Source: a virus
Taxonomy: Duplodnaviria; Caudoviricetes
Virus record (IMG/VR): IMGVR_UViG_3300029288_000106
Span: 32,001-96,000 of that record
DNA: 64,000 nt
Strand: one strand, 5' to 3'
In this document: piece after piece, positions 1-64,000 of the stretch
How positions within the stretch are numbered: position 1 is the stretch's first letter
Layout of the letters: each line of letters begins with the position of its first letter
Program-made: the position numbers and the translations under genes
Notes under the pieces: generated by a model
What the model was told of the DNA's origin: nothing
The model's database searches: none
What the model saw: the letters and a program-made list of their open reading frames with translations, nothing else

Positions 1-87
1 TAATTGTTGATATAACATTTATTATGCTCTCAAACAAATAACAAGTATAAAAATATATACGAACTTTTTTATAAAATTTCTTATAAA

Positions 88-2628
88 TTATTTTAATTTT
101 TGCATCTCATAATAATTTTCTCCCCACTCCCACGATATGCTAAAATTAAGACCTCTTTGCCAATCAAATACTTTAGTCTCGAAAATTTTCTTAACATTCA
201 TCATCACAGTCTCTAACTCATCTAAATGTGTATCAAATAATACACTATCGTGTGTTTCAGATCGAATAATGGTATTAAATCTTTCTCTTGTTAAAAATTC
301 ATTTATTCTACGAACAGCATCAAAAACAAAATGAAAAGCTGGACCTTGAACTGGAGTATTATAAATTTGCTCTATACTTAATGGAGCATACCGCCTAAAT
401 CCTGTAACGCATGTTATGAATCCATATTGTTGGTATTCGGCTAAAGTTCTATTCTGCCATTCTTTAACTTCAGCATACTCCTCCCAGAACAACTTCTGAA
501 CTGCTTCAATATGATCTCTGTTCATACCTATAGCCCCAGCTATTGAAGCAGGAACGGCTCCATATAAAGAAGCAAAAACAAACATATTTTTTGCATTAAA
601 TCTCTCTAAACCAGTAATTTCTGATTCTGGTTTTTTATATAATCTTGCTGCCCATCTTCTATGTACATCAACTCCTGCAAGCAGCTGTCGAATAAGAGTT
701 CTATCTCCCGAAACCATTGCAACAGTTGTTACTTCAATACCATTTACATCTGATTCAAGAAAAATATGGTTGGGACGAGGAATAATAATTTTTCTAAATT
801 TCATTAACTCTTCATCATGTTTAAACATATTCTGAACATTTGGATCAGTTGTACTTGAACGAAATGTCTCTGCAATATTCATAGTAAAACAAGGATGAAG
901 GTAGCCATCTTCTTTCAAACATCCTCTATACTCTTTAACTCGCTTTTTAAAACTCACAACTTTCCTATATTCTTTCACAAGTTGTGCTGATGACAAAACA
1001 AGAGGATCTTTATCTTTTCTTAATATGTCTTCTATTACTTCAGCATCGAGACTATAATTTCCTTCTTTTGTAACTCTTTGTATTCTTGTTCTAAGTATAT
1101 TGTAAAATAAATTTGGTAAATCTACATTAGATTGAATATTAATATCATGCTCATACTTTTCTTTAAATTTTAATCCTATTTCACTCTGAACCAATTCTTT
1201 CTGATATCTCACTATATCTGCATTTGCTTCTTCTTCAAAAGTATCAAGTTGTTTTCTATCAACTGGAAATCCTCGTTCTGTCATATCCACAAACGTCGAA
1301 AGGCCTTTATGTAAAAATTCATAAAAATCTCTCTGACACTTATTCTCTGGTCTATCAAAATACTCTTTAATAACCAAATATAACATATACTGATATCGAG
1401 CATCAAGACAGTTATATGGGTATAATCGCTCAATTGGCTCTTGATCCATCTTCTTAATGTTTACATCTCCTTTGTAAACATCTCCGGTCATCTGAAATAC
1501 CTGATACTCTAATGATGTAGTTCCAGATTTGCAAAATCTAACATGAGATGCAACCATCGTGTCCATAATAATATTATTAACTCTCGTGCCAAATTTAGCT
1601 CTTGACCAAGTCTCTTCCATATTAAAATTCTGTACAACTTTAGGAGTAGAACTTGCAAGAAATGCTTTAAATGCTTGCACTACATAAGCTTGACAAGGAA
1701 GAGACCAAGTAGGATTATCAAGCCATATACAATACCCTTCATCTATACTAGACGAAAATCCTATTGATAAAGGTCTTGCCCCTACCTCGTAAGGACTTAA
1801 TCGATTTGCTTCATAATCAAAAGACACAACAAAATTAACATCAGTTATTGATTTCAAAAACTCAATAGCATCATCTGGATTATCTATTAGATAATTACCT
1901 GATCTATCTAGTGGTTTGGGCAATGGTTTATTGAGATATTCTTTGAGTATTGATGCTATATCCCTCTTGAACACAGGATCAACCGAAGGATCATATAATG
2001 TACTTGCTGGATGATATGTTAATCCTACCCACGATTGATAATTCTGATAAGGATAAACATAACCATGAATTCTGCTAACAGCCAGTAAATCAGCTCTTTT
2101 GCCTTTAAAAACATCGTTTTTCATCACAGCTTTCATTGCTACATCACCTAAGCAAATAATAAGCTGTGGTTTAACTTCTTCAATATCTTTCATCAAATTA
2201 GCAAAACAACACTTAATTTGATCATTCGTAGGAGTTGCATTTCGAGGAGGATGACAACGTATAACGTTTGTTCTAACACAATCTCTATCAATATTAATTC
2301 CAGATTGTTGTAAAACAGAAGATAAGTACTGACCAGATTCTCCTACAAAAGGTTTACCTTCCCCATCTTCTGTTCGGCCTGGAGCTTCGCCTATTAATAA
2401 AATTTTCTTTTGTCCTTGACCATACCTCTGCATCTTCGGAGAATGACACCTTTCCGAAAGACCACAAGTTGAACAATTATAAACTTCAGGAGATGGAGTT
2501 GATGCTTTTCTACTTCGGCCTGTGCTTGATTTTGAACTACTTCTTACAGTAGATTTATTCTTCTCTTCTTGTCTCTTCTGATACAGAAGTTCGTTCTCAG
2601 TATAGAAAAAAGCTGGTTGACTACTCAT
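88..2628 (-). CDS. polA: Family A DNA polymerase with N-terminal family-4 uracil-DNA glycosylase and 3'-5' exonuclease domains
   Basis: UDG4 motifs CxxC, GEAPG, RCHPP, TYHPA; exonuclease DYE; Pol A motifs ESDVNGIE, RFNAKNMFVFASLYG, NTPVQG, THDS. Confidence 0.93.
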   Translation of the reverse strand: MSSQPAFFYTENELLYQKRQEEKNKSTVRSSSKSSTGRSRKASTPSPEVYNCSTCGLSERCHSPKMQRYGQGQKKILLIGEAPGRTEDGEGKPFVGESGQYLSSVLQQSGINIDRDCVRTNVIRCHPPRNATPTNDQIKCCFANLMKDIEEVKPQLIICLGDVAMKAVMKNDVFKGKRADLLAVSRIHGYVYPYQNYQSWVGLTYHPASTLYDPSVDPVFKRDIASILKEYLNKPLPKPLDRSGNYLIDNPDDAIEFLKSITDVNFVVSFDYEANRLSPYEVGARPLSIGFSSSIDEGYCIWLDNPTWSLPCQAYVVQAFKAFLASSTPKVVQNFNMEETWSRAKFGTRVNNIIMDTMVASHVRFCKSGTTSLEYQVFQMTGDVYKGDVNIKKMDQEPIERLYPYNCLDARYQYMLYLVIKEYFDRPENKCQRDFYEFLHKGLSTFVDMTERGFPVDRKQLDTFEEEANADIVRYQKELVQSEIGLKFKEKYEHDINIQSNVDLPNLFYNILRTRIQRVTKEGNYSLDAEVIEDILRKDKDPLVLSSAQLVKEYRKVVSFKKRVKEYRGCLKEDGYLHPCFTMNIAETFRSSTTDPNVQNMFKHDEELMKFRKIIIPRPNHIFLESDVNGIEVTTVAMVSGDRTLIRQLLAGVDVHRRWAARLYKKPESEITGLERFNAKNMFVFASLYGAVPASIAGAIGMNRDHIEAVQKLFWEEYAEVKEWQNRTLAEYQQYGFITCVTGFRRYAPLSIEQIYNTPVQGPAFHFVFDAVRRINEFLTRERFNTIIRSETHDSVLFDTHLDELETVMMNVKKIFETKVFDWQRGLNFSISWEWGENYYEMQKLK

Positions 2629-3659
2629 AATTTAGGCTGCTTTTCTATCACAACATAAATAAGCTTCTCTGTGACAAATAATATAGCTCCTTTTGTTGTG
2701 TACGTAAGAGAATTACAAATAGGTGCAATTTCTTTTAAGAATAACGGATTAACAGAAAATTCAATTCTCTGCTTTACTGGATTAGTTAATTCCACTTCCT
2801 CTTCTAACTTTCCTAAATCTTTATCAACTGATGTAAATATACATTTTGTGCCTTCAACTACTACTCGTATCTCTTTATCAAGAGTTTGAATGTTTTTAAG
2901 GAGAGTGATATGCCTATCTAAAATCTCATTAAGAGAAGCAGGAAAATCTAAATTATCTACAATTGTTTCTTGTGGTGGAATAAATTGAAGAAGATTTTTA
3001 TACTCTCCTCTTAAAAGAACAGAAGAAAGAATTGTCCCATCATTCATCTCTATCACAATCTGATTATCTTCAATTAAACCGATTTTCATAATTTCTTTTT
3101 TGAAAGACAAAATTGTCTGAACAAGTTTAATTGGAAGAGTACAAGGATTAGCAAGAAGATTTTCTTTAGCAGTAAAATTAGCTATTCTATATCTATCTGT
3201 ACTAAACATATCTTTACCGTCTACTCTTACTCCACATAGTGGCCCTACTGAACTATCTTTTGAAACACTATATTGACAGAATTGAAAGCCTTCATATAAT
3301 TCAAGTGAAACTTCTTGCATATTCTCACAAACCAGCAGCTGAGGAATTGATGATAATTGAGCAAGAGTAAATGTACCTACAATCTTTTTGTCTTTTATTA
3401 AAACTCTTGTATCCTCCAGTTCTAATTCAATTGTATCTGAAGAAAGACTCTCGAGTAAAAACAAGAAAGAAAGTCCTGGAATAGCAAAAGTAGCTTGAAG
3501 ATCTGGACAAGATGCTTTGATTATCATTGTTCCATCGGTTGCTACAACTCTATCATTTTGAAAAATAAAACATTGAAATGTTGGAACAAGTACGTTAATT
3601 CCTAATGCTGGCTTTACTCTATTAAGTGCTTTTACTAACTCCTTACGATCTACTATCAT
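2625..3659 (-). CDS. dnaN: DnaN/beta-type sliding clamp
   Basis: 344 aa; VVATDG and FSTDRYR beta-clamp motifs; 4-nt overlap with polymerase start. Confidence 0.8.
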   Translation of the reverse strand: MIVDRKELVKALNRVKPALGINVLVPTFQCFIFQNDRVVATDGTMIIKASCPDLQATFAIPGLSFLFLLESLSSDTIELELEDTRVLIKDKKIVGTFTLAQLSSIPQLLVCENMQEVSLELYEGFQFCQYSVSKDSSVGPLCGVRVDGKDMFSTDRYRIANFTAKENLLANPCTLPIKLVQTILSFKKEIMKIGLIEDNQIVIEMNDGTILSSVLLRGEYKNLLQFIPPQETIVDNLDFPASLNEILDRHITLLKNIQTLDKEIRVVVEGTKCIFTSVDKDLGKLEEEVELTNPVKQRIEFSVNPLFLKEIAPICNSLTYTTKGAILFVTEKLIYVVIEKQPKL

Positions 3660-3681
3660 ACCACTATCCTTTCCTTATTTT

Positions 3682-3834
3682 TTATAGTGTTTTAATAACT
3701 TTTACTAAATAACACCCACAATCAGTTTGAATAGGAAATTCAATTTGATCTGCACCCATAATTTCAAGATGCTCTACTAAATTCTCTGCAATTTTCCTAC
3801 CTTGAACTTGTTCCTCATTTAACTCTTCACACAT
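3682..3834 (-). CDS. Small hypothetical protein (50 aa, MCEELNEEQ...)
   Basis: ATG-TAA ORF read manually in the gap, co-oriented. Confidence 0.5.
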   Translation of the reverse strand: MCEELNEEQVQGRKIAENLVEHLEIMGADQIEFPIQTDCGCYLVKVIKTL

Positions 3835-3887
3835 TTTTACTTCTCAATATAGCTTTACATCTAACTTCATCTGACCATACAACAACA

Positions 3888-4241
3888 TTAGGCATTTTCT
3901 ATATTCTTAACTTCAATAGATTTAGGAACAATAAAAACATCAAAACAAGCTTCTTGTAAACAAAGTATTGAAATTAATGCTGCTCTATGAATTTCATTGG
4001 GAATAACACGTAATGCTATATTAGAATTGTTAGAAAAAGCTCTGTTCAAATGCTCTTGAACTGTTTTAGCAATATTAGTTCTCAATTCAAAACTATCTTT
4101 CTCAAACAAATAAGATTGCAAAATAGGCTTTATAATACTTGAAATCTCAAGGTCAACACCGTCTTCTCTAATTATCAGTATATCTGCTCTTGCTTTGAAT
4201 CTTTCAATCCTATCTTCAACACCTTCTCTAACACTTTCCAT
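3888..4241 (-). CDS. Hypothetical protein
   Basis: 117-aa ORF with AGGAG SD. Confidence 0.7.
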   Translation of the reverse strand: MESVREGVEDRIERFKARADILIIREDGVDLEISSIIKPILQSYLFEKDSFELRTNIAKTVQEHLNRAFSNNSNIALRVIPNEIHRAALISILCLQEACFDVFIVPKSIEVKNIENA

Positions 4242-4256
4242 TCATTTCTCCTTGCA

Positions 4257-5342
4257 TCAAAATAAAGTTTTAATGGCTCTAAACTCTTCGATTGACGGAG
4301 CAATGCCTTTTGCTAATAACTGAGAAAAATACATTACATTAACTTTCTGTCGCTCGTGATGAGATGTTTCTAAAGCCAGTAAATCGATATCTAATCCTTT
4401 CAAGTAGCTTTCTATCTTTTCTTTCTCTTCTTCAGTATAAGCTGTTGTATAATGAGGATTAGTAACATTAGGTCTAATCTTTGCTTCTTCTGATACAACA
4501 ACAGCTAATGGAGGTAAAGTAAAATCAAACTCTCCTTTAATATTACATTTAGGTACAACGACATTACCAAAAGCAGCACTCTTTAACCACGACGTACTAT
4601 CTACTGAATAAAATGGAAATCGCTGTATCATATCAACAGATGTTACAGCAAAACCATGTACTTTAAGTTGAGGATTAACTTCAGCAATTATTTGAAAACA
4701 CTGATACGCAAATGTAAGAAAATCAGCTTTCCTCAAACCAGTAGCCATTCCACCTAAACCAATATACTCATATTCTTCAGCATATTTTTTCAACCACTTA
4801 AAATCTTCAAGAAAATGAAATACTGGAAGAGGTTTTAAACCATTTGACTCCATATATTTCTGATTTTCCCATGATTTTTCAGCATTGTAAATAATATCAA
4901 GATTAACATAAGCATGAAGCTGATCTTTGTATTTATGTACAAATGCAATGTACTCATCAAGGTACTTCCTAACTTCTGTATTATCAGCAAGGGAAAAATC
5001 TGCCATCCCCTGAACCATGCTTCTCTGTTTTTCTGCAAAAAATATTTGTGCATTTGAATCCAGCCTTTCTCTAAACTCCTCTTCTGAAAATGTTCTTATT
5101 CCTTCCACCTTTTCTGAATTAACTGTTGAATTGCTATTAATCAAACCTGTCATTGCATTAAGCAACGAATGTGCTCCTGAGTCCATAAATATACTTAATT
5201 TAGAGTTGCTGTCTAAAAGCTTTGCTACATCTTTTCCTTTCCAAAACGTTTCAAGCGAAGCAACTTCCCCTGACAACAATTTATCAGTCCAAAATCCTTC
5301 TTTATTAGATGTAGCAAGATTTGCCATATAAATATATTTCAT
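4257..5342 (-). CDS. dpdA: DpdA/TGT-like 7-deazaguanine DNA transglycosylase
   Basis: TGT-barrel motifs MDSGAHS, NLDII, PVFH, IGLGG, VHGFA, SVDSTSW; operon with queE; folE and queC also present. Confidence 0.75.
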   Translation of the reverse strand: MKYIYMANLATSNKEGFWTDKLLSGEVASLETFWKGKDVAKLLDSNSKLSIFMDSGAHSLLNAMTGLINSNSTVNSEKVEGIRTFSEEEFRERLDSNAQIFFAEKQRSMVQGMADFSLADNTEVRKYLDEYIAFVHKYKDQLHAYVNLDIIYNAEKSWENQKYMESNGLKPLPVFHFLEDFKWLKKYAEEYEYIGLGGMATGLRKADFLTFAYQCFQIIAEVNPQLKVHGFAVTSVDMIQRFPFYSVDSTSWLKSAAFGNVVVPKCNIKGEFDFTLPPLAVVVSEEAKIRPNVTNPHYTTAYTEEEKEKIESYLKGLDIDLLALETSHHERQKVNVMYFSQLLAKGIAPSIEEFRAIKTLF

Positions 5343-6067
5343 TTCACTAATTGCTCCTGTCGAGAATCATAAATTAAAATAGCTTGTTTTGGTATATTGT
5401 TATTTTTTAGCATACTATCAAGATTTTCTAAATAGACTAATATTTCTGGCCACCAAGTATCAAGATCTAAAGCTTGAGCCAGATCACAAAGCTTTCTAAG
5501 CAAAGGCAAATCCCAATCTCTATATACGTTATAATCAAAAGAAGTTTCTTTAGCTTTACAACCAAACAACCAATTCCTTCCATATTGCCTTTTAGTTAAT
5601 CGAGCTATGCCTTGCTTATTGCCATCAATATGCATATGAGGCAAGGCACAATGCAAAGGCTTAATAGAATGAATCTGGCATAAATTATCTTTTAAAAACC
5701 GACATCTTTTACTATCATTTTGATAAGCTTTAATCTCGTAACTCTTTTCATTTATCTTAACCACAAAATTATGGCATTTTTTTATATCAAGAACAGTAAG
5801 GTCATCAACATAATTATCAAAACAAACAGCTTTACTTGCTAAATACACCAACGAAACAGGCCTTTTTGAACAACACTCTCCACAAGTACTACACTTAAAA
5901 TTACGAAAGAACTTTTCAGAAATTTCAACCTTTTTTGGAGGACTAACTTTTAACTTATAATTCTTTGCAAAAGTAATTGTAATATCATGTTTGGTTAGTC
6001 GATAAATATATTGAAACATATAAACAACTGAGCCAAGCAAATTCTCATCATATTTCTCAAGAATCAT
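5339..6067 (-). CDS. YkgJ-family CxxCxxCC metal/Fe-S cluster protein
   Basis: CSTCGECC and CRFL-x4-CQIHSIKPLHC. Confidence 0.75.
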   Translation of the reverse strand: MILEKYDENLLGSVVYMFQYIYRLTKHDITITFAKNYKLKVSPPKKVEISEKFFRNFKCSTCGECCSKRPVSLVYLASKAVCFDNYVDDLTVLDIKKCHNFVVKINEKSYEIKAYQNDSKRCRFLKDNLCQIHSIKPLHCALPHMHIDGNKQGIARLTKRQYGRNWLFGCKAKETSFDYNVYRDWDLPLLRKLCDLAQALDLDTWWPEILVYLENLDSMLKNNNIPKQAILIYDSRQEQLVK

Positions 6068-6978
6068 CAGAAAAATCCTTTTTGTTCTTCTTTTACTTTA
6101 ATTTGTGAATACATATAACTCTTCACTTCATATGATGGATAATGTGTTTTAAATAAAGACAAATTTTTGTTCAATTGAGCACCACAATTAAATTTCTTCA
6201 TGCCTCTCTGATACAAATCTCTCAGTACATAAATATCAAGCCATTCCATCATATTAGATGGAAGTTCCCAGTACTTACCAAAATTTGCTAAATCATAAGC
6301 TATGTCTTTTTGTATACCCACAACACGAACTGCAATTAACTGCTTAGCCATACAAAAACAATAAACAAAATAACCTACATGTTGAATTGCATAATCATAA
6401 CAACGAATATATCGATTAGTTGGAAACATTATTTTAAATGTGTTAGGATCAGCAAGTTTATGCTCTACCCACTCATCATGTAGAAGTTTTACTGCATTAC
6501 TATCAACTTCGCTTGACATGAATGATCTTGTTTTTACTTTATATCTTTCTAACTGTTTAAACGGATATATTAATCGTTGATATCTTTTTTTCTTATTTGG
6601 ATACGAATTAGGATTTAAAACTTTCTCAAGATCGTATCCAATTTCAATAAAAGAGTGAGCACCAGACAAAAAAACTTCAGGGTAGAGAGAATAAATAGGC
6701 CCTAATTTTATCAAGTAATCAATAAGTTTTCTTTGTATTTTATCATTCTCTGGATTGAAACAGAAACTTTTAAATCGGCCCTGAACAGAAGGAAGAAGAA
6801 GTATATTTCCTTCAAAAACAATCAAGCCATACATATTTCTTATTTCATCTAAATTGAAGTATGTATTCAACACTGGAAGAGAAAAATTATGTACTCCCTT
6901 ATTATCAAGATCCTCTATAGAAGTTAATTTCTTCTTATATTGATGAAGATCGCTGAGTATTGTTTGTATTTTGCTCAA
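6067..6978 (-). CDS. DUF2156/aminoacyl-PG-synthase-C-like (Fem/GNAT fold) putative aminoacyl-tRNA-dependent transferase
   Basis: Ordered pattern GYDLEKV..KKKRYQRL..HDEWVEHK..QLIAVRV..GMKKFNCG..NLSLFKTHYP resembles DUF2156; no TM segments; TTG start. Confidence 0.55.
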   Translation of the reverse strand: MSKIQTILSDLHQYKKKLTSIEDLDNKGVHNFSLPVLNTYFNLDEIRNMYGLIVFEGNILLLPSVQGRFKSFCFNPENDKIQRKLIDYLIKLGPIYSLYPEVFLSGAHSFIEIGYDLEKVLNPNSYPNKKKRYQRLIYPFKQLERYKVKTRSFMSSEVDSNAVKLLHDEWVEHKLADPNTFKIMFPTNRYIRCYDYAIQHVGYFVYCFCMAKQLIAVRVVGIQKDIAYDLANFGKYWELPSNMMEWLDIYVLRDLYQRGMKKFNCGAQLNKNLSLFKTHYPSYEVKSYMYSQIKVKEEQKGFF

Positions 6979-6986
6979 TTAAAAAC

Positions 6987-7172
6987 TCATACAATATTAT
7001 ATTTTTCTACTATGTCACAAATCCACTTAACTCTACCTGGTGTCATTTCATATTCTGGATGATCTACCATATCAATTATAAATTTCTTCTCTTTCTCAGT
7101 TAATCGAGTAGCTAGTAAATCAATAGCTTTTAATAATCTTTTTGCTTCTTCAATATCTATACTATCGCTCAT
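6987..7172 (-). CDS. Small hypothetical protein (61 aa)
   Basis: ATG at 7172 overlapping queE end; longer track start unlikely. Confidence 0.6.
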   Translation of the reverse strand: MSDSIDIEEAKRLLKAIDLLATRLTEKEKKFIIDMVDHPEYEMTPGRVKWICDIVEKYNIV

Positions 7173-7851
7173 GTGTCGCTCCAGGCCATAATACTTTATG
7201 TATTTGTAGAGAATAACTAACATCAGGTATCATATGAGCTTCATCTATCATCATTTCAGCTAATGCCTTTGGCCAGCCAGTAAAAATATCTGAATATTTG
7301 ATAGCAGGACTAAATACTTTCCTGGCCTTCCATGTATCTCTATTAGCTAAAACCAACCCCCGAGCTATGTAAAAATCATTAATTCCATCAATCACAAATT
7401 TAATAACATCACAATCCCGAAGTTGAAAAAAAGTCATAGCTCTCATTTGATCTTCCATTTTTGATGATGGAAGTTTATAATCAACAATCAAACGAAGATT
7501 TTCTTTAGCTAGCATATGATTAAATAAATCGTGTGAAACACTTAAACTGCCATTTGTCTCGATCGATACTCTATGTTTTCTATCAAGAAGACCAAGTACA
7601 AGTTGGGTAGTTTCTTCTTGAATTAAAGGTTCTCCACCAGTTATTGTGACTTTTGGTAAGATATTGAGTTTTAATATATCTTCAACAGATTTTAACTCTT
7701 TTGCCTTCTGGTCTTGAGCATATTTTGTATCACAAAATTCACACCTTAAGTTACATCCTCTTAAACGAATAAATGTACAGAGCTCGCCTGCTCCATTAAA
7801 TCCATTAACTTCACCATCGATACTATCAAAAATAGCCTGAATATTTAACAT
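7162..7851 (-). CDS. queE: 7-carboxy-7-deazaguanine synthase (radical SAM)
   Basis: FDSIDGE, FIRLRGCNLRCEFCDT, TGGEP, ETNG, LQIHK. Confidence 0.93.
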   Translation of the reverse strand: MLNIQAIFDSIDGEVNGFNGAGELCTFIRLRGCNLRCEFCDTKYAQDQKAKELKSVEDILKLNILPKVTITGGEPLIQEETTQLVLGLLDRKHRVSIETNGSLSVSHDLFNHMLAKENLRLIVDYKLPSSKMEDQMRAMTFFQLRDCDVIKFVIDGINDFYIARGLVLANRDTWKARKVFSPAIKYSDIFTGWPKALAEMMIDEAHMIPDVSYSLQIHKVLWPGATHER

Positions 7852-7985
7852 ATCTAACCCTCAAAATAAAATACTTGTTTTATCAGATATATACGTAAAA
7901 TATTTTAAGATTTGTTTGAAATTTTATAAAAAATTAATCGTATAAAATTAAAAATACAAATTAAGATTTTGTAGGATATTAGTAT

Positions 7986-9200
7986 ATGATAGAAAATATT
8001 GTGGTTAAAACAATGCAGGAACTAATCAATCTTCTCTATATATACACTAAAGAGAGAGATACATTAGATGAAGATTTGTCTAAATTGAATATTGATGATT
8101 TTGAAAGACTTAGAGCAGTAGTAGAAGTGCCTTATATCAAAGCAAAAATAAACCACATCGATGAGAAATCAAAATCAATCGATCAGACCACGTCCCCACA
8201 TCGATCAGACCACATCGATGAGAAATCAAAATCAATCGATCAGACCACGTCCCCACATCGATCAGACCACATCGATGAGAAATCAAAATCAATCGATCAG
8301 ACCACGTCCCCACATCGATCAGACCACGTCCCCACATCGATCAGACCTGTAAACTGCTGTGAGGATATTTATAATAAAATAAATAATAATAATATATATA
8401 ATAATATCCCCACAGCAAATCAATCTCACAGCAGTAGTCCCCACAGCAGTTGTGATGATCAAGTCGATGTGGTTACAGCTGCCCCTCCAGCGATCGACCA
8501 ATCCCACATCGATGAGAAATCAAAATCAATCGATCAGACCACAGCAAAAAAGAAGTCAACCACCGATGAGAATTCTATTGCTTATCAACTTACACAACTG
8601 CTACTTGATTTGATTTTAGAAAGACGACCCACCAGATTTGGCGGAGAATTAATTGAAAAGGGTGAAGCATATAAGAAAAAAATAAAATCATGGGTCGATT
8701 ATATGGATTACATTATTCGAATTGATAAACATGACCCAGAAAAAGTTCTTAATGTAATTTTGTGGTGCCAAAAAAATGAATTTTGGCAGAAAAATATTTT
8801 GTCTACAAGTAAATTGAGAGAACAGTACGGCAGACTTGAAGATTTAATGGATGCAGAAAATCCAACCACAGCAGAAATAACTGAAGATAAAAATTCACAA
8901 CTTACTATAGAAATTACATATGAATATGAAAAAGAAGTCCTTAATTCACCAAACCCAAATAATTGTCCAGTTGATTGGTCAGCTGAAAATAAAAAGAAAT
9001 TCATAAAAGCAGCTGAAAAAGCAAGAGAATTTGCAAACAAGTTTAAAATTAGACCAGAAAACATGGCTAAGTATTTAATCAGAGCATTAAAACAAAGTAA
9101 AATAGGATCTACACCTCTAGCTCCTGGTCATTTATGTTCAGATCATATGTGGACAGTAGTTATGCCACAATTTATTGATGAACTTGGATTGATTAATTAA
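7986..9200 (+). CDS. Phage replication initiator / replisome organiser-like protein
   Basis: IRIDK..VILWCQKNEFWQKNILSTSKLREQYGRL is typical of the lambdoid O-type C-terminal domain; internal DNA repeats; upstream of helicase. Confidence 0.7.
   Translation: MIENIVVKTMQELINLLYIYTKERDTLDEDLSKLNIDDFERLRAVVEVPYIKAKINHIDEKSKSIDQTTSPHRSDHIDEKSKSIDQTTSPHRSDHIDEKSKSIDQTTSPHRSDHVPTSIRPVNCCEDIYNKINNNNIYNNIPTANQSHSSSPHSSCDDQVDVVTAAPPAIDQSHIDEKSKSIDQTTAKKKSTTDENSIAYQLTQLLLDLILERRPTRFGGELIEKGEAYKKKIKSWVDYMDYIIRIDKHDPEKVLNVILWCQKNEFWQKNILSTSKLREQYGRLEDLMDAENPTTAEITEDKNSQLTIEITYEYEKEVLNSPNPNNCPVDWSAENKKKFIKAAEKAREFANKFKIRPENMAKYLIRALKQSKIGSTPLAPGHLCSDHMWTVVMPQFIDELGLIN
8152..8347 (+). repeat. 3 exact 57-bp tandem repeats plus a partial copy (probable iterons); further partial copy at 8503-8541
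   Basis: Unit ACCACATCGATGAGAAATCAAAATCAATCGATCAGACCACGTCCCCACATCGATCAG. Confidence 0.97.
8365..8407. other. 43-bp A/T-only tract, candidate DNA unwinding element
   Basis: Only A and T; lies just after the iterons. Confidence 0.55.
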
Positions 9201-9437
9201 ATGGCCTGTATAATTAAATTACCTTTACCAAGATCTAATATAAGTGAGATAGATCTCAATATTCATAAAATGACAGATCAAGCTCTCACAATCGCTCTTG
9301 CTATAGCAAATGGAGATAGAAACAAAGCTGCAGTAAAACTTGGTGTTTCACGAAGAACAGTAAATAGAATGATTGAAAAAAGATATAAAGAGGAGCAGAG
9401 ACTTGTGCAAAAAGAAAAAATATCTCAAGCCCGTTAA
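9201..9437 (+). CDS. Fis-type helix-turn-helix protein
   Basis: ALAIANGDRNKAAVKLGVSRRTVNRMI. Confidence 0.8.
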   Translation: MACIIKLPLPRSNISEIDLNIHKMTDQALTIALAIANGDRNKAAVKLGVSRRTVNRMIEKRYKEEQRLVQKEKISQAR

Positions 9438-9582
9438 AGCAGGAATTTTTCCTAAAGAAATGATAGAAATACAAAAAGAATTACATACAGAAATAGCCAA
9501 GCATTTTTCACTTCCTTTTAGTATTTTTATTTCAGATGAATCAATAAGGACTGCGTTGGAACTAAAAGGAAGACGTGCTTGA
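9373..9582 (+). CDS. Possible small hypothetical protein (start uncertain)
   Basis: Co-oriented ORF filling gap. Confidence 0.35.
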   Translation: MKKDIKRSRDLCKKKKYLKPVKAGIFPKEMIEIQKELHTEIAKHFSLPFSIFISDESIRTALELKGRRA

Positions 9583-9590
9583 ATACAAAT

Positions 9591-9635
9591 GTATTAACCT
9601 ATATGAAATCATTTAAGCACACGCGTGCTCCTAAG
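9591..9635 (+). repeat. Dispersed palindromic element, copy 1 (left arm degenerate)
   Basis: GTATTAACC..ATCATTTAAGCACACGCGTGCTCCTAAG. Confidence 0.8.
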
Positions 9636-9689
9636 TTTTTACTATGTATAATAATTAGTGATAATCATTGTTAATTAGGATTTTTTGAA

Positions 9690-10010
9690 ATGAATATTCA
9701 AGAGATAATAAATAGCTTTAACTGGCTAGTTGAAGATTGTAAACATAGATTTGATGAAACTGAAATAACTCCTGAAAACTATAGCAAAGAATTAAAAGCT
9801 GCTATAGAAATTAAAAATAATCTCTTACTTAATCAAGACAAATTCGTATTAGTAGATCAAGAGTTTATACAAGCAGTTGCTACAATTGTTGAAAACAAAG
9901 AAATGCTTGATGAATTAACAAAAATTAAAAATTTTATGGAAAGCAACAAATTTGTTGATATGCTCAATAGTGGAAGCAAATCGTTAAATAAGCCTACTTC
10001 TCATGAATAA
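9690..10010 (+). CDS. Hypothetical protein
   Basis: 106-aa ORF, AGGA SD. Confidence 0.7.
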   Translation: MNIQEIINSFNWLVEDCKHRFDETEITPENYSKELKAAIEIKNNLLLNQDKFVLVDQEFIQAVATIVENKEMLDELTKIKNFMESNKFVDMLNSGSKSLNKPTSHE

Positions 10011-11370
10011 TGATACTGTAAGTCAGCATCTACAAGATTGTTTTGTACTACTAGCAATTACTGATAATCATTTTCTTTCAATAGCTAGAAAAAGTGTTAA
10101 ACCCAGCTACTTCTCTACCATTGTTACAGAAGACATAATTCAAATATGCTATAGATATCATGATCAATTCAAGACAGCACCAAACGATCATTTTCACGAT
10201 GAATTAGTTCGATTTTTAGAAGGCAAAGCTCATAATGAACGAAAAAGATATGTAGACTATCTTGATGAGATTGTTAAACTTAATCTTCCAAGCAAAGAAT
10301 ATATTATATCTAGATTCAATACATTTATTAAAAGTCGAGAATTTACAGAGGCAGCTTTAAATTTTGTTGATCTAGTTGAAAAAGGAGAATTTGAACAAGG
10401 CCGAATGTTAATAACAAAAGCACTTAGAGCTGGTATGGGTAATACAGAAAAAATCCTTCGATACTTATCTTCTTCAACCCCTACTTATTACAATCCAGAT
10501 CATTATGAAGAACTTTTCACTGCTGGTTTTGGAGATATTGATAGATTTATAAAATTTCGACGAAAACAACTTATTTGTATTCTGGGTGGAGGAAAAGGAA
10601 AAAAGAGTTGGATATGTCATCATATATCTGTAAGAGGATTGTTGGCTGGGTTAAAAGTTTTATACATATCTCATGAATTATCTCAAGAAGAAGTAGAAAT
10701 GAGACATGATATGATGATAGGAGGATTAACATCTTCTCCAGCTTCAGAAGAAGTAGAATTTAATGTTTATGATAGATCTGGAGAAATTGTTAGAACAGAA
10801 ATCAAAACAGTTGATTCAGTGTTTAATAGAAAAAAAATTGAAGATGCTCGGGGCATAGCTAGAAAATTTGGTGGTGAATTGATAATCAAAAAATATCCAA
10901 TGGGTACGTGCACAATAGGAGAAATAGATAGACTTCTTGATCATCTGGAAGTGTTTGAAAAATTCATACCTGATATAATTATTAATGATTATCCAGATAT
11001 TATGAATATGCCTCATCCGTCAAGCACAACAAGAGATAGATTAAATGAAACATATATTGAACACAAGAGAATAGCTGATGAAAGAAATGTTATAGTATTT
11101 GTACCATCTCAGACAAATAGAATAGCTCTTGATCGGCCGAGATTAACAAAACAAGACATTGCTGAAGATATTCGAAAATTAGCAAATGTAGATATGATTC
11201 TTGCAGTTGCCCAAAGCAGTGATTTAAAAGCAGAAGGTAAGATGCGAGCAATGATAATAGCAGCTAGAAGTTCAGATGATGGAAAAAGCTGTTTATTTAG
11301 TCAAAACCTGAAAGCAGGATTAGTGGTAGGCGAAAATTGGCTTGAAGGATATGAAAAGACACAGCATTGA
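10003..11370 (+). CDS. DnaB/gp41-like replicative helicase
   Basis: Walker A-like GGGKGKKS, ISHEL, Walker B INDYPD, PSQTNR, AEDIRK. Confidence 0.85.
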   Translation: MNNDTVSQHLQDCFVLLAITDNHFLSIARKSVKPSYFSTIVTEDIIQICYRYHDQFKTAPNDHFHDELVRFLEGKAHNERKRYVDYLDEIVKLNLPSKEYIISRFNTFIKSREFTEAALNFVDLVEKGEFEQGRMLITKALRAGMGNTEKILRYLSSSTPTYYNPDHYEELFTAGFGDIDRFIKFRRKQLICILGGGKGKKSWICHHISVRGLLAGLKVLYISHELSQEEVEMRHDMMIGGLTSSPASEEVEFNVYDRSGEIVRTEIKTVDSVFNRKKIEDARGIARKFGGELIIKKYPMGTCTIGEIDRLLDHLEVFEKFIPDIIINDYPDIMNMPHPSSTTRDRLNETYIEHKRIADERNVIVFVPSQTNRIALDRPRLTKQDIAEDIRKLANVDMILAVAQSSDLKAEGKMRAMIIAARSSDDGKSCLFSQNLKAGLVVGENWLEGYEKTQH

Positions 11371-12784
11371 TTACAAATCATTAACACTAGATGACTTGAG
11401 AGAAATATTTCAGGGGGTTAACTTTCATGTCGAACCTTATTGGCATCAGTTTGTTACACTAGCTCATACAATAGGACAAAACCTGAATAGAATAGGATGC
11501 TTTCATCCAATAGGTTCAGGTAAGACATTAACAGGATTATGGATTAGTCAGTTATGGAAAGCTCAACGGATATTAGTTGTTTGTCCTAGATCTGCATATA
11601 GAGCTTGGCACAGAGATGTTAAACATACAAATTATAGTATCACTGAAATAGAAGGTGAAGCAGATGAAAGAAGAGCTAAAGTTAAAGAAGATAAAAATAT
11701 ATTTCTCATCAGATACGAAGGATTAAGAGTATTATATGGAATTAAAAACCCAGAAGGTGGATATAGAATAGGCCGAAACGCATTTAGAGATCTTCCAGGA
11801 TTTGATACCATAATATTTGACGAAGGACATAGATTCAGAAATTACAAAGCTTTACAATCTAAAATAGCACTTAGATTATCTGCTCAAAGCAAAAATGTTA
11901 TTGTAACTACAGGAACTCCGATCGATAGACTACTTCAAGAAATCTGGAATGTAATGCGAGTTGTTGATCTTGGAGATTGTTTAGGAAGTAATCCGCTATT
12001 TTTTAGAGATAGATATTTTTTTCAAGCTGGTTATGAGTGGATACCAAGAAAACGAGCCGAAGAACAAATACTAGATAAAATTTCTCCTGTCGTCACCACA
12101 TTTAAAAGGGAAGAATGTTTTGATGTACCACAAGAAACATCTTTAGTTCGGCCTATACCACCATCTAAAAAACAAATAGAATTATTGAATGTAATAACAG
12201 ATAGTCTAAAAAATGAAGTAGATAAACCAGGAGATATACTGGTAAAAACAATAAAATTAAGACAAGTTGCTGGAGGATTTCTTCCAGAATTTGGAATAAT
12301 TAAAGACAATCCAAAGCTTGTAGTCCTCGAAGAACTTGTAGGAGAAATAAAAGGAAAGATTGTCGTTTTTCATCAATTTACAGAAGAAGGACATATTCTT
12401 GAAGATTGGGCAAGAAGTAAAAATTTAGGTTTTGCTTCTGTTAGAGGAGAGATTAAAGATAAAACTAGAGATACTGAAATTGAAAAGTTTGTAAGTGATA
12501 AAAAAGTTGTATTTCTTTTTGCCAACACAGCTTGTGCAGGAGAATCACTTGATCTAACAGTTTCTAACACAATTGTATTTTATTCTAACGGATATTCGTT
12601 ACTTCAGCGCAAACAGGCTGAAGGAAGAATATGCAGAAGAGGCCAAACAAAACCGTGTACATATATTGATCTTGTGATTGAAGGAAGTATTGATGAAATA
12701 ATAATATCTAGAATTGAAGATAAAAAAGAATTAACTAATCGTATTTTAGAATATATTAGAACGTATGGCCAGAGAAATAACTAA
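11351..12784 (+). CDS. SNF2-family (SF2) helicase
   Basis: GSGKT, DEGH, TGTP, GESLDL, QAEGRICRRGQ; ATG 11351 after GAAGGA. Confidence 0.9.
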   Translation: MKRHSIDYKSLTLDDLREIFQGVNFHVEPYWHQFVTLAHTIGQNLNRIGCFHPIGSGKTLTGLWISQLWKAQRILVVCPRSAYRAWHRDVKHTNYSITEIEGEADERRAKVKEDKNIFLIRYEGLRVLYGIKNPEGGYRIGRNAFRDLPGFDTIIFDEGHRFRNYKALQSKIALRLSAQSKNVIVTTGTPIDRLLQEIWNVMRVVDLGDCLGSNPLFFRDRYFFQAGYEWIPRKRAEEQILDKISPVVTTFKREECFDVPQETSLVRPIPPSKKQIELLNVITDSLKNEVDKPGDILVKTIKLRQVAGGFLPEFGIIKDNPKLVVLEELVGEIKGKIVVFHQFTEEGHILEDWARSKNLGFASVRGEIKDKTRDTEIEKFVSDKKVVFLFANTACAGESLDLTVSNTIVFYSNGYSLLQRKQAEGRICRRGQTKPCTYIDLVIEGSIDEIIISRIEDKKELTNRILEYIRTYGQRNN

Positions 12785-13697
12785 CAAAAAAATTATTCAA
12801 ATACTTGAAAGTCTTGATATTGAATACTGGACAGCTGGGAATAATGTATCGCTTGATTCTGTAAATATTCAGTGTATATTCTGTGATGATCATTCTAACC
12901 ACCTTGGTATATTCTTTCCTTCTGGTATATTTCACTGTTGGAGATGTAACAAGAAAGGGTATTTTGAGATTATAATTCAAAAAATTAAACAATGCACATA
13001 TGAAGAAGCAGAAAAATTAATAACAGAAGGACAATCGTTTAAAAAATCAGCAATAGAACAAATAAAAGAGAAAATGCAACCAAAATTAAATACCACAGAA
13101 AATAAAAAGTTTGAAATAAAAGGAATAGCACTTCCCAAAGAAGCAAAACCAGTTGGATTTTTTAAAGGCGAAGCACTGCTCGAAAACTTTCTTCGAAGAA
13201 GAAAACTTACATTAGAAACATGCACAAAATATAATTGTTATGTATGTGAAGGAGGAGAATATTGTAGTCGAATGATAATACCAGTTTTCTTTCAAGGCAT
13301 AATGGTTAGCTTCCAAGCAGCTGATATGACCAAAACATCAGCAACTAAATACAAATCACTTGGAAATGTTGATTTGAATAGCTTTCTCTATAACTATGAT
13401 AATATTACAGACAGAATTATAATTACTGAAGGTGTATTTGACTGCTGGCGAGTTGGAAAAGATGCAGTTGCAACGTTTGGAACACATATAACTGAGAGAC
13501 AGCTTGATCTTATTGAACAGAAAAAACCAAAAGAGATTATACTTGCTTGGGACAACGACGCTTATGTGAAAGCATTAAAACAGGCAAGAAAACTACCTCG
13601 ATGCAGTAAAATACGAGTATTGAGATTGCCTCGAGGAGAAGACCCAGATAGTTTAGGAAGTGAAGCAATGTGGAGACTTATTGATGCAGCTAACTAA
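12765..13697 (+). CDS. DNA primase (zinc finger + TOPRIM)
   Basis: CIFCDD..HCWRC; ITEGVFD; WDND; EDPD. Confidence 0.9.
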   Translation: MAREITNKKIIQILESLDIEYWTAGNNVSLDSVNIQCIFCDDHSNHLGIFFPSGIFHCWRCNKKGYFEIIIQKIKQCTYEEAEKLITEGQSFKKSAIEQIKEKMQPKLNTTENKKFEIKGIALPKEAKPVGFFKGEALLENFLRRRKLTLETCTKYNCYVCEGGEYCSRMIIPVFFQGIMVSFQAADMTKTSATKYKSLGNVDLNSFLYNYDNITDRIIITEGVFDCWRVGKDAVATFGTHITERQLDLIEQKKPKEIILAWDNDAYVKALKQARKLPRCSKIRVLRLPRGEDPDSLGSEAMWRLIDAAN

Positions 13698-14193
13698 TGC
13701 AACTAAAATAAGAATTGGTATAGTTTTTGAAGGAAGAACAAAAGAAACAGCAGAAGGATTAGCTGCCACACAAGAACTTCTTGACTATCTTAAGCTAAAA
13801 TATGATATATTAGGCCTCAAAAAAGAAGTAAAAGATACTTTAAACGGAATTCAAATCATAACTAAATCTTGGCTTGAAAAAGGAGAATATCAAAACACTA
13901 TTCAAAAAATACTTAAAGCACTTCAACCATATATTAACTTCGTATACACAGATATTTTGCAAGAAAAATACACAACCAAAACAAATAAAATTGCTAGAGA
14001 TTTTATTGTTTATATACTTATATTCAAATTTGGATATTCAAGAACTGAAGTTGGAAGTATTTTTAATAAATCAGAAGTTTTAATTCGTCGTATATTACGT
14101 AGATTTGATACAACCGACACAGGATTATGCAAAGATGTAGAATTAAAAGATATATATAATTTTGTGAATACTAGATATAAAAATGAATGCTGA
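13684..14193 (+). CDS. Putative DNA-binding protein with DnaA domain IV-like HTH
   Basis: IARDFIVYIL..YSRTEVGSIFNKSEVLI. Confidence 0.5.
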   Translation: MQLTNATKIRIGIVFEGRTKETAEGLAATQELLDYLKLKYDILGLKKEVKDTLNGIQIITKSWLEKGEYQNTIQKILKALQPYINFVYTDILQEKYTTKTNKIARDFIVYILIFKFGYSRTEVGSIFNKSEVLIRRILRRFDTTDTGLCKDVELKDIYNFVNTRYKNEC

Positions 14194-14977
14194 AATAATT
14201 CAAAGTCTATTAACTGCCAGATCTGATAATGATATATACATCGCTGAATGTTGTGTCAATGAATGTCGATTAGACGGCTGGGCTATACGAAAGTCTTATT
14301 CTAATCCACTCACAATAGGTTATGAAATCAAAATAAGTAAATCAGATTTTTTGACAGATAAAAAATGGACTGGCTATTTGTCATATTGTAATGAATTGTA
14401 CTTTGTTTGTCCGTCTCATCTTATACAGCCAAATGAAGTGGGAGAACAAGTAGGATTGATGTGGGTAGCATCAACTGGAACAAGAATTTATACAAAGAAA
14501 AAAGCTACCTACAGAATTGTAGAAGATAAGTATATTAATCAAATTTTGAGATCAGTACTTTTTAATAGATGTGTAGTTAGAGAAAATTATTGGGGTAATG
14601 CACAGCCAGACAAATCAACGTTTTGGAAAAGATGGTTGCAGAAAAAAGACGAAGATAAAGAATTAGGCTGGAATGTTAGTGAAAAAGTAAGACAATTAGT
14701 TGAAGAGCGTGTTGATAAAGTGAAAAGGGAAAATAGTAGCTTAAGAAGAAAAATTGAAGAATTTAAACGCCTTGAAGAATTACTAATAAAACTTAATTTT
14801 AATCCTGAATATTTTGATTTGAATGAAGTTCAAAATCGTATTAAAGGAGCAATACCCAAAGATTTACTTTGGACAATTGATCAAGTTATAGATAGACTTG
14901 ATCGAACAAAGAAAAAACTATTACTTTTAGAAAGGACAAAAGCAGATGGACAAAACACAGATGACCCAAGGAATTGA
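14183..14977 (+). CDS. MmcB-like PD-(D/E)XK protein with coiled-coil C-terminus
   Basis: LDGWA..GYEIKISKSDF..KW..YL.YCNELYFVCP. Confidence 0.75.
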   Translation: MNAEIIQSLLTARSDNDIYIAECCVNECRLDGWAIRKSYSNPLTIGYEIKISKSDFLTDKKWTGYLSYCNELYFVCPSHLIQPNEVGEQVGLMWVASTGTRIYTKKKATYRIVEDKYINQILRSVLFNRCVVRENYWGNAQPDKSTFWKRWLQKKDEDKELGWNVSEKVRQLVEERVDKVKRENSSLRRKIEEFKRLEELLIKLNFNPEYFDLNEVQNRIKGAIPKDLLWTIDQVIDRLDRTKKKLLLLERTKADGQNTDDPRN

Positions 14978-15497
14978 GATGTTTCTTAAAGGCGCAGGAA
15001 TTGATTTAACAAATGAACATTTCCAGAAAACTCCAGCTAGAGTTACTAAAGCTTTTGCTGAGACATTTTTATCTGGATACGAAATGAATATTCAATCAAT
15101 CCTCGAAACAACATTTACTGAAAATAAATATGATCAGATGGTAGTAATAAGTAATATACCATTCTGTAGTATGTGTGCACACCATTTGCTTCCTTTCTAT
15201 GGTCATGCGAAGATCGGATATTTACCAGATGGTAAAGTCTGTGGCTTATCAAAATTAGCTAGAGCATTAGAAGTACACTCGCGAAGATTACAAATTCAAG
15301 AAAAGCTTACCCAAGATCTTGCTGAAGATCTAATGAAGTATCTCAAACCTAAAGGCGTTGGAATTATTTTAGAAGCTGTTCATTTGTGCATGACAGAGCG
15401 AGGAGTGATGAAATCAGGAAGTTTAACAAAAACATCTTGTTTACTTGGTGCATTTAGAGACGATGCATCAACACGACAAGAATTCTTGTCTTTCTAA
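14946..15497 (+). CDS. folE: GTP cyclohydrolase I
   Basis: TPARV, SMCAHHLLPF, GLSKLAR, RLQIQE, HLCMTERGV. Confidence 0.96.
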   Translation: MDKTQMTQGIEMFLKGAGIDLTNEHFQKTPARVTKAFAETFLSGYEMNIQSILETTFTENKYDQMVVISNIPFCSMCAHHLLPFYGHAKIGYLPDGKVCGLSKLARALEVHSRRLQIQEKLTQDLAEDLMKYLKPKGVGIILEAVHLCMTERGVMKSGSLTKTSCLLGAFRDDASTRQEFLSF

Positions 15498-15532
15498 AAA
15501 ATATTCATAAAATAAATAAAATTCTATACTTA

Positions 15533-15567
15533 TTTTCTTGATTTTTATAAAATATATACTATAATAT
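15533..15567 (+). promoter_or_regulatory. Sigma70-like early promoter, copy 1
   Basis: TTGATT(15538)-16 nt-TATAAT(15560); near-identical copies at 17443 and 20891. Confidence 0.75.
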
Positions 15568-15571
15568 AAGT

Positions 15572-16264
15572 ATGAATAAAAATAATAATTTTAGGGACAA
15601 TAAAATGACAGAAGAAAATATACAACCAACTCAAAGATTTAAACTAGGAGATAAAGTTGTTGTTGCTGCAAGTGGAACAGGTTGGAGAAAATGGACAAAA
15701 GGCGAGGTTACAGGTCTAACTCAATCTAATGATTCTCCTCCAGTACAAATAGAATGTATAATTAAAGATATCAAAGGTAGGTATAAAAGGTTTTATCCTC
15801 ATCAACTTGAACACGATCGTACTCCAGGCTTGAATGAAAAACAAGCACCAAAAAACGATCTCAAATCTTACTTTGATATTATTGAAAAACAAGGCAAAGA
15901 AAAGCAAGAAGAATACAACGTGCTTCGACAGCAGTATCAAGAATTAGAAAAAACGGCACCTGCTTTCATACTATCATCTGATGTTGATGATACTTGTAAA
16001 CTGAAAGGTTTCAGAGTTAAGGGTGGTGTACATGTTATTCCACTAGTTAAGGCTAGTAATAGACTAAACATGACCCAAATAACATCATATTCTGATGAAT
16101 TTATTGAAAAGTTACACAGCTTAATTCATACAGAAGATGAACGACTTCGCAATGCATGGGAAGTATTAACAGAAGCAATACATAATAAAGAATTACCAAC
16201 AAGAGATGCAACGATGACCAGAGCTTTACAAGATATAGGAGTTTATCTTGGAATTGTAAAATGA
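15572..16264 (+). CDS. Hypothetical protein
   Basis: 230-aa ORF; start may be the second ATG. Confidence 0.75.
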   Translation: MNKNNNFRDNKMTEENIQPTQRFKLGDKVVVAASGTGWRKWTKGEVTGLTQSNDSPPVQIECIIKDIKGRYKRFYPHQLEHDRTPGLNEKQAPKNDLKSYFDIIEKQGKEKQEEYNVLRQQYQELEKTAPAFILSSDVDDTCKLKGFRVKGGVHVIPLVKASNRLNMTQITSYSDEFIEKLHSLIHTEDERLRNAWEVLTEAIHNKELPTRDATMTRALQDIGVYLGIVK

Positions 16265-16443
16265 TTATTGAAGACTTTATGAAAAAAAGTGAAAATATTA
16301 GACTCTCTAGTATCAATCGATGGATGGTTTTTGATAGTAACTGCTGGATTGTATATGAGCACAAGCACAATGCAAAGCAAACCCAAATCCTTATTAAAAC
16401 TCCTAATCTTGATGAAGCATTAACTATTTTAATAGTAGAATAA
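16261..16443 (+). CDS. Hypothetical protein
   Basis: 60-aa ORF overlapping upstream stop. Confidence 0.55.
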   Translation: MIIEDFMKKSENIRLSSINRWMVFDSNCWIVYEHKHNAKQTQILIKTPNLDEALTILIVE

Positions 16444-16498
16444 AATAGGCTAATTTACTTGATAGATTATTTTCTTAATTAAATAAGGAGAACTAAAC

Positions 16499-16702
16499 AT
16501 GATAACCACGATTATAGCAATAACTTATAGTATAGGTTATATAATAACAGCAATCATATATAGACGAACACTAGAAGAAGATCAAGCACAAAGAATAGAA
16601 GAAATGCTTATGGTATTTGTTGTAAGTCTTATGTGGCCAATAACACTTCTTGTTTTTATAACAAACCAAATTTCAAAATTAGGTATGAAAACAAAACAAT
16701 AA
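16499..16702 (+). CDS. Small membrane protein
   Basis: AAGGAG SD; two hydrophobic segments. Confidence 0.7.
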   Translation: MITTIIAITYSIGYIITAIIYRRTLEEDQAQRIEEMLMVFVVSLMWPITLLVFITNQISKLGMKTKQ

Positions 16703-16722
16703 ACTTTTTGAAAGGAAAAGAA

Positions 16723-17214
16723 ATGTACAGAACAACTCTAAAACTTCTTAGTGTCGTTGCTTTAGCTCTTGTAATTGCAGTATTAGCTCAACACATCAAC
16801 AGCAATCAAATATTAATGCAAACTGAAATACAAAATCCTCAAATCAATACTGTCTATCCTGAATGGATAGTTGTCAAAAATGCTGTTGTTACAGCATACT
16901 GTCCATGCAGTAAATGCTGTGAAAAATATGCAGATGGTATAACAGCTAGTGGTCATAAAATTAAATATAATGACAAGCTTGTAGCTGCTAATTCTAGCTA
17001 TGAATTTGGAACTCAAATTTACATACCAGGATATAGTTCAAAAGCTGTGGAAGTTCAAGACAGAGGTGGAGCTTTTGAAGAGCATACTGATCGATTTGAT
17101 GTATTATTTTATGAAAAATCTCGAGATTCTAAATTAACAGATTTAGAATGGTCGCATCAGAAAGCTTTGCAATGGGGTCGAGTAACTTGTGATGTTTTTG
17201 TGAAAAATAAATAA
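16723..17214 (+). CDS. 3D-domain (MltA-like) cell-wall protein with N-terminal signal/TM segment
   Basis: VTAYCPCSKCC, GITASG, VQDRGG, RFDVLF; AAGGA SD before ATG 16723. Confidence 0.85.
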   Translation: MYRTTLKLLSVVALALVIAVLAQHINSNQILMQTEIQNPQINTVYPEWIVVKNAVVTAYCPCSKCCEKYADGITASGHKIKYNDKLVAANSSYEFGTQIYIPGYSSKAVEVQDRGGAFEEHTDRFDVLFYEKSRDSKLTDLEWSHQKALQWGRVTCDVFVKNK

Positions 17215-17215
17215 A

Positions 17216-17428
17216 ATGCTAAATTATATAACCAGAAAATTACTTAATCGATGCACTATACAACAAAAAAATAAGCAAAATACTAATAACTGTATTAAAA
17301 TATTAGAACAAATAAAACCAACCCACTTTATTATATATTATTTTATTAAGAAAACGCGAATTGGAAAATGGCTTGAAAAAAGATGGACAAAAAATATACA
17401 TAAACAAATAGCTTGCAATATAAGATAA
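17216..17428 (+). CDS. Hypothetical protein
   Basis: 70-aa co-oriented ORF. Confidence 0.5.
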   Translation: MLNYITRKLLNRCTIQQKNKQNTNNCIKILEQIKPTHFIIYYFIKKTRIGKWLEKRWTKNIHKQIACNIR

Positions 17429-17442
17429 AATATTTTTAAGAA

Positions 17443-17477
17443 TTTTCTTGATTTTTATAAAATATATATTATAATAT
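17443..17477 (+). promoter_or_regulatory. Sigma70-like early promoter, copy 2
   Basis: TTGATT(17448)-16 nt-TATAAT(17470). Confidence 0.75.
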
Positions 17478-17522
17478 AGTTATAATCAAAAGTTAATAAC
17501 AACTATATAAAGGGAAATAAAA

Positions 17523-17963
17523 ATGGAAGCTGTGAAAACGTATCTAGAAAAAAGAATTTCACTTATAGAAAGTCAAATGTGTGAAGTGAAAGAAAAGATC
17601 AATACAAATTCGTATCATTATATTTTATTCTGGAATGTAATTGAAGACGCTGCAGCACTTGAATATGAATTAGCTTTTCTCAATAGTTGGCTTGATTATA
17701 TTAAGAATAAAAAAATCATGCTTAACCTATTAACTACAGGTATTACACAGAGAATAGATGATATTGAACGTAATCTGCTTGGAAATTGTTTCGGAACTAC
17801 CTTGGGTCCAGGAGAAGGGCCTTGGAAATCAAATTCAACAAGTCCAGGATCAAATAGATGGAATATAATTCAATGTGATTGCCAAAGACAAGAAAGATTC
17901 ATACTGAAAAAAATGCTTGTAATTATTGAAGAAAACCAGGAGCCAAAATGTCAAACTGTATAA
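17523..17963 (+). CDS. Hypothetical protein
   Basis: 146-aa ORF, AAGGGA SD. Confidence 0.7.
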   Translation: MEAVKTYLEKRISLIESQMCEVKEKINTNSYHYILFWNVIEDAAALEYELAFLNSWLDYIKNKKIMLNLLTTGITQRIDDIERNLLGNCFGTTLGPGEGPWKSNSTSPGSNRWNIIQCDCQRQERFILKKMLVIIEENQEPKCQTV

Positions 17964-18337
17964 TATTTGATAATCCAATAATACAAATACCAGTAATAGC
18001 AGTTAATCTACATAAAGTTAAAGAAATACTGGCACTCGGAGATGTTACATATAAAACATCTCCTAAACAGAATGAAATTGGCACAATTGCTTATCTTGCA
18101 TGGTGGTTTTTTAATTCCTCAAATGTTGATCTTGCTGTTGATAGTGTAGAAATTACGCTTGGAATAGCCAGATCAAGCCACACTTGGCGAGATTTCAAAG
18201 GTTTGTTAGAATGTATTATTAAACCATTTATGATCAGATCATATGTTGTTACACTTGAAATTCGAGATGAATGCGATGATTTTGAACAAGTATCAAAATT
18301 AACTATTGACTTACAAAGCCCAGAGAAAAGCTTATGA
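17948..18337 (+). CDS. Hypothetical protein
   Basis: 129-aa ORF, AGGAG SD. Confidence 0.7.
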   Translation: MSNCIIFDNPIIQIPVIAVNLHKVKEILALGDVTYKTSPKQNEIGTIAYLAWWFFNSSNVDLAVDSVEITLGIARSSHTWRDFKGLLECIIKPFMIRSYVVTLEIRDECDDFEQVSKLTIDLQSPEKSL

Positions 18338-18426
18338 AAAAAATAAAATTCAAATCGTTTTCATTGAAACCAACAAAAACCAGAAAGACAACAGTATTAA
18401 AAGTTGAATACGAAGAAATAGAATGA
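18334..18426 (+). CDS. Small hypothetical protein (30 aa)
   Basis: ATGA overlaps with both neighbours. Confidence 0.45.
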   Translation: MKKIKFKSFSLKPTKTRKTTVLKVEYEEIE

Positions 18427-18845
18427 TACAAGAATATTCAAAAATTGGATTTTCTGGAACACAAGATGGAATGACATTAGAACAACGAAGCAAGTTTGTG
18501 TATTTGCTTAGTGAACTTTTTCCAGACGAATTACATTATGGTGATTGTATTGGGGCTGATAATGAAGCTGATGATGCTGCAATGACCAGAAAAATGAAAA
18601 TTGTTGTTCATCCTCCAATCAATCCAAAGAAACAAGCTTTTTGTAATTTAAAGCTTTATTCAAATAGAATCGTCTTATCACCAAGAGATTATATTGATCG
18701 AAATCATGATATAGTTGATCAAACAGAATGCTTAGTAGCTACTCCTAAAAACAATATACAGCTTAGATCAGGAACTTGGTCTACAATTAATTATGCTAGA
18801 AAACAAAATAAAGATGTATTTGTTGTATGGCCCAATGAAAAATAA
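18423..18845 (+). CDS. SLOG-superfamily protein
   Basis: IGFSGT, GDCIGAD, RNHDIVD, SGTWSTINYA. Confidence 0.75.
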   Translation: MIQEYSKIGFSGTQDGMTLEQRSKFVYLLSELFPDELHYGDCIGADNEADDAAMTRKMKIVVHPPINPKKQAFCNLKLYSNRIVLSPRDYIDRNHDIVDQTECLVATPKNNIQLRSGTWSTINYARKQNKDVFVVWPNEK

Positions 18846-18882
18846 CCTTGAATAGTGAAAGCTGGCACAAGGAGTACAGATA

Positions 18883-19128
18883 ATGGGAAATGGCTTATAT
18901 GGACAAAATCAAGGTAATGAAAAAAGATCTTCATCTGAAGTTATAGTAGATAGGTTTGAAGAAAATCAACAAATTGAAGGAGAACATGTTGAAAAATTAA
19001 AACAGCTAATCAGTACACACAAATGGTCAGAAGTTGAAAAATATATACAGGAATTAAAAGACTTGCATTTTTCACAAGATAGAATCCAAAGTATCACAAC
19101 ACAAGCACAGGCATTAGCAAAGATATAG
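18883..19128 (+). CDS. Hypothetical protein
   Basis: 81-aa ORF, AAGGAG SD. Confidence 0.65.
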   Translation: MGNGLYGQNQGNEKRSSSEVIVDRFEENQQIEGEHVEKLKQLISTHKWSEVEKYIQELKDLHFSQDRIQSITTQAQALAKI

Positions 19129-19152
19129 AAAGGCAAATTATGAAAAAATAAC

Positions 19153-19235
19153 CGAGTGTGATAGTCACATCAAAGTTCAATCACTTTCCTTCGCCAAGCA
19201 ATAGTATTGAACACTCTTACAAGCTATCACACTCG
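19153..19235. other. Intergenic 83-nt interrupted hairpin
   Basis: CGAGTGTGATAG/CTATCACACTCG outer stem; GTTCAAT/ATTGAAC inner stem. Confidence 0.7.
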
Positions 19236-19258
19236 ACCTTTTAAAAATAGAGACTTTT

Positions 19259-19408
19259 ATGAAAAATTGGAATGATTATGAAGTAGCAAAAAGATGGGGC
19301 AGATGGTCCATTCAGCACAAGAAAAATAAGCAAGTGTATTGTACGTTCGATACAGAAGAACAAGCTAACAAAGCTTTAGCTCATTATAAGGAAACGCAAT
19401 ATACATGA
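19259..19408 (+). CDS. Small hypothetical protein (49 aa)
   Basis: MKNWNDYEV...; ATGA overlap with next gene. Confidence 0.55.
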   Translation: MKNWNDYEVAKRWGRWSIQHKKNKQVYCTFDTEEQANKALAHYKETQYT

Positions 19409-20109
19409 TACTCTATCACGGAACATCTGAAGTATATTTAAACAAGATTCTAGAAAAGGGTCTTGTTCCTCGAAGAGATCAGAAAATACCAAATTCAAAT
19501 TGGAAAGAATATCCCAGCCAAACAGATATGATCTATCTATCCACAGCATATCCATTTTATTTTGCATATACAGCTTGCAATCAAGTAAATCAATCAAAAG
19601 GAGTTGTATTTGAACTTGATTTACCTGATGATTCTACAAGTTTTTATCCAGATGAAGATTTCATATATCATTGTATTAAAAATCAATATAAATATAATAA
19701 GTCGAAAGAAGCACTAAAACAACTTCATGAAGATATAAAAAATAATTTGCAAAGTTACCAACACTATTGGGGGCACAGTATAACTAAAATGGGAGTTTGT
19801 GGTTATAAAGAAACAATTACACCGGAACACATCAAACGATATTGTGTAGTTGATTTTAGAAAAACTCCTCACATAGCTCTTAGTTGTCTTGATCCCAGCA
19901 TCTCTCCAGATAACTTTGCAATTAAAGGAAAGTACTATCAAGATCTTGTGAAGTGGTTTTTTGGTGATCGAGAGTTATTACCACAGGTTGATGAAGCTAA
20001 TTTAATAGTTAAACTTTTTCAAGAGAATAAAAAAGAATTTGAAAAGGGTGTGAATTTTTGGGCAGAACAATCGTATAATAGAGAATATATACAGGTGATT
20101 AATTTATAA
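19405..20109 (+). CDS. ADP-ribosyltransferase-fold (HGT-motif) protein
   Basis: LYHGTS..ILEKGL..IYLST. Confidence 0.6.
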   Translation: MILYHGTSEVYLNKILEKGLVPRRDQKIPNSNWKEYPSQTDMIYLSTAYPFYFAYTACNQVNQSKGVVFELDLPDDSTSFYPDEDFIYHCIKNQYKYNKSKEALKQLHEDIKNNLQSYQHYWGHSITKMGVCGYKETITPEHIKRYCVVDFRKTPHIALSCLDPSISPDNFAIKGKYYQDLVKWFFGDRELLPQVDEANLIVKLFQENKKEFEKGVNFWAEQSYNREYIQVINL

Positions 20110-20151
20110 AAATAGAAAAAATGAAAATTTTCTTAGGCACATTTTATAGGA

Positions 20152-20481
20152 ATGACAGCTAGTTTATATGTTTTAGGGCCTTTTAAAAAAGAACTTATTA
20201 CGTATCTTGATGCAAATTATTGGAAAAATGTAAAAGAAGAAACAGAAATTTTTGCTAAACTCTTATACACACCAACAAATAATCTAAGCCAACTGATGGC
20301 AGATATGTTTGGTATTAATATTAACAATCCCAGTGAGTTTGTTTTTGTTCCTGATGAAGCTAAAATGGATTGGGTATTAGGCCAACCAATCAGCGCACAA
20401 AACGATATTGAAAATGTACAAGAAATGATAGAAGCTTTTAAAAAAGCAGGATATATCTTTATCTTTGATCCTTATAGTTAA
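20152..20481 (+). CDS. Hypothetical protein
   Basis: 109-aa ORF. Confidence 0.7.
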   Translation: MTASLYVLGPFKKELITYLDANYWKNVKEETEIFAKLLYTPTNNLSQLMADMFGININNPSEFVFVPDEAKMDWVLGQPISAQNDIENVQEMIEAFKKAGYIFIFDPYS

Positions 20482-20497
20482 ATTGATTAGTAGTCTG

Positions 20498-20552
20498 GTA
20501 TTAATCAAACTAAGATCATTGATTCTCCTGCGTGCTCTTTAGATAATTTTGT
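20498..20552 (+). repeat. Dispersed palindromic element, degenerate copy 2
   Basis: GTATTAATC..AAGATCATT..GCGTGCTCTTTAG. Confidence 0.55.
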
Positions 20553-20569
20553 AGAAGAAAGACTAAAGA

Positions 20570-20875
20570 ATGAATGTTTATATAAAAACAAAATACACCG
20601 ATGGAGAAGTAGAATTAAAATTTGGATATTACTCAAACGGAAGTATAGCTATAAAAGGATACAGTACAGATGGACTTCATGAATGTGTATTCATAGCTAC
20701 AGTTGCTCTATCTACCATACCTGCTCCAGGATTTGTCTTTTTAAAAGGTTGGTCAGAAAATGAAGGACTTCCAGAAGCACTTGTTAAAGCTGGAATAGTT
20801 GAATTGACAGGAAAAAAGATACCTACAGGATATTGTGAAGCTCAAGAAGCAAAATTACTTGTAGATATTAAATAA
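20570..20875 (+). CDS. Hypothetical protein (DUF4313-like)
   Basis: ENEG..LVKAGIVELTG..TGYCE. Confidence 0.65.
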   Translation: MNVYIKTKYTDGEVELKFGYYSNGSIAIKGYSTDGLHECVFIATVALSTIPAPGFVFLKGWSENEGLPEALVKAGIVELTGKKIPTGYCEAQEAKLLVDIK

Positions 20876-20890
20876 AATATTTTTAAAAAA

Positions 20891-20925
20891 TTTTCTTGAT
20901 TTTTATAAAACATATATTATAATAT
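20891..20925 (+). promoter_or_regulatory. Sigma70-like early promoter, copy 3
   Basis: TTGATT(20896)-16 nt-TATAAT(20918). Confidence 0.75.
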
Positions 20926-20929
20926 ATTT

Positions 20930-21280
20930 ATGAATAAAAAACAACTATTAAAAAATAGTAAAACAAGCAAAATTAAAAATAAACATTTTACTTCGCCCGG
21001 TAATACTTTTTACGGCATTCAAAATAAAACAACTAAAGTATTATTAAGTTTATCAGTATCAGGAACAGGATCAACTGAAAGTTATGAATGTAGCCTTCAA
21101 GAAGATAGATTTACTAAAACTCCTTGGCTTACTACTTCTAAAGAAATAGCCAAAAAACTTTTAGAGGAAGGAATTGATTGGTATAATTCAAATTTAGAGT
21201 GCCCAGGAAATGCTTGGATGTTTAATGATGGTAAATTTAAAAACTATGAAATTGTAGAAATAATACTACAAATAAAATAA
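20930..21280 (+). CDS. Hypothetical protein
   Basis: 116-aa ORF starting 7 nt after the -10 box. Confidence 0.65.
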   Translation: MNKKQLLKNSKTSKIKNKHFTSPGNTFYGIQNKTTKVLLSLSVSGTGSTESYECSLQEDRFTKTPWLTTSKEIAKKLLEEGIDWYNSNLECPGNAWMFNDGKFKNYEIVEIILQIK

Positions 21281-21354
21281 TTTTTAAAAATCAAATTTTT
21301 TACTTTTGTATTTTATAAAAACGTATATATTAAAAAGAAGAAAGGGCAAAACAG

Positions 21355-22377
21355 ATGATTGATATTACAAAAAAACTCATTACAAAAGAAACAATGCTAG
21401 AACAGGGCCAAAAGCTCCGCACACTCACGGCTGAAGATATTACATTTGGAGAACAAACCAAATTTGCTTATGATGAAAAGCAAGGTGTAGTTCTTCAAGT
21501 GAAATCAAACGAACCTCAAACACTCGAAGCAACAGCAGTTCAACATCTTCTTCAGAATATTGGACTGCCTCAGAAGTTCTTTAACGAAACAACATCAGAT
21601 TTAGCAATACAACTTTTGAACTATTGGTATCAAGACAAACGAAATGGCCTCAAAAGCAGATTGTTAAAAGAAACAGGAAAAGTTACCGGAGTAGCTTTCA
21701 ATCCAAGAGATCAATTTGTATCACTTGATCAAATGATTGAAACAATCGAAGCATCTCTTGGGCAAGCAAATATTATTGGTTATCACAATCCATATTTCGA
21801 TTGGTCTCACAGCAATATCAATGTTGTGCTTAACCAGGTATTTGCAGTAAACGGAAGAGAAGATTTACTTAACATTGGAATCAGATTTGTTCATTCTTTC
21901 AACGAAATTGAACCAACTCGAGCTTTTGCTTATGTCTTTCGTCAATTTTGCTCTAATGGAGCAATAACAGAAGATACATTCGCTTCATTCAGTAAACGAT
22001 CAAAAGGTATGCCATTTAGAAAATGGGTTGATTCAGTTGTTGTTGAATCAACAAAAGCAGCAGGCCTCGAACAACAGCGATTGCAAAAACTCTTGCAGAT
22101 GCCAACAAATCAACATACATCTGATATACTTAATCATGTAATGGAAAGATCATTCTTACCAAAAGATGTACAAGAAGCAATTCGAACAGAAGCAATTGAT
22201 GCTAACGCAGAAACAATGTATGATGTCTACAATATACTTACTCGAGTATCTACACATCATCCAATCTTTTCTGATCATCCAACTGCTCTTCCGACAGTTG
22301 AAAAACTTGCAACAGGCCTTTCATTCCATTCTAGTTTATGTCCAGTATGCAAACACGAAATTGTAACAAAAGATTAA
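21355..22377 (+). CDS. DUF932-like protein
   Basis: FRQFCSNGAI motif; MYDVYNILT. Confidence 0.7.
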   Translation: MIDITKKLITKETMLEQGQKLRTLTAEDITFGEQTKFAYDEKQGVVLQVKSNEPQTLEATAVQHLLQNIGLPQKFFNETTSDLAIQLLNYWYQDKRNGLKSRLLKETGKVTGVAFNPRDQFVSLDQMIETIEASLGQANIIGYHNPYFDWSHSNINVVLNQVFAVNGREDLLNIGIRFVHSFNEIEPTRAFAYVFRQFCSNGAITEDTFASFSKRSKGMPFRKWVDSVVVESTKAAGLEQQRLQKLLQMPTNQHTSDILNHVMERSFLPKDVQEAIRTEAIDANAETMYDVYNILTRVSTHHPIFSDHPTALPTVEKLATGLSFHSSLCPVCKHEIVTKD

Positions 22378-22394
22378 CTAACTAGCTAATCATC

Positions 22395-22426
22395 GCCACG
22401 ATCCAGACTAAAAACTGGATCGAGGC
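22395..22426 (+). terminator. Stem-loop, possible terminator
   Basis: CGATCCAG/CTGGATCG stem after the DUF932 stop; weak U-tract. Confidence 0.45.
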
Positions 22427-22468
22427 CTTGATTATCTTTCAGAAATAACATCAAAGTCTAAAACAAGG

Positions 22469-22999
22469 ATGGTTATGAATAGCAGCAAGGATGTTACTCA
22501 ATATCTGAGTATAATTCAGATAGAAGCGTATAAGTGTTATATGAAATTAAAAAAACCACCTATTTATGATGTAGAAGATTTAGAACAAGAAGGGATAATT
22601 GTATGGTTGTATGCTTGTATGTTTAAACCTGATTACACAGAACTTGAGTTCAGGCCATACTTTAGAATAGCTCTTATAAATAGATTTAATGATATTCTAA
22701 CAAAGTCTTATCGATATATTAATCAAGCTGGAGAAATAGATATGCCTTGTATTGGAGCATTAAAGCCCACTATATCTCCTCTAGCTAAAGCACAACTAAC
22801 TGAAACATTATACACAAATCTATCTCCAGTAGAACTTAATTACATATCTACACTTTTCAACTTGTCAGAAGAAGAAAAGAAAGAACTAACAAACGACCGG
22901 CGACATAGATTTTCATTAATGCAGAAAAAAATGAATTTAACGACCGAACAAGATTTTCAAACTAGAAAAAATATTGAACGGGTTTTAACTAATGCTTAA
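22469..22999 (+). CDS. Sigma70-family-like factor (region 2)
   Basis: DVEDLEQEG..FRPYF..INRFNDIL. Confidence 0.6.
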   Translation: MVMNSSKDVTQYLSIIQIEAYKCYMKLKKPPIYDVEDLEQEGIIVWLYACMFKPDYTELEFRPYFRIALINRFNDILTKSYRYINQAGEIDMPCIGALKPTISPLAKAQLTETLYTNLSPVELNYISTLFNLSEEEKKELTNDRRHRFSLMQKKMNLTTEQDFQTRKNIERVLTNA

Positions 23000-23016
23000 T
23001 TCTATATATACAAAGA

Positions 23017-23064
23017 TATTAACCAGTAGAAGATCATTAAGGAGCACGCGTGCTCTTAAGATCT
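23017..23064 (+). repeat. Dispersed palindromic element, copy 3 (upstream of queC)
   Basis: TATTAACCAGTAGAAGATCATTAAGGAGCACGCGTGCTCTTAAGATCT. Confidence 0.9.
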
Positions 23065-23081
23065 TGATATAGGAGAATAAT

Positions 23082-23843
23082 ATGGGCAGTAGTGTAGTAG
23101 TAGTTTATTCAGGCGGATTAGATAGCACAGTATTACTAAATCATGCTGTAAAAACAATTGATCGAGTGTTAGCAATAAACTTTAATTACGGATCAAAACA
23201 TAATAATAAAGAACGAGATGCAGCTAAAGCTGTTTGTGAAGAACTTTCAGTTCCACTTTTTCTTGTTAATCTTCCAACTGATATAATTTGGATTGATCCG
23301 ACCTATCATTCTGAACGACTTGGGACTTTACTTAAGTCAAATCTAATGGCAAAAGGAAACGAAATACCAGATGGTCATTATGCTGAAGATGTGATGAAAA
23401 AAACAGTTGTCCCATTTAGAAATGGTATTATGCTATCAATAGCAGCTGGATTTGCTGAAAGTCATGATTGTAAATTTTTATGGTTAGCTAGCCATTCGGG
23501 CGATCATCATATATACTGTGATTGTAGACCAGAATTTACAAATGCTATGGCTTCTGCTGTACATTTTGGTACATATACTAATATTGAATTGAGAGCTCCG
23601 TTCAGCAATAAAAATAAAGCAGAAATTGTGAAACAGGGAGTTGAAGAAAATGCTCCAATGCATTTAACTTGGAGTTGTTATAAAGGTGGAAATAGACCGT
23701 GTCTAACTTGTGGCACATGCATTGAAAGAACCGAAGCATTCAAATTAGCTGGAATAAAAGATCCAACTCTATCCGATGCTGAATGGAAAATAGCATTAAC
23801 TCATCTGGAAAAAACAAACAATTTGATGAAAGAACAATCATGA
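23082..23843 (+). CDS. queC: 7-cyano-7-deazaguanine (preQ0) synthase
   Basis: SGGLDS, YGSKH, VPFRN, DCRPEF, SCY..PCLTCGTC. Confidence 0.95.
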   Translation: MGSSVVVVYSGGLDSTVLLNHAVKTIDRVLAINFNYGSKHNNKERDAAKAVCEELSVPLFLVNLPTDIIWIDPTYHSERLGTLLKSNLMAKGNEIPDGHYAEDVMKKTVVPFRNGIMLSIAAGFAESHDCKFLWLASHSGDHHIYCDCRPEFTNAMASAVHFGTYTNIELRAPFSNKNKAEIVKQGVEENAPMHLTWSCYKGGNRPCLTCGTCIERTEAFKLAGIKDPTLSDAEWKIALTHLEKTNNLMKEQS

Positions 23844-24067
23844 AGATAACAAAACAAAAAACAGAAAGACTCATAAAAAAACTCAGTCCTATTGATAATG
23901 TAGAATTTTTTCAGGCCAATCCAAAATACGTCCGGGTAAATGACTTTGCTAAAGCAAATAATATCACTGTACAAACAGTACTAAATAAGGCACGGAATGG
24001 AAGCATTGAAGCAAGGATGTTCATGAACTTAATTGTTGTGAGAAATAAAAAGGAAAATATCACATGA
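23840..24067 (+). CDS. Small putative HTH DNA-binding protein
   Basis: VNDFAKANNITVQTVLNKARNG; ATGA overlap with queC. Confidence 0.6.
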   Translation: MKITKQKTERLIKKLSPIDNVEFFQANPKYVRVNDFAKANNITVQTVLNKARNGSIEARMFMNLIVVRNKKENIT

Positions 24068-24174
24068 TTGCTGTAATTCTCATAAGCCTTGCAGTATTAA
24101 TGATTTACCCCCCAGCTTTTCTTCCCGTTTTACTTATACTCGGGGCGTTGTGTATAGGAGCTAAATGTAGATAA
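24064..24174 (+). CDS. Small hydrophobic membrane peptide (36 aa)
   Basis: AAGGA SD; MIAVILISLAVLMIYPPAFLPVLLILGALCIGAKCR. Confidence 0.55.
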   Translation: MIAVILISLAVLMIYPPAFLPVLLILGALCIGAKCR

Positions 24175-24225
24175 ACTTCACAGTGTGTGAAGTAATAATA
24201 ACTTAACTCTAGAAAGGGACAAAAA

Positions 24226-24636
24226 ATGAAGTTAGCATGGTACCGAATTATTGTATTGATCTTACAATTACTGACTGGTAAGACTGACAGAATATTACCA
24301 AGAACAGAAATCAATTGTAAGCCAGAAGCGCTGTATTTGTTGAAGCAGCTGAAAAAAACTGCAGCAACAACAGCTAACATCGAATTCTGGATGTGGTTGG
24401 TCACGAAAATTATTGAACTTATAAAAACGATGCAGGAAGAAACAGCTACGGAAATACCTACTTTAGTTGGTTTACCAGACGTAACACTTGGTCTTGCTAA
24501 AATAGTGGGAGATCAACCTACACAACTTCCGCCAGCAATGGAAAGTATTGATGGGGCTATTGCTTTCTTACAACCAGCACCAGCTAAAACAGAAGAACCG
24601 GCCAAAACAGAAACAAATCAGCCAGAACAGTCGTAA
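24226..24636 (+). CDS. Hypothetical protein
   Basis: 136-aa ORF, AAGGGA SD. Confidence 0.7.
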   Translation: MKLAWYRIIVLILQLLTGKTDRILPRTEINCKPEALYLLKQLKKTAATTANIEFWMWLVTKIIELIKTMQEETATEIPTLVGLPDVTLGLAKIVGDQPTQLPPAMESIDGAIAFLQPAPAKTEEPAKTETNQPEQS

Positions 24637-24652
24637 TTATATAAAGACCAGT

Positions 24653-24723
24653 GGGGCTGTAGTTTAACTGGCAAAACGCTTTATTACGGTAAAGAATTAT
24701 AGGTTCAAATCCTATCGGCTCCA
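24653..24723 (+). tRNA. Atypical tRNA: Ala-type acceptor stem, 6-nt anticodon loop (UUACGG), no encoded CCA
   Basis: GGGGCTG/CGGCTCC-A; D-stem GTTT/AAAC with GG; anticodon stem CTTTA/TAAAG; T-arm ATAGG-TTCAAAT-CCTAT. Confidence 0.8.
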
Positions 24724-24761
24724 GTAAATATATTAGGTAATTTCAATTGAAAGGATTCACT

Positions 24762-25637
24762 ATGGACCTCAAGTTTGGATGGCTCAAAGAACCAGATGAT
24801 CCTCGTGACTACACAGAGCAAAATATTCAAACTAAAAAACCAGAGTTTGCTAGACTCAAACTTCCGTTTTTTAAACAGGAAAAAGTTATAAATAATGACC
24901 GATACGTTATAAAAGGCGTATATCAAAAACGCAATGACTGCGTTGCCCACACAGGTTATCATCTTGTTGGATTTATCTGTAAGAAGATTTTTGGTAAAGA
25001 TGTTAAAATATCAAGAAGACATCTATATTACTTACTTCGATTTCTGATGCTAAATGATGAAAAACCAGTCAACTCAGAAATTGTATATCCATCTGAAGAT
25101 ACAGGTGGGTGGATTCGAAAAATGATTCAATCTATCTCTCTTGGCATTGTACCTGAAGACTACATTCGATATGTTGCAGACAAATATAATGAAAAACCTG
25201 ATCCATATCTTGTAGCACAATTCGCTGGATCTTACAAAGCTTTGAAAGCAATAAAACTCGATTATCCTGGAATAGATAGAGAAGAACTTATTGTAAGTAT
25301 GAAAAAATGGTGTGAAGCAGGTTGGCCAATTGCTTTTGGAACACTTCTTGGAAAGTCATACTATGAAAGTTTTGAGAATGGTGGTATAATTAAAGCACCT
25401 AATTTCTTAAAAGAAGGAATACCAATAGGTGCTCACGCTATGATGATTCCGGCTGGCTTCGACGAAAATACAAAGAGATTTCGACTTCAAAATTCTCACC
25501 TTGGTTTCGGAGATGAAAATTGTTGTGGCTATATTGATGAAGATGTATTTAGAATGAAACGAAACCAAAAACCAATTGCTCAAGATATCTGGGTTGGAAT
25601 TGACTACCAAGCTCTTATAAAAGAACAATTCAATTAA
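24762..25637 (+). CDS. Papain-family (C1A) cysteine peptidase
   Basis: GW..PDDPRDY; QKRNDCVAH; GAHAM; LQNS. Confidence 0.8.
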   Translation: MDLKFGWLKEPDDPRDYTEQNIQTKKPEFARLKLPFFKQEKVINNDRYVIKGVYQKRNDCVAHTGYHLVGFICKKIFGKDVKISRRHLYYLLRFLMLNDEKPVNSEIVYPSEDTGGWIRKMIQSISLGIVPEDYIRYVADKYNEKPDPYLVAQFAGSYKALKAIKLDYPGIDREELIVSMKKWCEAGWPIAFGTLLGKSYYESFENGGIIKAPNFLKEGIPIGAHAMMIPAGFDENTKRFRLQNSHLGFGDENCCGYIDEDVFRMKRNQKPIAQDIWVGIDYQALIKEQFN

Positions 25638-25676
25638 ACTAACCCAAAAAATAATCAAAAGACAAGAGGAAAACTA

Positions 25677-26513
25677 ATGGATACAGAAATGTGGGATCTA
25701 TTATATATCGCTGATAAAAAAGATAGCCATGAAGCTGACGACTTTATAGATAACTACACAGCTATATTTAACAGAAAGCTATGGAAAGAACGCTATCCAG
25801 ATATTCCATATCCACATTATTCTCATGCTGAAAAAGTATTTCCATACCGAGCTCGTTACGCAGAATGGATTGAAAGGCACTGTGGAATTGTCATTCCAGT
25901 TGGAAATAATATATGCTTTAGTTCAACATTAAGAGACGAAGGAAAAGGAGTAAGATTTGCTGATTTTGACATAATCACTCGAAACAAACATAGATGGGAT
26001 TTATATCTTGAAATCATAACAGAAGAAGAAATGGATATTCGATTTGCTCGGGCTTGTAAAATAGTTGGTCGGCCTTATTTCAAGATTGGATTGGTTCTTG
26101 ATTTTGGTTTGCCTTTCGGTAAATTAGGATGGGCAATTGGAGCTTTACTTAATCAATGGTATTGTTCGCAAGCTTGTTTTTATGTAGATACAGGAAAACG
26201 TGCCAGACAATCACCAATACGAAGAGGAATTTGGATAAGACAACAAGGACGAAAGTTTTTAGGTAATTTAGGTGAAAATGAAGTTAATTATCAGATTATA
26301 AATGATGGAAAAGTTCAAATTCAACTTCAAAAAACAGTATCAAAAATAGTAGCAACTGATTGTGAAGGAAGAAAGTGTACAGTAGTAGAATTTGAACACA
26401 ATCAAGATATAAATCAGGAAATACTAGAGTTTATATTTATGAAAACTCTTATATATACAAAAAATGTAGGAGCAGAAAATATCAAAAGTATTGATATTGA
26501 AAACAAATCATGA
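25677..26513 (+). CDS. Putative permuted NlpC/P60 (YiiX-like) amidase
   Basis: YSHAE upstream of WYCSQ. Confidence 0.5.
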   Translation: MDTEMWDLLYIADKKDSHEADDFIDNYTAIFNRKLWKERYPDIPYPHYSHAEKVFPYRARYAEWIERHCGIVIPVGNNICFSSTLRDEGKGVRFADFDIITRNKHRWDLYLEIITEEEMDIRFARACKIVGRPYFKIGLVLDFGLPFGKLGWAIGALLNQWYCSQACFYVDTGKRARQSPIRRGIWIRQQGRKFLGNLGENEVNYQIINDGKVQIQLQKTVSKIVATDCEGRKCTVVEFEHNQDINQEILEFIFMKTLIYTKNVGAENIKSIDIENKS

Positions 26514-26689
26514 AATGGCTTTGTATAATATTTTGTGTTGCATTTATAGCATTTGGTGGAGTTAAAGTAGAGCATCATGTAATTGTTGAAGTAAATGCTA
26601 AACATGTAGTTGAATCAATCTTAAATTTCTTTAGGTTTCGAAGCAGGAGTAAACCAGATGATAATAACAAGAGAATACCTCAGAGCTAA
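26510..26689 (+). CDS. Small protein with N-terminal hydrophobic segment (59 aa)
   Basis: MKWLCIIFCVAFIAFGG...; ATGA overlap. Confidence 0.5.
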   Translation: MKWLCIIFCVAFIAFGGVKVEHHVIVEVNAKHVVESILNFFRFRSRSKPDDNNKRIPQS

Positions 26690-27026
26690 TCCAACACATA
26701 TATTTGTATTTGGTGATAACATGCTTCATTCAGGATATGCTGGAGCTGCTGCTTTAAGAGATGAACCAAATGTTTTTAAATTTATAACTAAAAAAAGACC
26801 TACACAAGAAGATTCAGCTTTCTATACTCCAGAAGAATACAAAAAAATCTATTTACGAGAAATTGGCTTGTTGATAGTAGATATACAGATGCAGCCAGAT
26901 AATTTATTCTTAATATCAAAATTAGGATCTGGTCTTGCTAATAGATTTGGTATATTTGAAGCAATAATCGAACCACACATCAAAAATGATTTAGCCAGTT
27001 ATTCTAATGTAAAATTCTTATGGTAA
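26658..27026 (+). CDS. Conserved phage hypothetical protein (FVFGDN family)
   Basis: IFVFGDN..GAAALR..ITKK..LGSGLA; AGGAG SD. Confidence 0.7.
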   Translation: MIITREYLRANPTHIFVFGDNMLHSGYAGAAALRDEPNVFKFITKKRPTQEDSAFYTPEEYKKIYLREIGLLIVDIQMQPDNLFLISKLGSGLANRFGIFEAIIEPHIKNDLASYSNVKFLW

Positions 27027-27069
27027 TCCTGCAACGTATGCCCTCACCGGGTATACAACACTTTCGCGT

Positions 27070-27098
27070 AATGGCTGCTATCCGACGGCCATTTTTTT
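27070..27098 (+). terminator. Intrinsic terminator of the + strand block
   Basis: AATGGCTG/CGGCCATT stem then T7. Confidence 0.75.
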
Positions 27099-27105
27099 AT
27101 CAAAT

Positions 27106-27145
27106 AAAAAAGTGGACACCACTAAAACAATCAGCAGTGCCCACT
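27106..27145 (-). terminator. Intrinsic terminator of the - strand block
   Basis: On - strand AGTGGGCAC/GTGTCCACT stem then T-tract. Confidence 0.7.
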
Positions 27146-27171
27146 AAAGAGAAAAAAGAGTTTCTTGAAAC

Positions 27172-28053
27172 TTACTTTTTTCCTAATATCTTATTATAAG
27201 CATTAATATAAAATTGAACAAGATTTTTTGGGTGCCAATTTTGTAAAATCCATTCGCGGCTTTTTTGTTGATATTCTCTGAGCTTGTCTGTATTAACAAG
27301 TAGATTGTCCAGCACTGTATCAAGAACATTCAAATCAGCATAAACCCAAGCAGGATGAAAAAAGTTATTAATAACTGCTAAACCAAAACAAGACCCTTCT
27401 AATGATGTCCGATGAAATGTATTATTTATCACATCATCTACTAGAATGTCACTATTTCTCTTCTCTAGTAAATTATCTTCATAAGAAAAATTTGAAAAAA
27501 CTTTTACTATAGCTTTATCTGTAAATTTAGATAAAATTTCACATACCTCAGGTTTTCCTTTTGTTCCAATCTGATTTACTGGAAGAGAATTGGTTGGAGC
27601 AAATGCAATTATTGGCTTTTCATTTTTCTTTAACAAAGGAGTATATTCTTCAGGATTGATAAGATTTGGTAAGGTCATGAGTTTTGGATACTGTCTCATT
27701 TGTAGTGGTTGAGATATACAATAAACATATGGTGTAATTCGTGCATACCAATCAAGAGGCATTCTCTGTGGTACAGAATGAAGCTGAATAATTATTTTCT
27801 TTTTCCTTATCCATTCTTCTGGAAGTAAATTTATTTCATTATGAAAATGAATGATATCTGCTTCAGCAACTAAATTTTGTATTTGCTTATCTTCAGTATT
27901 GAAAATAATATCAGATGGAAATTTCCGGCCATCTCTATACTGAGTTCTATGAGCAATCCATCGAACTTTAAGATCAGTATAATTATTCAAACATTTGCAG
28001 ATCTCATAAGGAGCAGCGGCCAAAGCGGTTTTTGATACATGTATTATATTCAT
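27172..28053 (-). CDS. GT-B fold glycosyltransferase
   Basis: ADIIHFH, FAPTN, DILVDD..SLEG. Confidence 0.7.
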   Translation of the reverse strand: MNIIHVSKTALAAAPYEICKCLNNYTDLKVRWIAHRTQYRDGRKFPSDIIFNTEDKQIQNLVAEADIIHFHNEINLLPEEWIRKKKIIIQLHSVPQRMPLDWYARITPYVYCISQPLQMRQYPKLMTLPNLINPEEYTPLLKKNEKPIIAFAPTNSLPVNQIGTKGKPEVCEILSKFTDKAIVKVFSNFSYEDNLLEKRNSDILVDDVINNTFHRTSLEGSCFGLAVINNFFHPAWVYADLNVLDTVLDNLLVNTDKLREYQQKSREWILQNWHPKNLVQFYINAYNKILGKK

Positions 28054-29783
28054 TTCTTTATAATATCCACCACGAGAGATAAAGGACGTTTTGGATTTTG
28101 AACTCTCTCATCAAAATCTGATGTTCTAGTTACCATTCCTTTTGAATAATCAATAGCTTTAATAACTGGAGTTCCATCCATCTTATAATATTGTAGGTAT
28201 TCAATTCTTGAATCAGAAAAAAGACTTTTTTGAATCAGATAATCAACACAATCAAACCTAGGAAACCATTTATGGCCTCGAGTTCCATCTGCATTTACAC
28301 CTCCTACTGGATCAAATACAACATCCCCATTCTCATTTTTTACTGATCGATTTTGATAAATATCACAACCATAATCAGGTAGAGATAATCTAAATAATCC
28401 TCCAGGCCGAAGAACTCTATATATTTCATCCATAACAGCTATTAATTTTGGATTAAAACAAATATGTTCAAAAACATCTTCGGATTGTATTGAATCTACT
28501 GAATTATCTGGTAGAGGAATTGGATCAGTAATATCATGATGAATACTTGTGCATGAACTCTCTTCTAATGTAAGTCCGATTAAATTATCATATTCTGGAA
28601 GAAGAGGAACAGTTCCAATATAAAGATGGATATCTTTTTTCTGTTTTATAGCAGACCAAGATAAAACAGGAAGTTTAGACCATGAATTTAAAGCCTCACA
28701 AATACAATTAATTTCATCGTCTGACATTTCAGGATAAAGAGGAAGGGTAAGGATTTGATTGCAAATTTTTTCAGTATTTACTAAATTATCACTTCCTTTT
28801 ATTCTATTCAAATAGCCAGATTGAAGATGAACAGGAATAGGATAATGAATAGCAACCCCAATATTGCAAGATTTTAGAAAGTCTATTAATTTACTCCTAG
28901 AATTACAGATATCTCTTACAACGCAGAGATGCCAAACGGGCTCAGAAAGAATATCCACTTTCTGAGGAAGTAATTTTTTAGGATCAAGAAATTTAGAATA
29001 TTTATAAACTATATTTCTTCTTTTTCCATTATCTTCACTTAAATAAGTAAGTTTTGCATTAAGTACAGCAGCCTGAATTTCATCCATTCGAGAATTCCAA
29101 CCAGGAAATAAACTATTTTGTTTTTCTTGCCATCCATATTGTCTTAAGCTTATTAGTTGTTTAAAAACTTCTTGATCTTTAGTAACCACAGCTCCAGCAT
29201 CACCTAAAGCACCTAAATTCTTAGTAGGATAAAAACTAAAAGCCCCGGCATCCCCAAATGATCCAACTCGTCTACCATTGTATGAAGCACCATGAGCTTG
29301 ACAACAATCTTCCACAACTTTTAAATTCAATCTTGAAGCAATAGCACAAACAGCTTCAATTTTACAGGGTTGGCCATACAAATGAACAGGAATAATTGCT
29401 TTTGTCTTAGGACTAACTGCATTTTCTATTTTATTTGGATCAATAGTAAGTGTATGTTCTTCTATATCTACAAAAACAGGAATTGCTCCAATCATTTCAA
29501 TTGCAGCAACTGTAGCTACAGAAGTATGAGATACAGTTATAACTTCATCGCCGGAACAAACTCCCACAGCTTTTAAAGCAAGGGCTAAAGCTTCTGTTCC
29601 ATTACTTACACCAACACAATAATTAGTGTTACAGTAATTTGCAAATCTTTCCTCAAATATTTTTACTTCTTCTCCCAGAATATACCAGCCACTATTCAAG
29701 ACTTTATCAATTCGAGAATTAATAATATCCCTGTACTTATCAAAACTTGCTTTTGGACAAACAACTGGAATAACTTTATCCAT
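28050..29783 (-). CDS. DegT/DnrJ/EryC1/StrS (FdtB-like) sugar aminotransferase fused to a methyltransferase-11-like domain
   Basis: SNGTEAL, VHLYG, EDCCQAHG, SFYPTKNLG; C-terminal EDVFEH..EIYRVLRPGG. Confidence 0.9.
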   Translation of the reverse strand: MDKVIPVVCPKASFDKYRDIINSRIDKVLNSGWYILGEEVKIFEERFANYCNTNYCVGVSNGTEALALALKAVGVCSGDEVITVSHTSVATVAAIEMIGAIPVFVDIEEHTLTIDPNKIENAVSPKTKAIIPVHLYGQPCKIEAVCAIASRLNLKVVEDCCQAHGASYNGRRVGSFGDAGAFSFYPTKNLGALGDAGAVVTKDQEVFKQLISLRQYGWQEKQNSLFPGWNSRMDEIQAAVLNAKLTYLSEDNGKRRNIVYKYSKFLDPKKLLPQKVDILSEPVWHLCVVRDICNSRSKLIDFLKSCNIGVAIHYPIPVHLQSGYLNRIKGSDNLVNTEKICNQILTLPLYPEMSDDEINCICEALNSWSKLPVLSWSAIKQKKDIHLYIGTVPLLPEYDNLIGLTLEESSCTSIHHDITDPIPLPDNSVDSIQSEDVFEHICFNPKLIAVMDEIYRVLRPGGLFRLSLPDYGCDIYQNRSVKNENGDVVFDPVGGVNADGTRGHKWFPRFDCVDYLIQKSLFSDSRIEYLQYYKMDGTPVIKAIDYSKGMVTRTSDFDERVQNPKRPLSLVVDIIKK

Positions 29784-30168
29784 TTTTATTTCCTATCATT
29801 TCTTCAAATGTCAAGTAGTCGTTAGAATCATATGAATGTGAAGCAACAACTAACAAAATTGAGTCTTCTTCAGCAAAAATTTCCTTTGTCCATACAAAAG
29901 TATCAACAAATAACGATTGTCCTCTTTCCAAGCATACCACATTATTTGATTGATTAGTTTGTTTGATTTCAATCTCAATCTTTCCACTTATACAAATATA
30001 AAACTGTTTACATAATTTATGAGCATGACCTCCTCGAGTATGTCCTTGAGGCACATTTTTTATTATGAAAATTCTCTTTGGAATAAAAGGGATATTCGAG
30101 AATTCAATTGGAATAAGATCTCCTCCTCGAATACTATCTTGCAAGATCGGAAAAGTATGTATATTCAT
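29776..30168 (-). CDS. FdtA/QdtA-family NDP-4-keto-6-deoxysugar 3,4-ketoisomerase
   Basis: RGGDL, RGGHAH, LLVVASHSYD. Confidence 0.9.
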   Translation of the reverse strand: MNIHTFPILQDSIRGGDLIPIEFSNIPFIPKRIFIIKNVPQGHTRGGHAHKLCKQFYICISGKIEIEIKQTNQSNNVVCLERGQSLFVDTFVWTKEIFAEEDSILLVVASHSYDSNDYLTFEEMIGNKNG

Positions 30169-30183
30169 ATTATCATTCCTTAT

Positions 30184-31527
30184 CTAAACACGTTTTTGAA
30201 ACATTTCTCTCCATGTTCCTTCTAGTAGTAATACCATCTCTGTTACTTCTTGATCAGACATTGCTGAAAAATTAACTTTATATTCTCTTCCTGAATGAAA
30301 GAAAATATCATAAAAGTCTCTGTGACTCTTTATCCTATGCTTTGCAAGTATGTAATCATAAAGAGGAGAACCAGGATATGGACAAGTATAAGTACAAGCA
30401 AATTGAATTCGAGGATCTATTTTAAGAATTGTTTTCAATAGTTCAAGTGAAGCTTTTGCATCAGCTTTTGTTTCAGTCAACTGACCTACCATAATGCTTG
30501 TAGTAACAAAAATTCCTATTCGAGCTAATCTTTTAATAACACTAACAACCATTTCTGTAGTATAATTTTTTCCTATCGTTTGTAATATTCGATCTGATCC
30601 AGATTCAATACCAATACCTATAACTCTACAACCCGAATTTTTCATATCAATAAGTGTTGAATCATCCATCCTTGACAATATATCAATTCGAGAAGATACT
30701 GAATAACCTACTTTTCTATCTAAATTTTCTATTCCTTTAACAATTTGCTTTGCTCGATTTGGAGAACACAAAACTGTATCATCAGAAAAGTACAAAACAT
30801 TGCCATCAAATCTCTTCAAAGCATCTGATGCTTCTTCCATCATTATATTAACTGGCCTATAACGAGGTTTACTGTGATGGTAACAAAAATTACAATTATA
30901 TGGGCATCCTCTTCCTCCATGAACATTTATAACTCTATCTGCTTCATCCCAATGCCATTGAGTATTTCTATAGTATTTTCCAATTGGTAACCATTTTTCA
31001 GCTGGAAACAAATCATACTGAACAGGCGGAAGTTTAGTAAGATCTTCAATATAATCTCCCACTCCTGTATTTGTAAATTTATTTCCTTCTTTTATTACAA
31101 GTCCTTTAATATCAAATATACTGTTATTTCTGCGTAAAGCTTTTACAATTCGATCAAGAGTAATTTCTCCTTCGCCAATCACTCCTATATCAGCACCTGT
31201 AATTTCAATAGCAAATTCAGGAATAGGTGAAACCATCTGGCCACCAACAATAATTGGAAAATCTCTTCCTGCCTTATTCAACATTTCAATCATTTCTCTA
31301 TTTTGTTTCAACTCAGGATATAAACTTCCAAATCCAACAACAAGGGGTTTTAATAACATAATCTGATTAACTATATTTTGTAAATTACCTTCTTTAAAGA
31401 ATACTCTTACATCTTCTCCTTGTGCTATTAGATAACTAGCTAAATAAGGATAAGATAAAGGAAAAGTATAAGTAATATCACAAGATACTAAAACAACTGG
31501 TCCATTTTTGTTTTTGCTTACAATCAT
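30184..31527 (-). CDS. B12-binding radical SAM enzyme (class B methyltransferase-like)
   Basis: IVGG..GEGE; GRGCPYNCNFC; GIESGS; PYPGS. Confidence 0.9.
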   Translation of the reverse strand: MIVSKNKNGPVVLVSCDITYTFPLSYPYLASYLIAQGEDVRVFFKEGNLQNIVNQIMLLKPLVVGFGSLYPELKQNREMIEMLNKAGRDFPIIVGGQMVSPIPEFAIEITGADIGVIGEGEITLDRIVKALRRNNSIFDIKGLVIKEGNKFTNTGVGDYIEDLTKLPPVQYDLFPAEKWLPIGKYYRNTQWHWDEADRVINVHGGRGCPYNCNFCYHHSKPRYRPVNIMMEEASDALKRFDGNVLYFSDDTVLCSPNRAKQIVKGIENLDRKVGYSVSSRIDILSRMDDSTLIDMKNSGCRVIGIGIESGSDRILQTIGKNYTTEMVVSVIKRLARIGIFVTTSIMVGQLTETKADAKASLELLKTILKIDPRIQFACTYTCPYPGSPLYDYILAKHRIKSHRDFYDIFFHSGREYKVNFSAMSDQEVTEMVLLLEGTWREMFQKRV

Positions 31528-31530
31528 ATT

Positions 31531-32235
31531 TTAAACTTTCTTAAACAGATACGAGGCGTGGTATTCATCATTTTTTACATCTACTACATATTCTACTTTA
31601 TCTACTAATTCAAGTTTATTCAATTTAAACATCTCAAGCAGCTCGTTTTCATTATAATGAATTTCAAAAACCGGAACTTCATAAGCAAGCTTCTTTAAAT
31701 ATTGAGTAGGTTTAGATTTACAAGCTATTGATCTATGTAATATTACATATTGTTTTGATACTCTAGTTGCTTCAGAAATATGCTGAAGTGCATTAGAAAC
31801 ATGAATAAGTATACTTCCTAGAATAACAAAATCAAATTCATTATCGGAAAATGGAAGATTTGCTCCGTCAGCAACAATAAAATTAGCAGTTGAATAATAT
31901 TCTTTAGCTTTTTGAATCATTGCTTCTGAATAATCTACACCGGTATATTTAAGCTTTGTTTGAAAAAGTATAGATAATACCTCATAGTAATATCCAGTAG
32001 AACACCCGGTTTCAAGAATTGAAGAATCTTGAGTAAAATTTCCTTTTCTCAAGAAATCTTGCACAATTGTAAATAATATATTTGGTTGATTTTTGTGTGC
32101 TTCTTGAATTGCTTGATCTGCAAGTACCCGCTGTCGCAATGGTATGTTCTGATTTTTCCATCCATCTAACAAATCAAGAGGTATATTAGTTGGTTTAATT
32201 GAAGTATGTCCTGATGAAACTTTTTTCATATCCAT
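31531..32235 (-). CDS. Class I SAM-dependent methyltransferase
   Basis: LETGCSTG, GVDYS, LPFSDNEFD; AAAGGA SD before ATG 32235. Confidence 0.85.
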   Translation of the reverse strand: MDMKKVSSGHTSIKPTNIPLDLLDGWKNQNIPLRQRVLADQAIQEAHKNQPNILFTIVQDFLRKGNFTQDSSILETGCSTGYYYEVLSILFQTKLKYTGVDYSEAMIQKAKEYYSTANFIVADGANLPFSDNEFDFVILGSILIHVSNALQHISEATRVSKQYVILHRSIACKSKPTQYLKKLAYEVPVFEIHYNENELLEMFKLNKLELVDKVEYVVDVKNDEYHASYLFKKV

Positions 32236-32236
32236 G

Positions 32237-33082
32237 TTATTTCCTTTGACCAATTATATATGTTAAAAGATTTCCGTATTGTGCTACTGGTATTGATTTC
32301 CAAGTATATTGACTATTCTTTGTAATTAAATTGGAAAAATATGTTTTATTATCATAACCATACCATTCATCTTGATAACCAAGAAGAACATATTTAGTAG
32401 ATTGAAAAACTTTCTTAAAAATCTCATCTCGAAGATCAAATGGACTTTCTGATATTGACCATAATGCTATGAATAAACTATTTTCTGCAATCAATATTTC
32501 AGATGTTTGATTTCTATCCCACAAAAAATTTATATCTTTATCTTTTTGATAATGATTAAAAGAACTTGTTTTATCTAATGTTGAACTTAAGTAATATTCT
32601 TGAAGAGCTAAAACTTCTGGAAGATCAAATATTGTATAATTTCCACAAAATCCAAATTTAAAAATCAATTTGCAGAGCATTCCAAAACCACCACCAAACT
32701 CAAAAATAGTTTGAAGAGTATTAAAATCAAGGCCTGTTTCAACTATAAGTGTAGCAAGATGACAAGCATGATTTACACTATTTCCACATGATTCTGACAA
32801 TGGTGGATATGAAAGAGGATTACCAACTGATGATCTCGTGAGAATTGATTGTATTTTAGGCCAAAATGAAAGGGTTTTTAGAAATTGTACTGCATTTTCA
32901 GATGGCTCATATGTCATTCGTCCTACAATTACTTGCCAATTCAAAAAATTATCTATATTATCAGTTAGAATATGCTTTATAAGTTTGAGTCTGTTTTCAT
33001 TCCATGTATTTGAAATTAGAAGGTTAGAATAAACATCTTGAACTCTTCTTTTCAATTTTTCTTTTAATTCATTTTGATTCAT
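32237..33082 (-). CDS. Putative sugar O-methyltransferase
   Basis: FEFGGGFG, IFDLPE..LQEYYL, ALWSISE. Confidence 0.8.
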   Translation of the reverse strand: MNQNELKEKLKRRVQDVYSNLLISNTWNENRLKLIKHILTDNIDNFLNWQVIVGRMTYEPSENAVQFLKTLSFWPKIQSILTRSSVGNPLSYPPLSESCGNSVNHACHLATLIVETGLDFNTLQTIFEFGGGFGMLCKLIFKFGFCGNYTIFDLPEVLALQEYYLSSTLDKTSSFNHYQKDKDINFLWDRNQTSEILIAENSLFIALWSISESPFDLRDEIFKKVFQSTKYVLLGYQDEWYGYDNKTYFSNLITKNSQYTWKSIPVAQYGNLLTYIIGQRK

Positions 33083-33903
33083 TTTAGTCTAATCTTTCCT
33101 TGTAAACAACAATTTGTAAAACTATGTTTGCATTCATCGGTATTAAAAACAGCTTGTGTTTCATCAGTAAATAAATGTTTGAATTCTAAAACAACACTCA
33201 TCATAGCTTTTCCGTTTAGTCCTTTTCTTTGATTAGTTAAGTACATTCCACCCTCAGAAAATCTATGCCAATAAAAAGTATTAGGCAGTATAGCTATTCT
33301 TGATCCAGTTGCAAGCTGTCTAAACCCAAATGACCAACTACCCATTACATTTCCTTCTGGATATCTACCAGCTTTTTCATAACTTTCTCTAGTAAATAAA
33401 TAATTACCTGACGCAGGAGGAGTTTTTCCTCCTTCTTTTCCTATCATACAAGCAAGATCAACAATATTATTTGGAGCTTTGAAAAACCACGAATTAAGAT
33501 GACTATACTGACTGTTTATATTTTTGAAAAACCTCAACTCTTCAAAACAAGCAGCTTCACATTTTGTATTATCAAGATGTTCAATTAACTTATTAACCGA
33601 ATCCGGCACAAGTACGTTATCTGTATCAAGGCAAAAGAAAAGATCACCTTGAGCATGAGATACAGAAAGATTATTTGCAATACATTCTCCTCCTGATTCA
33701 TCACGATAATAAGCATGAAAATTATCAACTGCATCATCCCATTTTCTCAATATTTGCTTTGTCTTTTCATCAGTTGATGCATCATCTGTACATATAACTT
33801 CAAAAGGAATAGATAAATGCTGTTTATAAATTGAAACTAAAGCCTCTTCTATTATATCTGCATAGTTGTAACAAGGAAGAATAAAAGATAAAAAATGCTT
33901 CAT
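33079..33903 (-). CDS. GT2 glycosyltransferase
   Basis: ILPCYN, DDASTD, LDTD. Confidence 0.88.
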   Translation of the reverse strand: MKHFLSFILPCYNYADIIEEALVSIYKQHLSIPFEVICTDDASTDEKTKQILRKWDDAVDNFHAYYRDESGGECIANNLSVSHAQGDLFFCLDTDNVLVPDSVNKLIEHLDNTKCEAACFEELRFFKNINSQYSHLNSWFFKAPNNIVDLACMIGKEGGKTPPASGNYLFTRESYEKAGRYPEGNVMGSWSFGFRQLATGSRIAILPNTFYWHRFSEGGMYLTNQRKGLNGKAMMSVVLEFKHLFTDETQAVFNTDECKHSFTNCCLQGKIRLK

Positions 33904-33905
33904 AA

Positions 33906-34769
33906 TTACCTCAGTAATTCTAATTCTTTCAAAATATACTTGCACCAATTTCCATCAGCTAAATTTGTATCATAAAAACTTTTTGCATTAATTCCCATCT
34001 GTAATAAAAATTCATTATCAAATTCATCTATTATTCTCTCAATCTCGTTAATAGATTTTGTATAAAAGCTTACTTGAGACCAATCTAAAAATTTCTTGAA
34101 TGGTCGATGATCAATATCACCAATTAAAAAAGGTATACACCCAAGCTGCATCGCTTCATAAAATCTGTATGAAGCTCCACCATAACCTCTTGGACACAAT
34201 GCAATATAAGATTGAAGCATCATTGAAACAAAAGCTTCTGTTCCGCCACCTCCTTGAATATTAATATCCCGTCTATGTGCTAGTTTTTGTAGCATTTCTT
34301 TTCGTGATGGATGAGTAGTTAAGCTTCCTACAAAATTTGCTTTATATACCTTATTTTCATTATATCTATAAGGATGTTTAGCACAAAGAAGAGGAATATC
34401 TAAACCATCTAGAGCTGTTCTGGAACCAAGAAATACAATAGTATTACCTAAATTTATTTTTGGCTGTTCTGCATACTCATATATAGTAAAAGTTTTTGAA
34501 CTATCTATTATACTTCTATTTGCTTCTGCTTGTAATTTATCTAAATCTACTGTTCCAAATTTATGATTTACCAGCCAATGAGTCCAGAGAATGGGCAGAT
34601 AATGCCAATCTGCCTCTGCAGGATCTGGTGTGATTAAATTATGATGGTTTTGTAAATAGGAAAGAAACAGCTCTTCTGCATCTTTAAACCCTTTATTATG
34701 AGCTGGATATGTAACCGAAATAGTTGATGGCTGAAATTCAGATTTTACTGGTAGTATATAAATTTTCAT
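33906..34769 (-). CDS. Exostosin-like (GT47) glycosyltransferase
   Basis: ALCPRGYG..RFYEAMQLGCIP. Confidence 0.85.
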   Translation of the reverse strand: MKIYILPVKSEFQPSTISVTYPAHNKGFKDAEELFLSYLQNHHNLITPDPAEADWHYLPILWTHWLVNHKFGTVDLDKLQAEANRSIIDSSKTFTIYEYAEQPKINLGNTIVFLGSRTALDGLDIPLLCAKHPYRYNENKVYKANFVGSLTTHPSRKEMLQKLAHRRDINIQGGGGTEAFVSMMLQSYIALCPRGYGGASYRFYEAMQLGCIPFLIGDIDHRPFKKFLDWSQVSFYTKSINEIERIIDEFDNEFLLQMGINAKSFYDTNLADGNWCKYILKELELLR

Positions 34770-35467
34770 TTAATTTTCCCTTCAAATACATCTAGAGAAA
34801 GAGCCGCCACAAAAATTGAATATTCAAAATTCTCGTCAGATGCTTGTAGATTATTTTTTAGTATAAAATGAGTTTTCTCAACCTTCAAAATATGATAATC
34901 TTTACTTCGAAGAATTGAATGAATTTCAGCTAGTGTGGTATGTGAATCAATATACGTTCCACCATATTCAAATTCAATAAAATCAATTGCTTTGTTGTTA
35001 AGAAGACTATAGGCTCCTTTTATTATATCAAATTCACTTCCTTCAGCATCAATTTTCAAGTAATTGATTTTTGGAATTTTTCGTATTTCACAGTATCTTT
35101 CTACAGTAATTGCTGGAACATCAATAGGGGTATTTGGTAAACCAATATTGTATTTTGTTTCTGCATCAAATCGTCTGTATGTTGTATTTAGAGTAAGATT
35201 TTGTGGATAAATATAAAAAGGTCTTATTCCAATCAAATCACTCACCAAAACTTGAGAAATAAAAATTTCTGGGTAAGAAATAAATTTATTTTTCAGAACA
35301 GAAAAACAAATAGGGTTAGGCTCGAATAAGTGGATTTGACCAGCATTTTTATCTACTACTAATTCAGTCCAATCACCTTGGTAAGCTCCAATATCAAAAA
35401 CAATATCTCCCGATCTAATACAAGTATCTATTAATTTTTTTTCTTTTGCTACTTCAAATAAACTCAT
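34766..35467 (-). CDS. FkbM-family methyltransferase
   Basis: FDIGAYQG, FEP, KIDAEGSE. Confidence 0.88.
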   Translation of the reverse strand: MSLFEVAKEKKLIDTCIRSGDIVFDIGAYQGDWTELVVDKNAGQIHLFEPNPICFSVLKNKFISYPEIFISQVLVSDLIGIRPFYIYPQNLTLNTTYRRFDAETKYNIGLPNTPIDVPAITVERYCEIRKIPKINYLKIDAEGSEFDIIKGAYSLLNNKAIDFIEFEYGGTYIDSHTTLAEIHSILRSKDYHILKVEKTHFILKNNLQASDENFEYSIFVAALSLDVFEGKIK

Positions 35468-35468
35468 T

Positions 35469-36293
35469 TCAATACCTCTCATCTCTTAATACTGTATGAC
35501 TGTTCCACGGATCATATGAAATTAATTTTTGCTGGGATAAACGAGGACGAAAGAACTCTTTTCCTTGTGTACTTAGCATACTAGCTACAAAAGAAAAAGA
35601 ACTGTTTGATATAAGATGAATATTACATTGAGTTAATGTATAGAAATCTGGATAAAAAGAAGCTTCGGGTAATTTAATATCTTCTGTAGTAATAGGATTG
35701 TATTTTTTGAAATCACTTTTTACCTTATCTAGTTCATCACTTGCTATAAATAAAACTGGCTTATCTAACTTTTCCCAGTTTTCATCTAACCAGCGTAAGT
35801 ACCATATACTTGGAGCAACGAAAAAACACTTAGCAGAATCTCTTGTAAACGTTCCATAATCTCCTCGTCTTAAATGACATCCTATAATAGTATTTCCTTT
35901 AGTCCTAAGAATATTAATCGTCTTTCCCACAACTGATACTATTTTTGAGGTTGGATTAAAAAGTTTTCTAAAATAAGCTTGGTGCTGAGCATAGAAAGAT
36001 GTATGATACTGAAAATATCCAATTATATCTATATTTCCTCGAGGATTTTTATTTCCTGCTATGGTTGATTTAGAAGCATCATATAGATGATTATTTAAAC
36101 TATCGTTAACAAGTGGAAGAAATTGATCAATTGAAGGATCATTATGCCCAAACAAATACTGGCCTATCCAAGGTGGTACTTGATAGTCAAAATTATTTAT
36201 TGCTACATATATTCGAAGAAAAGCATACTGAAATACTTGATTTGCAAATCTACCCCAGTGTCCTAATTTTGACATTGTAATAATTGGCTTCAT
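35469..36293 (-). CDS. GT11 (alpha-1,2-fucosyltransferase-like) glycosyltransferase
   Basis: GRFANQVFQY, HLRRGDY, SNSSFS. Confidence 0.88.
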   Translation of the reverse strand: MKPIITMSKLGHWGRFANQVFQYAFLRIYVAINNFDYQVPPWIGQYLFGHNDPSIDQFLPLVNDSLNNHLYDASKSTIAGNKNPRGNIDIIGYFQYHTSFYAQHQAYFRKLFNPTSKIVSVVGKTINILRTKGNTIIGCHLRRGDYGTFTRDSAKCFFVAPSIWYLRWLDENWEKLDKPVLFIASDELDKVKSDFKKYNPITTEDIKLPEASFYPDFYTLTQCNIHLISNSSFSFVASMLSTQGKEFFRPRLSQQKLISYDPWNSHTVLRDERY

Positions 36294-36916
36294 ATTTTTT
36301 CTTTCACATAAAAAGCATCACCCCAAGAAGAACATACTCTCTTTTCTTCTCTACAAACAAAGTTAAACTGAGCTAAAAATTTATCTAATTGCGTTTTGAG
36401 CACACATCCTTCATACATTTCTTCATAATTAACTTCTGTATTAATAGCATCGATATGATTTTCTAACAGATTAATAGCTCCTTGAAATGCAAGTAACTCT
36501 GCTCCTTGAATATCAATGTTAATAAAATTAAAATTGCTTGGAGCTCTGATTTTGAAAAATGTATCTAATGTAATACAAGGAACAGTAATAATTTTTGTTT
36601 CAACAATATTAGGATATACCACTTTATGATACTTTAATGGAAGAATTGAACTACTCTGATCCATCGATGTTACGTGAAATTTACATTCTCCTACGTAATT
36701 TGATATTGCACATTGAACTGCTTTTATATTTCCTGTGCTTTGAATTTTCTCAACTAGTCTCTGATATACATCAGGATTAGCTTCGAACAAAACAATTTCT
36801 GGTATATTCATAGCTAAATAAATTGAGCACTCTTGTCCTTCATGAGCACCAATATGAATAACACCTTTTTTTAATATTTTATACTTTTCATATAATTTTG
36901 GTAAATCAAAATACAT
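36290..36916 (-). CDS. FkbM-family methyltransferase
   Basis: HIGAH, FEANP, IDIQGAEL, WGDAFY. Confidence 0.88.
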   Translation of the reverse strand: MYFDLPKLYEKYKILKKGVIHIGAHEGQECSIYLAMNIPEIVLFEANPDVYQRLVEKIQSTGNIKAVQCAISNYVGECKFHVTSMDQSSSILPLKYHKVVYPNIVETKIITVPCITLDTFFKIRAPSNFNFINIDIQGAELLAFQGAINLLENHIDAINTEVNYEEMYEGCVLKTQLDKFLAQFNFVCREEKRVCSSWGDAFYVKEKI

Positions 36917-36918
36917 AG

Positions 36919-37566
36919 TTAATTCCATCCCCAAATAAGATTATTCTTCTCTCTAAATATTTTGAGTTCAATATCTTGAGTTTTTCTAATCCTTGCATCT
37001 ACATAAGTTAAATCTCTAAAAGTGGGCTTTTCAATTGTACATAATGAATCGATGTACAAAAATTTCTTTTTTTCTTGCTGTTCAAGTTTTTTGCAGAACT
37101 CTGATATTTCTTGACAAGCAAAATGAAAGTATCCTGGATAATATAATTGTTTATTAGGATATCGAGATAAGAAAGTACTTCCTATCAACGGAATGGCTGT
37201 ACACGAGCCTATTCCTTTAAAACTGAATGCAAATACACCATCATCATCAGGAAACTCTTCTTCAAATATTTTTACTGCCCTTTCAATTGAACCAGGATTA
37301 AACCAAATACTATCTGTTGCACAAATTACATTTCCTTCAATACATGAAAGATACTTATTTCTACAAACAACTGTTCCACTATGTGGCTGAACAAGTTTTA
37401 CTTGTATTGGTCTAAATTTTTGTTGTGATAATACTTCATATGTTTTCATATCATCATCACACACAACAACCACAGAGATATTTTCTTTAATAGGAATACT
37501 ATTAAGCATGCTAATCAATCTATCTAATCTATTTCGTGTAGGTATTAATATTGTAACGTTTTTCAT
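36919..37566 (-). CDS. GT2-like glycosyltransferase
   Basis: ILIPTRNR, VVCDDD. Confidence 0.75.
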   Translation of the reverse strand: MKNVTILIPTRNRLDRLISMLNSIPIKENISVVVVCDDDMKTYEVLSQQKFRPIQVKLVQPHSGTVVCRNKYLSCIEGNVICATDSIWFNPGSIERAVKIFEEEFPDDDGVFAFSFKGIGSCTAIPLIGSTFLSRYPNKQLYYPGYFHFACQEISEFCKKLEQQEKKKFLYIDSLCTIEKPTFRDLTYVDARIRKTQDIELKIFREKNNLIWGWN

Positions 37567-38246
37567 TATAACAAATTTTTATACTCAAAATCTTCTGAAA
37601 CACCAATATTACAAAAATCAAACCATTTTATTCTCAATTCTTCTTTAGTTGATAATAAAGTAGCTCGAGTCTGTCTAAAACCATCTAAAGAATAATCTCT
37701 CTGTGAATCTGTGGAAAATAATATTCTATTTCTATTCTGATCTTCTGATCTGCCTCTTTGATAAGAATGATGAATATGACCAATCACACCTTCAATTTTT
37801 TTGAGCTGAGCTCGTTTATTAAGTATATCATCTTCCCAACCCCAACCAAGACATAAATTACTATATCCACCACAATCTTCAAATTGTTTTCTTGTAAAAC
37901 ATACAAGCCTACCAATACAATGATTTACAGATCTGTGTTTAAAAACAGTATGTTCTTCAGACATTTCATATGAAGAAGTAAATCCTATAAATGGATGAGC
38001 TAGCGTCGACTGATAGAATTCAAAATCAATAAACTTAAGAAATCTAACATCAACATCAATAAAAATAACCATATCTCCTTTGCTTACTCTATAACCAAGA
38101 TTACGAAGCTGTCCATGTTTAAATATTTCATTGTCAGCTTGACAGGATATAATAATTTCATAGTTTGTATAATATTCTCTAATAGATTTAATTAGTCCTT
38201 TTATCTGAGTATCTCTACCACGAAATGGAACTATAAAACTAAGCAT
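37566..38246 (-). CDS. GT7-like (galactosyltransferase-type) glycosyltransferase
   Basis: IVPFRGR, DVD, GWGWEDD. Confidence 0.85.
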   Translation of the reverse strand: MLSFIVPFRGRDTQIKGLIKSIREYYTNYEIIISCQADNEIFKHGQLRNLGYRVSKGDMVIFIDVDVRFLKFIDFEFYQSTLAHPFIGFTSSYEMSEEHTVFKHRSVNHCIGRLVCFTRKQFEDCGGYSNLCLGWGWEDDILNKRAQLKKIEGVIGHIHHSYQRGRSEDQNRNRILFSTDSQRDYSLDGFRQTRATLLSTKEELRIKWFDFCNIGVSEDFEYKNLL

Positions 38247-39051
38247 TCAAGCATTCTTTCATCCATTTAACAATATACCCTGGAGAACAAGATCTATCAA
38301 ATAGCTTTTGAGCTTCACTTCCTACCTTCAAACAGATATCTCTATTCTTTTCACAAAAATCAATCTTTTCTACTAAATCACTAAAATCATCTTTGCACTC
38401 AATATAATGTTGATTTGCAATAACATCATTTCCAAATGCTAATGTGGCATCAATTTTAGGAGAAATAGTACAACAACCAAATCCCATAAATTGTAAATGA
38501 CTTCTATCCAATATGTTAATCCTTGCTCCTGGAACACTAACTAAAACCATACAATTGTATATTAGATCAAAAAATTTAGTTTGTGGAGATCTGTGATTAA
38601 TTTCAGCCCTACTTTTATATACTTTTTTCAATAAATCTTGAACATACTGCCGTCTTTCTTTTGCATTTCCTCCTGGCCGATTTGTACAAATAATTTGATT
38701 TGCTACTTTATACCTAAACGTACTTCTCAAAGTATAAAAAACCACCCAATTATAAAAACTGACTGGACCAATCGGATAAACATTTTTTAACTCTCCATTT
38801 CGTTGCTTAGAATAATGAAATTTGAAATATGGTTCTTTCTGATCATATAAATGACAAATATGATAATGATCGCTAAAGTCAATCCAAACTCGTTGCCCAT
38901 CTACAAATATATGAAAACAAACTTCACTTACGTACTTTGCATTAAACATTTCAATCTCAATACCAGCGTAACGCAAAAGATTTAACAAATACATATAATG
39001 AGTATTATAATATTTTATATTTCCTGTATTAGCTGGAAATAATATTTTCAT
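38239..39051 (-). CDS. Putative GT-B glycosyltransferase
   Basis: SVPG..DR..GCCTISP..HYIECKDDFSDL. Confidence 0.6.
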   Translation of the reverse strand: MKILFPANTGNIKYYNTHYMYLLNLLRYAGIEIEMFNAKYVSEVCFHIFVDGQRVWIDFSDHYHICHLYDQKEPYFKFHYSKQRNGELKNVYPIGPVSFYNWVVFYTLRSTFRYKVANQIICTNRPGGNAKERRQYVQDLLKKVYKSRAEINHRSPQTKFFDLIYNCMVLVSVPGARINILDRSHLQFMGFGCCTISPKIDATLAFGNDVIANQHYIECKDDFSDLVEKIDFCEKNRDICLKVGSEAQKLFDRSCSPGYIVKWMKECLNA

Positions 39052-39707
39052 TTTAATACCTTATTTATATCTTGATATTCAATTATATTATTCAACCGAC
39101 TTTTATCTGACAATGAAATCACTTGAATATCTGTTTCTTGTTTTAGCTGCTGGAGACCTGAAACAAAATATTGATAATATATTTCAAGTAATCCACTAAA
39201 TTTATCTATCCTTGTTGTGTAACATCTATGGTAATGAGTACGGTTATTATCTGACATGCACATATCATAACCAAGAAGATAAATTGTTTTATATCCAAGC
39301 AATATAGCTAGTTGAAGAGCACAATATCCACTGTTTAAACCCGTTCGAAAATCTTTGAAAGTATAACCAAAACCATCAACTTTTCTACTCTTGATTATCA
39401 TATCAAAATTAGAAAGGTCATAAATTAATTGATGTTTAGTATCTATTATTCTTCCATCTTGCTCTTCCATAAAGTTAAAATACATAGCTGCTACAAATAT
39501 CTTAGCAGTATTGATTGGTTTGATATTTATATTTTTCCTGGAGAAAAGGAAATCAGTAGTAATAAAATAATCAGGATTAGGTACATCTACAATTGCTTTA
39601 TTTACTACAATTGTCCATCGATCTTGAAGCAAGGAGAAGTTAAAATTGCTTAACGATGGTCCTCCACCAACGAGAAAAACCGAATTCTCTAATTTTTGCT
39701 CTTTCAT
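39048..39707 (-). CDS. DUF115/Maf-like glycosyltransferase, paralog 1
   Basis: VGGGPSL, NSGYCALQLA, IYLLGYD; ATG 39707 preferred. Confidence 0.7.
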   Translation of the reverse strand: MKEQKLENSVFLVGGGPSLSNFNFSLLQDRWTIVVNKAIVDVPNPDYFITTDFLFSRKNINIKPINTAKIFVAAMYFNFMEEQDGRIIDTKHQLIYDLSNFDMIIKSRKVDGFGYTFKDFRTGLNSGYCALQLAILLGYKTIYLLGYDMCMSDNNRTHYHRCYTTRIDKFSGLLEIYYQYFVSGLQQLKQETDIQVISLSDKSRLNNIIEYQDINKVLK

Positions 39708-39729
39708 TCTCTTTTTAGTATATACTTTG

Positions 39730-39774
39730 GTATTAACCAGTAGAAGATCTCTTAGGAGCACGCGTGCTCCTAGG
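39730..39774 (+). repeat. Dispersed palindromic element, copy 4 (perfect 20-bp palindrome 39753-39772)
   Basis: GTATTAACCAGTAGAAGATCTCTTAGGAGCACGCGTGCTCCTAGG. Confidence 0.9.
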
Positions 39775-40462
39775 TTCTTAATACCTGGTCTAGAGTACTA
39801 AATCTAAAACACTTAAGATTACTGTTAAGATTTAAATTTAACACAAATTTTCCATTTTCCCTTAACGTGGGAGCAATAATATCAAAACTATTTCTAAAAC
39901 TATCAAGTTTTCTCTGAAATTGAATTCTATCGTGGCCATATCCTTCATGCCAATGAGATCTACTATCTGATTTGAAAGGATTACCTTCTACTCGCATATC
40001 ATAGCCAAGAAGATAAATTGGATTGCAGCCAAGTGCTACAGCTAACATCAAAGCACCATATCCTGAATTACTAGCTGTATAAATACCTTCTTCAACAGAA
40101 TTACTTAATCCCTCAACCCCTTTTCTTCGAATCACTTTAACTCCATCTAATTTTACATTTGCTCCCGGATCAACTGTTATCTGAATTCCATTAAACTCTT
40201 TCCAAGCTTTATTCATTTTCTCCCAACTATTATTTTTACTGGTTGAAAGAATACAATTATTGTAGAATTTAATATCCATAAAGAAATTAATATCTACAGA
40301 ATATCTTGAAAATGCTTTGTTTGTACCAATTGTGTTCTCATTTTGAATTAAAGAAAAATCTAAGTTTAATAAACTTGGACCTCCTCCTAAGATAAAACAT
40401 CTTCTACCTTTCCATTTATTTAAGTCAAAATCAGTTGATTTTAAGTAATTAAACTTACTCAT
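39770..40462 (-). CDS. DUF115/Maf-like glycosyltransferase, paralog 2
   Basis: LGGGPSL, NSGYGALMLA, IYLLGYD. Confidence 0.7.
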   Translation of the reverse strand: MSKFNYLKSTDFDLNKWKGRRCFILGGGPSLLNLDFSLIQNENTIGTNKAFSRYSVDINFFMDIKFYNNCILSTSKNNSWEKMNKAWKEFNGIQITVDPGANVKLDGVKVIRRKGVEGLSNSVEEGIYTASNSGYGALMLAVALGCNPIYLLGYDMRVEGNPFKSDSRSHWHEGYGHDRIQFQRKLDSFRNSFDIIAPTLRENGKFVLNLNLNSNLKCFRFSTLDQVLRT

Positions 40463-41718
40463 TATGATGGAATAGTCCTTAATCTAACAATAATAATTCT
40501 TCGCCAGGTACACCATAATGAGCCATTATTCTTACAATACTGTAACTTGTAGGTATGATTCCCTACTGACGGAGTAACATAACTCATAACAGGAGGTGTG
40601 CCGTGAGCATAATAACCTGATCCCATGCCAGATTCATCAAGAACAGTTGAATCTTCTAATAACCTACATTTCCATCTCGCACCACTATGATCTGCCCACA
40701 AATCTCCTACTGAAGCATGTATAGCTGAAGCCATAGAACCTAGTATTAGCAATGATTCACCAGATACAACTGTTATTGTTTTTGTTACACCAGACAAATC
40801 AGTCCATACTTCATCTGCAGCATTAAGATTAATTGCTGACGAAAGCACAACGTTTTCTACAGAATGAATCATTTTTCCGGCGAAAGAAGCTAATAAAGCT
40901 AATTGTCCAGCTGTATTAAAACCAATAGTTGTCCGATCAGGAGTAAGAGCAGCAGATAAAAATGGACGTGTATCTTTAATCATTGCTTGAGTTATCTCTG
41001 AAGTTCCAGAAGGAATAGCTATCTCTGCAATAACTTGTTTTCCAGCATACGCTGGAACACTAGTATTTCCTGCTGTATCAACTATAGCAATTGTTCCTGT
41101 AGGAGTTATATAAACAAGTCCATAAGCTGTACCAGAAGTAGGAACACTGAATGCCGATGGAGTTTGATCTGTAGCTATATATACATAACCAGAATTTGTT
41201 ATCCACCACCCTGCTTTTACTCGAACTTTCAATTTATCAACCATGAAAGAATCTGGAGCTATAACTTTTAGAAATGATTCTTGTGTATTAGGTTCGCTTC
41301 TATACAAAACAGAAGCACTACCATAACTAAATCCCCAAGTAGTAGTCCAAGTTACCTTTCCAACAATCAGATCTGTAGCAAGAATATTAGCTGAGCTCTT
41401 TAATGATACTTCAAGATAATCATCAGCAGCCACTCCTGTATAAGTCCAACTCAACACTACATATTTACCACTATCTCCGGCTACAACAGATATTGAAATA
41501 ATATCTGCGGTTTCAACTCGTACTTGATAGCCATTCGAATCAGCTATTTCACAAACAAATTGAGATAGCTGTATTGTGGAAGCATTAATATGTTTAAGAT
41601 AACCACCTCTATATATACCTACGGGCCAAACCTCATGCTGTCGTTCATTGAGATTTCTAGAAGCAGCTTCTGTGTAATACAAAAGTGTTACGGTTTGTGA
41701 TCCTGTATTTGCGCCCAT
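40462..41718 (-). CDS. Tail fibre / baseplate-associated structural protein
   Basis: Beta-rich, S/T/G-rich; position after baseplate wedge. Confidence 0.55.
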   Translation of the reverse strand: MGANTGSQTVTLLYYTEAASRNLNERQHEVWPVGIYRGGYLKHINASTIQLSQFVCEIADSNGYQVRVETADIISISVVAGDSGKYVVLSWTYTGVAADDYLEVSLKSSANILATDLIVGKVTWTTTWGFSYGSASVLYRSEPNTQESFLKVIAPDSFMVDKLKVRVKAGWWITNSGYVYIATDQTPSAFSVPTSGTAYGLVYITPTGTIAIVDTAGNTSVPAYAGKQVIAEIAIPSGTSEITQAMIKDTRPFLSAALTPDRTTIGFNTAGQLALLASFAGKMIHSVENVVLSSAINLNAADEVWTDLSGVTKTITVVSGESLLILGSMASAIHASVGDLWADHSGARWKCRLLEDSTVLDESGMGSGYYAHGTPPVMSYVTPSVGNHTYKLQYCKNNGSLWCTWRRIIIVRLRTIPS

Positions 41719-41730
41719 AATTCAAATCCT

Positions 41731-42786
41731 TTATACTAAAGATTTCTTATACAACCTAACTTTAACAACCATTTCAGTACTTGAATCAAGATCTATTGAA
41801 GGAAATTCAGATAGTATTTCAAGAACATCTGGAGTTCCTGGTGTGTATAAACCTAATTCATTTAAACCTAATCCAGCTAAAGCTTTTGGTATTGTAAATT
41901 CAAATTGATAATATTCTCCTTCATCAGTTATTTTAGAAGGATCAATTGATCCTGTGAGTATAGGATTGATAATATCTGTAAAACCACTACCACCAGGTAA
42001 AATATGAGTGGTATTACCATCTCCTAATACCCATTTGGTTATTCCTTCTATATAACCTGAAATTGATGTATCAAAATACTTTCCTTCGTCAAAATACCAA
42101 TTCAAACCTGATCCTTCAGCTTCTCCATCAAGATGAAGTGTCCCTTCCGGAAAAGTTCCTACAAATTTTGTATTTATCTCCCCTTCTACTTGATATACAT
42201 TCGCTGGAATATCACACCAAGGATTAATAAAAAGAATGTAGTGTGGAACAGTATGAACAGGTCGAGTTTTTTCCACATATAGTCTTAAATTATTAGCATA
42301 ACTTGCATTCCAAAGATGTCTATATGCTATTGTAGCTGTGGCTTCATATACATGATTTAAATTAATCCAAGCACCAAAGTGAGGACTTTTATAATAAGAA
42401 CTATCTAATCCTAAAGGATTATCTCCTCTTGATTTTCCTGAAAACCATGGAACATTTATAAATGCTATATAATCATTAGTATACATATCATAAAATGTTA
42501 TATTCAGATTTAACATCAGCCCTATAATTTGTAGTGAGCGATATGTTCCTTTTGCTTTATACCAATCAATTGTTTGAACAACTGATGATCGTAATTGAGA
42601 AACTTGAATTTCATCAGTAGAATCGTAATCACTACTGACAGGAAAACCAAGTAATTTAGAAAGATGAGGAAGATAAGCAGCAGGGCACTTTGCTGGATCA
42701 AAGAAATTAGCAATACCATCAATCTTGTCAATCCATTCTCTTATTAATATACTTACAACGTCATTAAAATCAGATAATAGACTCAT
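41731..42786 (-). CDS. Baseplate wedge protein (P2 gpI-like)
   Basis: FDPAKCPAAYLPHLSKLLG, WYKAKGT, TRPVHT. Confidence 0.75.
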   Translation of the reverse strand: MSLLSDFNDVVSILIREWIDKIDGIANFFDPAKCPAAYLPHLSKLLGFPVSSDYDSTDEIQVSQLRSSVVQTIDWYKAKGTYRSLQIIGLMLNLNITFYDMYTNDYIAFINVPWFSGKSRGDNPLGLDSSYYKSPHFGAWINLNHVYEATATIAYRHLWNASYANNLRLYVEKTRPVHTVPHYILFINPWCDIPANVYQVEGEINTKFVGTFPEGTLHLDGEAEGSGLNWYFDEGKYFDTSISGYIEGITKWVLGDGNTTHILPGGSGFTDIINPILTGSIDPSKITDEGEYYQFEFTIPKALAGLGLNELGLYTPGTPDVLEILSEFPSIDLDSSTEMVVKVRLYKKSLV

Positions 42787-42792
42787 AGTCAA

Positions 42793-45700
42793 TTACTCAA
42801 AAAATCTAGGTAAATAATTAGTAAGACTAATAGGTTTTCCTGCAACAGTTACATATATTGTATCAAAACTAAAACTATAATTATTAATAACTTGAAGAGA
42901 AAGCTTGTGTCGGCCAGGGCTTAATTCAATTATAGGTGTAGCACCTAATGCAATTATTTGTCCATTTTCATACCATATATAATCAGTTATTATACCAACT
43001 GGTGAAGAAGAAGCTTCAGCATTTAATTGTATTGAAGTTCTATCAGAATAAGCAATTTCAATGTCTTCTCCGGCATTTGCAATTGGTTGAGTTTCAGCTG
43101 TATTAGAAGCTACCTCTGAATAATCTGAATATACACCTATATCTGATTGATATTCAGAATTATTATAAGCTCTTATCTTATAGTAGTAAATAATATCTGC
43201 TATTATATCTGTATCATCGTAAGTAGTTTCATTGGTTGTATTGATAAGGGTATATATATCTTGATCAGTTGATCTGTATATTTCATAACCATCTGCACTT
43301 TCTGATGCTATCCAAACTAATTCATTTTTTAAAGGAGAAGTAGCAGGATAGACAATAAGATTAGAAGGTGTGGTAGGACTAGAAGGAAGAGTGTAGAAAT
43401 AAAATACCTCAGACCAATCTGTTTCAATTAATGATAAACTATCTCTTGCTTTAATTCTAAATCCATATAAAGTATCAGAATCAAGACCAGAAAAATTATA
43501 AAATTTATTAGTTATCCAGCTACTAGCTTCAACATCAGAATCTATACATTCAAAATAATATTCTGGGGTATTAACAGATTCTGCTGTTGTTGCTGATATA
43601 GTAATACTACTTGAAGTTATGATAGAATCTTCTTCAGCTGTCATTGGATCAGGACTTGGAGGTAAAGCTTGAGTAACTGTATTTGAATAATCGGAGTAAG
43701 AAGTTAAGCTAGAAGAAGCACTCAAAGTGATTGTTTTAATTTTATAACTATATGTTCCACCAGGTAAAACAGTGGTATCATCATAATTATCTACTTCTCC
43801 TACTGTATCAAGCAAGGTAAACTCAGCATCATTAGCTTCTTTTCTATAAATTTGATATCCAGTTGCTTCTGCTATTTCTGTCCAAGTTAGTACTGTATGA
43901 CTATTATCGTATTCATCTACAGCCAAATCTGATACTACATCAGGCACAGCGGGGTAAGTATAAGCATAGGCATAAGAAGACTGCGCAGTTTCTTCTAAAG
44001 TAACTGAATTTCTAGCTTTTACCTTAAATCCATATTGAGTATCTGAATCAAGACCAGAAGGCTGATATTCTCTAGAAGCTTGCCAAGCAGAATCAAAGCT
44101 ATCATCGTCGCAGTCAAATTGATATTCAACACTATCTGGCGCAGTTGCTAATGAAGCCGTCATAGTTATTTCATCACTGTCAACAGCAGTAGGGGCAGAG
44201 GAAAAAGTCATTGGATCTGGACTGGGTATTGTAGTAGTAGCAGCAGAAACCTCGTCGCAGTAATCAGAATATGAAGTTAATCCAGAAGGAGCATACGTAG
44301 TTAATGCTTTCAACTTATAATAGTAAGTAACACCTGGAGTTAATCCACTATTCTCATAAGCAGCAACATCCCCAACTGTATCAAATAAACTATATGCTCC
44401 TGCTCCTACTTTTCTATAAATTTGGTAGCCAGTAGCTCCAGATGATTTAGTCCATGACAGATCTATTCTTACATTACTAATAACACTAGGAGTTAAATCA
44501 GTTGGTGCATCAGGAGTAGTAGGATAAGTATAAGCAGCAGCACCAGAAGAAGCTGTTCCTTCTATTTGTGATACTGCTGTTCTTGTTTTAACTGTAAATG
44601 TATATTGAGTACTTGGAGATAACGTATTAGGAGTATAGGTAGGATTTGCCTGCCACGAACTACTTTTACTTCCATCAGTAGTACAAGTAAATAGATATTC
44701 TACAGATTCAAGTGGATGTGACGCTGTCGTAGCAGTCATCGTTACAGAAGTACTACTAACTGGAGCAGGAGCAGAAGAAAACGTAGCAGGATTTGGTGTT
44801 GGTGCAGCTGTTGTGGTAGCACTAGCGAAAGGCGTTGAATAATCTGAATAAGAAGTTAAACCAGATGATGCTCCAGTTTTCTTTGATCTTATTATATAGT
44901 AATATGTAGTGTTAGACGATAATCCTGTATTATTATAAGATGCAACATCGCCCAGAGAAATTAATAAACCCCAAGACCCACCTGAGCCTGTTTTACGATA
45001 GATATCATAACCAGTAGCGCCAGAAGCTTTTGTCCAAGATAAATCTATTTGAGAAGAGCTAACTCTAGTAGCAGTAACACTCGTCGGTGCTGCTGGAACG
45101 GATGGATAAGTATATGCATATGCGTATGATGATTGTGCAGTTTCTAATAAAGTACTTGAATCTCTAGCTTTTACTCTGAAACCATATTGAGTATTAGCTG
45201 TCAATCCAGAAGGAGTATAGATAGGATTTGCTTGCCAAGAAGAATCAAAACTATCATCGTCACAATCAAATTGATATTCAGCTGACCCTGTATCTGGAGT
45301 AGCTGTAGTAGCAGTCATGGTAATTTCATCACTATCAACTGCAGTAGGAGCAGAAGAAAAAGTCATTGGATCAGGAGTAGGAGGAGTAGCTGCTGGTTTA
45401 ATAACAAGAGTATATCCCAGATTCTCTTCAACAGCTGTTAAAGCAAACGTCGCATATCCTGTTCTTCCTGCAAGAGGCATTGCTATATAAGCAGCTCCAC
45501 CAGAAACAGTATCACCAGATGATCCACTTTCATCAATAATAATACCAGTATGACTCATTGGCAAGCCTGCACCAGTGCCGGGATAAATATACACATCATC
45601 ATCATCAGCAGCAAATAAACGTAAAACTATACAATTATCAACAGGAGTTAAAACACTCGGTAAAGCTACTATGGAATCAACGGTAGTGGTATATCTAGCA

Positions 45701-46041
45701 TAACCATAAAACGTACTGTTTGACAATCGTATAATAAAACCAAACGCATCTGATGCCTCACCACCCCAGACAAAAGTGCTTGATCCTTCACTGGCTGATG
45801 CATATTTATAAAGCAAGTCACAAGTAACTCCAGCAGAATCTGGAGCTGGGCTTGGATTGTATTTGTGATCTGTATGAGTAAATCCACTACAAGTTGCGGC
45901 ATAGGTAGTAGATTTATTTCTAACAATGAAAGCAATTAAAAGATCCCCTTCTTCAGTACCATATGGTACAGGTATAGTTAAATTATTATCAGCAGTACTT
46001 TGCTTTGAATAACTAAAACTTTCATAAGCTGGAGTTATCAT
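42793..46041 (-). CDS. Virion surface protein with multiple FN3 modules and a C-terminal PKD-like domain
   Basis: Repeated LSW..A.GY.IYRK..Y.Y.IK; PIANAG..L.A..SS; internally duplicated modules. Confidence 0.85.
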   Translation of the reverse strand: MITPAYESFSYSKQSTADNNLTIPVPYGTEEGDLLIAFIVRNKSTTYAATCSGFTHTDHKYNPSPAPDSAGVTCDLLYKYASASEGSSTFVWGGEASDAFGFIIRLSNSTFYGYARYTTTVDSIVALPSVLTPVDNCIVLRLFAADDDDVYIYPGTGAGLPMSHTGIIIDESGSSGDTVSGGAAYIAMPLAGRTGYATFALTAVEENLGYTLVIKPAATPPTPDPMTFSSAPTAVDSDEITMTATTATPDTGSAEYQFDCDDDSFDSSWQANPIYTPSGLTANTQYGFRVKARDSSTLLETAQSSYAYAYTYPSVPAAPTSVTATRVSSSQIDLSWTKASGATGYDIYRKTGSGGSWGLLISLGDVASYNNTGLSSNTTYYYIIRSKKTGASSGLTSYSDYSTPFASATTTAAPTPNPATFSSAPAPVSSTSVTMTATTASHPLESVEYLFTCTTDGSKSSSWQANPTYTPNTLSPSTQYTFTVKTRTAVSQIEGTASSGAAAYTYPTTPDAPTDLTPSVISNVRIDLSWTKSSGATGYQIYRKVGAGAYSLFDTVGDVAAYENSGLTPGVTYYYKLKALTTYAPSGLTSYSDYCDEVSAATTTIPSPDPMTFSSAPTAVDSDEITMTASLATAPDSVEYQFDCDDDSFDSAWQASREYQPSGLDSDTQYGFKVKARNSVTLEETAQSSYAYAYTYPAVPDVVSDLAVDEYDNSHTVLTWTEIAEATGYQIYRKEANDAEFTLLDTVGEVDNYDDTTVLPGGTYSYKIKTITLSASSSLTSYSDYSNTVTQALPPSPDPMTAEEDSIITSSSITISATTAESVNTPEYYFECIDSDVEASSWITNKFYNFSGLDSDTLYGFRIKARDSLSLIETDWSEVFYFYTLPSSPTTPSNLIVYPATSPLKNELVWIASESADGYEIYRSTDQDIYTLINTTNETTYDDTDIIADIIYYYKIRAYNNSEYQSDIGVYSDYSEVASNTAETQPIANAGEDIEIAYSDRTSIQLNAEASSSPVGIITDYIWYENGQIIALGATPIIELSPGRHKLSLQVINNYSFSFDTIYVTVAGKPISLTNYLPRFFE

Positions 46042-46044
46042 GTA

Positions 46045-47772
46045 TTAACTTTCTCTAACAACTGATATAAAATCAGTATCATACAATTTACATATTTCAT
46101 TGAAGTCTGTTACAATATTTCTATCTTCGTCTTGCTGATATCTAGCTGAAACAATATAATCACTAACCCCCTCAGCTATATCTATAGCAATTAAACCTGT
46201 TGTATAATTAACTGTTCCTGTTACAGTATAATCAGATTCTAAAACAGTTGTAAAAGATCCAGTACCATTTCCATTATCTGTATCAACAGAAACTTGAGTA
46301 TCATCAACAAAAATTCTAACAGATCCTGGAACTATATTTGTTGCTTCAAGTGTAGCTCCAAAATCAGTATCTGAATCATATAATGAGGTAAGCTGTTTGT
46401 AAATTTCAAAATACATATTTAGATATGATACTGAAGCAAGAGCATCAAGAGCTTGAAGCACATTACTATATTTAATCATTGTTCCGAGTTTAGTGGTATC
46501 CCCAAGTAAAAATTGATTTGCTAACTCTGTTTCAACAGCAGATTGTCCCTCTGCTAATGAATAACCACTTGTAACTATTAATTCAATAACAGGAATTATA
46601 TTTAATATAGTTGCTGCAATAAATTCATATTTTACAGTAAGCATTGATTGATTGCGTATATAAATAGAAACAAGTTCTTCAAAATTATCATCTGGTAATT
46701 GCCACTCTTGTAAAACTAATGAAATGTAAACTTTATTTAGTGATTCATAATCTGCATCTTCTCCAGCTGCTTCAGCTTCTTCTAGTTCGCCCCAAACATT
46801 CGAATCTGCAACTCCTGGATAATTATCAAGTATTGCCATAAAATCGTCTTTAGTTACAGCTCTATCTCCTGTAGCAAATACTCTTGGTGCCTCATAAGCT
46901 ATTTCTTCAGCTGTTTCTGCATCATCACCACCTAAAAATAAACCAGGATTAGTTACAGTAATATTTGAAACAGCTTCATTGTCTTCATTATAGATTGTAT
47001 TATTTAATATTGTTACATTATCTGTATTATATACATTTCCATCTATACCATCAGTCTTTATGTATTTAACAATTATTGTTTCACCGGAAGTTGGTATTGC
47101 TCCTTTAATTCCATTTCCAAACCTAATTGTAATTGTATCATCAGTGTTTTGTGTTACAGTATAATGTTTTGAAGAAGATATACTTTCAATAAATGAAGTT
47201 ACAGGTGTCCATTCTTCGTTATCAATAAGTATACGTAAACTCGGATTATTTGTATCTGCTGAATTTTCTACATCTATATCAGATATATTAAATTCTTGAT
47301 CAGTTGTTCCATCCGAAACAAAATTTACTTCAGTTAATTCTCCTTGAATTGAAAGTACGTCAACAAATGTATTACCCGGATTAATAGCACTTTCCTCATT
47401 TGTAGTATATTTTCGTCCATTTGCTGTTTGGCATTCAGTGTATTTAGGAATGTATACAATTTTTGAACTTGCAGCAGAAATTGTAAATCGAATATACCCA
47501 ATTGCAGATGTCTGTCTTTTTGGTAAATAATTTATTAATTTCACGAGATTTACAATACTTGATTTTAGTTTAGCTGTGTGAATCGTAGACTCTTCTGCTC
47601 TGCGATTTATCATGTAATTTACTAAATTTTCTATATAGCAAAAAGCTTCAATTAATTGTTGTCCTGTACCAGATCTATATGTGTCTTTCCAAGATGCTTT
47701 TGCTTTTACTAGATTTTGTAGTTGAATAACTAAAGCATCAAAATCGTAATTTGTATAATCTAAATTAGGCAT
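46045..47772 (-). CDS. Baseplate wedge subunit (T4 gp6 / gpJ-like)
   Basis: DYTNYDFD, FGNG, GGDDAET, RAVTKDDF. Confidence 0.88.
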   Translation of the reverse strand: MPNLDYTNYDFDALVIQLQNLVKAKASWKDTYRSGTGQQLIEAFCYIENLVNYMINRRAEESTIHTAKLKSSIVNLVKLINYLPKRQTSAIGYIRFTISAASSKIVYIPKYTECQTANGRKYTTNEESAINPGNTFVDVLSIQGELTEVNFVSDGTTDQEFNISDIDVENSADTNNPSLRILIDNEEWTPVTSFIESISSSKHYTVTQNTDDTITIRFGNGIKGAIPTSGETIIVKYIKTDGIDGNVYNTDNVTILNNTIYNEDNEAVSNITVTNPGLFLGGDDAETAEEIAYEAPRVFATGDRAVTKDDFMAILDNYPGVADSNVWGELEEAEAAGEDADYESLNKVYISLVLQEWQLPDDNFEELVSIYIRNQSMLTVKYEFIAATILNIIPVIELIVTSGYSLAEGQSAVETELANQFLLGDTTKLGTMIKYSNVLQALDALASVSYLNMYFEIYKQLTSLYDSDTDFGATLEATNIVPGSVRIFVDDTQVSVDTDNGNGTGSFTTVLESDYTVTGTVNYTTGLIAIDIAEGVSDYIVSARYQQDEDRNIVTDFNEICKLYDTDFISVVRES

Positions 47773-47782
47773 CGTTCAATTC

Positions 47783-48181
47783 CTATACTGCACTAATATT
47801 ACTTCCGGTTAAAGAAACAGTACGCTCAAATATTTCATCATAACTCTGAATACTAAAATTCAATTTTATATCTACAGTATTTCTATCTGGATAAGCAAAA
47901 AATGCTATTTTATTAATATTCACTCTATCATCATATAAAGTAATTGCAGTTCTAATTTCATCAGCAATCTTATCAAAAATAACACTTTGAATATTCTCAA
48001 ACAGTAAACTTGATAATCTACACCCAAAACTCCTAAACATTACCCGCTCTCCAGGAGTTGTACGAAGAATATTTATAACAGAAGATATAACTGCATCTGC
48101 ATTTATTACTTTTTTTATGCCTCCTTGAGCATCTAAAATCAAATCGTGATGAAGCTCTGACCATATTTCAGGTATAGCCAT
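47783..48181 (-). CDS. gp25/GPW baseplate protein
   Basis: NILRTTPGERV..FGC. Confidence 0.88.
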   Translation of the reverse strand: MAIPEIWSELHHDLILDAQGGIKKVINADAVISSVINILRTTPGERVMFRSFGCRLSSLLFENIQSVIFDKIADEIRTAITLYDDRVNINKIAFFAYPDRNTVDIKLNFSIQSYDEIFERTVSLTGSNISAV

Positions 48182-48184
48182 ATA

Positions 48185-48457
48185 TTACTCCACGTATTCT
48201 TTTCTATCAGGAGGTGTAATCTTTGCACCACATCCAGCTGTAGCATCTTCAGTTAATATTAACTTATTATTATGATAACTCTTAGTTGTAACAGCTGTAA
48301 TTGGTGTTACACCATGTCCTATAATAGGACAATCATGCAAAGCATTTTCAACAGCTATTTCATCCCCAGCGGAAGTTCTACTACCATCTTGATTGGAAGT
48401 AATTATCGTTCCACCATGATCTGAACTATCACCAACACAAGCTATTTTCTTTCCCAT
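48185..48457 (-). CDS. PAAR-like spike tip protein
   Basis: GDSSDHGG, HDCP..GHG, GCGA. Confidence 0.88.
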   Translation of the reverse strand: MGKKIACVGDSSDHGGTIITSNQDGSRTSAGDEIAVENALHDCPIIGHGVTPITAVTTKSYHNNKLILTEDATAGCGAKITPPDRKEYVE

Positions 48458-48465
48458 ATATCCTC

Positions 48466-49011
48466 TTATGGATTTGTACTTACAGTAGCACCTTTTATCG
48501 TTATGTCTCCAGAAGCTTCAATATTAGCATTACCAGAAGTAACTAAATTTACATCTCCTGTAATTGTAATATTTAGCTGGCCTGGACTATTTATAGCTAT
48601 ATTTCCATTCGAATCATCAATAGATATTTCAACACCATTCTTAGTTCTCAATACCTTTTTAGCAGGATAGTTACTTAGCCTAGAATCTGGTAGTCCTTTA
48701 GTTGCAGTTGGTGCCTCAGCAAATACAATAGGCTGATTTATATCTCCGGCCTCAAAGAAAACAAAAACAAAGGTATTAATTTCTGGTACAGAAAATGCAC
48801 CATATCCAACTCCAGATCCTACAAAAAGATTAGGAGCCAAAACAGCCCAAGGAAGATCTTCTGTTTCTATTCCATCAATAGGCATCTGAGAAGCTCTGGC
48901 TGTTTCTCTACTAATCAGCATAGGATAAATTTCTACCTTCACTCGACCTAGATATAAAGGATCGTTATTATCTAAAACTTTCCCCCTATAAAAGTATTTG
49001 TACTTTATCAT
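48466..49011 (-). CDS. Baseplate spike (gp5 N-terminal OB-fold / gpV)
   Basis: DP..LGRVKV, LPWA, FFEAGD; beta-helix C-terminus. Confidence 0.88.
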   Translation of the reverse strand: MIKYKYFYRGKVLDNNDPLYLGRVKVEIYPMLISRETARASQMPIDGIETEDLPWAVLAPNLFVGSGVGYGAFSVPEINTFVFVFFEAGDINQPIVFAEAPTATKGLPDSRLSNYPAKKVLRTKNGVEISIDDSNGNIAINSPGQLNITITGDVNLVTSGNANIEASGDITIKGATVSTNP

Positions 49012-50255
49012 TCTTTCCTCATTCTTCTGCTAGACCGAATTAATGTTGGTGACGATCCAGTATTAATACCACTTCGGGTAAGAAGAAGCCTGGTGAGAAA
49101 CACTTTTCCAAGGATATGAATAACTCTTTCTACTAACCAGTATCCTTGATATGTATGTATATTATTTGCACTTCCAATATATGATCTTATCATAGGAAGC
49201 TCAACAATATCTCCAGGATATAAATCATTCACTCCTATAGTAGTTATCCATATCTTAGATAAATTAATAAGTTTACAATAATGCTCATTGATAGCTTGAG
49301 CCTTTGGAATAGCCATGAAATCATTATTTCTGCCATAATAGGGTGCTGAAATATTATTTTCTGCTTTATCTTCTATATCTATTGAAAAATATTCAGATAA
49401 AGACAAAAAATGATCAAAAGCAAAACCATCTACTTCTTCAGTCATTTGATAAGATTGTCTAATAAATTCACCACTCATGTAATCAAAATAAGAATAATCT
49501 TTTCCTAATAAACCAGTTGTTCCTAGTAACATTCCACTGTCAAACATTCTATATTCAAGAATAGGCAGATTTATTTCACTGGATTGTAAATCTTGTTTAA
49601 CTGTATTTCCAAGTATAAAACTATATTTTGAATTTTCTTGACACATATCTAATAAATTTTTAAATACAAATACTTTATCTGATTCAACACATTTAAAGAA
49701 AGAATAAAAACCAGCTTCTCCTTTGCTACCTAGAAGATTAGTTTTTAAAAAATTAATAAATTCTCCGTTAGGCCAATTTGCTTGTAATAAGATTTTCTCA
49801 GCAGTTAAAGAAGGACTAATTTCTGATAAATTAGCTCCCAACTCTTCTCCTAGTGATGTTAAAGAATTTCTAATTACTCCTGAAAATGCTCTTACTTTAC
49901 TTGGAGAAAATAAATTATCCACTTTAAGTAATCCATTAAGGATATACTGTGAATCAGAATTAGGCTTCCGTCGATATATATCAAATTCAAAAACAGTAGC
50001 ATTTTCTCTACCTTTTCCTAACAAACCTGAAACTTCAATAAATAATCTACCTAAATCTCGATCAAAAGGAACTACATGAGTAAAAAATCCAGCCGAATCT
50101 TGAAGAGTAAAATCAAGAGTAGGAAGGAATCTATTGATATCTTGAGTAATGTATAACTCGTCTATTTGATTTGCATCAATAGCAAGAGGTGTTCTATCTC
50201 GAGATTCCCTACTTCGACGAAAAGTAATTGTCAAGTAATAAGGTAAATTTGTCAT
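49008..50255 (-). CDS. Baseplate hub protein (gp27/gpD-like)
   Basis: Position; PGDIVEL..GYWLVERVIH. Confidence 0.65.
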   Translation of the reverse strand: MTNLPYYLTITFRRSRESRDRTPLAIDANQIDELYITQDINRFLPTLDFTLQDSAGFFTHVVPFDRDLGRLFIEVSGLLGKGRENATVFEFDIYRRKPNSDSQYILNGLLKVDNLFSPSKVRAFSGVIRNSLTSLGEELGANLSEISPSLTAEKILLQANWPNGEFINFLKTNLLGSKGEAGFYSFFKCVESDKVFVFKNLLDMCQENSKYSFILGNTVKQDLQSSEINLPILEYRMFDSGMLLGTTGLLGKDYSYFDYMSGEFIRQSYQMTEEVDGFAFDHFLSLSEYFSIDIEDKAENNISAPYYGRNNDFMAIPKAQAINEHYCKLINLSKIWITTIGVNDLYPGDIVELPMIRSYIGSANNIHTYQGYWLVERVIHILGKVFLTRLLLTRSGINTGSSPTLIRSSRRMRKE

Positions 50256-50560
50256 CTTCTTATCTTGTACTTTTGATAAAATTCGGTTATATCATGTAAA
50301 TTAGGTAGCATTATTATATCTCCAACTTCCAAATCATCAAAAGGAGATATTATTTTATTAGCAACAAGTATAACTTGCCAATACCTTTCAGTATTATAAT
50401 TTTTCCACGAAATCAAATCAGGAACTCCAATATCTTCTTGCACAACTCTGTAATAAGCTGGAGTTCTTCTCATCTCAAAAGAAGAGATTGGATTATCAAG
50501 AAAATCCAATTCTTTAGCACCATCAACAGTAACAATTTTATGTATTTTAGTTAAATTCAT
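50252..50560 (-). CDS. gp53-like LysM baseplate protein
   Basis: PDLISWKNY..YWQVILVAN..P. Confidence 0.8.
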   Translation of the reverse strand: MNLTKIHKIVTVDGAKELDFLDNPISSFEMRRTPAYYRVVQEDIGVPDLISWKNYNTERYWQVILVANKIISPFDDLEVGDIIMLPNLHDITEFYQKYKIRR

Positions 50561-51411
50561 ACATAATTCTCATAATTCCCTGCTCCAGATGCAATGGTAT
50601 CTGGTTGAGAATCAATTCTAGTATATATATTATCAAGCGTTTCTTTAGTTATTATTTCATAAGTCTGAAATTGTATAGTAGCAAGAGCTCCAATTGGCAT
50701 ACCACCACTCAAAAATTTATTTGGTATTTCAATAGATATATTTTTAACAATAACATTCTTAAAGGTCAAAAATCGACCAAAAAATATGTCAATTTGTTCT
50801 TCAATGGGTATACTCTGCCCTAGATTTTCTAGTACATATCCTCTTAATCCAGCATATGGAGTAGGGCCAGGAGGAGATAGTAAAGATTCAAGCAAATATT
50901 TTTTTGCATTGCTTGAATCAGAATCATGACCACTAAATGGAAGACTAAGTCTCTGTAATTCTCTGCATGGAGCAACAACTTCTCTCTCAGCATTGTTAAC
51001 AGCTTTAAATTGCATAGGAATAGAGAAAGAAATTGGATCTGTGCCTGTCCATAATCGCCTTGATGTGTACTTTCCAACAAGGGATCTATATACTCCTGCG
51101 GTTGAAAGTTCTTCAGCAAGCTTAGTTGCAACAGATGCAGCAGTAAGCGAAGACCAATGAGCTTCGGTTTGCATAGAAAGTTTATCTTGAATTAATGCTG
51201 ATATGATAACAGTTTTAACACCATTTCCTATATATCCAGATGGTCTATGATCTACAACACGAAGCATATACTCAGGAGCAGCTTCAGATTCTAAAACTCC
51301 TACAAACTCTATATCACTCTTTGCTTGAATACCAGAAATAACCCCAGTTTGATTTGCCGAAGTAAATATTTTTTCCCAAGTTACAAAATCCATATTACGA
51401 TAATTTGGCAC
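50557..51411 (-). CDS. Tail tube initiator/cap-like protein
   Basis: Position between tape measure and LysM gene; tube-like beta pattern. Confidence 0.55.
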   Translation of the reverse strand: MPNYRNMDFVTWEKIFTSANQTGVISGIQAKSDIEFVGVLESEAAPEYMLRVVDHRPSGYIGNGVKTVIISALIQDKLSMQTEAHWSSLTAASVATKLAEELSTAGVYRSLVGKYTSRRLWTGTDPISFSIPMQFKAVNNAEREVVAPCRELQRLSLPFSGHDSDSSNAKKYLLESLLSPPGPTPYAGLRGYVLENLGQSIPIEEQIDIFFGRFLTFKNVIVKNISIEIPNKFLSGGMPIGALATIQFQTYEIITKETLDNIYTRIDSQPDTIASGAGNYENYV

Positions 51412-53238
51412 TTATATATCTCCCATCACACCAAATGTATTCAAACGATTCAACAATGGATCAGATGAATCAAATGGTGGAACTAAAAACCCTCTTCCCA
51501 AAACAGGTTGTGTAGATTGAGATTTATTGATACCTTCATTAATTTTTTCAAGTAATTGAATTTGTTTTATTGCTAAATCTTCATTTGCTTTTTCAGTTAA
51601 TTTTCTTTCAGAATTGACTTTCTCAACAGTCTGAGCATAATCTGGTGAATCCAGCACTTTAACAGCTTCTCGAATATCTCGTTGGTTAAGTAAAAATAAA
51701 TCTCGTTCAGCTTGTGTAGATAAATTAGAAGGAAAAATTGTTTCTGGTACAAGTTTACTAGAAAAACTATCTTCTTCACTAGTCTTCATAAAAGGAAATT
51801 TTTGTGTTTTCTTAAACCATTGCCATAAATCCTTGATAGCTCTAAACTGCTGTTGAGTTTTTTGTATACCATCTGTTGAAGACTTTGTCATACCTAAAGA
51901 TTTTTCTAAATTATCTGTCTGCTCAAAAGTTGTATTAAATACAGAATGAGTATAATAGCCGAGTCTGTTCCAAAAGCCTTTTTTGCCTTGTCCTTCTGAA
52001 GAATTTAATTTATTTGTTAATTTTTTCCAAAAATCACTGGCCCAAACTACAGTTCCTGAAGCTAAAATTGTTGCTCCTCCTACTATAGCTATTGTTGTAA
52101 TTCCGGATAAAAATCTTGTTAATGATGCACCTACTGCCCCTCCAATTATTGAATCTACAATTCCACCTTCGCTTCCTCCTGTTCCTCTCCCACCACGAAG
52201 AGCTTTCAATACATCTCTTGTCCATCCAGCTGTGTATGCTCTTTTGTTAAAGAAATAAAATAAAGATTCAGTTGATTCTTCTTTTTTCCTGCGACTGAGT
52301 AATCTAAAAGGTGTTCTACCAGAAGTAGATTCAGATAAACTAGGTTGATTAAATTGTGAAGTAACATTAGGAGAACCACCAATATCTTCCTCTAAACTTG
52401 CATCTCCTCCTGATCTACCCATAGCCCAATTATATCCTCCTGCAAAAGGTCGACCCATTGCTTTAAATGGAGCAGCTATTCCTCGACCTAGTAATCTACC
52501 AGTACTAAGTAAACCACCACCGAAAGTGCTCCAAAATCTTTTTTCTCTGAGAGGATTGATTATTCCTCTCATTGCTCCGCCGCCTAAAGCTCCAATGCTT
52601 CTTGCTCCCAGACCTAGAATTTTAGGTAAAGCTAAACCACCACCACTTAAAACAGCAGCAGGGCCAAAAGCAGGACCAAGTAAAGGTGCGGCAATTTGAG
52701 AAGCAAGACCAGCCCCAATAGCAAATCTTGGACTTATTCCAAATGTGTGAAGAGCTGATCCTACTAATCCAGTTGCTCCATAATGATGAGACGATACTTT
52801 TTCTTGCTTTTGTCTTGAACTTTTATTTTTCAAAGTAACTAAAAAATTTAATTGTTTTTTATCGATTTGAGAAGTTTGATGTGCTGCATCAATAATATCT
52901 AGCATAGCCTTAGCTGTAGCTGGATCATTACTAAATACTTGTTGTAGATTATCTACTTCTACTTCAATTGTAGAAAGAGTTTTGTATAACTTCTCAACAT
53001 CAACTTTTCGTGGAACGTCATTTGAATCTTTAGAAAAAACAACATCAATCAAACTAAGAGCTATTTTTATAGAAGAAAGAATTTTTTCTACTTTCTTAGC
53101 TTCTTTATTTGCATTACCCAAATGCTCAACAAAAATAGAATGTAGAGTTTCAAGAAAAGGTATATAAAAATTCTGTAATCGAATTTTATATACTTTTGCT
53201 TCTGCCACACCAAAATTCTTTAGTACTGTTTTTGCCAA
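51412..53238 (-). CDS. Probable tape measure protein
   Basis: 608 aa; helical with G/A-rich hydrophobic segments; canonical position. Confidence 0.6.
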   Translation of the reverse strand: MAKTVLKNFGVAEAKVYKIRLQNFYIPFLETLHSIFVEHLGNANKEAKKVEKILSSIKIALSLIDVVFSKDSNDVPRKVDVEKLYKTLSTIEVEVDNLQQVFSNDPATAKAMLDIIDAAHQTSQIDKKQLNFLVTLKNKSSRQKQEKVSSHHYGATGLVGSALHTFGISPRFAIGAGLASQIAAPLLGPAFGPAAVLSGGGLALPKILGLGARSIGALGGGAMRGIINPLREKRFWSTFGGGLLSTGRLLGRGIAAPFKAMGRPFAGGYNWAMGRSGGDASLEEDIGGSPNVTSQFNQPSLSESTSGRTPFRLLSRRKKEESTESLFYFFNKRAYTAGWTRDVLKALRGGRGTGGSEGGIVDSIIGGAVGASLTRFLSGITTIAIVGGATILASGTVVWASDFWKKLTNKLNSSEGQGKKGFWNRLGYYTHSVFNTTFEQTDNLEKSLGMTKSSTDGIQKTQQQFRAIKDLWQWFKKTQKFPFMKTSEEDSFSSKLVPETIFPSNLSTQAERDLFLLNQRDIREAVKVLDSPDYAQTVEKVNSERKLTEKANEDLAIKQIQLLEKINEGINKSQSTQPVLGRGFLVPPFDSSDPLLNRLNTFGVMGDI

Positions 53239-53448
53239 TGTATTGGACCTTGTCTTTCCAAATTATTTTTTTCGGTTTCTTTTTTCTTCTGCTTAATACT
53301 TACTAATTTATCAAAAATCCACCACAACTCTTTTATTGTTGTTTCTTTTATATCGGAAACAACATGATAATATTGAAGATAAAAATTACGAGTTTTAATA
53401 TTTTCAAAATCACTATTCAGTAAGAATAAATCTGTCGAATCGAAAGGG
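53220..53448 (-). CDS. gp51/GT-like tail assembly segment, probably reached by frameshift
   Basis: NFYLQYYH..ELWWIFDKL..KKKE; no credible own start. Confidence 0.5.
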
Positions 53449-54102
53449 TATAAGCACTTCGCTTTCATACTCACATTTAGGACATTCAATACTAGCTTGC
53501 ATATCGGGCCCATGAGTATATTTTACTCGCCAATCTCTTATTTTCTGAATTTCTGATCCTTTTGCTTTTCTCAAGAATTCTACTCGTTCAACAACATTAA
53601 ATTCAGGATCATCTGGTAAGATTGTTAATGCATAATCATATAAATGTTTAGATTTTCCTGAAGGATCGTAATCTAAAATTTCTATTTCATCCCAGAGCGT
53701 AGGCAGTCGCAATTTTAACTTCTTTCCTTCAACTACAACTTCACCAGGTGGAACAAATGTTGTTGGTAATTCAACTGAATTTATCTTGTTTAAATCAGCC
53801 GATACATCGGAAAATTTTCCACAATTCATACATGCAAATCTAAACGGATATTTATTTGAATACGAATTTATTACTAACCATAAAGCAATAAAATTTGCAT
53901 CCCCCGAAGTAAGAATTTTTGGGTCAACACCTTGTAAAACACTTTGAAATACTTGAATTAATTTTTTCTTCACATTCTGCTTTAACACAGCAATTAATTC
54001 TTCCTCAGCTCCAGTAAGAGGCTTGATCTTAACGGTAGAGGGGTTGATTCCGTAAGTTATGCATCTCGAAGGTAGTTCAATTTGAACAAAATTTGCACTC
54101 AT
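53413..54102 (-). CDS. T4 gp26-like baseplate/tail assembly chaperone
   Basis: IELPS, EEE, CMNC, LRLPT, CPKC. Confidence 0.75.
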   Translation of the reverse strand: MSANFVQIELPSRCITYGINPSTVKIKPLTGAEEELIAVLKQNVKKKLIQVFQSVLQGVDPKILTSGDANFIALWLVINSYSNKYPFRFACMNCGKFSDVSADLNKINSVELPTTFVPPGEVVVEGKKLKLRLPTLWDEIEILDYDPSGKSKHLYDYALTILPDDPEFNVVERVEFLRKAKGSEIQKIRDWRVKYTHGPDMQASIECPKCEYESEVLIPFRFDRFILTE

Positions 54103-54118
54103 CTTTTTTCTCCTTGTT

Positions 54119-54703
54119 TTATTTATTTATAAGTTTACTAGCAACAGATTTTACTCCACTTTGAACATCACTTATTACTTGACCTAAAGCTTCAAAATCA
54201 AAACTAATATCATCAAATCGAAGTGTAATTTCATGCTTCTTAACATCTTCTGTAGCATAAGCTAAATCATCGTATTTTGGAAAAGTTATTGGCCAAGCTC
54301 CTTTTAGAACTATCATATTTGATGGAATGCCGGTTCTATCAAAAAGAATAACATACACACGTTTCTTATATTGACTTGCTAAGCCATAAAGTCCTTTTTT
54401 ATTAATTATCAAATCCCGCCAAGTATTGAAATATAAAGAAACAACATCTGGAACAGGAGCAACAAAAGTTAAATATGCTGGCTGAAGTACAGCAGAATCA
54501 GGAAAGAATAGATTTCGGGCTCCTCTCTTTATTTCAACACTATTCAAATCATACTGACCTACTTTTACAGACTGACAGAATCTTGAAACAAACCATCCGT
54601 CTACAAGCATGTTATATAAAGAAGGAAGAATAACCTCAAAGTTATAAGTCCTTTGTATGCCCAAGTAAGATGGATATTTAGATGTTGTCTCAAGTAAATT
54701 CAT
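54119..54703 (-). CDS. Tail tube-like protein (gp19/gp54 paralog)
   Basis: LKGAWP..L.Y..ITLRFD. Confidence 0.7.
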   Translation of the reverse strand: MNLLETTSKYPSYLGIQRTYNFEVILPSLYNMLVDGWFVSRFCQSVKVGQYDLNSVEIKRGARNLFFPDSAVLQPAYLTFVAPVPDVVSLYFNTWRDLIINKKGLYGLASQYKKRVYVILFDRTGIPSNMIVLKGAWPITFPKYDDLAYATEDVKKHEITLRFDDISFDFEALGQVISDVQSGVKSVASKLINK

Positions 54704-55215
54704 TAATCAACCTTCAACCATTCATTGAAAGCCATAACTACACTAAAATCTAATTCTTTCTCACTACTCTGATCAAGAGTTTTCTCTTCAATGAGTTTAG
54801 GATAACTTCCAGTCATTTTATATCTCATAGCAACCACTCCAGTTGTATTCAAAAGATTAAGATATAGGTCTCTTCGATATCCTGGTTCCCCTTGGCTCAA
54901 TCCAGTTTTGATATCAACTATCATATTCATCCACTGATAGAAAGTAAGAAAGATTGCTCTATCTTCACCTTCATGGAATGTTAATGGTAAATGATGAGAA
55001 AGATTGAGTTTACCAGGATATATCACACCAGGCCCCTGTTTAAAGGGAATAATAATATCCCCAAAATCTCTTCCTGGCAGCACAGAACTTTTACATCGAA
55101 GCAATAAGCTTTGAACACTACCAAAAGGAGGATTAGGAAAAATCATTTCAAACAAGTACTCTCTTGCTGGATTGAGAAGATTATTACTCAATGCACTTGT
55201 AGCCATTTCAGCCAT
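54703..55215 (-). CDS. Tail tube protein (gp19-like)
   Basis: CKSSVLPG, YPG, LTFHE, GSYP; follows sheath. Confidence 0.85.
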   Translation of the reverse strand: MAEMATSALSNNLLNPAREYLFEMIFPNPPFGSVQSLLLRCKSSVLPGRDFGDIIIPFKQGPGVIYPGKLNLSHHLPLTFHEGEDRAIFLTFYQWMNMIVDIKTGLSQGEPGYRRDLYLNLLNTTGVVAMRYKMTGSYPKLIEEKTLDQSSEKELDFSVVMAFNEWLKVD

Positions 55216-55248
55216 TTTTTATACTCCTTGTATATTAAAATTTAATTT

Positions 55249-56904
55249 TTAAAACATTACACCTTTAGCTATCAATTCAGTAAACGAAGCACCAGTTGTT
55301 GTAATAATTGTTTGAAGCTGAATTATACGAGCAACTCTGATAGGCTTGACAAATATATCAACATGTAATTCAGTTCGATCTATAACAGTTGGTGTATTAT
55401 TTGTAGTATCACAAACAACTAAAAATCCTTCGTCTCCTGCTTCTACTTGGAAAGCTCCTTTAGATGCAAGCATACTTAAATATTCATCACACACAGCTTT
55501 AACTCTAAATCGAGTCAACTCATTATTTGGCTCAAACAAGAAGTCTTCCAGTGCAATTGAAATTGCTTTTTCCATGACAATCAATAATCTGCGTACATTG
55601 ATCTGACTCAAAGCTGAAGTCTTTTTCTGTTGTGTTAACTGATCAAATATTGTTGTTCCTCTTCCTCTGAAAAATTGAATTGGATTAATACCAACAGCAC
55701 ACAACGAATCCATTTCACCTTGCGTAAATGGATCATCTTCTACTATCCCCAATACATCAAGCTTTCCTCTATTATGCCCAGCAGGAGCAGTCCACGGTTC
55801 TCCAACATAATCATTATAAGCAAACTGAGCTGCAATATAGCCGGAGGCTGGAACTTCAAGTACCCTATCATTATAAGGATCGTTTATTTTTACCCATCCA
55901 GCATAAAGAGCTGTATAACTTGAATCATAAGCTTGAGTTGTATTTCTATATGTAAGCATCTTATCAATACTATCAATTTCATCATAAGGAATATCTAGTA
56001 TTCCCATGCAATCTTTTCTATACTCAGCAACTGCTTTTATTGCATCCTGTATAGTTTTGACGTCATCAGTTGTATGAGATGAAGTAAAACATCCACCAAT
56101 AAGTATTCGAATATCATAGTTAGCTGGATTGTAGAATGAATACCAACCAGATCCAGATGCTTGAACACCAGCAATTTGATTAGCTGTTGGAATTGATCCA
56201 TCACTACCACCGCCAAGACTTACAGCTGTAGTATTGCCTTTTGGTACTTCTGTATCTGCTCTGTTTGTATTATCTGCCACAACTATATAATCACTAGCAT
56301 CATTAATTACAGATTCAAGATAGAGTTGCTTACCATTACCATCTATTTTATTCTTCTTCGATACTTTCCATTTTTCAACCAGAGTTGTATTTCCCTCTGA
56401 ATCTGTGAAATACACGTTAATAACAAAGGTGTATTGATCTGTAACAACTTCTTCTGTTCCATCTTTTATATTTGTAATTGTAATGCTAATATTCTCCCCC
56501 CAAACTCCTGGATCTTTTGCAAAAATTGAAAATAGCTCATCAGCAAAATCTGAATCCACAAAATATGTGGGTGTTGACTGTCCGATAGAAAAGGCTTCAC
56601 TATCTCCAGATGCTTCATCAGTCATAACATGCATACCTGGATATAATGCACCATTTATTACTCGCCTGCAATACAACTGAATACCTTTAGTAAGAAATGC
56701 TAGTGCAGAATAATGAAAGTAATTTCCAGGCACAGGTTCACCATATTCAGCAATAAACTGCTGTTGAGTAGTGATCAACCTAACACTCGTGCTGCCTTTT
56801 ACAGAATATCCAACCAGTGCACCTGTAGTTGTGGATATTGCAGGAACAAGAGTTGACAAATCTTTTTCTTTCGAATAAACACCTGGGCTAATGTAAATTC
56901 CCAT
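55249..56904 (-). CDS. Contractile tail sheath protein (gp18-like)
   Basis: SPGVY, PWTAPAG..RG, INVRRL, FEPN, CDTTNN. Confidence 0.95.
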   Translation of the reverse strand: MGIYISPGVYSKEKDLSTLVPAISTTTGALVGYSVKGSTSVRLITTQQQFIAEYGEPVPGNYFHYSALAFLTKGIQLYCRRVINGALYPGMHVMTDEASGDSEAFSIGQSTPTYFVDSDFADELFSIFAKDPGVWGENISITITNIKDGTEEVVTDQYTFVINVYFTDSEGNTTLVEKWKVSKKNKIDGNGKQLYLESVINDASDYIVVADNTNRADTEVPKGNTTAVSLGGGSDGSIPTANQIAGVQASGSGWYSFYNPANYDIRILIGGCFTSSHTTDDVKTIQDAIKAVAEYRKDCMGILDIPYDEIDSIDKMLTYRNTTQAYDSSYTALYAGWVKINDPYNDRVLEVPASGYIAAQFAYNDYVGEPWTAPAGHNRGKLDVLGIVEDDPFTQGEMDSLCAVGINPIQFFRGRGTTIFDQLTQQKKTSALSQINVRRLLIVMEKAISIALEDFLFEPNNELTRFRVKAVCDEYLSMLASKGAFQVEAGDEGFLVVCDTTNNTPTVIDRTELHVDIFVKPIRVARIIQLQTIITTTGASFTELIAKGVMF

Positions 56905-56926
56905 TTTAACAATCTCCTAATATTTA

Positions 56927-57643
56927 TTAAGTTACAATTTTTGTAAAAAGCTTTAACGCAGCTTCTAGTTCTATATTTTGATCTGAATCCACAACAATAA
57001 TTTCTTCATAGTTTACAGTCTCTAGATCATCTTTGTCATAGCAAGAAATATGAATAGAAGTAATCACTCCTTCTTCAGATGGAACAGTAAATACCATACC
57101 ATCTAAAGATATAGAAGTTTTCTGAATATACATCCTGCCCTTCTCAAATTGTTGATCTACTGTTGACTCATCTATAATTCTATTAAAATGCAAATCGTAA
57201 GATAATGGATATATCTCTCTGTATTGCATGTACAAATTTGGATCATCTTGTTGCCAGAAGAGATAAGTTTCAATAATGCTATTCAATTTATCTCTATCAT
57301 GAGTCCAGAACCAAACATCAAAAGTTAAAGCCACTGGAATAGCTTTTATATTTGTATAAATAATTCTTTGACCTTCATCAGTATAATTAACATCAACACC
57401 TCTTCGGGCAGCTGGCGTACTCATTCTCTTCCAATCTAAAACTACGTCGGTTCGCCAGATATTAATAAACTCAAGTTTAGTTTTATTCTTTTTCTCAGCA
57501 AGTTCTCGTAATGCAGTTTCTTTTGGATAAAATACAACACTTTTATTTACACTCTCTAGACTGAGTATATCTGAAAACTTTGTAAACAATAAAGTTCTCA
57601 ATCCTACATCAATCAAACCTAATGTTGTTGTTGGCTGTGGCAT
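56927..57643 (-). CDS. Probable tail terminator/completion protein
   Basis: Position upstream of sheath; IPVALTFDVWFW. Confidence 0.55.
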   Translation of the reverse strand: MPQPTTTLGLIDVGLRTLLFTKFSDILSLESVNKSVVFYPKETALRELAEKKNKTKLEFINIWRTDVVLDWKRMSTPAARRGVDVNYTDEGQRIIYTNIKAIPVALTFDVWFWTHDRDKLNSIIETYLFWQQDDPNLYMQYREIYPLSYDLHFNRIIDESTVDQQFEKGRMYIQKTSISLDGMVFTVPSEEGVITSIHISCYDKDDLETVNYEEIIVVDSDQNIELEAALKLFTKIVT

Positions 57644-57849
57644 TGTTCACTTAACATTCTAATAAACTGATCTGAAACTCTTTTTACAAAACTTTTTGGT
57701 ACCCTTGTTATCATACTTTTAATAACTTTCTCTGGAAAAGATTCAACTTCAAATACTACACCCAATTCTCTATATCCTTTATATTGAGAAAATATAGCAT
57801 TAGCTAAAAGTTTTTCTGATGCTTGATTGGTATCAAATTTCTTAGCCAT
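57619..57849 (-). CDS. Hypothetical protein
   Basis: 76-aa co-oriented ORF. Confidence 0.6.
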   Translation of the reverse strand: MAKKFDTNQASEKLLANAIFSQYKGYRELGVVFEVESFPEKVIKSMITRVPKSFVKRVSDQFIRMLSEQCHSQQQH

Positions 57850-58045
57850 CTATTCTCTGCTTTCCACTTGGTCTAACAATCTCATTCAGACTTGGTGTTA
57901 TTTCTACACCACTCCATTTTTGATCATCAGCTATCTCAATATTCTCAGCTTGACTACCAGGAGGTAAATTTATAGTTCCTCCACTTTTAAGTGCAACTGA
58001 AACATTATCAGTTAACGATTTATTTTTTACTTTTGATGCAAACAT
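57842..58045 (-). CDS. Hypothetical protein
   Basis: AAGGAG SD before ATG 58045. Confidence 0.65.
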   Translation of the reverse strand: MFASKVKNKSLTDNVSVALKSGGTINLPPGSQAENIEIADDQKWSGVEITPSLNEIVRPSGKQRIDG

Positions 58046-58076
58046 CTTTTTTCTCCTTGTTCTAATACTTGAATAA

Positions 58077-58121
58077 CTTAGGAGCACGCGTGCTCCTTAA
58101 TGATCTTCCGCTGGTTAATAC
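58077..58121 (-). repeat. Dispersed palindromic element, copy 5 (perfect 18-bp palindrome 58080-58097)
   Basis: Minus strand GTATTAACCAGCGGAAGATCATTAAGGAGCACGCGTGCTCCTAAG. Confidence 0.9.
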
Positions 58122-58144
58122 AAATACACTAATCAAATTAAAAT

Positions 58145-58618
58145 TCAACTTGCTATTCTCCTTGGCACTGCTTTCCACCGCTCAACTGCTACTGCATCAT
58201 GAGCATTATAAATAATCGGAGTAGTTAATATAAATTCTTCATTACCATCAAAACCAGTATTAGTCGGAATAAAAGCAATATCAACTTTAATATAGCTTTT
58301 TCTTAATATATTAATCTTCACTAGATTTCCATTATCATCTACAGCTTCAGTTGGCATCCACACAATTAAAGGCAATTCATTTTCAACGTAAATACCTAAA
58401 GCTTCTAGTCGATGTATATTAGGAGCCCATTCAATATGAGCTTGACAGGTATAATGAATATATTCAATATCGTCAGGTGTCTCATAAACATCATAAGCTT
58501 CGATAGTGCCTAAATTAGATGGAATATACAAGTCAATGTCTATGCCTATAGCACCAATTGAAATGTTATTTACACCCTTCAAATAATTAATTGTTTCTCT
58601 AGGTATTATCTTTGACAT
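58145..58618 (-). CDS. Probable neck/head-completion protein
   Basis: Position; GIDIDLYIP..LEALGIY..ELP..VPRR. Confidence 0.5.
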   Translation of the reverse strand: MSKIIPRETINYLKGVNNISIGAIGIDIDLYIPSNLGTIEAYDVYETPDDIEYIHYTCQAHIEWAPNIHRLEALGIYVENELPLIVWMPTEAVDDNGNLVKINILRKSYIKVDIAFIPTNTGFDGNEEFILTTPIIYNAHDAVAVERWKAVPRRIAS

Positions 58619-58628
58619 AAATCTTTCA

Positions 58629-60575
58629 TTATAAGTAGTCTCTATCAACTGTTTTCTTTAGTTTAGCTACCGAAACTGGGTTGTTGCGACAATCAAACCC
58701 ACCACCTACCTTCTGTGGACAACCTTTTAGGGTGGTTAGTTTGTTCTTGCGACAAATAAAACCACCACCAACTTCTTGTGGACAACCTTCTAGAGTAGTG
58801 AGTTGGTTGTTGCGACAATCAAACCCACCACCTACCTTCTGTGGACAACCTTTTAGGGTGGTTAGTTTGTTCTTGCCACAATCAAACCAACCACCAACCT
58901 TCTGTGGACAACCTTCTAGGGTGGTGAGTTTGTTGTCATAACAATAAAAACTACCACCAACTTCCTTAAATTTAACTGGAAGTTTAGTTAGACCTAAATT
59001 AGATAAATCAACGTCTCCAGAACACGAATAAGTACCGTCTGAATTCTTAGTACAGCCTTCTAGTCGACGCTGGACTACTTCGTCTGTCGAAGCTGGTTTA
59101 AATAACGAATCTAAATCTGAGTCTTCGTTAACAACTTCAAATACTTTCAATAACTTGTCTATTAATTTAACTTGATGATCTGAAAAATGCCATCTGACGT
59201 CTTTCTGTTTATCAAACCACTCTCTTGCAGAATTCTTTTTTAGCTCTTCAGACATTGCTTGCCAATCAGCTATCATCTCAGCTATAGCTATATCTGGCAT
59301 GGCCGAAGCATCTATACATATATCTGATTTGTTTCGATCTTTTGCACTAATATTAGCTTTACTCTTATCATCAAGCCAATATTCTGGATGATGAGAATTA
59401 CCAGTAACATGATGTAATGTTGCTTGATTCTCATCTTCTTTAGCTAATAATCCAGGAGTTTGATATCCTTTTCCATTAATTGGATCATAATTATTTTGTT
59501 CATTTTCTAATTTATGTCTCCAAGTTAGTGAAATATATGGAGTCTTTTCTGGATCTTCAAATTTAGATGCATCGTGAACTTGAACATTTGATAATAATTC
59601 TTGAAACTCTGGATAAGCCTTAACAATTTTCTCAGCTGCTTGCTGAACAAGATTAATATGTTTGTTTGTTCTTTGTACAAACCATTCATATTTTTCATCT
59701 GCAGTATTATCAACAGATGGAGTAGCAATAATAGCTTCTAGTGCTGTTGGCTGTTTAACTACTTGATGTCCTTGTCTTGTTAAATTTTTCATTACCTGCC
59801 ATCCTCTACCATAAGCTTTTTTATTTGCCCATGTTTCAAGTCTTTTGGCTAAAAAATTTGGTACATCATCAAATGCATATTCTCCACCAGAAGATGATTT
59901 TATAGTTAGATATCCAGTACTATCATAGCTAATAACTTTATAACTATAATCATCAATACTTTCATTTCTTATTCCTACTTTCTTTTTTGTACCTGTTGTT
60001 TTTAGAATATCTGTTGGACGATCCGGATATCTTAGTTTATTAAGAACATCTAGTATTTCTTTAACTTCAAATATTAAATCTTCAATGCCTTGAGCTTCTG
60101 TTGTATCTGGATCATCAAGAGTTTTAGAATACTCAAGCCATAAATGGTAGATAACTGGATAATCATTATGCCATTGACCAACTGCATTATCTAAAGCTAC
60201 TAACATCTGCTTTTCATCATGTGATTTAAAAGCTCTTTCTATTTCATTCTTTCGTTCAGCAAACTCACTGGCTATAGTCAAGTACACTGTATTTTTTGTT
60301 ATATAATCTGTGCCTTTATTAAGAAAAATATCTGTATGCCACTTGAGATAATTCTCATAAAAGTCTTTCATTGCATCAAGAGCAGTCCAGAGATTATTCT
60401 CGTCTATATTTGGTCTTTCAAGTAATATATCTCGATAAACCTTATAAATAGCTTTAATACCACTACTGGTTACACTTTCAAACAAAAGATCGGGTGTATT
60501 GGTACAAGAAAATACACCCGATACCGGAGGAGGGTAATGAAAAGCTTTTATCATGTTTTCAAGCAGCTGGTTCAT
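58629..60575 (-). CDS. Modular protein: KTSC-like, HD-like (DUF5662-type) and 21-aa LRR-like repeat domains
   Basis: SYD..LTI..SG.EYAFDDVP; HDASKF..HHPEYW..EMIADW; LTTLEGCPQKVGG.F.C..N repeats. Confidence 0.7.
   Translation of the reverse strand: MNQLLENMIKAFHYPPPVSGVFSCTNTPDLLFESVTSSGIKAIYKVYRDILLERPNIDENNLWTALDAMKDFYENYLKWHTDIFLNKGTDYITKNTVYLTIASEFAERKNEIERAFKSHDEKQMLVALDNAVGQWHNDYPVIYHLWLEYSKTLDDPDTTEAQGIEDLIFEVKEILDVLNKLRYPDRPTDILKTTGTKKKVGIRNESIDDYSYKVISYDSTGYLTIKSSSGGEYAFDDVPNFLAKRLETWANKKAYGRGWQVMKNLTRQGHQVVKQPTALEAIIATPSVDNTADEKYEWFVQRTNKHINLVQQAAEKIVKAYPEFQELLSNVQVHDASKFEDPEKTPYISLTWRHKLENEQNNYDPINGKGYQTPGLLAKEDENQATLHHVTGNSHHPEYWLDDKSKANISAKDRNKSDICIDASAMPDIAIAEMIADWQAMSEELKKNSAREWFDKQKDVRWHFSDHQVKLIDKLLKVFEVVNEDSDLDSLFKPASTDEVVQRRLEGCTKNSDGTYSCSGDVDLSNLGLTKLPVKFKEVGGSFYCYDNKLTTLEGCPQKVGGWFDCGKNKLTTLKGCPQKVGGGFDCRNNQLTTLEGCPQEVGGGFICRKNKLTTLKGCPQKVGGGFDCRNNPVSVAKLKKTVDRDYL
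58679..58962 (-). repeat. 63-bp coding tandem repeat (~4.5 units)
   Basis: 58681-58750 identical to 58807-58876. Confidence 0.9.
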
Positions 60576-60992
60576 TTAATTTGGTTTCGAATAAATAGCA
60601 TTTATTGTTACTTTTGATACTAAACCACGCATATCCATATCAACTTCAAGATCTTCAATTGTATAGGCATTTCCATTTATCCAATTGAATTCATAACTAA
60701 CTTCTAACCAATCAATTTTACCAGATATAGTATTCACAACTTTATCATCTGTATCTGTAATTTCTATCTCAAAATTAACCACACCTCGAGGAACAATTGA
60801 AATATCTTTTATTCCCCAACTTCGATATTCCATTTCAATCTCAAATGAAACATTAGCTTTGATAGAACTAACTTCATGATCCACAGGAAGATCTGTTATA
60901 TTAAAGTTTAGAGGAATATTAATTCTATAAAAATTATCTTCAGCTTCTTCATTCAATTTTATATTCATTAGCTTTTCAACTAGATCATCCAT
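60576..60992 (-). CDS. Acidic hypothetical protein
   Basis: 138-aa ORF with KLNEE near the N-terminus. Confidence 0.7.
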   Translation of the reverse strand: MDDLVEKLMNIKLNEEAEDNFYRINIPLNFNITDLPVDHEVSSIKANVSFEIEMEYRSWGIKDISIVPRGVVNFEIEITDTDDKVVNTISGKIDWLEVSYEFNWINGNAYTIEDLEVDMDMRGLVSKVTINAIYSKPN

Positions 60993-63756
60993 TTTTATTG
61001 GCCTTCACAATAACTGCAAATTTCTTCTCGTCTGTACTATCTTTAACAACCTGTCCTTGTTTCTTTCGAGCTAATTCATCCGCATCTGCTTTGTCTTCAA
61101 TACCTTGAGCAATTGTTTTGAATTGCTCTTTTTCTTCTTCATTAAGCTTAGATTCATCACACTCTCCAGCTTCCATCTTCTTAAGTTTAGTATAATACTG
61201 TGGATCTTCAGCAAGATGATCCATAGCTATCTTCTTAGCAATTTCCGGATCATCAGTATGTTCTTTTTCAACCTCAACACCCATAGCTAGTTGTTGTTCA
61301 AAACTCGACTCGAGTTTAGATAAATCAGCTTCTTCTCGAATACTATTCACATCTGTCGATTTGCAGTGTATACAAGCAGCTATGGTCGATTCAAATGTCT
61401 TAGCACAAGCATTGCAGATGTAAAGAGCTGATTTGGATTCATTTTTCTTCTTCATTAATTCAATTTTCTTCTCTACTTCAGCAAGTTGATCTACTATATC
61501 ACCTTCTTCATCTTTAGCCTGATCCCAACCACCTGATCCACTAGCTGCTATTCTCTGGCACATTCTTTTTGCCGCTTTAAGATCTTGTTTAAGTTCTGCC
61601 TTTTGTTTTTCAAGATCTTGTAAAGTCTCTTTTCTTTCGTTTGTTTTCTTTTTCTTCTTACTGTGTTTTTTACCACACATTTCTTCAATATCTTCATCTT
61701 TCTGAACTTCATGTCCTTTAATATCAAAAGTATCAACAAGAGGTCCACCAGGGCCTGCAGCATACTCTATATCAACTGTACCATCATTCCAAATAGCTGT
61801 AATAACTCCTCGACCTTCATCAAATATAACTCTATCATTTTTCTTTATATCTTTTCCATAAATATCACGACTAACTGGTATCTCTTCTAATTCTTCTTCT
61901 AATAATACACTTCTCTTATCAATCGAAGACAAACCACCTTCTACAATTCCATTAACTCTTTCAAAAATTGATTCAAATGTATCTTTAATCTCTTCATCTT
62001 GAACCGGTATCATTGTAGAAGGTTCTTTATCGTTTGGTTTAGCTTTGAAGTCAACTGGAGCTAATCCAACTGCAATAGCAGCTATATCTTCAGCAGGATC
62101 GTAATCTTTGTTATCTAGTGCTGGTTGATCAATCTCAGTCTTCTTGGCCGGACTGTCAGTTGATTCGTCTGCTCTACCAACCGATTCAAGATTTGAACTA
62201 TCACAATCTGGACAACAACCATTCCATGATATGGCTTGTACATCAGCTTCTTCTCCTCTACCTACAGAGAAGATTCTATCACACGTTTTGCATTTGTATG
62301 ATTCAATTACTGTTTCGTTAATTGATTCATCAGTAATATTAGAAGCATTAATTTTTGTATCCAACATCTTTTCTATAAACTCAATTACTTCTTTGGTCCA
62401 ATGATCTTGATTTAAAAAAGGCACAATTTCTTTTGCGAGTTCTTCTTTTGAATACTTTTCTAAAGCACTTCCAATAAATCTGCGCATAGTATATTTCCAA
62501 AGCTGATCATCAAGATCATCTCCTGGCTCTTTATCAACAAGACTAATATCTATTTTATTAATAACATCTTCAGCATCACCTGCCCAATCATCTACTTCAT
62601 AAGAAGCTTCATCGGCTGGATCATCAACTTCCCAGAGTTCTTTTCCTAATTTTTTAGCTAAAGCTTGCCAGTCCTTCATTTTTTTATTGTATTGTTCAAT
62701 TGCATCAAGTCTACTTTTATTCAATTCCGGATTTTCCTCTTCCCATTTTCCTTCGTTGAGTTTTGATTCATCAAGAAAAAGAGAAGCTTTTATTCCAAGA
62801 GCTTTTGACACTAACTTAATATCATCAACTTCCCATCCTTCTCCTTCTTTCACTAAGCTTAAAAATTCTTGTTGTATAGCTTCTGCACCAAATTTTTTAA
62901 CTGCATATTTAATAGTAGTTTGCACTATCTCCTTCTTTTTCTCTCCCCAAAACCCAGCACCTTCACCACCACTCCAAAACATATCCACAATAGTAGCAAT
63001 AGCATCTACAACATCTTTTGCTTTATCTATCTCTTCTATCTCTTCTATTTCTTTCTCATTGAGCTTTGATTCGGTATACCTGCTTTTCAAAGTTATGTTA
63101 GCAATCTCTTCATCAGACATATCCTGGGCCTTTAAACTAGATTGCTTGATAGCCTCAATAAATTTAGGTGGATTTTTATGATATAATGATCTTGGTGATC
63201 TAGATGAATTAAGATCTCTAAAATTTCTATAACCCATATACTGAGCAAAACTATCTAAATCTACCATACCTACATCAAAAGCTTGAGCAAATTCAGCCCA
63301 AATAGATTTCCGTGGGATTGAATTAGAAAAAGTATTAGCTTCATTTAATCTCTTCTCCGTTGCACTATCACCAACTAACGAAGCAAATATCTTTTGTGCT
63401 TCATGTTCCATACTTATTTCTATATCTTCTTCCTCTTCCTCAGGAGTCTCTTCTGTCTTCAGAGCTGGAGGAGGAGTTTGTTTAGCAACTTCTTGAGCTA
63501 TAGCTAAAGCTTCATTATACTCAACTTTAAACATACTACTAGCTACTTCAGCCAATTCTTCTGAAGTCCAATGATCTCCAAATTCTTGAGCCTTCTGAGC
63601 AAAAGTTTCCATATAGCGTCTGGTTATATCTTGTGGAGTCTTGCCTTCCCCTCTCCATTCACCTTCTGTAAGTATAATAGCATTTATCTTCTCGTAAATA
63701 GTTTGATCTGCTTTTCTAGTTGCTTCTGTTATAGCTTCAAACATTTCTCTGAACAT
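60985..63756 (-). CDS. Large acidic modular head-associated protein (zinc ribbons, DUF5661-like domain)
   Basis: Repeated ESKLNE; CKTC..CPDC; CNAC..CIHC; MGVEVEKEH..IAMDHLAEDPQYY. Confidence 0.7.
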   Translation of the reverse strand: MFREMFEAITEATRKADQTIYEKINAIILTEGEWRGEGKTPQDITRRYMETFAQKAQEFGDHWTSEELAEVASSMFKVEYNEALAIAQEVAKQTPPPALKTEETPEEEEEDIEISMEHEAQKIFASLVGDSATEKRLNEANTFSNSIPRKSIWAEFAQAFDVGMVDLDSFAQYMGYRNFRDLNSSRSPRSLYHKNPPKFIEAIKQSSLKAQDMSDEEIANITLKSRYTESKLNEKEIEEIEEIDKAKDVVDAIATIVDMFWSGGEGAGFWGEKKKEIVQTTIKYAVKKFGAEAIQQEFLSLVKEGEGWEVDDIKLVSKALGIKASLFLDESKLNEGKWEEENPELNKSRLDAIEQYNKKMKDWQALAKKLGKELWEVDDPADEASYEVDDWAGDAEDVINKIDISLVDKEPGDDLDDQLWKYTMRRFIGSALEKYSKEELAKEIVPFLNQDHWTKEVIEFIEKMLDTKINASNITDESINETVIESYKCKTCDRIFSVGRGEEADVQAISWNGCCPDCDSSNLESVGRADESTDSPAKKTEIDQPALDNKDYDPAEDIAAIAVGLAPVDFKAKPNDKEPSTMIPVQDEEIKDTFESIFERVNGIVEGGLSSIDKRSVLLEEELEEIPVSRDIYGKDIKKNDRVIFDEGRGVITAIWNDGTVDIEYAAGPGGPLVDTFDIKGHEVQKDEDIEEMCGKKHSKKKKKTNERKETLQDLEKQKAELKQDLKAAKRMCQRIAASGSGGWDQAKDEEGDIVDQLAEVEKKIELMKKKNESKSALYICNACAKTFESTIAACIHCKSTDVNSIREEADLSKLESSFEQQLAMGVEVEKEHTDDPEIAKKIAMDHLAEDPQYYTKLKKMEAGECDESKLNEEEKEQFKTIAQGIEDKADADELARKKQGQVVKDSTDEKKFAVIVKANKNG

Positions 63757-63777
63757 TTATATACTCCTTGATATACT

Positions 63778-64000
63778 CTAAATTCTAAGTTTTGATTCGT
63801 TAGTATCGCTGCCATAGCTTTCAGCTTTATCTTTTACAGTCATTCCTTGATATCCATCTTCGTTTGCTATCTCAACATCAGATCCAGCTACACTATCTGC
63901 TTCCTTCTTGCCTTCTCCTATCGTAATCTGAGGTTCAGGATCACAAGTTAATCTATCAGAACCATCCCCATCAAATGACATAGCAAACAATCCTGAATGA
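63778..64000 (-). CDS. Partial acidic protein (5' end probably outside window)
   Basis: Frame open to the window edge; ends TNESKLRI. Confidence 0.55.
   Translation of the reverse strand, partial: HSGLFAMSFDGDGSDRLTCDPEPQITIGEGKKEADSVAGSDVEIANEDGYQGMTVKDKAESYGSDTNESKLRI

Follow-up and report, generated by a model that had tools for sequence, protein, structure and literature searches.

DpdA exchanges guanine in DNA for a 7-deazaguanine base. In eukaryotes, UNG2 is recruited to PCNA by an N-terminal PIP box, a Q..FF peptide followed by a basic linker before the UDG domain. DNMT1 is likewise recruited by PCNA (PMC9690074), and in bacteria the beta-clamp motif QL[S/D]LF is found in Pol III alpha, Pol II/IV/V, MutS/MutL and Hda (PMC9690074). 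Among phages, the gp45 clamp of T4 is bound by the C-terminal LDFL tails of the gp43 polymerase and of gp33/gp55 (PMC9690074); in phage Mu, MuC uses the host beta clamp and thus shows that a phage protein can carry a clamp-binding motif (PMC12867686), and the GNAT enzyme Mom carries out a charged-tRNA-dependent DNA hypermodification (PMC13219725). DpdA is thought to act post-replicatively, yet the share of G that it replaces reaches a third or more in some phages (PMC10516641). Literature searches, and term look-ups in PMC6884629 and PMC10516641, gave no link of DpdA to a clamp or to a tail motif.

The locus considered here lies in a window of 64,000 nucleotides (positions 32,001 to 96,000 of the Caudoviricetes record IMGVR_UViG_3300029288_000106), whose ORF map places all genes of the string on the minus strand and tightly packed (Table 1). 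The start of the polymerase gene is overlapped by the stop codon of the clamp gene (ATGA), and the clamp loader gene adjoins the polymerase gene just downstream. An earlier note on this DNA had assigned these genes to a single operon with a beta-clamp; in a simple scan, no convincing terminator was seen between the genes. The genome encodes enzymes of preQ0/preQ1 synthesis (FolE, QueC, QueD, QueE, QueF), and DpdA, which in its TGT-like core is 31-37% identical to the DpdA of 9g, CAjan and Vibrio phages, is predicted to insert 7-deazaguanine into DNA. The clamp had no Pfam match with the single sequence; its profile matches the DnaN chains of the PDB (E = 1e-23 over residues 2-320), and 1330 relatives are present in the representative library. 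On this sequence evidence it is a true DnaN-type beta clamp.

Table 1. Features of the modification and replication gene string, with coordinates in the window.
Feature	Coordinates	Strand	Evidence
DNA polymerase, 846 aa: N-terminal peptide, basic linker, family-4 UDG domain, 3'-5' exonuclease region, PolA domain	88..2628	-	Pfam UDG E = 1e-24, DNA_pol_A E = 8e-49; phrog_17 E = 1.5e-90
Polymerase N-terminal peptide MSSQPAFFYTENEL, proposed clamp-binding motif, QPAFF = 2605-2619	2587..2628	-	Conservation in homologues
Phage beta-type sliding clamp, 344 aa	2625..3659	-	phrog_947 E = 1e-36; PDB DnaN profile match
117-aa protein between dpdA and clamp, without terminal motif	3888..4241	-	No Pfam/PHROG match
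DpdA, DNA 7-deazaguanine transglycosylase, 361 aa	4257..5342	-	phrog_887 E = 5e-43; 373 homologues; AF2 pLDDT 88.6
DpdA C-terminal unstructured tail, residues 346-361, end KTLF	4260..4307	-	AF2 and homologue ends
242-aa CxxCxxCC protein (putative Zn/Fe-chelating), without terminal motif	5339..6067	-	Pfam PF03692 E = 3e-6
303-aa tandem-GNAT protein, fold of aminoacyl-tRNA-dependent transferases	6067..6978	-	AF2 pLDDT 87; Foldseek
C-terminal extension of 303-aa protein, residues 291-303, end QKGFF	6070..6108	-	AF2 and homologue ends
78-aa ORF between QueE and 303-aa gene	6987..7223	-	No family match
QueE-like radical SAM enzyme, first gene of the string	7162..7851	-	phrog_2076 E = 2.5e-32; Pfam Radical_SAM

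Three proteins of this string carry similar terminal peptides, located exactly as the earlier note had indicated: the polymerase begins MSSQPAFFY, DpdA ends RAIKTLF (IKTLF at 4260-4274) and the 303-aa protein ends EEQKGFF (QKGFF at 6070-6084). Among the 124 ORFs of the genome, an N-terminal QxxFF is found in the polymerase only, and a hydrophobic-F C-terminus is restricted to DpdA, the 303-aa protein and one tail-sheath-like protein. An F[FLYI] pair lies within the first 14 residues of 29/30 close polymerase homologues, with a start pattern M-x-K-Q-x-A-F-F, and in 21 of these 29 a Q precedes the pair by three residues; GFF, SFF or SLW variants occur in 44-47 of the 50 polymerases of clamp-bearing related loci, at identities as low as about 25%. 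A hydrophobic pair is the C-terminus of every one of the 63 close DpdA homologues (FF 44, LF 11, VF 4, other 4; thus FF or LF in 55/63). The sequence upstream of the pair is variable and basic, and 43 of the 63 have K/R four residues from the C-terminus; distant DpdA clades end KGLF, GFF, SLW, GLGW or ELW. The motif is missing from some DpdAs of clamp-bearing loci (L019-L021, L023, L025, L036, L041). In the 303-aa family, a K/E-rich extension of variable length is present in 9/16 homologues, eight of these nine ending GFF, SFF, KLF or VFFK and the ninth GIWG; the tail is wholly missing in 13/22 homologues.

In the polymerase, in DpdA and in the tailed homologues of the 303-aa protein, the motif is kept whereas its flanks vary, and for the polymerase and DpdA this conservation holds at 35-50% identity. 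The proteins that use clamp motifs carry them on exposed, flexible termini or linkers, and AF2 leaves both tails (DpdA 346-361 and 303-aa 291-303) without secondary structure at pLDDT 44-77, the value dropping to 54 and then 44 in DpdA and being low at the end of the 303-aa protein; in the polymerase, a basic low-complexity linker follows the motif. The earlier note had likened the peptides to the QL[S/D]LF class, and this likeness stands in part: QPAFF of the polymerase and QKGFF of the 303-aa protein fit QxxFF, but the Q of the latter is not conserved in its homologues, and IKTLF of DpdA, which has no Q, matches only the last two positions of Q-x-x-[LMF]-[FL]. A PIP-box (Q-x-x-[ILM]-x-x-[FY]-[FY]) was rejected, as position 4 of such a frame is not hydrophobic in these peptides and the clamp belongs to the DnaN and not the PCNA type.

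The earlier note had named a lack of motif conservation among the conditions that would refute its reading; the motifs are kept in homologues and co-occur with the clamp gene, so that this condition does not refute it. A clamp is present in 68/80 DpdA loci, usually in the order dpdA, beta-clamp, polymerase, and even in very distant clades dpdA and the clamp gene are immediate neighbours. By comparison, a control set of UDG-PolA polymerases without N-terminal extension has a clamp nearby in 0/80 loci, with chance motifs in 3/76; judging from these loci, the polymerase motif and extension are confined to phages that encode a clamp there. Within one phage, the motif types of polymerase and DpdA match loosely (e.g. 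polymerase SFF with DpdA SLW), and in loci L057-L064 the genes between dpdA and the clamp end SLF or TLF. The dpdA-clamp-polymerase order is also found in cultured phages: in 9g, DpdA ends LQDLFDE and is followed by the clamp and by a polymerase starting MRKDAIGFFW; in CAjan the corresponding sequences are RVMELF and MRTDAIGFFW, and in Vibrio R31B IQGLF and ALGLFW. In Streptococcus phage MS1, a DpdA ending KQNRLF is encoded directly upstream of DnaN, and in Cellulophaga phi38:2 the genes adjoining dpdA (hyp53, ParB-like) end QVNLF and SVNLF. Mycobacteriophage Rosebush has no clamp near dpdA, and its DpdA, which ends GASAQ, lacks the motif.

Peptides of two to five residues are common, and about 1% of the other genes in these loci end alike; yet the conservation in 29/30 polymerases and 63/63 DpdAs refutes a reading of the motifs as chance matches, to which we give practically no weight. 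An [FLM][FW] end is found in 35/81 DpdAs against 13/1332 other genes of the 80 related phage loci (Fisher p = 1e-36). This conservation and the disorder of the tails indicate a docking peptide without naming its partner, which might be another replisome component (helicase, primase, SSB, RecA-like recombinase or clamp loader). The phage RecA homologue ends in a basic stretch followed by I-W, with RVF, RIW or RVW at the end of its relatives, so that a wider peptide network may exist. We nevertheless regard another partner as unlikely, given the restriction of the polymerase motif and extension to clamp-bearing loci, the position of dpdA beside the clamp gene in very distant clades, and a motif class that is the one known for clamps.

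It is also conceivable, if quite improbable, that each enzyme has its own use for the terminal aromatic pair, for example in fold-back on the catalytic domain, DNA contact or intercalation, or oligomerisation, and that the likeness of the three is convergent. Terminal aromatics often pack intramolecularly, basic tails with aromatic ends could bind DNA, and in E. coli, where the phage clamp is lacking, 9g DpdA together with Gat-QueC modifies 9-18% of the G of a plasmid (PMC6884629), so the phage's own clamp is dispensable for catalysis; the host clamp might act as its substitute in that assay. Against separate roles, AF2 leaves the tails unpacked and at low confidence, the linkers vary freely in length and sequence and the end alone is kept, and the same peptide sits on unrelated folds at either terminus. 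Non-polar C-termini are known recognition signals for proteases, and the tails could be degradation tags by which host proteases time the removal of the enzymes; this would leave both the N-terminal copy of the polymerase and the strict co-occurrence with the clamp unaccounted for, and we consider it very improbable.

A peptide that is conserved in hundreds of relatives and travels with the phage clamp gene suggests instead that the replication clamp probably carries the modification enzymes along, and we infer from the motifs, their conservation and disorder, the clamp co-occurrence and the synteny that the clamp is the partner, that its canonical hydrophobic cleft is used and that modification is coupled to replication. 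All three termini would represent a single short linear motif, in which a small residue precedes an F/L-F pair at the end of a flexible, mostly basic linker, and which docks proteins on the phage's own beta-type sliding clamp. The A-family polymerase would present it at the N-terminus, ahead of the UDG domain, and DpdA, as well as the MprF/FemX-like transferase (the 303-aa protein) in this clade, at the C-terminus. The phage clamp loader, whose gene lies just downstream of the polymerase gene, would load the clamp, which would serve as a tool-belt that keeps the base-exchange and tailoring enzymes on freshly replicated DNA, where guanine would be exchanged for preQ1 and the new base then tailored ahead of exposure to host nucleases. 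With moderate confidence, we favour this tethering of base exchange, and in this clade also of the tailoring step, to the phage replisome by shared clamp-binding peptides. More tentatively, phage 7-deazaguanine hypermodification may in general be organised on the clamp, from the Queuovirinae (9g, CAjan) to many uncultured lineages, DpdA and, where present, tailoring enzymes travelling with the replisome and acting on nascent DNA; we hold this generalisation to be possible, somewhat short of probable.

The tailoring step would fall to the 303-aa protein. No Pfam family was found for it at E <= 0.01, and the profile of its 16 homologues gave no PDB sequence match at E <= 1; Foldseek, however, matches its model best to A-PGS, L-PGS, the MprF C-domain, Sbb17 and FemX (E = 2e-10 to 1e-7, probability 1.00, TM about 0.5). 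The earlier note had taken the tail as an argument that the transferase acts on DNA and not on lipid. DNA as the target does fit, and the clamp-type tail lends it support, but greater weight falls on the MprF-C/FemX-like fold, on the lack of a membrane domain and on the recurrence of homologues inside the deazaguanine gene clusters of other phages, a location compatible with action on DNA. It possibly aminoacylates dPreQ1, which, if true, would be a new hypermodification; aminoacyl-tRNA is a candidate donor on circumstantial tRNA features. The phage has a single tRNA, at 24653-24723, with G3:U70 and an aberrant anticodon loop.

How does this arrangement compare with the described systems? The Queuovirinae (9g, CAjan; PMC6884629 and PMC10516641) share the DpdA family, preQ pathway genes, the dpdA-clamp-polymerase order and a tail ending (D/E)LF; beyond the divergence of its DpdA core, the present phage differs by the addition of QueF, the CxxCxxCC protein and the MprF/FemX-like enzyme. 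The conserved clamp-type tail of DpdA and the adjacency of dpdA and clamp in cultured phages provide a testable mechanism by which a transglycosylase could keep pace with replication, and, if true, the clamp tool-belt would help to account for the high modification levels reached by a post-replicative enzyme. As a practical rule, proteins of unknown function that are encoded in such loci and share this terminal peptide would be candidates for further DNA-modification enzymes. In phage Mu, MuC and Mom are separate systems, and no clamp-tethered modification enzyme is described in the titles and abstracts of the corresponding papers. The likeness to the bacterial beta-clamp system lies in a short peptide that ends hydrophobic-F on a flexible terminus, with a Q-x-x-hydrophobic-F form in the polymerase and the 303-aa protein, and in several enzymes that would compete through a shared motif for one DnaN-type clamp; here, however, the phage encodes its own, diverged clamp, FF is the preferred aromatic pair, DpdA has K/R-[ST] instead of Q-L, and the putative clients include DNA hypermodification enzymes. 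T4 also uses its own clamp as a platform for non-polymerase proteins by way of extreme C-terminal hydrophobic tails, but gp45 is a PCNA-like trimer whose extra clients are transcription factors, whereas a beta-type clamp would here carry base-modifying enzymes; if so, the phage clamp tool-belt extends past polymerases and the T4 transcription factors. Like DNMT1 and UNG2, DpdA would be a DNA-modifying or repair enzyme coupled to replication by a clamp peptide, and the polymerase resembles UNG2 in its Q..FF peptide and basic linker ahead of a UDG domain. These eukaryotic enzymes differ in their PIP box (Qxx[ILM]xxFF), which is unmatched here, and in methylation rather than base exchange; if the proposed tethering is true, bacterial viruses would have in it their first counterpart to the coupling of DNMT1 to PCNA.

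The best-supported reading of the terminal peptides is that the phage beta clamp serves as a platform common to the polymerase, the DNA 7-deazaguanine transglycosylase DpdA and a putative tailoring enzyme of 303 residues. The three motifs lie where the earlier note had placed them, at the N-terminus of the polymerase (MSSQPAFF, with QPAFF at 2605-2619) and at the C-termini of DpdA (IKTLF, 4260-4274) and the 303-aa protein (QKGFF, 6070-6084). Among the 124 ORFs of the genome, an N-terminal QxxFF occurs in the polymerase only, and hydrophobic-F C-termini are confined to DpdA, the 303-aa protein and one tail-sheath-like protein. All three genes belong to a tightly packed minus-strand string running from 7851 to 88, within a window taken from an IMG/VR virus record of 105 kb; the polymerase start and the clamp stop share an ATGA overlap, and no convincing terminator was found between the genes of the string. 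A profile built from the clamp plus 61 related sequences hits bacterial DnaN clamps of solved structure across all three domains (E = 1e-23). The phage collection gave no match to window 1-8000 in a DNA search nor to the clamp by tblastn, and the single clamp protein as query found no IMG/VR relatives. Since the genome also encodes FolE, QueC, QueD and QueF outside the string, which itself has QueE, the expected base is preQ1. The 352-aa protein next after the clamp-loader ATPase has no family match and may be a second clamp-loader subunit. The divergently transcribed gene for a DnaD/O-like replication initiator contains a 19-residue unit in three exact in-frame repeats, and this is probably the origin region.

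Coordinates of the features discussed (window positions; L090 is a locus of this phage's own genome, L182 is Cellulophaga phage phi38:2)
Feature	Position	Strand	Remark
QueE	7162-7851	-	first in string
78-aa ORF	between QueE and 303-aa gene	-	
303-aa protein	6067-6978	-	
CxxCxxCC protein	5339-6067	-	
DpdA	4257-5342	-	
117-aa ORF	between DpdA and clamp genes	-	
Sliding clamp	2625-3659	-	phrog_947, E = 1e-36
UDG-PolA polymerase	88-2628	-	
DnaD/O-like replication initiator	7986-9200	+	phrog_2514, E = 8e-20
tRNA gene	24653-24723	+	only one in window; 54.6 bits vs Rfam tRNA
Clamp-loader ATPase (DNA_pol3_delta2/AAA)	L090:7060-8019		directly downstream of polymerase
352-aa protein	L090:6005-7063		
RecA homologue	L090:4154-5203 (genome 28153-29202)		downstream of polymerase, just upstream of window
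phi38:2 217-aa protein	L182:4155-4808		no known function; ends QVNLF
phi38:2 ParB-like nuclease-domain protein	L182:5528-5992		ends SVNLF

The motifs are conserved in homologues. F[FLYI] is found within the first 14 residues in 29 of the 30 closest UDG-PolA homologues (34-48% identity), the lone exception being an N-terminally shorter protein; the consensus reads M-x-K-Q-x-A-F-F-[LM]-[SD]-x-x-E, with Q in 21/29. The last two residues form a hydrophobic pair in all of the 63 closest DpdA homologues (FF 44, LF 11, VF 4, other 4), and 43 of these proteins have K/R four residues before the end, the rest of the linker being variable; more distant DpdAs end in KGLF, GFF, GFGL, SLW, GLGW or ELW. Homologues of the 303-aa protein terminate right after the core in 7/16 cases, and the other nine are extended by 8-20 K/E-rich residues of which only the end is conserved, reading GFF, SFF, KLF or VFFK in eight and GIWG in one. 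In the AlphaFold2 models of DpdA (pLDDT 88.6) and the 303-aa protein (87.3), both tails are predicted at low confidence and lack secondary structure; such apparently unstructured tails with conserved ends are the hallmark of short linear docking motifs. The closest named homologues of DpdA (P0018) and the polymerase (P0139) lie on a 7.4-kb contig in a 'Candidatus Thorarchaeota' MAG bin; the contig is most likely phage DNA assigned to the archaeal genome by a binning error.

The polymerase peptide also travels with the clamp. Using our own HMMs, we called a clamp in 68 of the 80 IMG/VR loci recovered with a DpdA alignment as query, almost always directly after dpdA and before the polymerase in L002-L054, against none within 10 kb in 80 control loci, which were fetched via a narrower UDG-PolA alignment and encode UDG-PolA without an N-terminal extension. 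By a strict rule, 44 of the 50 polymerases of the DpdA loci carry the N-terminal peptide (as QxAFF, GFF, SFFY or SLW), and two to three further cases have non-ATG starts; the motif occurs by chance in only 3/76 control-locus polymerases. The controls (L099-L178) are phages of roughly 35-50 kb in whose UDG-PolA some 17 residues precede the GEAPG motif; their polymerases, with neither peptide nor clamp, fit a long-standing proposal that in this group processivity can be served by the UDG domain alone. The peptide is absent in L028 and L044 because UDG-PolA is preceded there by about 960 further residues in a fusion protein; DpdA ends in GGFEI in these two loci. [FLM][FW] ends are found in 35/81 DpdAs as opposed to 13/1332 other genes of the same 80 loci (Fisher p = 1e-36). 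Judged by eye and across clades that are not independent, the residue before the hydrophobic pair is identical in polymerase and DpdA of the same locus in 14/38 cases, with about 8 expected.

The order dpdA, clamp, polymerase is kept in model phages, in some of which a small ORF separates dpdA from the clamp gene. DpdA and polymerase termini are LQDLFDE and MRKDAIGFFW in 9g, RVMELF and MRTDAIGFFW in CAjan, and IQGLF and ALGLFW in Vibrio phage R31B; in Streptococcus phage MS1, DpdA ends in KQNRLF, a textbook QxxLF, and DnaN is directly downstream. DpdA of mycobacteriophage Rosebush ends in GASAQ, and no clamp was found nearby. In phi38:2, DpdA has no tail, and such a peptide closes two nearby proteins encoded in the deazaguanine cluster; SLF, TLF or ELF ends are found on the products of other genes located between dpdA and the clamp gene in L057-L064 and L073. 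The peptide thus recurs on clamp-neighbourhood proteins and could serve as a search handle for new modification enzymes. Examples from L057, L059, L060, L064 and L073 include proteins of about 290-300 residues with SLF or TLF ends in the dpdA-clamp interval. The RecA homologue closes with a run of basic residues and then I-W (RKQRIWI), and its relatives in other loci end in RKPRIYS, RKQRVF, RKPRIWQ, RKARVWG or RKKRVWK; these ends may belong to the peptide network as well or be a motif of their own.

We infer that the peptide binds the clamp. The phage clamp loader would load the clamp, on which the polymerase would dock via its N-terminal peptide, and DpdA and (here) the tailoring enzyme via C-terminal copies; because DpdA would be docked there, base exchange would follow the replication fork. 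Complex prediction for the clamp with DpdA residues 318-361 scored 0.08 against a mark of 0.32, in a single run without controls, and counts neither for nor against binding. In E. coli lacking the phage clamp, 9g DpdA together with Gat-QueC modifies 9-18% of the G in a plasmid (PMC6884629), which counts against a strict clamp requirement; tethering would then improve efficiency or timing without being needed for catalysis, or else the host clamp may substitute. A PIP-box reading was rejected, since the spacing is wrong and the clamp is of the beta type. Membership in DpdA3, the "complete replacement" subfamily, was also dropped, the nearest cultured relatives being the 9g, CAjan and Vibrio phage enzymes.

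The 303-aa protein has no name from Pfam or PDB sequence searches and no membrane domain. Its model matches alanyl- and lysyl-phosphatidylglycerol synthases (MprF C-domain), FemX and Sbb17, an aminoacyl-tRNA-dependent peptide synthase (E = 2e-10 to 1e-7, TM ~0.5). The earlier note took its tail to argue for DNA, not lipid, as substrate; the tail does strengthen this case but is not the main argument. Homologues lie among QueC, QueD, QueE and DpdA genes in six other IMG/VR phages, and all six lack the tail. As QueF is encoded, the amine dPreQ1 is a plausible acceptor. The tRNA gene has an abnormal anticodon loop, for which ARAGORN names no anticodon, and a G3:U70 pair in the acceptor stem, the alanine identity element; this tRNA might serve the transferase as a private aminoacyl donor. 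Mom of phage Mu, a GNAT enzyme, offers a precedent for hypermodification of DNA that depends on tRNA (PMC13219725).

An earlier survey had identified phages with PolA and a beta-clamp homologue and did not explain how the two interact (PMC3201878). In our literature searches we found no link between DpdA or Queuovirinae modification enzymes and a clamp or clamp-binding motif, and term look-ups in the main DpdA papers (PMC6884629, PMC10516641) returned none. Neither the motif class nor the tool-belt principle is new; the literature searched does not describe a base-exchange hypermodification system that uses them. The docking proposed here mirrors that of bacterial QL[S/D]LF clients, of T4 gp45 clients with C-terminal LDFL tails and of PCNA-bound DNMT1 (PMC9690074).

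Follow-up and report, generated by a model that had tools for sequence, protein, structure and literature searches.

A predicted aminoacyl-tRNA-dependent transferase encoded in a phage operon for 7-deazaguanine DNA modification

The operon and the preQ1 pathway

The window analyzed here is a stretch of 64,000 nucleotides from a Caudoviricetes phage (positions 32,001 to 96,000 of the 105,263-bp IMG/VR record IMGVR_UViG_3300029288_000106). An operon on its minus strand, running from 7851 to 88, encodes QueE, a 61-aa ORF, a 303-aa protein that we named X303, a CxxCxxCC protein, DpdA, a 117-aa ORF, a sliding clamp, and a UDG-PolA fusion (Table 1). The junctions are overlaps of 1-11 nt or gaps of 8-15 nt, with the sole exception of 228 nt ahead of the clamp, and no terminator-like site was found on the minus strand between the operon genes. 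A previous sequence-only reading had described this gene order and tight packing, and had placed folE and queC elsewhere in the window; all of these genes were found where it had put them. The small ORF overlaps the stop of queE and would encode 78 aa if an upstream ATG at 7223 were used (6987-7223, minus strand). It has no match in family searches and no homolog in 40 related loci, and is not conserved beside X303 elsewhere; the 117-aa ORF likewise has neither a family match nor a homolog in the related loci.

Table 1. Features of the window discussed in the text, with the evidence for each assignment.
Feature	Position	Strand	Evidence
Family A DNA polymerase fused to a UDG domain; final operon gene	88..2628	-	PF00476 8.2e-49; PF03167 9.9e-25
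Sliding clamp (beta-like processivity factor)	2625..3659	-	phrog_947 9.7e-37
117-aa ORF between DpdA and clamp	3888..4241	-	ORF only
DpdA, DpdA1-like, 361 aa	4257..5342	-	phrog_887 4.8e-43
DpdM homolog (CxxxCxxCC / YkgJ family), 242 aa	5339..6067	-	PF03692 2.9e-6, 28.3 bits vs cut-off 23
X303, predicted aminoacyl-tRNA-dependent transferase; soluble tandem GNAT resembling DUF2156/MprF-C	6067..6978	-	fold, profile, context
Small ORF, 61 aa	6987..7172	-	ATG at 7172 preceded by GGAG, likely start
QueE (7-carboxy-7-deazaguanine synthase, radical SAM), first operon gene	7162..7851	-	PF04055 2.2e-12; phrog_2076 2.5e-32; TIGR03963 8.1e-46
FolE (GTP cyclohydrolase I), which starts the preQ0 pathway	14946..15497	+	PF01227 4.8e-64
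QueC (preQ0 synthase)	23082..23843	+	PF06508 2.6e-54
Only tRNA of the 105-kb record	24653..24723	+	Rfam tRNA 54.6 bits; ARAGORN 'tRNA-???'

QueF (1.5e-22) and QueD (5.1e-31) are encoded in the part of the record that precedes the window, 7-10 kb from its start, so that together with FolE, QueE, and QueC the whole preQ1 pathway is present. The 361-aa protein is a DpdA by its match to the TGT/DpdA family and by the co-encoded deazaguanine pathway; it has ~32% identity to annotated phage DpdA/TGT proteins, is matched by 238 phage records, and aligns with DpdA1 of phage phiSM at 29% identity (E 1e-17). The phage thus has every gene for replacing guanine in its DNA by the amine-bearing base preQ1. 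Given the established functions of these families, preQ1 would be made by FolE, QueD, QueE, QueC, and QueF, and the DpdA1-like transglycosylase would swap it for guanine in the phage DNA.

The CxxCxxCC protein, which is translationally coupled to both X303 and DpdA, had been proposed to carry out a further step on the inserted base. It can be identified as a homolog of DpdM, the validated dPreQ1 N-methyltransferase (PMC10516641), and is itself predicted to transfer a methyl group. BLASTP gave an end-to-end alignment (residues 24-241 against 7-214; 26% identity, E 4e-10) with gp53 of phiSM, which we took as the DpdM CEPG_00054 of PMC10516641 from cluster position and family; the cysteine motif CxxxCxxCC is aligned between the two proteins, and both match PF03692. 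A DpdM homolog directly follows X303 in eight other loci. The enzyme would N-methylate the 7-aminomethyl group of preQ1.

Fold, family, and distribution of X303

The AF2 model of X303 (pLDDT 93.4, pTM 0.90) is a compact, soluble globular tandem GNAT with no membrane segment, which bears out two earlier suggestions, namely that the protein follows the DUF2156/Fem pattern and that it lacks a membrane domain. By VIA-align, the model resembles the DUF2156 structure 2hqy (Z 18.3 over 261 residues), MprF and L-PGS (Z 15.6 and 15.5, within an MprF/aaPGS range of 15.3-15.6 and with ~250 residues aligned each), the aminoacyl-tRNA-dependent Sbb17 (Z 14.8), FemX (Z 13.3), and FemA (Z 12.4), while Foldseek matched A-PGS at 7.6e-11. 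The single X303 sequence (P0001) gave no match in Pfam (E 0.1), NCBIfam, or PDB sequences, and the top match of its profile among PDB sequences, L-PGS 4v36, was weak (E 0.2). At the level of the family, PF09924 was matched by 6 of 74 members (best 5e-6), the clusters nearest to X303 in the ESM Atlas are of PF09924 (0.97), and hhalign of the family profile against seven genuine PF09924 domains gave 95.6% probability (E 1.2e-8, 134 columns); no member matched PF02388 (FemABX) at E 0.01. Since the single sequence lies below Pfam detection and the family profile is significant, X303 is assigned by sequence and model as a distant DUF2156/MprF-C-type tandem GNAT and PF09924 member, visible only at profile and fold level. 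It was rejected as an MprF proper, as it has no N-terminal membrane/flippase domain and its operon serves DNA modification rather than membrane functions.

Two sequence features connect the family to aminoacyl-tRNA transferases. The helix between the GNAT halves (residues 129-145, KKKRYQRLIYPFKQLER) has K or R at the positions of K130, K131, R132, and R135 in 77-88% of the 74 members, with a mean net charge of +5.1, and it matches the alpha(+) helix that binds tRNA between GNAT I and GNAT II of DUF2156 proteins (PMC7334510). This basic helix could also bind DNA instead of tRNA. In addition, K277 is invariant in the 74 sequences and lies within L-x-x-F-K-x-H-x-P; the pattern L..[FYW]K.[HK].P is present in 54 of the 74 members, and genuine DUF2156 domains (L106, L110, L113) show a matching G-L-x-x-[FY]-K-x-K-x-x-P. 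In FemX, the catalytic residue is Lys305 (PMC12945691).

GNAT is foremost an acyl-CoA fold, and the X303 model also resembles acetyl-CoA-using tandem GNATs (Z 13.2 for VipF, 12.2 for glucosamine N-acetyltransferase, and 11.2 for MshD); furthermore, two of the 74 family members match PF13480 (Acetyltransf_6), and fdPreQ1 is a natural case of a small acyl group on the same nitrogen (PMC10516641). X303 might accordingly be an acyl-CoA-dependent N-acyltransferase that places an acetyl or short acyl group on the preQ1 amine to give N-acetyl-dPreQ1, with tRNA not involved. We consider this unlikely, because the pyrophosphate loop [QR]xxGx[GA], located between beta4 and alpha3, is missing from both halves of X303 (on this ground it was rejected as an acetyl-CoA GNAT) and occurs in the GNAT-II loop of 3 and the GNAT-I loop of 0 of the 74 members, because DUF2156 provides both the nearest structures and the sole significant profile match, because the DUF2156 members for which we found a described function all use aminoacyl-tRNA (PMC7334510), and because the basic helix and the F-K motif of aminoacyl-tRNA transferases are kept in the family. 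N-acetyl-dPreQ1, an analog of the known N-formyl-dPreQ1, would be an undescribed base, as would aminoacyl-dPreQ1.

The X303 family comprises ~135 clusters at 50% identity. Homologs down to 27% identity are found in varied gene orders inside the QueF/QueC/DpdA clusters of many phage contigs, and those in L001, L010, L021, L027, L028, L034, and L104 lie within complete clusters, adjoining QueC or QueF. QueF is present in every complete X303 cluster, which points to the preQ1 amine as the target. Where at least 2 kb of flank is available, 12 of 15 non-redundant loci have deazaguanine genes beside X303; QueC occurs in ~0.5% of phage records (278/50,697), thus the linkage is far above chance. In one 586-aa protein (P0086), identical in two independent assemblies, an X303 domain is fused to a TGT/DpdA-fold domain (TGT 3.2e-7; DpdA 7ui4 2.6e-6; phiST M4SLA5 TM 0.82), and this partner is a DpdA3-type transglycosylase. 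The expectation that the gene would be linked to dpdA in related phages is borne out by these loci and by the fusion. Another target altogether, such as diversion of host aminoacyl-tRNA or acylation of a defense protein or lipid by an enzyme merely co-regulated with early replication genes, would suit L033, L040, and L041, which carry X303 with long flanks in which no deazaguanine gene was found nearby. We regard such a role as very improbable in view of the retention of X303 in deazaguanine clusters across this range of identity and gene order, the linkage far above chance, the covalent fusion to a DpdA3-type domain, and the lack of a membrane domain.

Predicted acceptor, site of action, and donor

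Our preferred reading, to which we assign a probability of roughly 0.55, is that X303 attaches an amino acid to the amine of preQ1, probably within DNA, with aminoacyl-tRNA as the predicted donor. We infer the donor, the amino acid, and the product from fold and context: X303 would take the aminoacyl group from aminoacyl-tRNA and form an amide with the preQ1 amine, yielding aminoacyl-dPreQ1, and the phage DNA probably bears an amino-acid-decorated base. The DpdM homolog and X303 would then be two tailoring enzymes coupled to DpdA and directed at the same 7-aminomethyl group, the nitrogen of which they would contest. Aminoacyl-dPreQ1 would add to the protection of the DNA against restriction enzymes or defenses that sense deazaguanines.

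The C-terminal tails bear on the site of action. X303 ends in the clamp-motif-like ...GFF and DpdA in the similar ...KTLF, and hydrophobic tails were found in 14 of 26 X303 homologs, 7 of 7 DpdA proteins, and 2 of 6 DpdM homologs, compared with 0 of 45 FolE, QueD, QueE, QueC, and QueF proteins of the same loci; the tail motif was defined after the tails had been viewed, and about half of the X303 homologs do not carry it. A clamp of the phrog_947 family also follows DpdA in L010, L021, L027, L028, and L034, with a 346-aa gene in that place in L104. Prediction of the complex between the clamp and the X303 tail scored 0.47 (best control, 0.01), with contact agreement of at least 75% and partner pLDDT of at least 58 across runs, and weakly supports the clamp as a place where the C-terminal tails of X303 and DpdA might dock. 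Among 78 solved complexes, 51 pass the score mark, and among 108 mismatched pairs, 2 do; passes at or below 0.60, the range of this score, include just 5 of the 78 solved complexes yet all 4 passing mismatches (of 180), and the pass may reflect likeness because clamp-peptide complexes have already been solved. Because tails are common to X303 and DpdA and absent from the base-synthesis enzymes, X303 probably acts at the DNA level, on preQ1 already inserted, and would be held at the replisome via its ...GFF tail.

Alternatively, X303 could aminoacylate free preQ1 in the cytoplasm, and DpdA would then insert the finished aminoacyl-preQ1. X303 lies between the free-base enzymes QueF and QueC in L001, L104, and L021, the DpdA3 fusion would suit channeling of a base already modified, DpdA enzymes tolerate different 7-substituents (PMC10516641), and for the family the named acceptors are either lipids or small molecules (PMC7334510, PMC12945691). 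We hold this order of events to be improbable, given that the X303 tail is shared with DpdA and DpdM and with none of the base-synthesis enzymes, that the 7-substituent sits in the major groove and is accessible on DNA, that DpdM is itself proposed to work on DNA (PMC10516641), and that the pocket of a DpdA may be too small for a bulky aminoacyl base.

For the reading of X303 as an aminoacyl-tRNA-dependent enzyme, the single tRNA gene of the record offers a candidate donor. It has G3:U70 and A73 (alanine identity), and its anticodon loop is either a 6-nt loop (UUACGG) or a UACG tetraloop, with no usable anticodon. It was rejected as a tRNA-Ala proper, since this would have a 7-nt loop with an alanine anticodon, and by its sequence it is predicted to be a non-decoding tRNA with alanine acceptor identity. 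The gene was not conserved in related loci or IMG/VR. It may serve as a dedicated donor of alanine, or it may be a tRNA-Ala that has decayed; in the former case, the donor in this phage may be alanine on the phage's own anticodon-less tRNA. As a speculative extension, many uncultured phages could replace guanine by aminoacyl-dPreQ1, made on DNA from charged tRNA by a clamp-tethered DUF2156-type enzyme working with DpdA, the donor here being the anticodon-less tRNA charged by host AlaRS. If true, tRNA-dependent DNA modification would gain a second case, the first on a deazapurine and the first with a non-decoding donor tRNA encoded by the virus.

Comparison with known systems

In line with the earlier statement that no aminoacyl-7-deazaguanine was known in DNA, our literature search found no such report. 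The principle is not unprecedented, since Mom of phage Mu moves glycine from tRNA to DNA, and aminoacyl-tRNA-dependent DNA hypermodification has thereby been shown (PMC13219725). Like the role proposed for X303, Mom is a phage protein of the GNAT superfamily that uses a charged tRNA (Gly-tRNA) and, after replication, hypermodifies double-stranded DNA at a base. The two differ in that Mom has one GNAT domain, works as a dimer on N6 of adenine, and yields a product that rearranges, whereas X303, from the DUF2156 branch, has two GNAT domains in tandem and would target the aliphatic amine of a 7-deazaguanine installed beforehand, forming a stable amide.

The closest relatives by fold are the DUF2156 domain of MprF (PF09924; 4v34, 4v36, 9j8q) and the stand-alone 2hqy, with which X303 shares the tandem GNAT (Z 15-18), the profile homology, the basic helix, the C-terminal F-K motif, and the lack of a CoA loop. 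Unlike MprF, X303 has neither a membrane/flippase domain nor a lipid context and is embedded in a DNA-modification operon; it is predicted to acylate an amine, giving an amide, whereas DUF2156/MprF acts on a lipid hydroxyl and gives an ester. Orf11/Sbb17 use Gly-tRNA to convert a primary amine to an amide (PMC12945691). The streptothricin-type enzymes Orf11/Sbb17/Sba18 (9wqx) and FemX (4ii9) share the X303 fold (Z 14.8 and 13.3), with no sequence similarity detected; in Orf11/Sbb17/FemX, as proposed for X303, the amide arises when a primary amine attacks tRNA at its aminoacyl ester, with a catalytic lysine near the C-terminus. They act on an amino sugar or on a precursor of peptidoglycan, whereas the acceptor of X303 would be a nucleobase, probably in DNA.

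N-formyl-dPreQ1 and N-methyl-dPreQ1 have both been found in phage DNA (PMC10516641): mdPreQ1 is formed by DpdM in the Cellulophaga phage phiSM and in the Vibrio phage VH7D, and fdPreQ1 by DpdN in Flavobacterium phage immuto_2-6A (PMC10516641). A search of phiSM for an X303 homolog found none. Like the DpdM and DpdN systems, the phage studied here has FolE, QueD, QueE, QueC, QueF, and DpdA, and the predicted target nitrogen is the same; its DpdM homolog adjoins DpdA and the clamp, as in the known layout of dPreQ1-tailoring clusters. X303 itself is unrelated to DpdM or to a formyltransferase and would add an aminoacyl group.

The preQ1 operon of the phage record

The IMG/VR record comprises 105,263 bp, of which the window covers bases 32001-96000, and is estimated by CheckV to be 68% complete. 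The minus strand carries eight consecutive genes between 7851 and 88. Their positions and family matches agree with the tight operon proposed in the sequence-only reading, which runs from queE through a small ORF, the gene for a 303-aa protein (hereafter X303), a CxxCxxCC protein and a dpdA-like gene to the clamp and polymerase, with folE and queC elsewhere. Stop and start codons overlap at the QueE/small ORF, X303/CxxCxxCC and CxxCxxCC/DpdA junctions. Since FolE and QueC are located in the window and QueF and QueD just ahead of it, the phage encodes the entire route from GTP to preQ1 together with the enzyme that inserts the base into DNA.

Coordinates of the features discussed (window positions unless another locus is named)
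Feature	Position	Strand	Remark
QueE	7162-7851	-
Small ORF	likely start, ATG at 7172	-
X303	6067-6978	-	303 aa
CxxCxxCC protein	5339-6067	-	PF03692
DpdA-like transglycosylase	4257-5342	-
117-aa ORF	between the DpdA-like gene and the clamp	-
Beta-like sliding clamp	2625-3659	-
UDG/family-A polymerase fusion	88-2628	-
FolE	14946-15497		elsewhere in window
QueC	23082-23843		elsewhere in window
QueF and QueD	7-10 kb ahead of window start		same record
tRNA	24653-24723		~800 nt past queC
P0086 (fusion protein)	L101:8001-9761; L102:5150-6910		586 aa
phrog_19058 domain	L101:8988-9758		also P0153-P0272
GIY-YIG genes	L001:10011-10637; L101:2964-3647, 5788-6447
C33 tRNA genes (Glu and Gly together)	L002:13842-13914; L012:7250-7323; L021:6422-6493; L012:8244-8316

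A site scan found no terminator-like site between operon genes on the minus strand; promoter-like sites were rarer than in shuffled sequences, and the four terminator-like sites lay within about one standard deviation of the shuffle mean (2.5, sd 1.4). The small and 117-aa ORFs gave no family matches and no homologues in 40 related loci and are assigned no role here, and Pfam analysis of the ten ORFs surrounding QueC and the tRNA yielded DUF7831 only. Searches of 50,697 GenBank phage records, which may leave out the window's own or a very near genome, returned nothing for the operon (blastn) or for X303 and the CxxCxxCC protein (tblastn); thus, a cultured relative is lacking. In the terminal polymerase gene, a domain of the uracil-DNA-glycosylase superfamily is fused to a family A polymerase, an architecture that recurs after DpdA and the clamp in the related locus L104.

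The CxxCxxCC protein had been suggested to carry out a further modification step. It belongs to a known tailoring family, being a homologue of DpdM. The latter is the YkgJ/CxxxCxxCC protein adjoining dpdA in Cellulophaga phage phiSM and acts as a dPreQ1 N-methyltransferase (Cui et al., PMC10516641); its homologue in Vibrio phage VH7D has been validated (PMC10516641). In an end-to-end alignment of the window protein with phiSM gp53 (217 aa; 26% identity, E 4e-10) the cysteine motifs coincide, and both proteins pass the Pfam threshold for PF03692. We read gp53 as DpdM CEPG_00054 from its position between QueF and DpdA and from its family, the record and the paper differing in locus tags. The window DpdA is nearest to phiSM DpdA1 (E 1e-17), an enzyme that proved inactive in E. 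coli. Another gene of the phiSM cluster, gp55, was ruled out as an X303 relative (E 1.3).

Fold and family of X303

As a single sequence, X303 has no match in Pfam, PHROGs, NCBIfam or the PDB sequences. An exhaustive search identified 135 cluster representatives at E <=0.001, 60 of them at <=1e-30, and 74 of the 135 were aligned and used for an AlphaFold2 model (pLDDT 93.4, pTM 0.90). The closest structure is the DUF2156 protein 2hqy (Z 18.3, 261 residues, rmsd 4.2), followed by three aminoacyl-tRNA-dependent groups, namely the MprF synthase domains (A-PGS and L-PGS; Z 15.3-15.6), the peptide synthase Sbb17 (Z 14.8) and FemX (Z 13.3); CoA-using tandem GNATs such as VipF and MshD score Z 11-13. 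At the profile level, 6 of 74 family members match PF09924, and the family profile matches seven genuine PF09924 domains drawn from Bacteroidia genomes with 95.6% probability (E 1.2e-8). The top PDB match of the profile, albeit a weak one (E 0.2), is L-PGS, and a language-model search concurs with this kinship. The DUF2156 pattern suspected in the 303-aa protein is therefore upheld by both structure and profile.

Three hallmarks of the DUF2156 enzymes are recognizable. The helix between the two GNAT domains (residues 129-145, KKKRYQRLIYPFKQLER) is basic and conserved, and matches the alpha(+) helix that binds aminoacyl-tRNA in DUF2156 proteins (PMC7334510). An invariant lysine, K277, lies within L-x-x-F-K-x-H-x-P, the counterpart of the motif G-L-x-x-[FY]-K-x-K-x-x-P at the C-terminus of genuine DUF2156 domains. 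The catalytic Lys305 of FemX sits in the corresponding region (PMC12945691), and K277 may occupy its position, as judged from the motif rather than from a superposition. Third, X303 lacks the pyrophosphate loop that would bind CoA, the alternative to a tRNA donor; across the 74 aligned members the loop motif occurs three times in GNAT-II and never in GNAT-I. Taken together, the fold, the profile and the hallmarks identify X303 as a distant, soluble member of the aminoacyl-tRNA-transferase branch of the GNAT superfamily, for which tRNA would be the donor.

Genomic context and an X303-transglycosylase fusion

Related IMG/VR loci were collected with a 10-sequence X303 alignment, and in 40 loci with X303 homologues the ORFs were scored by profiles made from the phage's own pathway proteins. 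A profile search of genome contigs gave a single chance-like match of 20 residues in a Flavobacteriaceae MAG. The suspected linkage of the transferase to dpdA and the deazaguanine genes recurs in related phages: within the sequence available, such genes accompany X303 in 12 of 15 non-redundant clusters (90% identity) whose flanks reach 2 kb or more. For comparison, 278 of 50,697 GenBank phage records contain QueC. Gene order varies, being DpdA/QueF/X303/QueC/QueD/../QueE/FolE in L001, QueE/X303/QueF/QueC/../DpdA in L021 and L027, QueC/FolE/X303/QueF/DpdA in L028, and FolE..QueC/X303/QueF/DpdA/clamp/UDG-PolA in L104, where the X303 homologue has only 27% identity. Every complete cluster contains QueF. 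A DpdM homologue directly follows X303 in the window and in eight further loci and is missing from the remaining loci, so that X303 and DpdM constitute separate modules. In the L002 clade, the conserved neighbours of X303 yielded only DUF932 and an RNA ligase in Pfam and PHROG scans. Two unrelated clusters carry GIY-YIG homing-endonuclease genes between the pathway genes.

The strongest single argument for a role of X303 in the deazaguanine pathway is its fusion to a base-inserting enzyme. Protein P0086, identical in two independent assemblies and surrounded by QueD, QueE, FolE and QueF, combines a complete X303 domain, in which the F-K motif is intact, with a 257-aa domain. The two parts meet exactly: stand-alone members of the second domain's family begin MIKIAHESP, and P0086 reads ...NQIKIAHESP. 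This domain (model pLDDT 91.4) belongs to phrog_19058 (over 3,000 stand-alone homologues) and resembles tRNA-guanine transglycosylases (3.2e-7) and DpdA 7ui4 (2.6e-6) in the PDB. In a comparison with viral models, it matched a phiST protein of 259 aa that is uncharacterised (TM 0.82). DpdA3 was defined in this Cellulophaga phage (PMC10516641), and we infer that the phiST protein is DpdA3 itself. The family phrog_19058, annotated as 'unknown function', comprises proteins of ~265 aa with the TGT/DpdA fold, some of them from Tara samples; it is probably the DpdA3 subfamily, whose abundance is well above what the literature suggests. P0086 was the sole fusion to surface in the exhaustive representative search, and a word-index search revealed no longer (fused) X303 relatives.

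Substrate, donor and comparison with known systems

Many X303 homologues extend past the catalytic core in a K/E-rich stretch ending in ...GFF, ...KLF, ...PIF or GFGL. Similar tails terminate all seven complete DpdA proteins of these loci (the window, where the end is ...KTLF, and L021, L027, L028, L034, L010 and L001; endings TLF, SFF, GFGL, GFGV, GMGVV and GLW) and two of six DpdM homologues, compared with none of the 45 base-synthesis enzymes encoded there (FolE, QueD, QueE, QueC and QueF), counts that overstate the contrast somewhat because the pattern was picked after the tails had been seen. A simpler rule, hydrophobic or aromatic residues at the last two positions, still separates the groups. 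In L034, GFGL ends both DpdA and X303. These peptides resemble clamp-binding motifs, and a clamp gene follows dpdA in the window and in related loci. When the clamp was modelled together with residues 268-303 of X303, the complex scored 0.47 (best control 0.01); 75% or more of the contacts agreed between runs, and the partner had a pLDDT of at least 58. The support is weak: of 78 solved complexes, 51 reached this mark, as did 2 of 108 mismatched pairs, and passes at 0.60 or under account for only 5 of the 78 and for all four mismatches that passed (of 180). The pass may also reflect likeness to clamp-peptide complexes that are already solved. For the choice between free preQ1 and DNA as substrate, these observations moderately favour DNA, on which X303 would work at the replisome in the manner of DpdA. 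The tails also hint at how post-replicative modification enzymes reach the fork.

The sole tRNA of the record, a 54.6-bit match to the Rfam tRNA model, carries the alanine identity set, G3:U70 and A73. Its anticodon loop has six nucleotides (UUACGG), or the arm closes into a UACG tetraloop; the T stem has A49-U65, U50-A64 and A51-U63, and CCA is not encoded. The anticodon is not read by AlaRS, and these features would fit a dedicated alanine donor. In staphylococci, FemXAB are fed by non-proteinogenic tRNA-Gly species that escape EF-Tu (PMC4574755). ARAGORN detected no counterpart in 27 related loci, and the 53 IMG/VR matches to its anticodon arm all lay outside any tRNA context. The donor role is therefore unsupported by conservation, and a decaying tRNA-Ala is an equally plausible reading. 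Ordinary tRNA-Ala genes are present in related phages, where tRNA-Glu genes are recurrent. U33 is near-universal in tRNAs; near X303 clusters in three related loci, tRNA-Glu(UUC) has C33 (loop CCUUCAA), as does one tRNA-Gly(UCC) of L012, and the remaining tRNAs of these arrays all have U33.

We consider X303 very likely to belong to the deazaguanine DNA-modification pathway, and likely to acylate the preQ1 amine. The complete proposal, in which aminoacyl-tRNA would be the donor and DNA the substrate, has in our estimate a probability of about 0.55. X303 would represent a new tailoring enzyme family, and a new base class is predicted, preQ1 bearing an amino acid. Phage DNA is known to contain eight 7-deazaguanine derivatives, and the tailoring enzymes DpdM, DpdN, DpdL and ArcS2 were each discovered via gene-neighbourhood reasoning; X303 adds a further, widespread family (~135 clusters at 50% identity). 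Through its primary amine or carboxylate, the amino acid would offer a new chemical handle in the major groove, and such bases are relevant to restriction and CRISPR evasion and to host sensors of deazaguanine DNA. E. coli produces its own preQ1, so the prediction is directly testable there.

In the literature searched, no paper ties 7-deazaguanine DNA modification to a GNAT, to DUF2156 or to aminoacyl transfer. The nitrogen that X303 is proposed to modify is also the target of DpdM and DpdN (PMC10516641). Mom, the first enzyme shown to modify DNA with a charged tRNA, differs in being a single GNAT with adenine as its target (PMC13219725). If the donor of X303 is aminoacyl-tRNA, genome protection would be linked to translation status, and the Mom principle of tRNA-dependent DNA modification, established only recently, would extend to another enzyme lineage and another base.

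Follow-up and report, generated by a model that had tools for sequence, protein, structure and literature searches.

Can a phage tRNA with only six nucleotides in its anticodon loop still be of use to the phage, and does that use lie outside translation? This question was raised by a tRNA-Ala-type gene at 24653-24723, on the plus strand of the window, by which we mean the whole stretch of 64,000 nucleotides of viral DNA that was analysed. The gene encodes a 71-nt cloverleaf with a 6-nt anticodon loop and without CCA. The window belongs to a 105-kb IMG/VR myovirus record with 32% G+C and T4-like baseplate genes, on which this is the sole tRNA; the phage is uncultured and comes from landfill and groundwater. 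The reading that we favour, with a probability of roughly 40%, is that the tRNA can be charged with alanine and does not decode, and that alanine donation outside translation is its leading use.

Structure and identity of the tRNA

The tRNA is embedded in a plus-strand operon and has no promoter or terminator of its own. Its surroundings are as follows.

23082-23843, plus strand: QueC (7-cyano-7-deazaguanine synthase; Pfam PF06508, E 4e-53), ending 810 nt upstream of the tRNA
24226-24636, plus strand: upstream ORF of 136 aa, no family match, stopping 16 nt 5' of the tRNA
24653-24723, plus strand: the tRNA gene
24679-24694, plus strand: anticodon arm of the tRNA, with a 5-bp stem (CUUUA/UAAAG) and the loop UUACGG at 24684-24689
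24762-25637, plus strand: downstream ORF of 291 aa, no family match, beginning 38 nt 3' of the tRNA

Rfam RF00005 matched 24653-24723 over the full model (1-71) with 54.6 bits (E 5.5e-09; gathering score 29), and ARAGORN reported a tRNA-??? at 24652-24724 with a 2-nt anticodon, 'ac'. The acceptor stem consists of G1-C72, G2-C71, G3.U70, G4-C69, C5-G68, U6.G67 and G7-C66, and the discriminator A73 is followed by GUA, so that CCA is not encoded. The D arm is normal, with a full 4-bp stem and the loop AACUGGCA, in which G18 and G19 are present and position 20 is C. The anticodon stem of 5 bp surrounds the 6-nt loop, and the variable loop is 4 nt long. The T stem (A49-U65, U50-A64, A51-U63, G52-C62 and G53-C61) carries a standard T loop, UUCAAAU. 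The conserved tertiary nucleotides U8, A14, G18, G19, A21, U54, U55, C56 and A58 are all there. The gene has the cloverleaf and the tertiary nucleotides of a canonical elongator tRNA in RF00005, and in both alleles described below it has 6 nt in place of the 7-nt loop with a 3-nt anticodon. A preliminary description of this DNA had reported an intact cloverleaf with these bases, 0.8 kb downstream of queC; sequence, ARAGORN and Rfam agree with every detail of it, and the distance from the end of queC at 23843 is 810 nt.

Whether the short loop is real was examined in related assemblies, which were fetched through the downstream 291-aa protein, a single 90% cluster of five sequences in a large protein collection. 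The same tRNA locus was found in nine further assemblies (JGI, ENA and Logan), and the tRNA was retained in every assembly, spanning nine studies and two habitats, with ARAGORN again reporting a 2-nt anticodon. The alignment showed two alleles: allele A, identical to the window, in five of the nine, and allele B in four. They differ at 6 of the 71 positions (C20U, U32C, G36A, A41G, A44U and A59G), allele B having a U29.G41 pair in the anticodon stem. The loops, UUACGG in allele A and CUACAG in allele B, are both 6 nt long. The sequencing-run evidence consisted of run contigs: Logan contigs from independent landfill and groundwater runs covered the tRNA with zero indels, one of them at a k-mer depth of 36. 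Assembly or homopolymer error is excluded, since these independent contigs cover the tRNA without an inserted or deleted base. The 6-nt loop is genuine; a 7-nt loop, the outcome that would have unsettled the preliminary description, was seen neither in the run contigs nor in the nine assemblies.

We then considered how the loop folds. The predictions favoured pairing of loop positions 1 and 6, as U.G in allele A and C-G in allele B, the U32C change turning the one pair into the other across the loop. This extra closure gives a 6-bp stem with a tetraloop, UACG in allele A or UACA in allele B, favoured by 1.3 and 2.9 kcal/mol, respectively. The loop thus probably closes to a tetraloop, as far as folding energies tell, and this would make decoding even less feasible. 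For allele B, the prediction also put a rod-like fold 3.3 kcal/mol ahead of the cloverleaf. Two further ideas about the loop were set aside, namely that it was designed as a stable UNCG tetraloop (UACA in allele B is not UNCG) and that the tRNA is a substrate of the TGT-like phage DpdA (the loop has no UGU motif).

The amino-acid identity of the tRNA was assessed from its acceptor end and D arm. The bacterial alanine determinants are A73, G2-C71, G3.U70, G4-C69 and G20, none of which sits in the anticodon (PMC9976931 Table 1). Four of the five are present in both alleles, and the minor determinant G20 is replaced by C in allele A and by U in allele B. The preliminary description had named G3.U70 and A73 as alanine marks; both were confirmed, and G2-C71 and G4-C69 can be added to them. 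Among 86 tRNAs compared, the closest was a normal phage tRNA-Ala(UGC), L002:6482-6556, which is identical at 55 of 71 positions. The first 25 nt, comprising the 5' strand of the acceptor stem and the D arm, are the same in both, as are G3.U70, A73 and the type of T loop. The L002 tRNA differs in having a 7-nt loop (CUUGCAA), G-C at 49-65 and 51-63 and an encoded CCA, where the tRNA of the window has the 6-nt loop, A-U at both T-stem positions and no CCA. By these comparisons, the tRNA body is of the alanine type.

A normal phage tRNA-Arg(ACG) in L012 has the loop UUACGGA, and the loop of allele A is the same minus the last base (position 38). The identity of tRNA-Arg(ACG) rests on A20, C35, G/U36 and a 7-nt loop. 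Arginine identity does not hold for the present tRNA because A20 is missing (C20 or U20) and allele B alters the would-be G36 to A, in keeping with the earlier denial of arginine identity from the absence of A20. These results suggest that the tRNA is most likely chargeable with alanine by the host AlaRS.

Divergence of the alleles and alternative explanations

Over 14 kb, the identity of the two phage genomes is 98.4-98.9%, but the tRNA differs by 8.5%. This figure equals that for synonymous sites in the genes on either side (0.076 and 0.089) and is seven times as high as in the other intergenic DNA (8/674, 1.2%). By rate alone, the tRNA looks unconstrained. The placement of the changes was then examined. 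Not one of the six breaks any of the 21 base pairs or touches a tertiary nucleotide or G3.U70/A73; the one change in a stem turns U-A into U.G. In a simulation with random placement of five transitions and one transversion, all of these elements were spared with p 0.016, and the pairs only with p 0.09. The acceptor, D and T stems are free of changes, which chance alone would give in about 3% of cases (calculated post hoc), and four of the six lie in the anticodon arm or the variable loop. This selection test covers two close alleles, with no compensatory double change and no deep conservation. Such a distribution is what one would see if the acceptor body is constrained and the anticodon arm is free or diversifying, although two close alleles do not make this decisive. 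Random decay in relatives, which the preliminary description had set against its own reading, has the neutral rate (8.5%) on its side and the absence of any broken pair or indel against it. The sequence evidence for selection on the tRNA is thus mixed.

Some observations were made on the surrounding DNA in the same comparison. Between window positions 20881-35053 and the assembly L020, which carries allele B, synonymous sites (2-9%) have diverged more than the intergenic DNA. The gene at 24762-25637 is the fastest-evolving nearby (pS 0.089, pN 0.019), and together with the tRNA it forms a local divergence hot spot between the phage alleles. L020 holds an extra 190-aa gene (L020:10897-11469) between the homologues of 24762-25637 and 25677-26513, which is absent from the window and from L021 and L027, both of allele B.

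Relatives of the tRNA were searched for in several collections. DNA pattern scans with the tRNA body, or with an alanine acceptor plus a YUACRG loop, found no homologue outside this phage species in IMG/VR, JGI metagenomes and GTDB genomes. Their only matches were a normal tRNA-Ala, a normal tRNA-Arg, a singleton in Epilithonimonas and, from soil, unrelated tRNAs whose loops have 8 nt. With blastn, the tRNA had partial T-arm matches only among GenBank phages. No match at E <= 0.001 was found in 301 Bacteroidota genomes, and these therefore give no clue to the host. IMG/VR scans with the downstream 291-aa protein and with the DNA polymerase found no relatives, and QueC relatives (39-49% identity) had no tRNA in their flanks or whole records. 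As the QueC search in the large protein collection found nothing between 100% and 57% identity, the phage lineage is isolated.

Three kinds of off-size tRNA turned up beside these searches. The singleton, in Epilithonimonas arachidiradicis (L050:989-1059, minus strand, the same as L061:14050-14120, minus strand), is a 71-nt tRNA-like gene of 47.8 bits with an alanine acceptor and the 6-nt loop GUUACA. It lies in a region that IMG/VR calls a provirus and is absent from 100 other genomes of the family, in which only normal tRNA-Ala matched, at about 79% identity; its appearance is that of decay or of an att-site copy. Five soil or metagenome contigs (L029:631-707, L030:380-455, L031:181-256 on the minus strand, L032:4918-4993 and L033:1897-1972) hold a conserved tRNA-??? 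with an 8-nt loop, a 4-nt anticodon in ARAGORN ('ttac') and an alanine-type acceptor, GGGGGCU...AGCCUCCA, with G3.U70 and A73. By sequence, they may be a quadruplet-type or non-decoding family. A tRNA-??? with the 6-nt loop GUUUCG lies in a tRNA cluster of L012 (5748-5819, minus strand), a 116-kb IMG/VR phage contig, and off-size loops thus recur in phage tRNA sets.

The alternative with the best chance of being right, although we favour it less, is that the gene, once a phage tRNA-Ala-type gene with one more nucleotide in its loop, has been drifting since that nucleotide was lost. Such a relic would still be transcribed in the operon and would serve at most as an RNase P/RNase Z site separating the flanking mRNAs. 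Divergence at the local synonymous rate (pS 0.076-0.089) is consistent with it, as are the lack of a promoter and terminator between ORFs only 16 nt and 38 nt away and the confinement of the gene to this phage species in IMG/VR, JGI metagenomes and GTDB genomes. The Epilithonimonas gene offers a comparable case, an alanine-acceptor singleton with a 6-nt loop in a predicted provirus that looks like decay. A role in processing would need the acceptor and T arms only, which is where changes are absent. However, drift sits poorly with six changes that spare pairs, tertiary nucleotides and identity elements (p 0.016 if random), with a loop length unchanged in both alleles and with retention of the gene in every assembly across the nine studies and two habitats.

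It is quite improbable, in our view, that the tRNA acts as a decoy or inhibitor against a host defence that targets tRNAs, such as an anticodon nuclease, its arm mimicking the target, escaping cleavage and evolving in an arms race. Precedents exist in phage tRNAs that escape or oppose anticodon nucleases and retron effectors (PMC10264068, PMC11555353). The clustering of four of the six differences in the anticodon arm or variable loop, a rate of change seven times that of other intergenic DNA and the match of the allele A loop to the first six bases of the tRNA-Arg(ACG) loop would all suit an arms race. However, CUACAG in allele B destroys the Arg-like C35-G36 signature and so leaves no constant target to be mimicked. 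The tRNAs of the known cases moreover have 7-nt loops and function in decoding, none of the genes next to the tRNA of the window was identified as serving defence or counter-defence, and a decoy would not need an alanine acceptor identity.

The triplet UAC is all that is shared by the readings that ARAGORN gives as possible, which are Val|Arg in allele A and Val|Cys in allele B, and A73 is compatible with valine identity. An unconventional decoder, which would read GUA or GUN via UAC, or a doublet with a frame shift, and insert alanine or valine, is nevertheless very unlikely. In its favour, both alleles keep UAC with its 5' pyrimidine and 3' purine, and a natural tRNA has been visualised in doublet-type decoding on the ribosome (PMC12202706). 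Against it, the literature yielded no account of a natural bacterial or phage tRNA that decodes with a 6-nt loop, and either U33 or position 32 would be absent or inconstant. Alanine would be inserted in error for valine or arginine on account of G3.U70, the predicted fold closes preferentially to a tetraloop, and the window ORFs read through in table 11.

A candidate transferase in a preQ1 DNA-modification operon

We examined the protein at 6067-6978, which the preliminary description had proposed as the transferase. It lies in a minus-strand operon with the order QueE, transferase, DpdM-like protein, DpdA, sliding clamp and DNA polymerase, in which the genes of 4257-7851 abut or overlap. These genes and two others of the same pathway are listed below.

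7162-7851, minus strand: QueE-like radical SAM enzyme (Pfam; phrog_2076, E 2.5e-32)
6067-6978, minus strand: soluble protein of the DUF2156/MprF-C/FemX fold (dupli-GNAT), candidate aminoacyl-tRNA-dependent transferase, assigned by structure
5339-6067, minus strand: YkgJ/CxxCxxCC protein (Pfam PF03692), DpdM-like, candidate preQ1 methyltransferase, whose start abuts the transferase stop
4257-5342, minus strand: DpdA-type DNA guanine transglycosylase (phrog_887 'queuine tRNA-ribosyltransferase', E 4.8e-43; no Pfam TGT match)
2625-3659, minus strand: sliding clamp, following DpdA
88-2628, minus strand: DNA polymerase, following the sliding clamp
14946-15497, plus strand: FolE (GTP cyclohydrolase I)
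G000:C1:23995-24222, minus strand: QueF, outside the window in the same genome

The 6067-6978 protein itself had no match in Pfam or PHROGs. In the ESM Atlas it adjoins clusters of LPG_synthase_C and Acetyltransf_6/FemAB, and 15 homologues with 35-50% identity were found. Weak matches to the LPG_synthase_C and Acetyltransf_6/FemAB Pfam families occurred in 5 of the 16 aligned family sequences, and the family profile had no match among PDB sequences. AF2 from the single sequence reached a pLDDT of 37, and the family alignment was used instead, with a pLDDT of 87 and a pTM of 0.85. The best Foldseek matches of this model were all aminoacyl-tRNA-dependent transferases (E 1e-10 to 1e-7). They comprised A-PGS (4v34/4v35), MprF, L-PGS (4v36), DUF2156 proteins (5vrv and 2hqy), Weissella FemX and the streptothricin-type peptide synthases Sbb17/Sba18. 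In VIA-align, aminoacyl-tRNA-dependent enzymes (Z 18.2-12.2) ranked ahead of tandem GNATs that use acetyl-CoA (Z <= 12.2). The proposal of a transferase thus gained the predicted fold of aminoacyl-tRNA-dependent enzymes.

The surroundings of the homologues were also examined. In a complete 111-kb phage (L034), the transferase homologue lies between QueF and QueC. Among the six IMG/VR records with a homologue, QueF is present in five and QueC in four, mostly adjacent. It has been reported that the free amine of preQ1 is methylated or formylated in other phages and that DpdM is a YkgJ homologue (PMC10516641). As modelled, the 6067-6978 protein is a credible tRNA-type acyltransferase acting on preQ1, and the operon at 4257-7851 may serve to make a DNA base not yet described, an aminoacylated preQ1. 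We found in the literature no published description of a tRNA-type transferase family in phage preQ1 DNA-modification operons.

Does the tRNA serve this transferase? In favour of the link, the tRNA is the sole tRNA of the phage, its identity is independent of the anticodon, and it lies in the same genome as the transferase and near queC. MprF/Fem-fold transferases generally read the acceptor end of the tRNA. Co-occurrence of the tRNA with the transferase in relatives, which the preliminary description had put forward as a check, did not hold: other phages with the transferase have 13 ordinary tRNAs including Ala-UGC, or six tRNAs, or tRNA-Met only, or none, the last case including a 90%-complete record. 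The enzyme family therefore needs no dedicated tRNA. Nothing identifies alanine as the donor amino acid of the transferase. The specific link, with this tRNA as the alanine donor to the transferase of the preQ1 operon, is tentative, and we consider it unlikely.

The preliminary description had also argued that the T stem weakens binding to EF-Tu and so keeps the tRNA out of translation. The published T-stem contributions are -0.5 kcal/mol for A49-U65, 0.0 for U50-A64 and +1.1 for A51-U63 (PMC3239215, Table 2). A51-U63 does weaken binding as had been claimed, but A49-U65 strengthens it, and the net effect is mild only. Our additive estimate for the tRNA was -9.5 kcal/mol, against class means of -10.0 to -10.3 for tRNA-Ala (sigma about 0.5), a shift below the outlier cut-off of 1.3 kcal/mol (PMC3239215). 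The EF-Tu argument for exclusion from translation is weak on this estimate.

Two side observations concern the phages and genes considered here. A phage with the transferase homologue holds a 'tRNA-Ala(CGC)' (L035:16514-16586, also L036:9099-9171) with a G3-A70 mismatch, G2.U71, G4.U69 and C73, which lacks the canonical alanine mark despite its alanine anticodon. In the window, a glycan cluster on the minus strand (27172-41718), upstream of the tail genes, encodes a DegT aminotransferase-methyltransferase fusion, a B12 radical SAM enzyme, several methyltransferases and glycosyltransferases GT2 and GT47, and its homologue in L020 also includes FdtA. An amino sugar from this cluster was named in the preliminary description as an alternative acceptor of alanine.

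Comparison with known systems and biological meaning

From the locus as a whole, we infer the charging of the tRNA, its exclusion from translation, its link to the transferase and the amino acid used, in the following scheme. The gene itself is real and transcribable, derives from a tRNA-Ala and keeps the whole L-shaped body and the AlaRS marks. The transcript would most likely be matured by RNase P, RNase Z and CCA addition and then charged with alanine by the host. With six nucleotides in its loop, it would take no normal part in decoding and would remain a 'non-proteogenic' Ala-tRNA. The leading candidate use is that of a private alanine donor for the soluble MprF/Fem-type transferase of the phage, which would acylate the free amine of preQ1, either as the base or in DNA. 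That this ends in alanine on preQ1 in DNA, giving an alanyl-7-aminomethyl-7-deazaguanine base, is a doubtful outcome.

The closest known system in function is the staphylococcal non-proteogenic tRNA-Gly. Three of these, NP1-NP3, are donors for FmhB/FemA/FemB, and no species besides S. aureus and S. epidermidis is yet known to have non-proteogenic tRNAs (PMC7826273). In both systems, an extra tRNA keeps its synthetase identity, is poor in translation and occurs in a genome with a Fem-fold transferase, and the weakest-binding pair A51-U63 is present in the phage tRNA too. However, the phage tRNA would be excluded by its 6-nt loop, its T stem being only mildly weak (-9.5 kcal/mol). It is also phage-encoded, would carry alanine and, as proposed, would have a DNA base as acceptor in place of peptidoglycan. 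The mode of exclusion, amino acid, host and target all differ from the staphylococcal case, and the function of the phage tRNA is putative.

A precedent for the pathway exists in Mom of phage Mu, which carries out a Gly-tRNA-dependent modification of adenine in dsDNA (PMC13219725) and is the only demonstrated phage enzyme moving an amino acid from a charged tRNA to DNA. Mom has a single GNAT domain and works with host tRNA-Gly on the N6 of adenine, whereas the 6067-6978 protein is a double GNAT of the DUF2156/MprF type in a preQ1 operon, for which a phage tRNA would be the donor. The tRNA-like domain (TLD) of tmRNA, or a CDS-less tmRNA, likewise has alanine identity (G3.U70, A73) without a usable anticodon. 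In the tmRNA TLD, which works with SmpB, the D stem is missing and the anticodon arm is either missing or replaced by a long connector. The phage tRNA has both, with 4 bp in the D stem and 5 bp in the anticodon stem, and ARAGORN calls it a tRNA, not a tmRNA. The phage tRNAs that escape nucleases (PMC10264068, PMC11555353) resemble it in being phage-encoded with the anticodon loop as the variable part. Unlike the tRNA of the window, whose identity is unrelated to any reading of its loop, they are working decoders with 7-nt loops and cognate identity.

Even if the gene is a relic only, it shows that annotation pipelines still overlook structurally intact tRNA genes with off-size anticodon loops. 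If the tRNA is charged and stays outside translation, dedicated non-proteogenic tRNAs would for the first time be known beyond the staphylococci, and for the first time from a phage. If alanine donation to the transferase is true as well, the tRNA would be the first clue to the amino acid of an undescribed DNA hypermodification, pointing to alanine and to a concrete mass, dPreQ1 + 71 Da.
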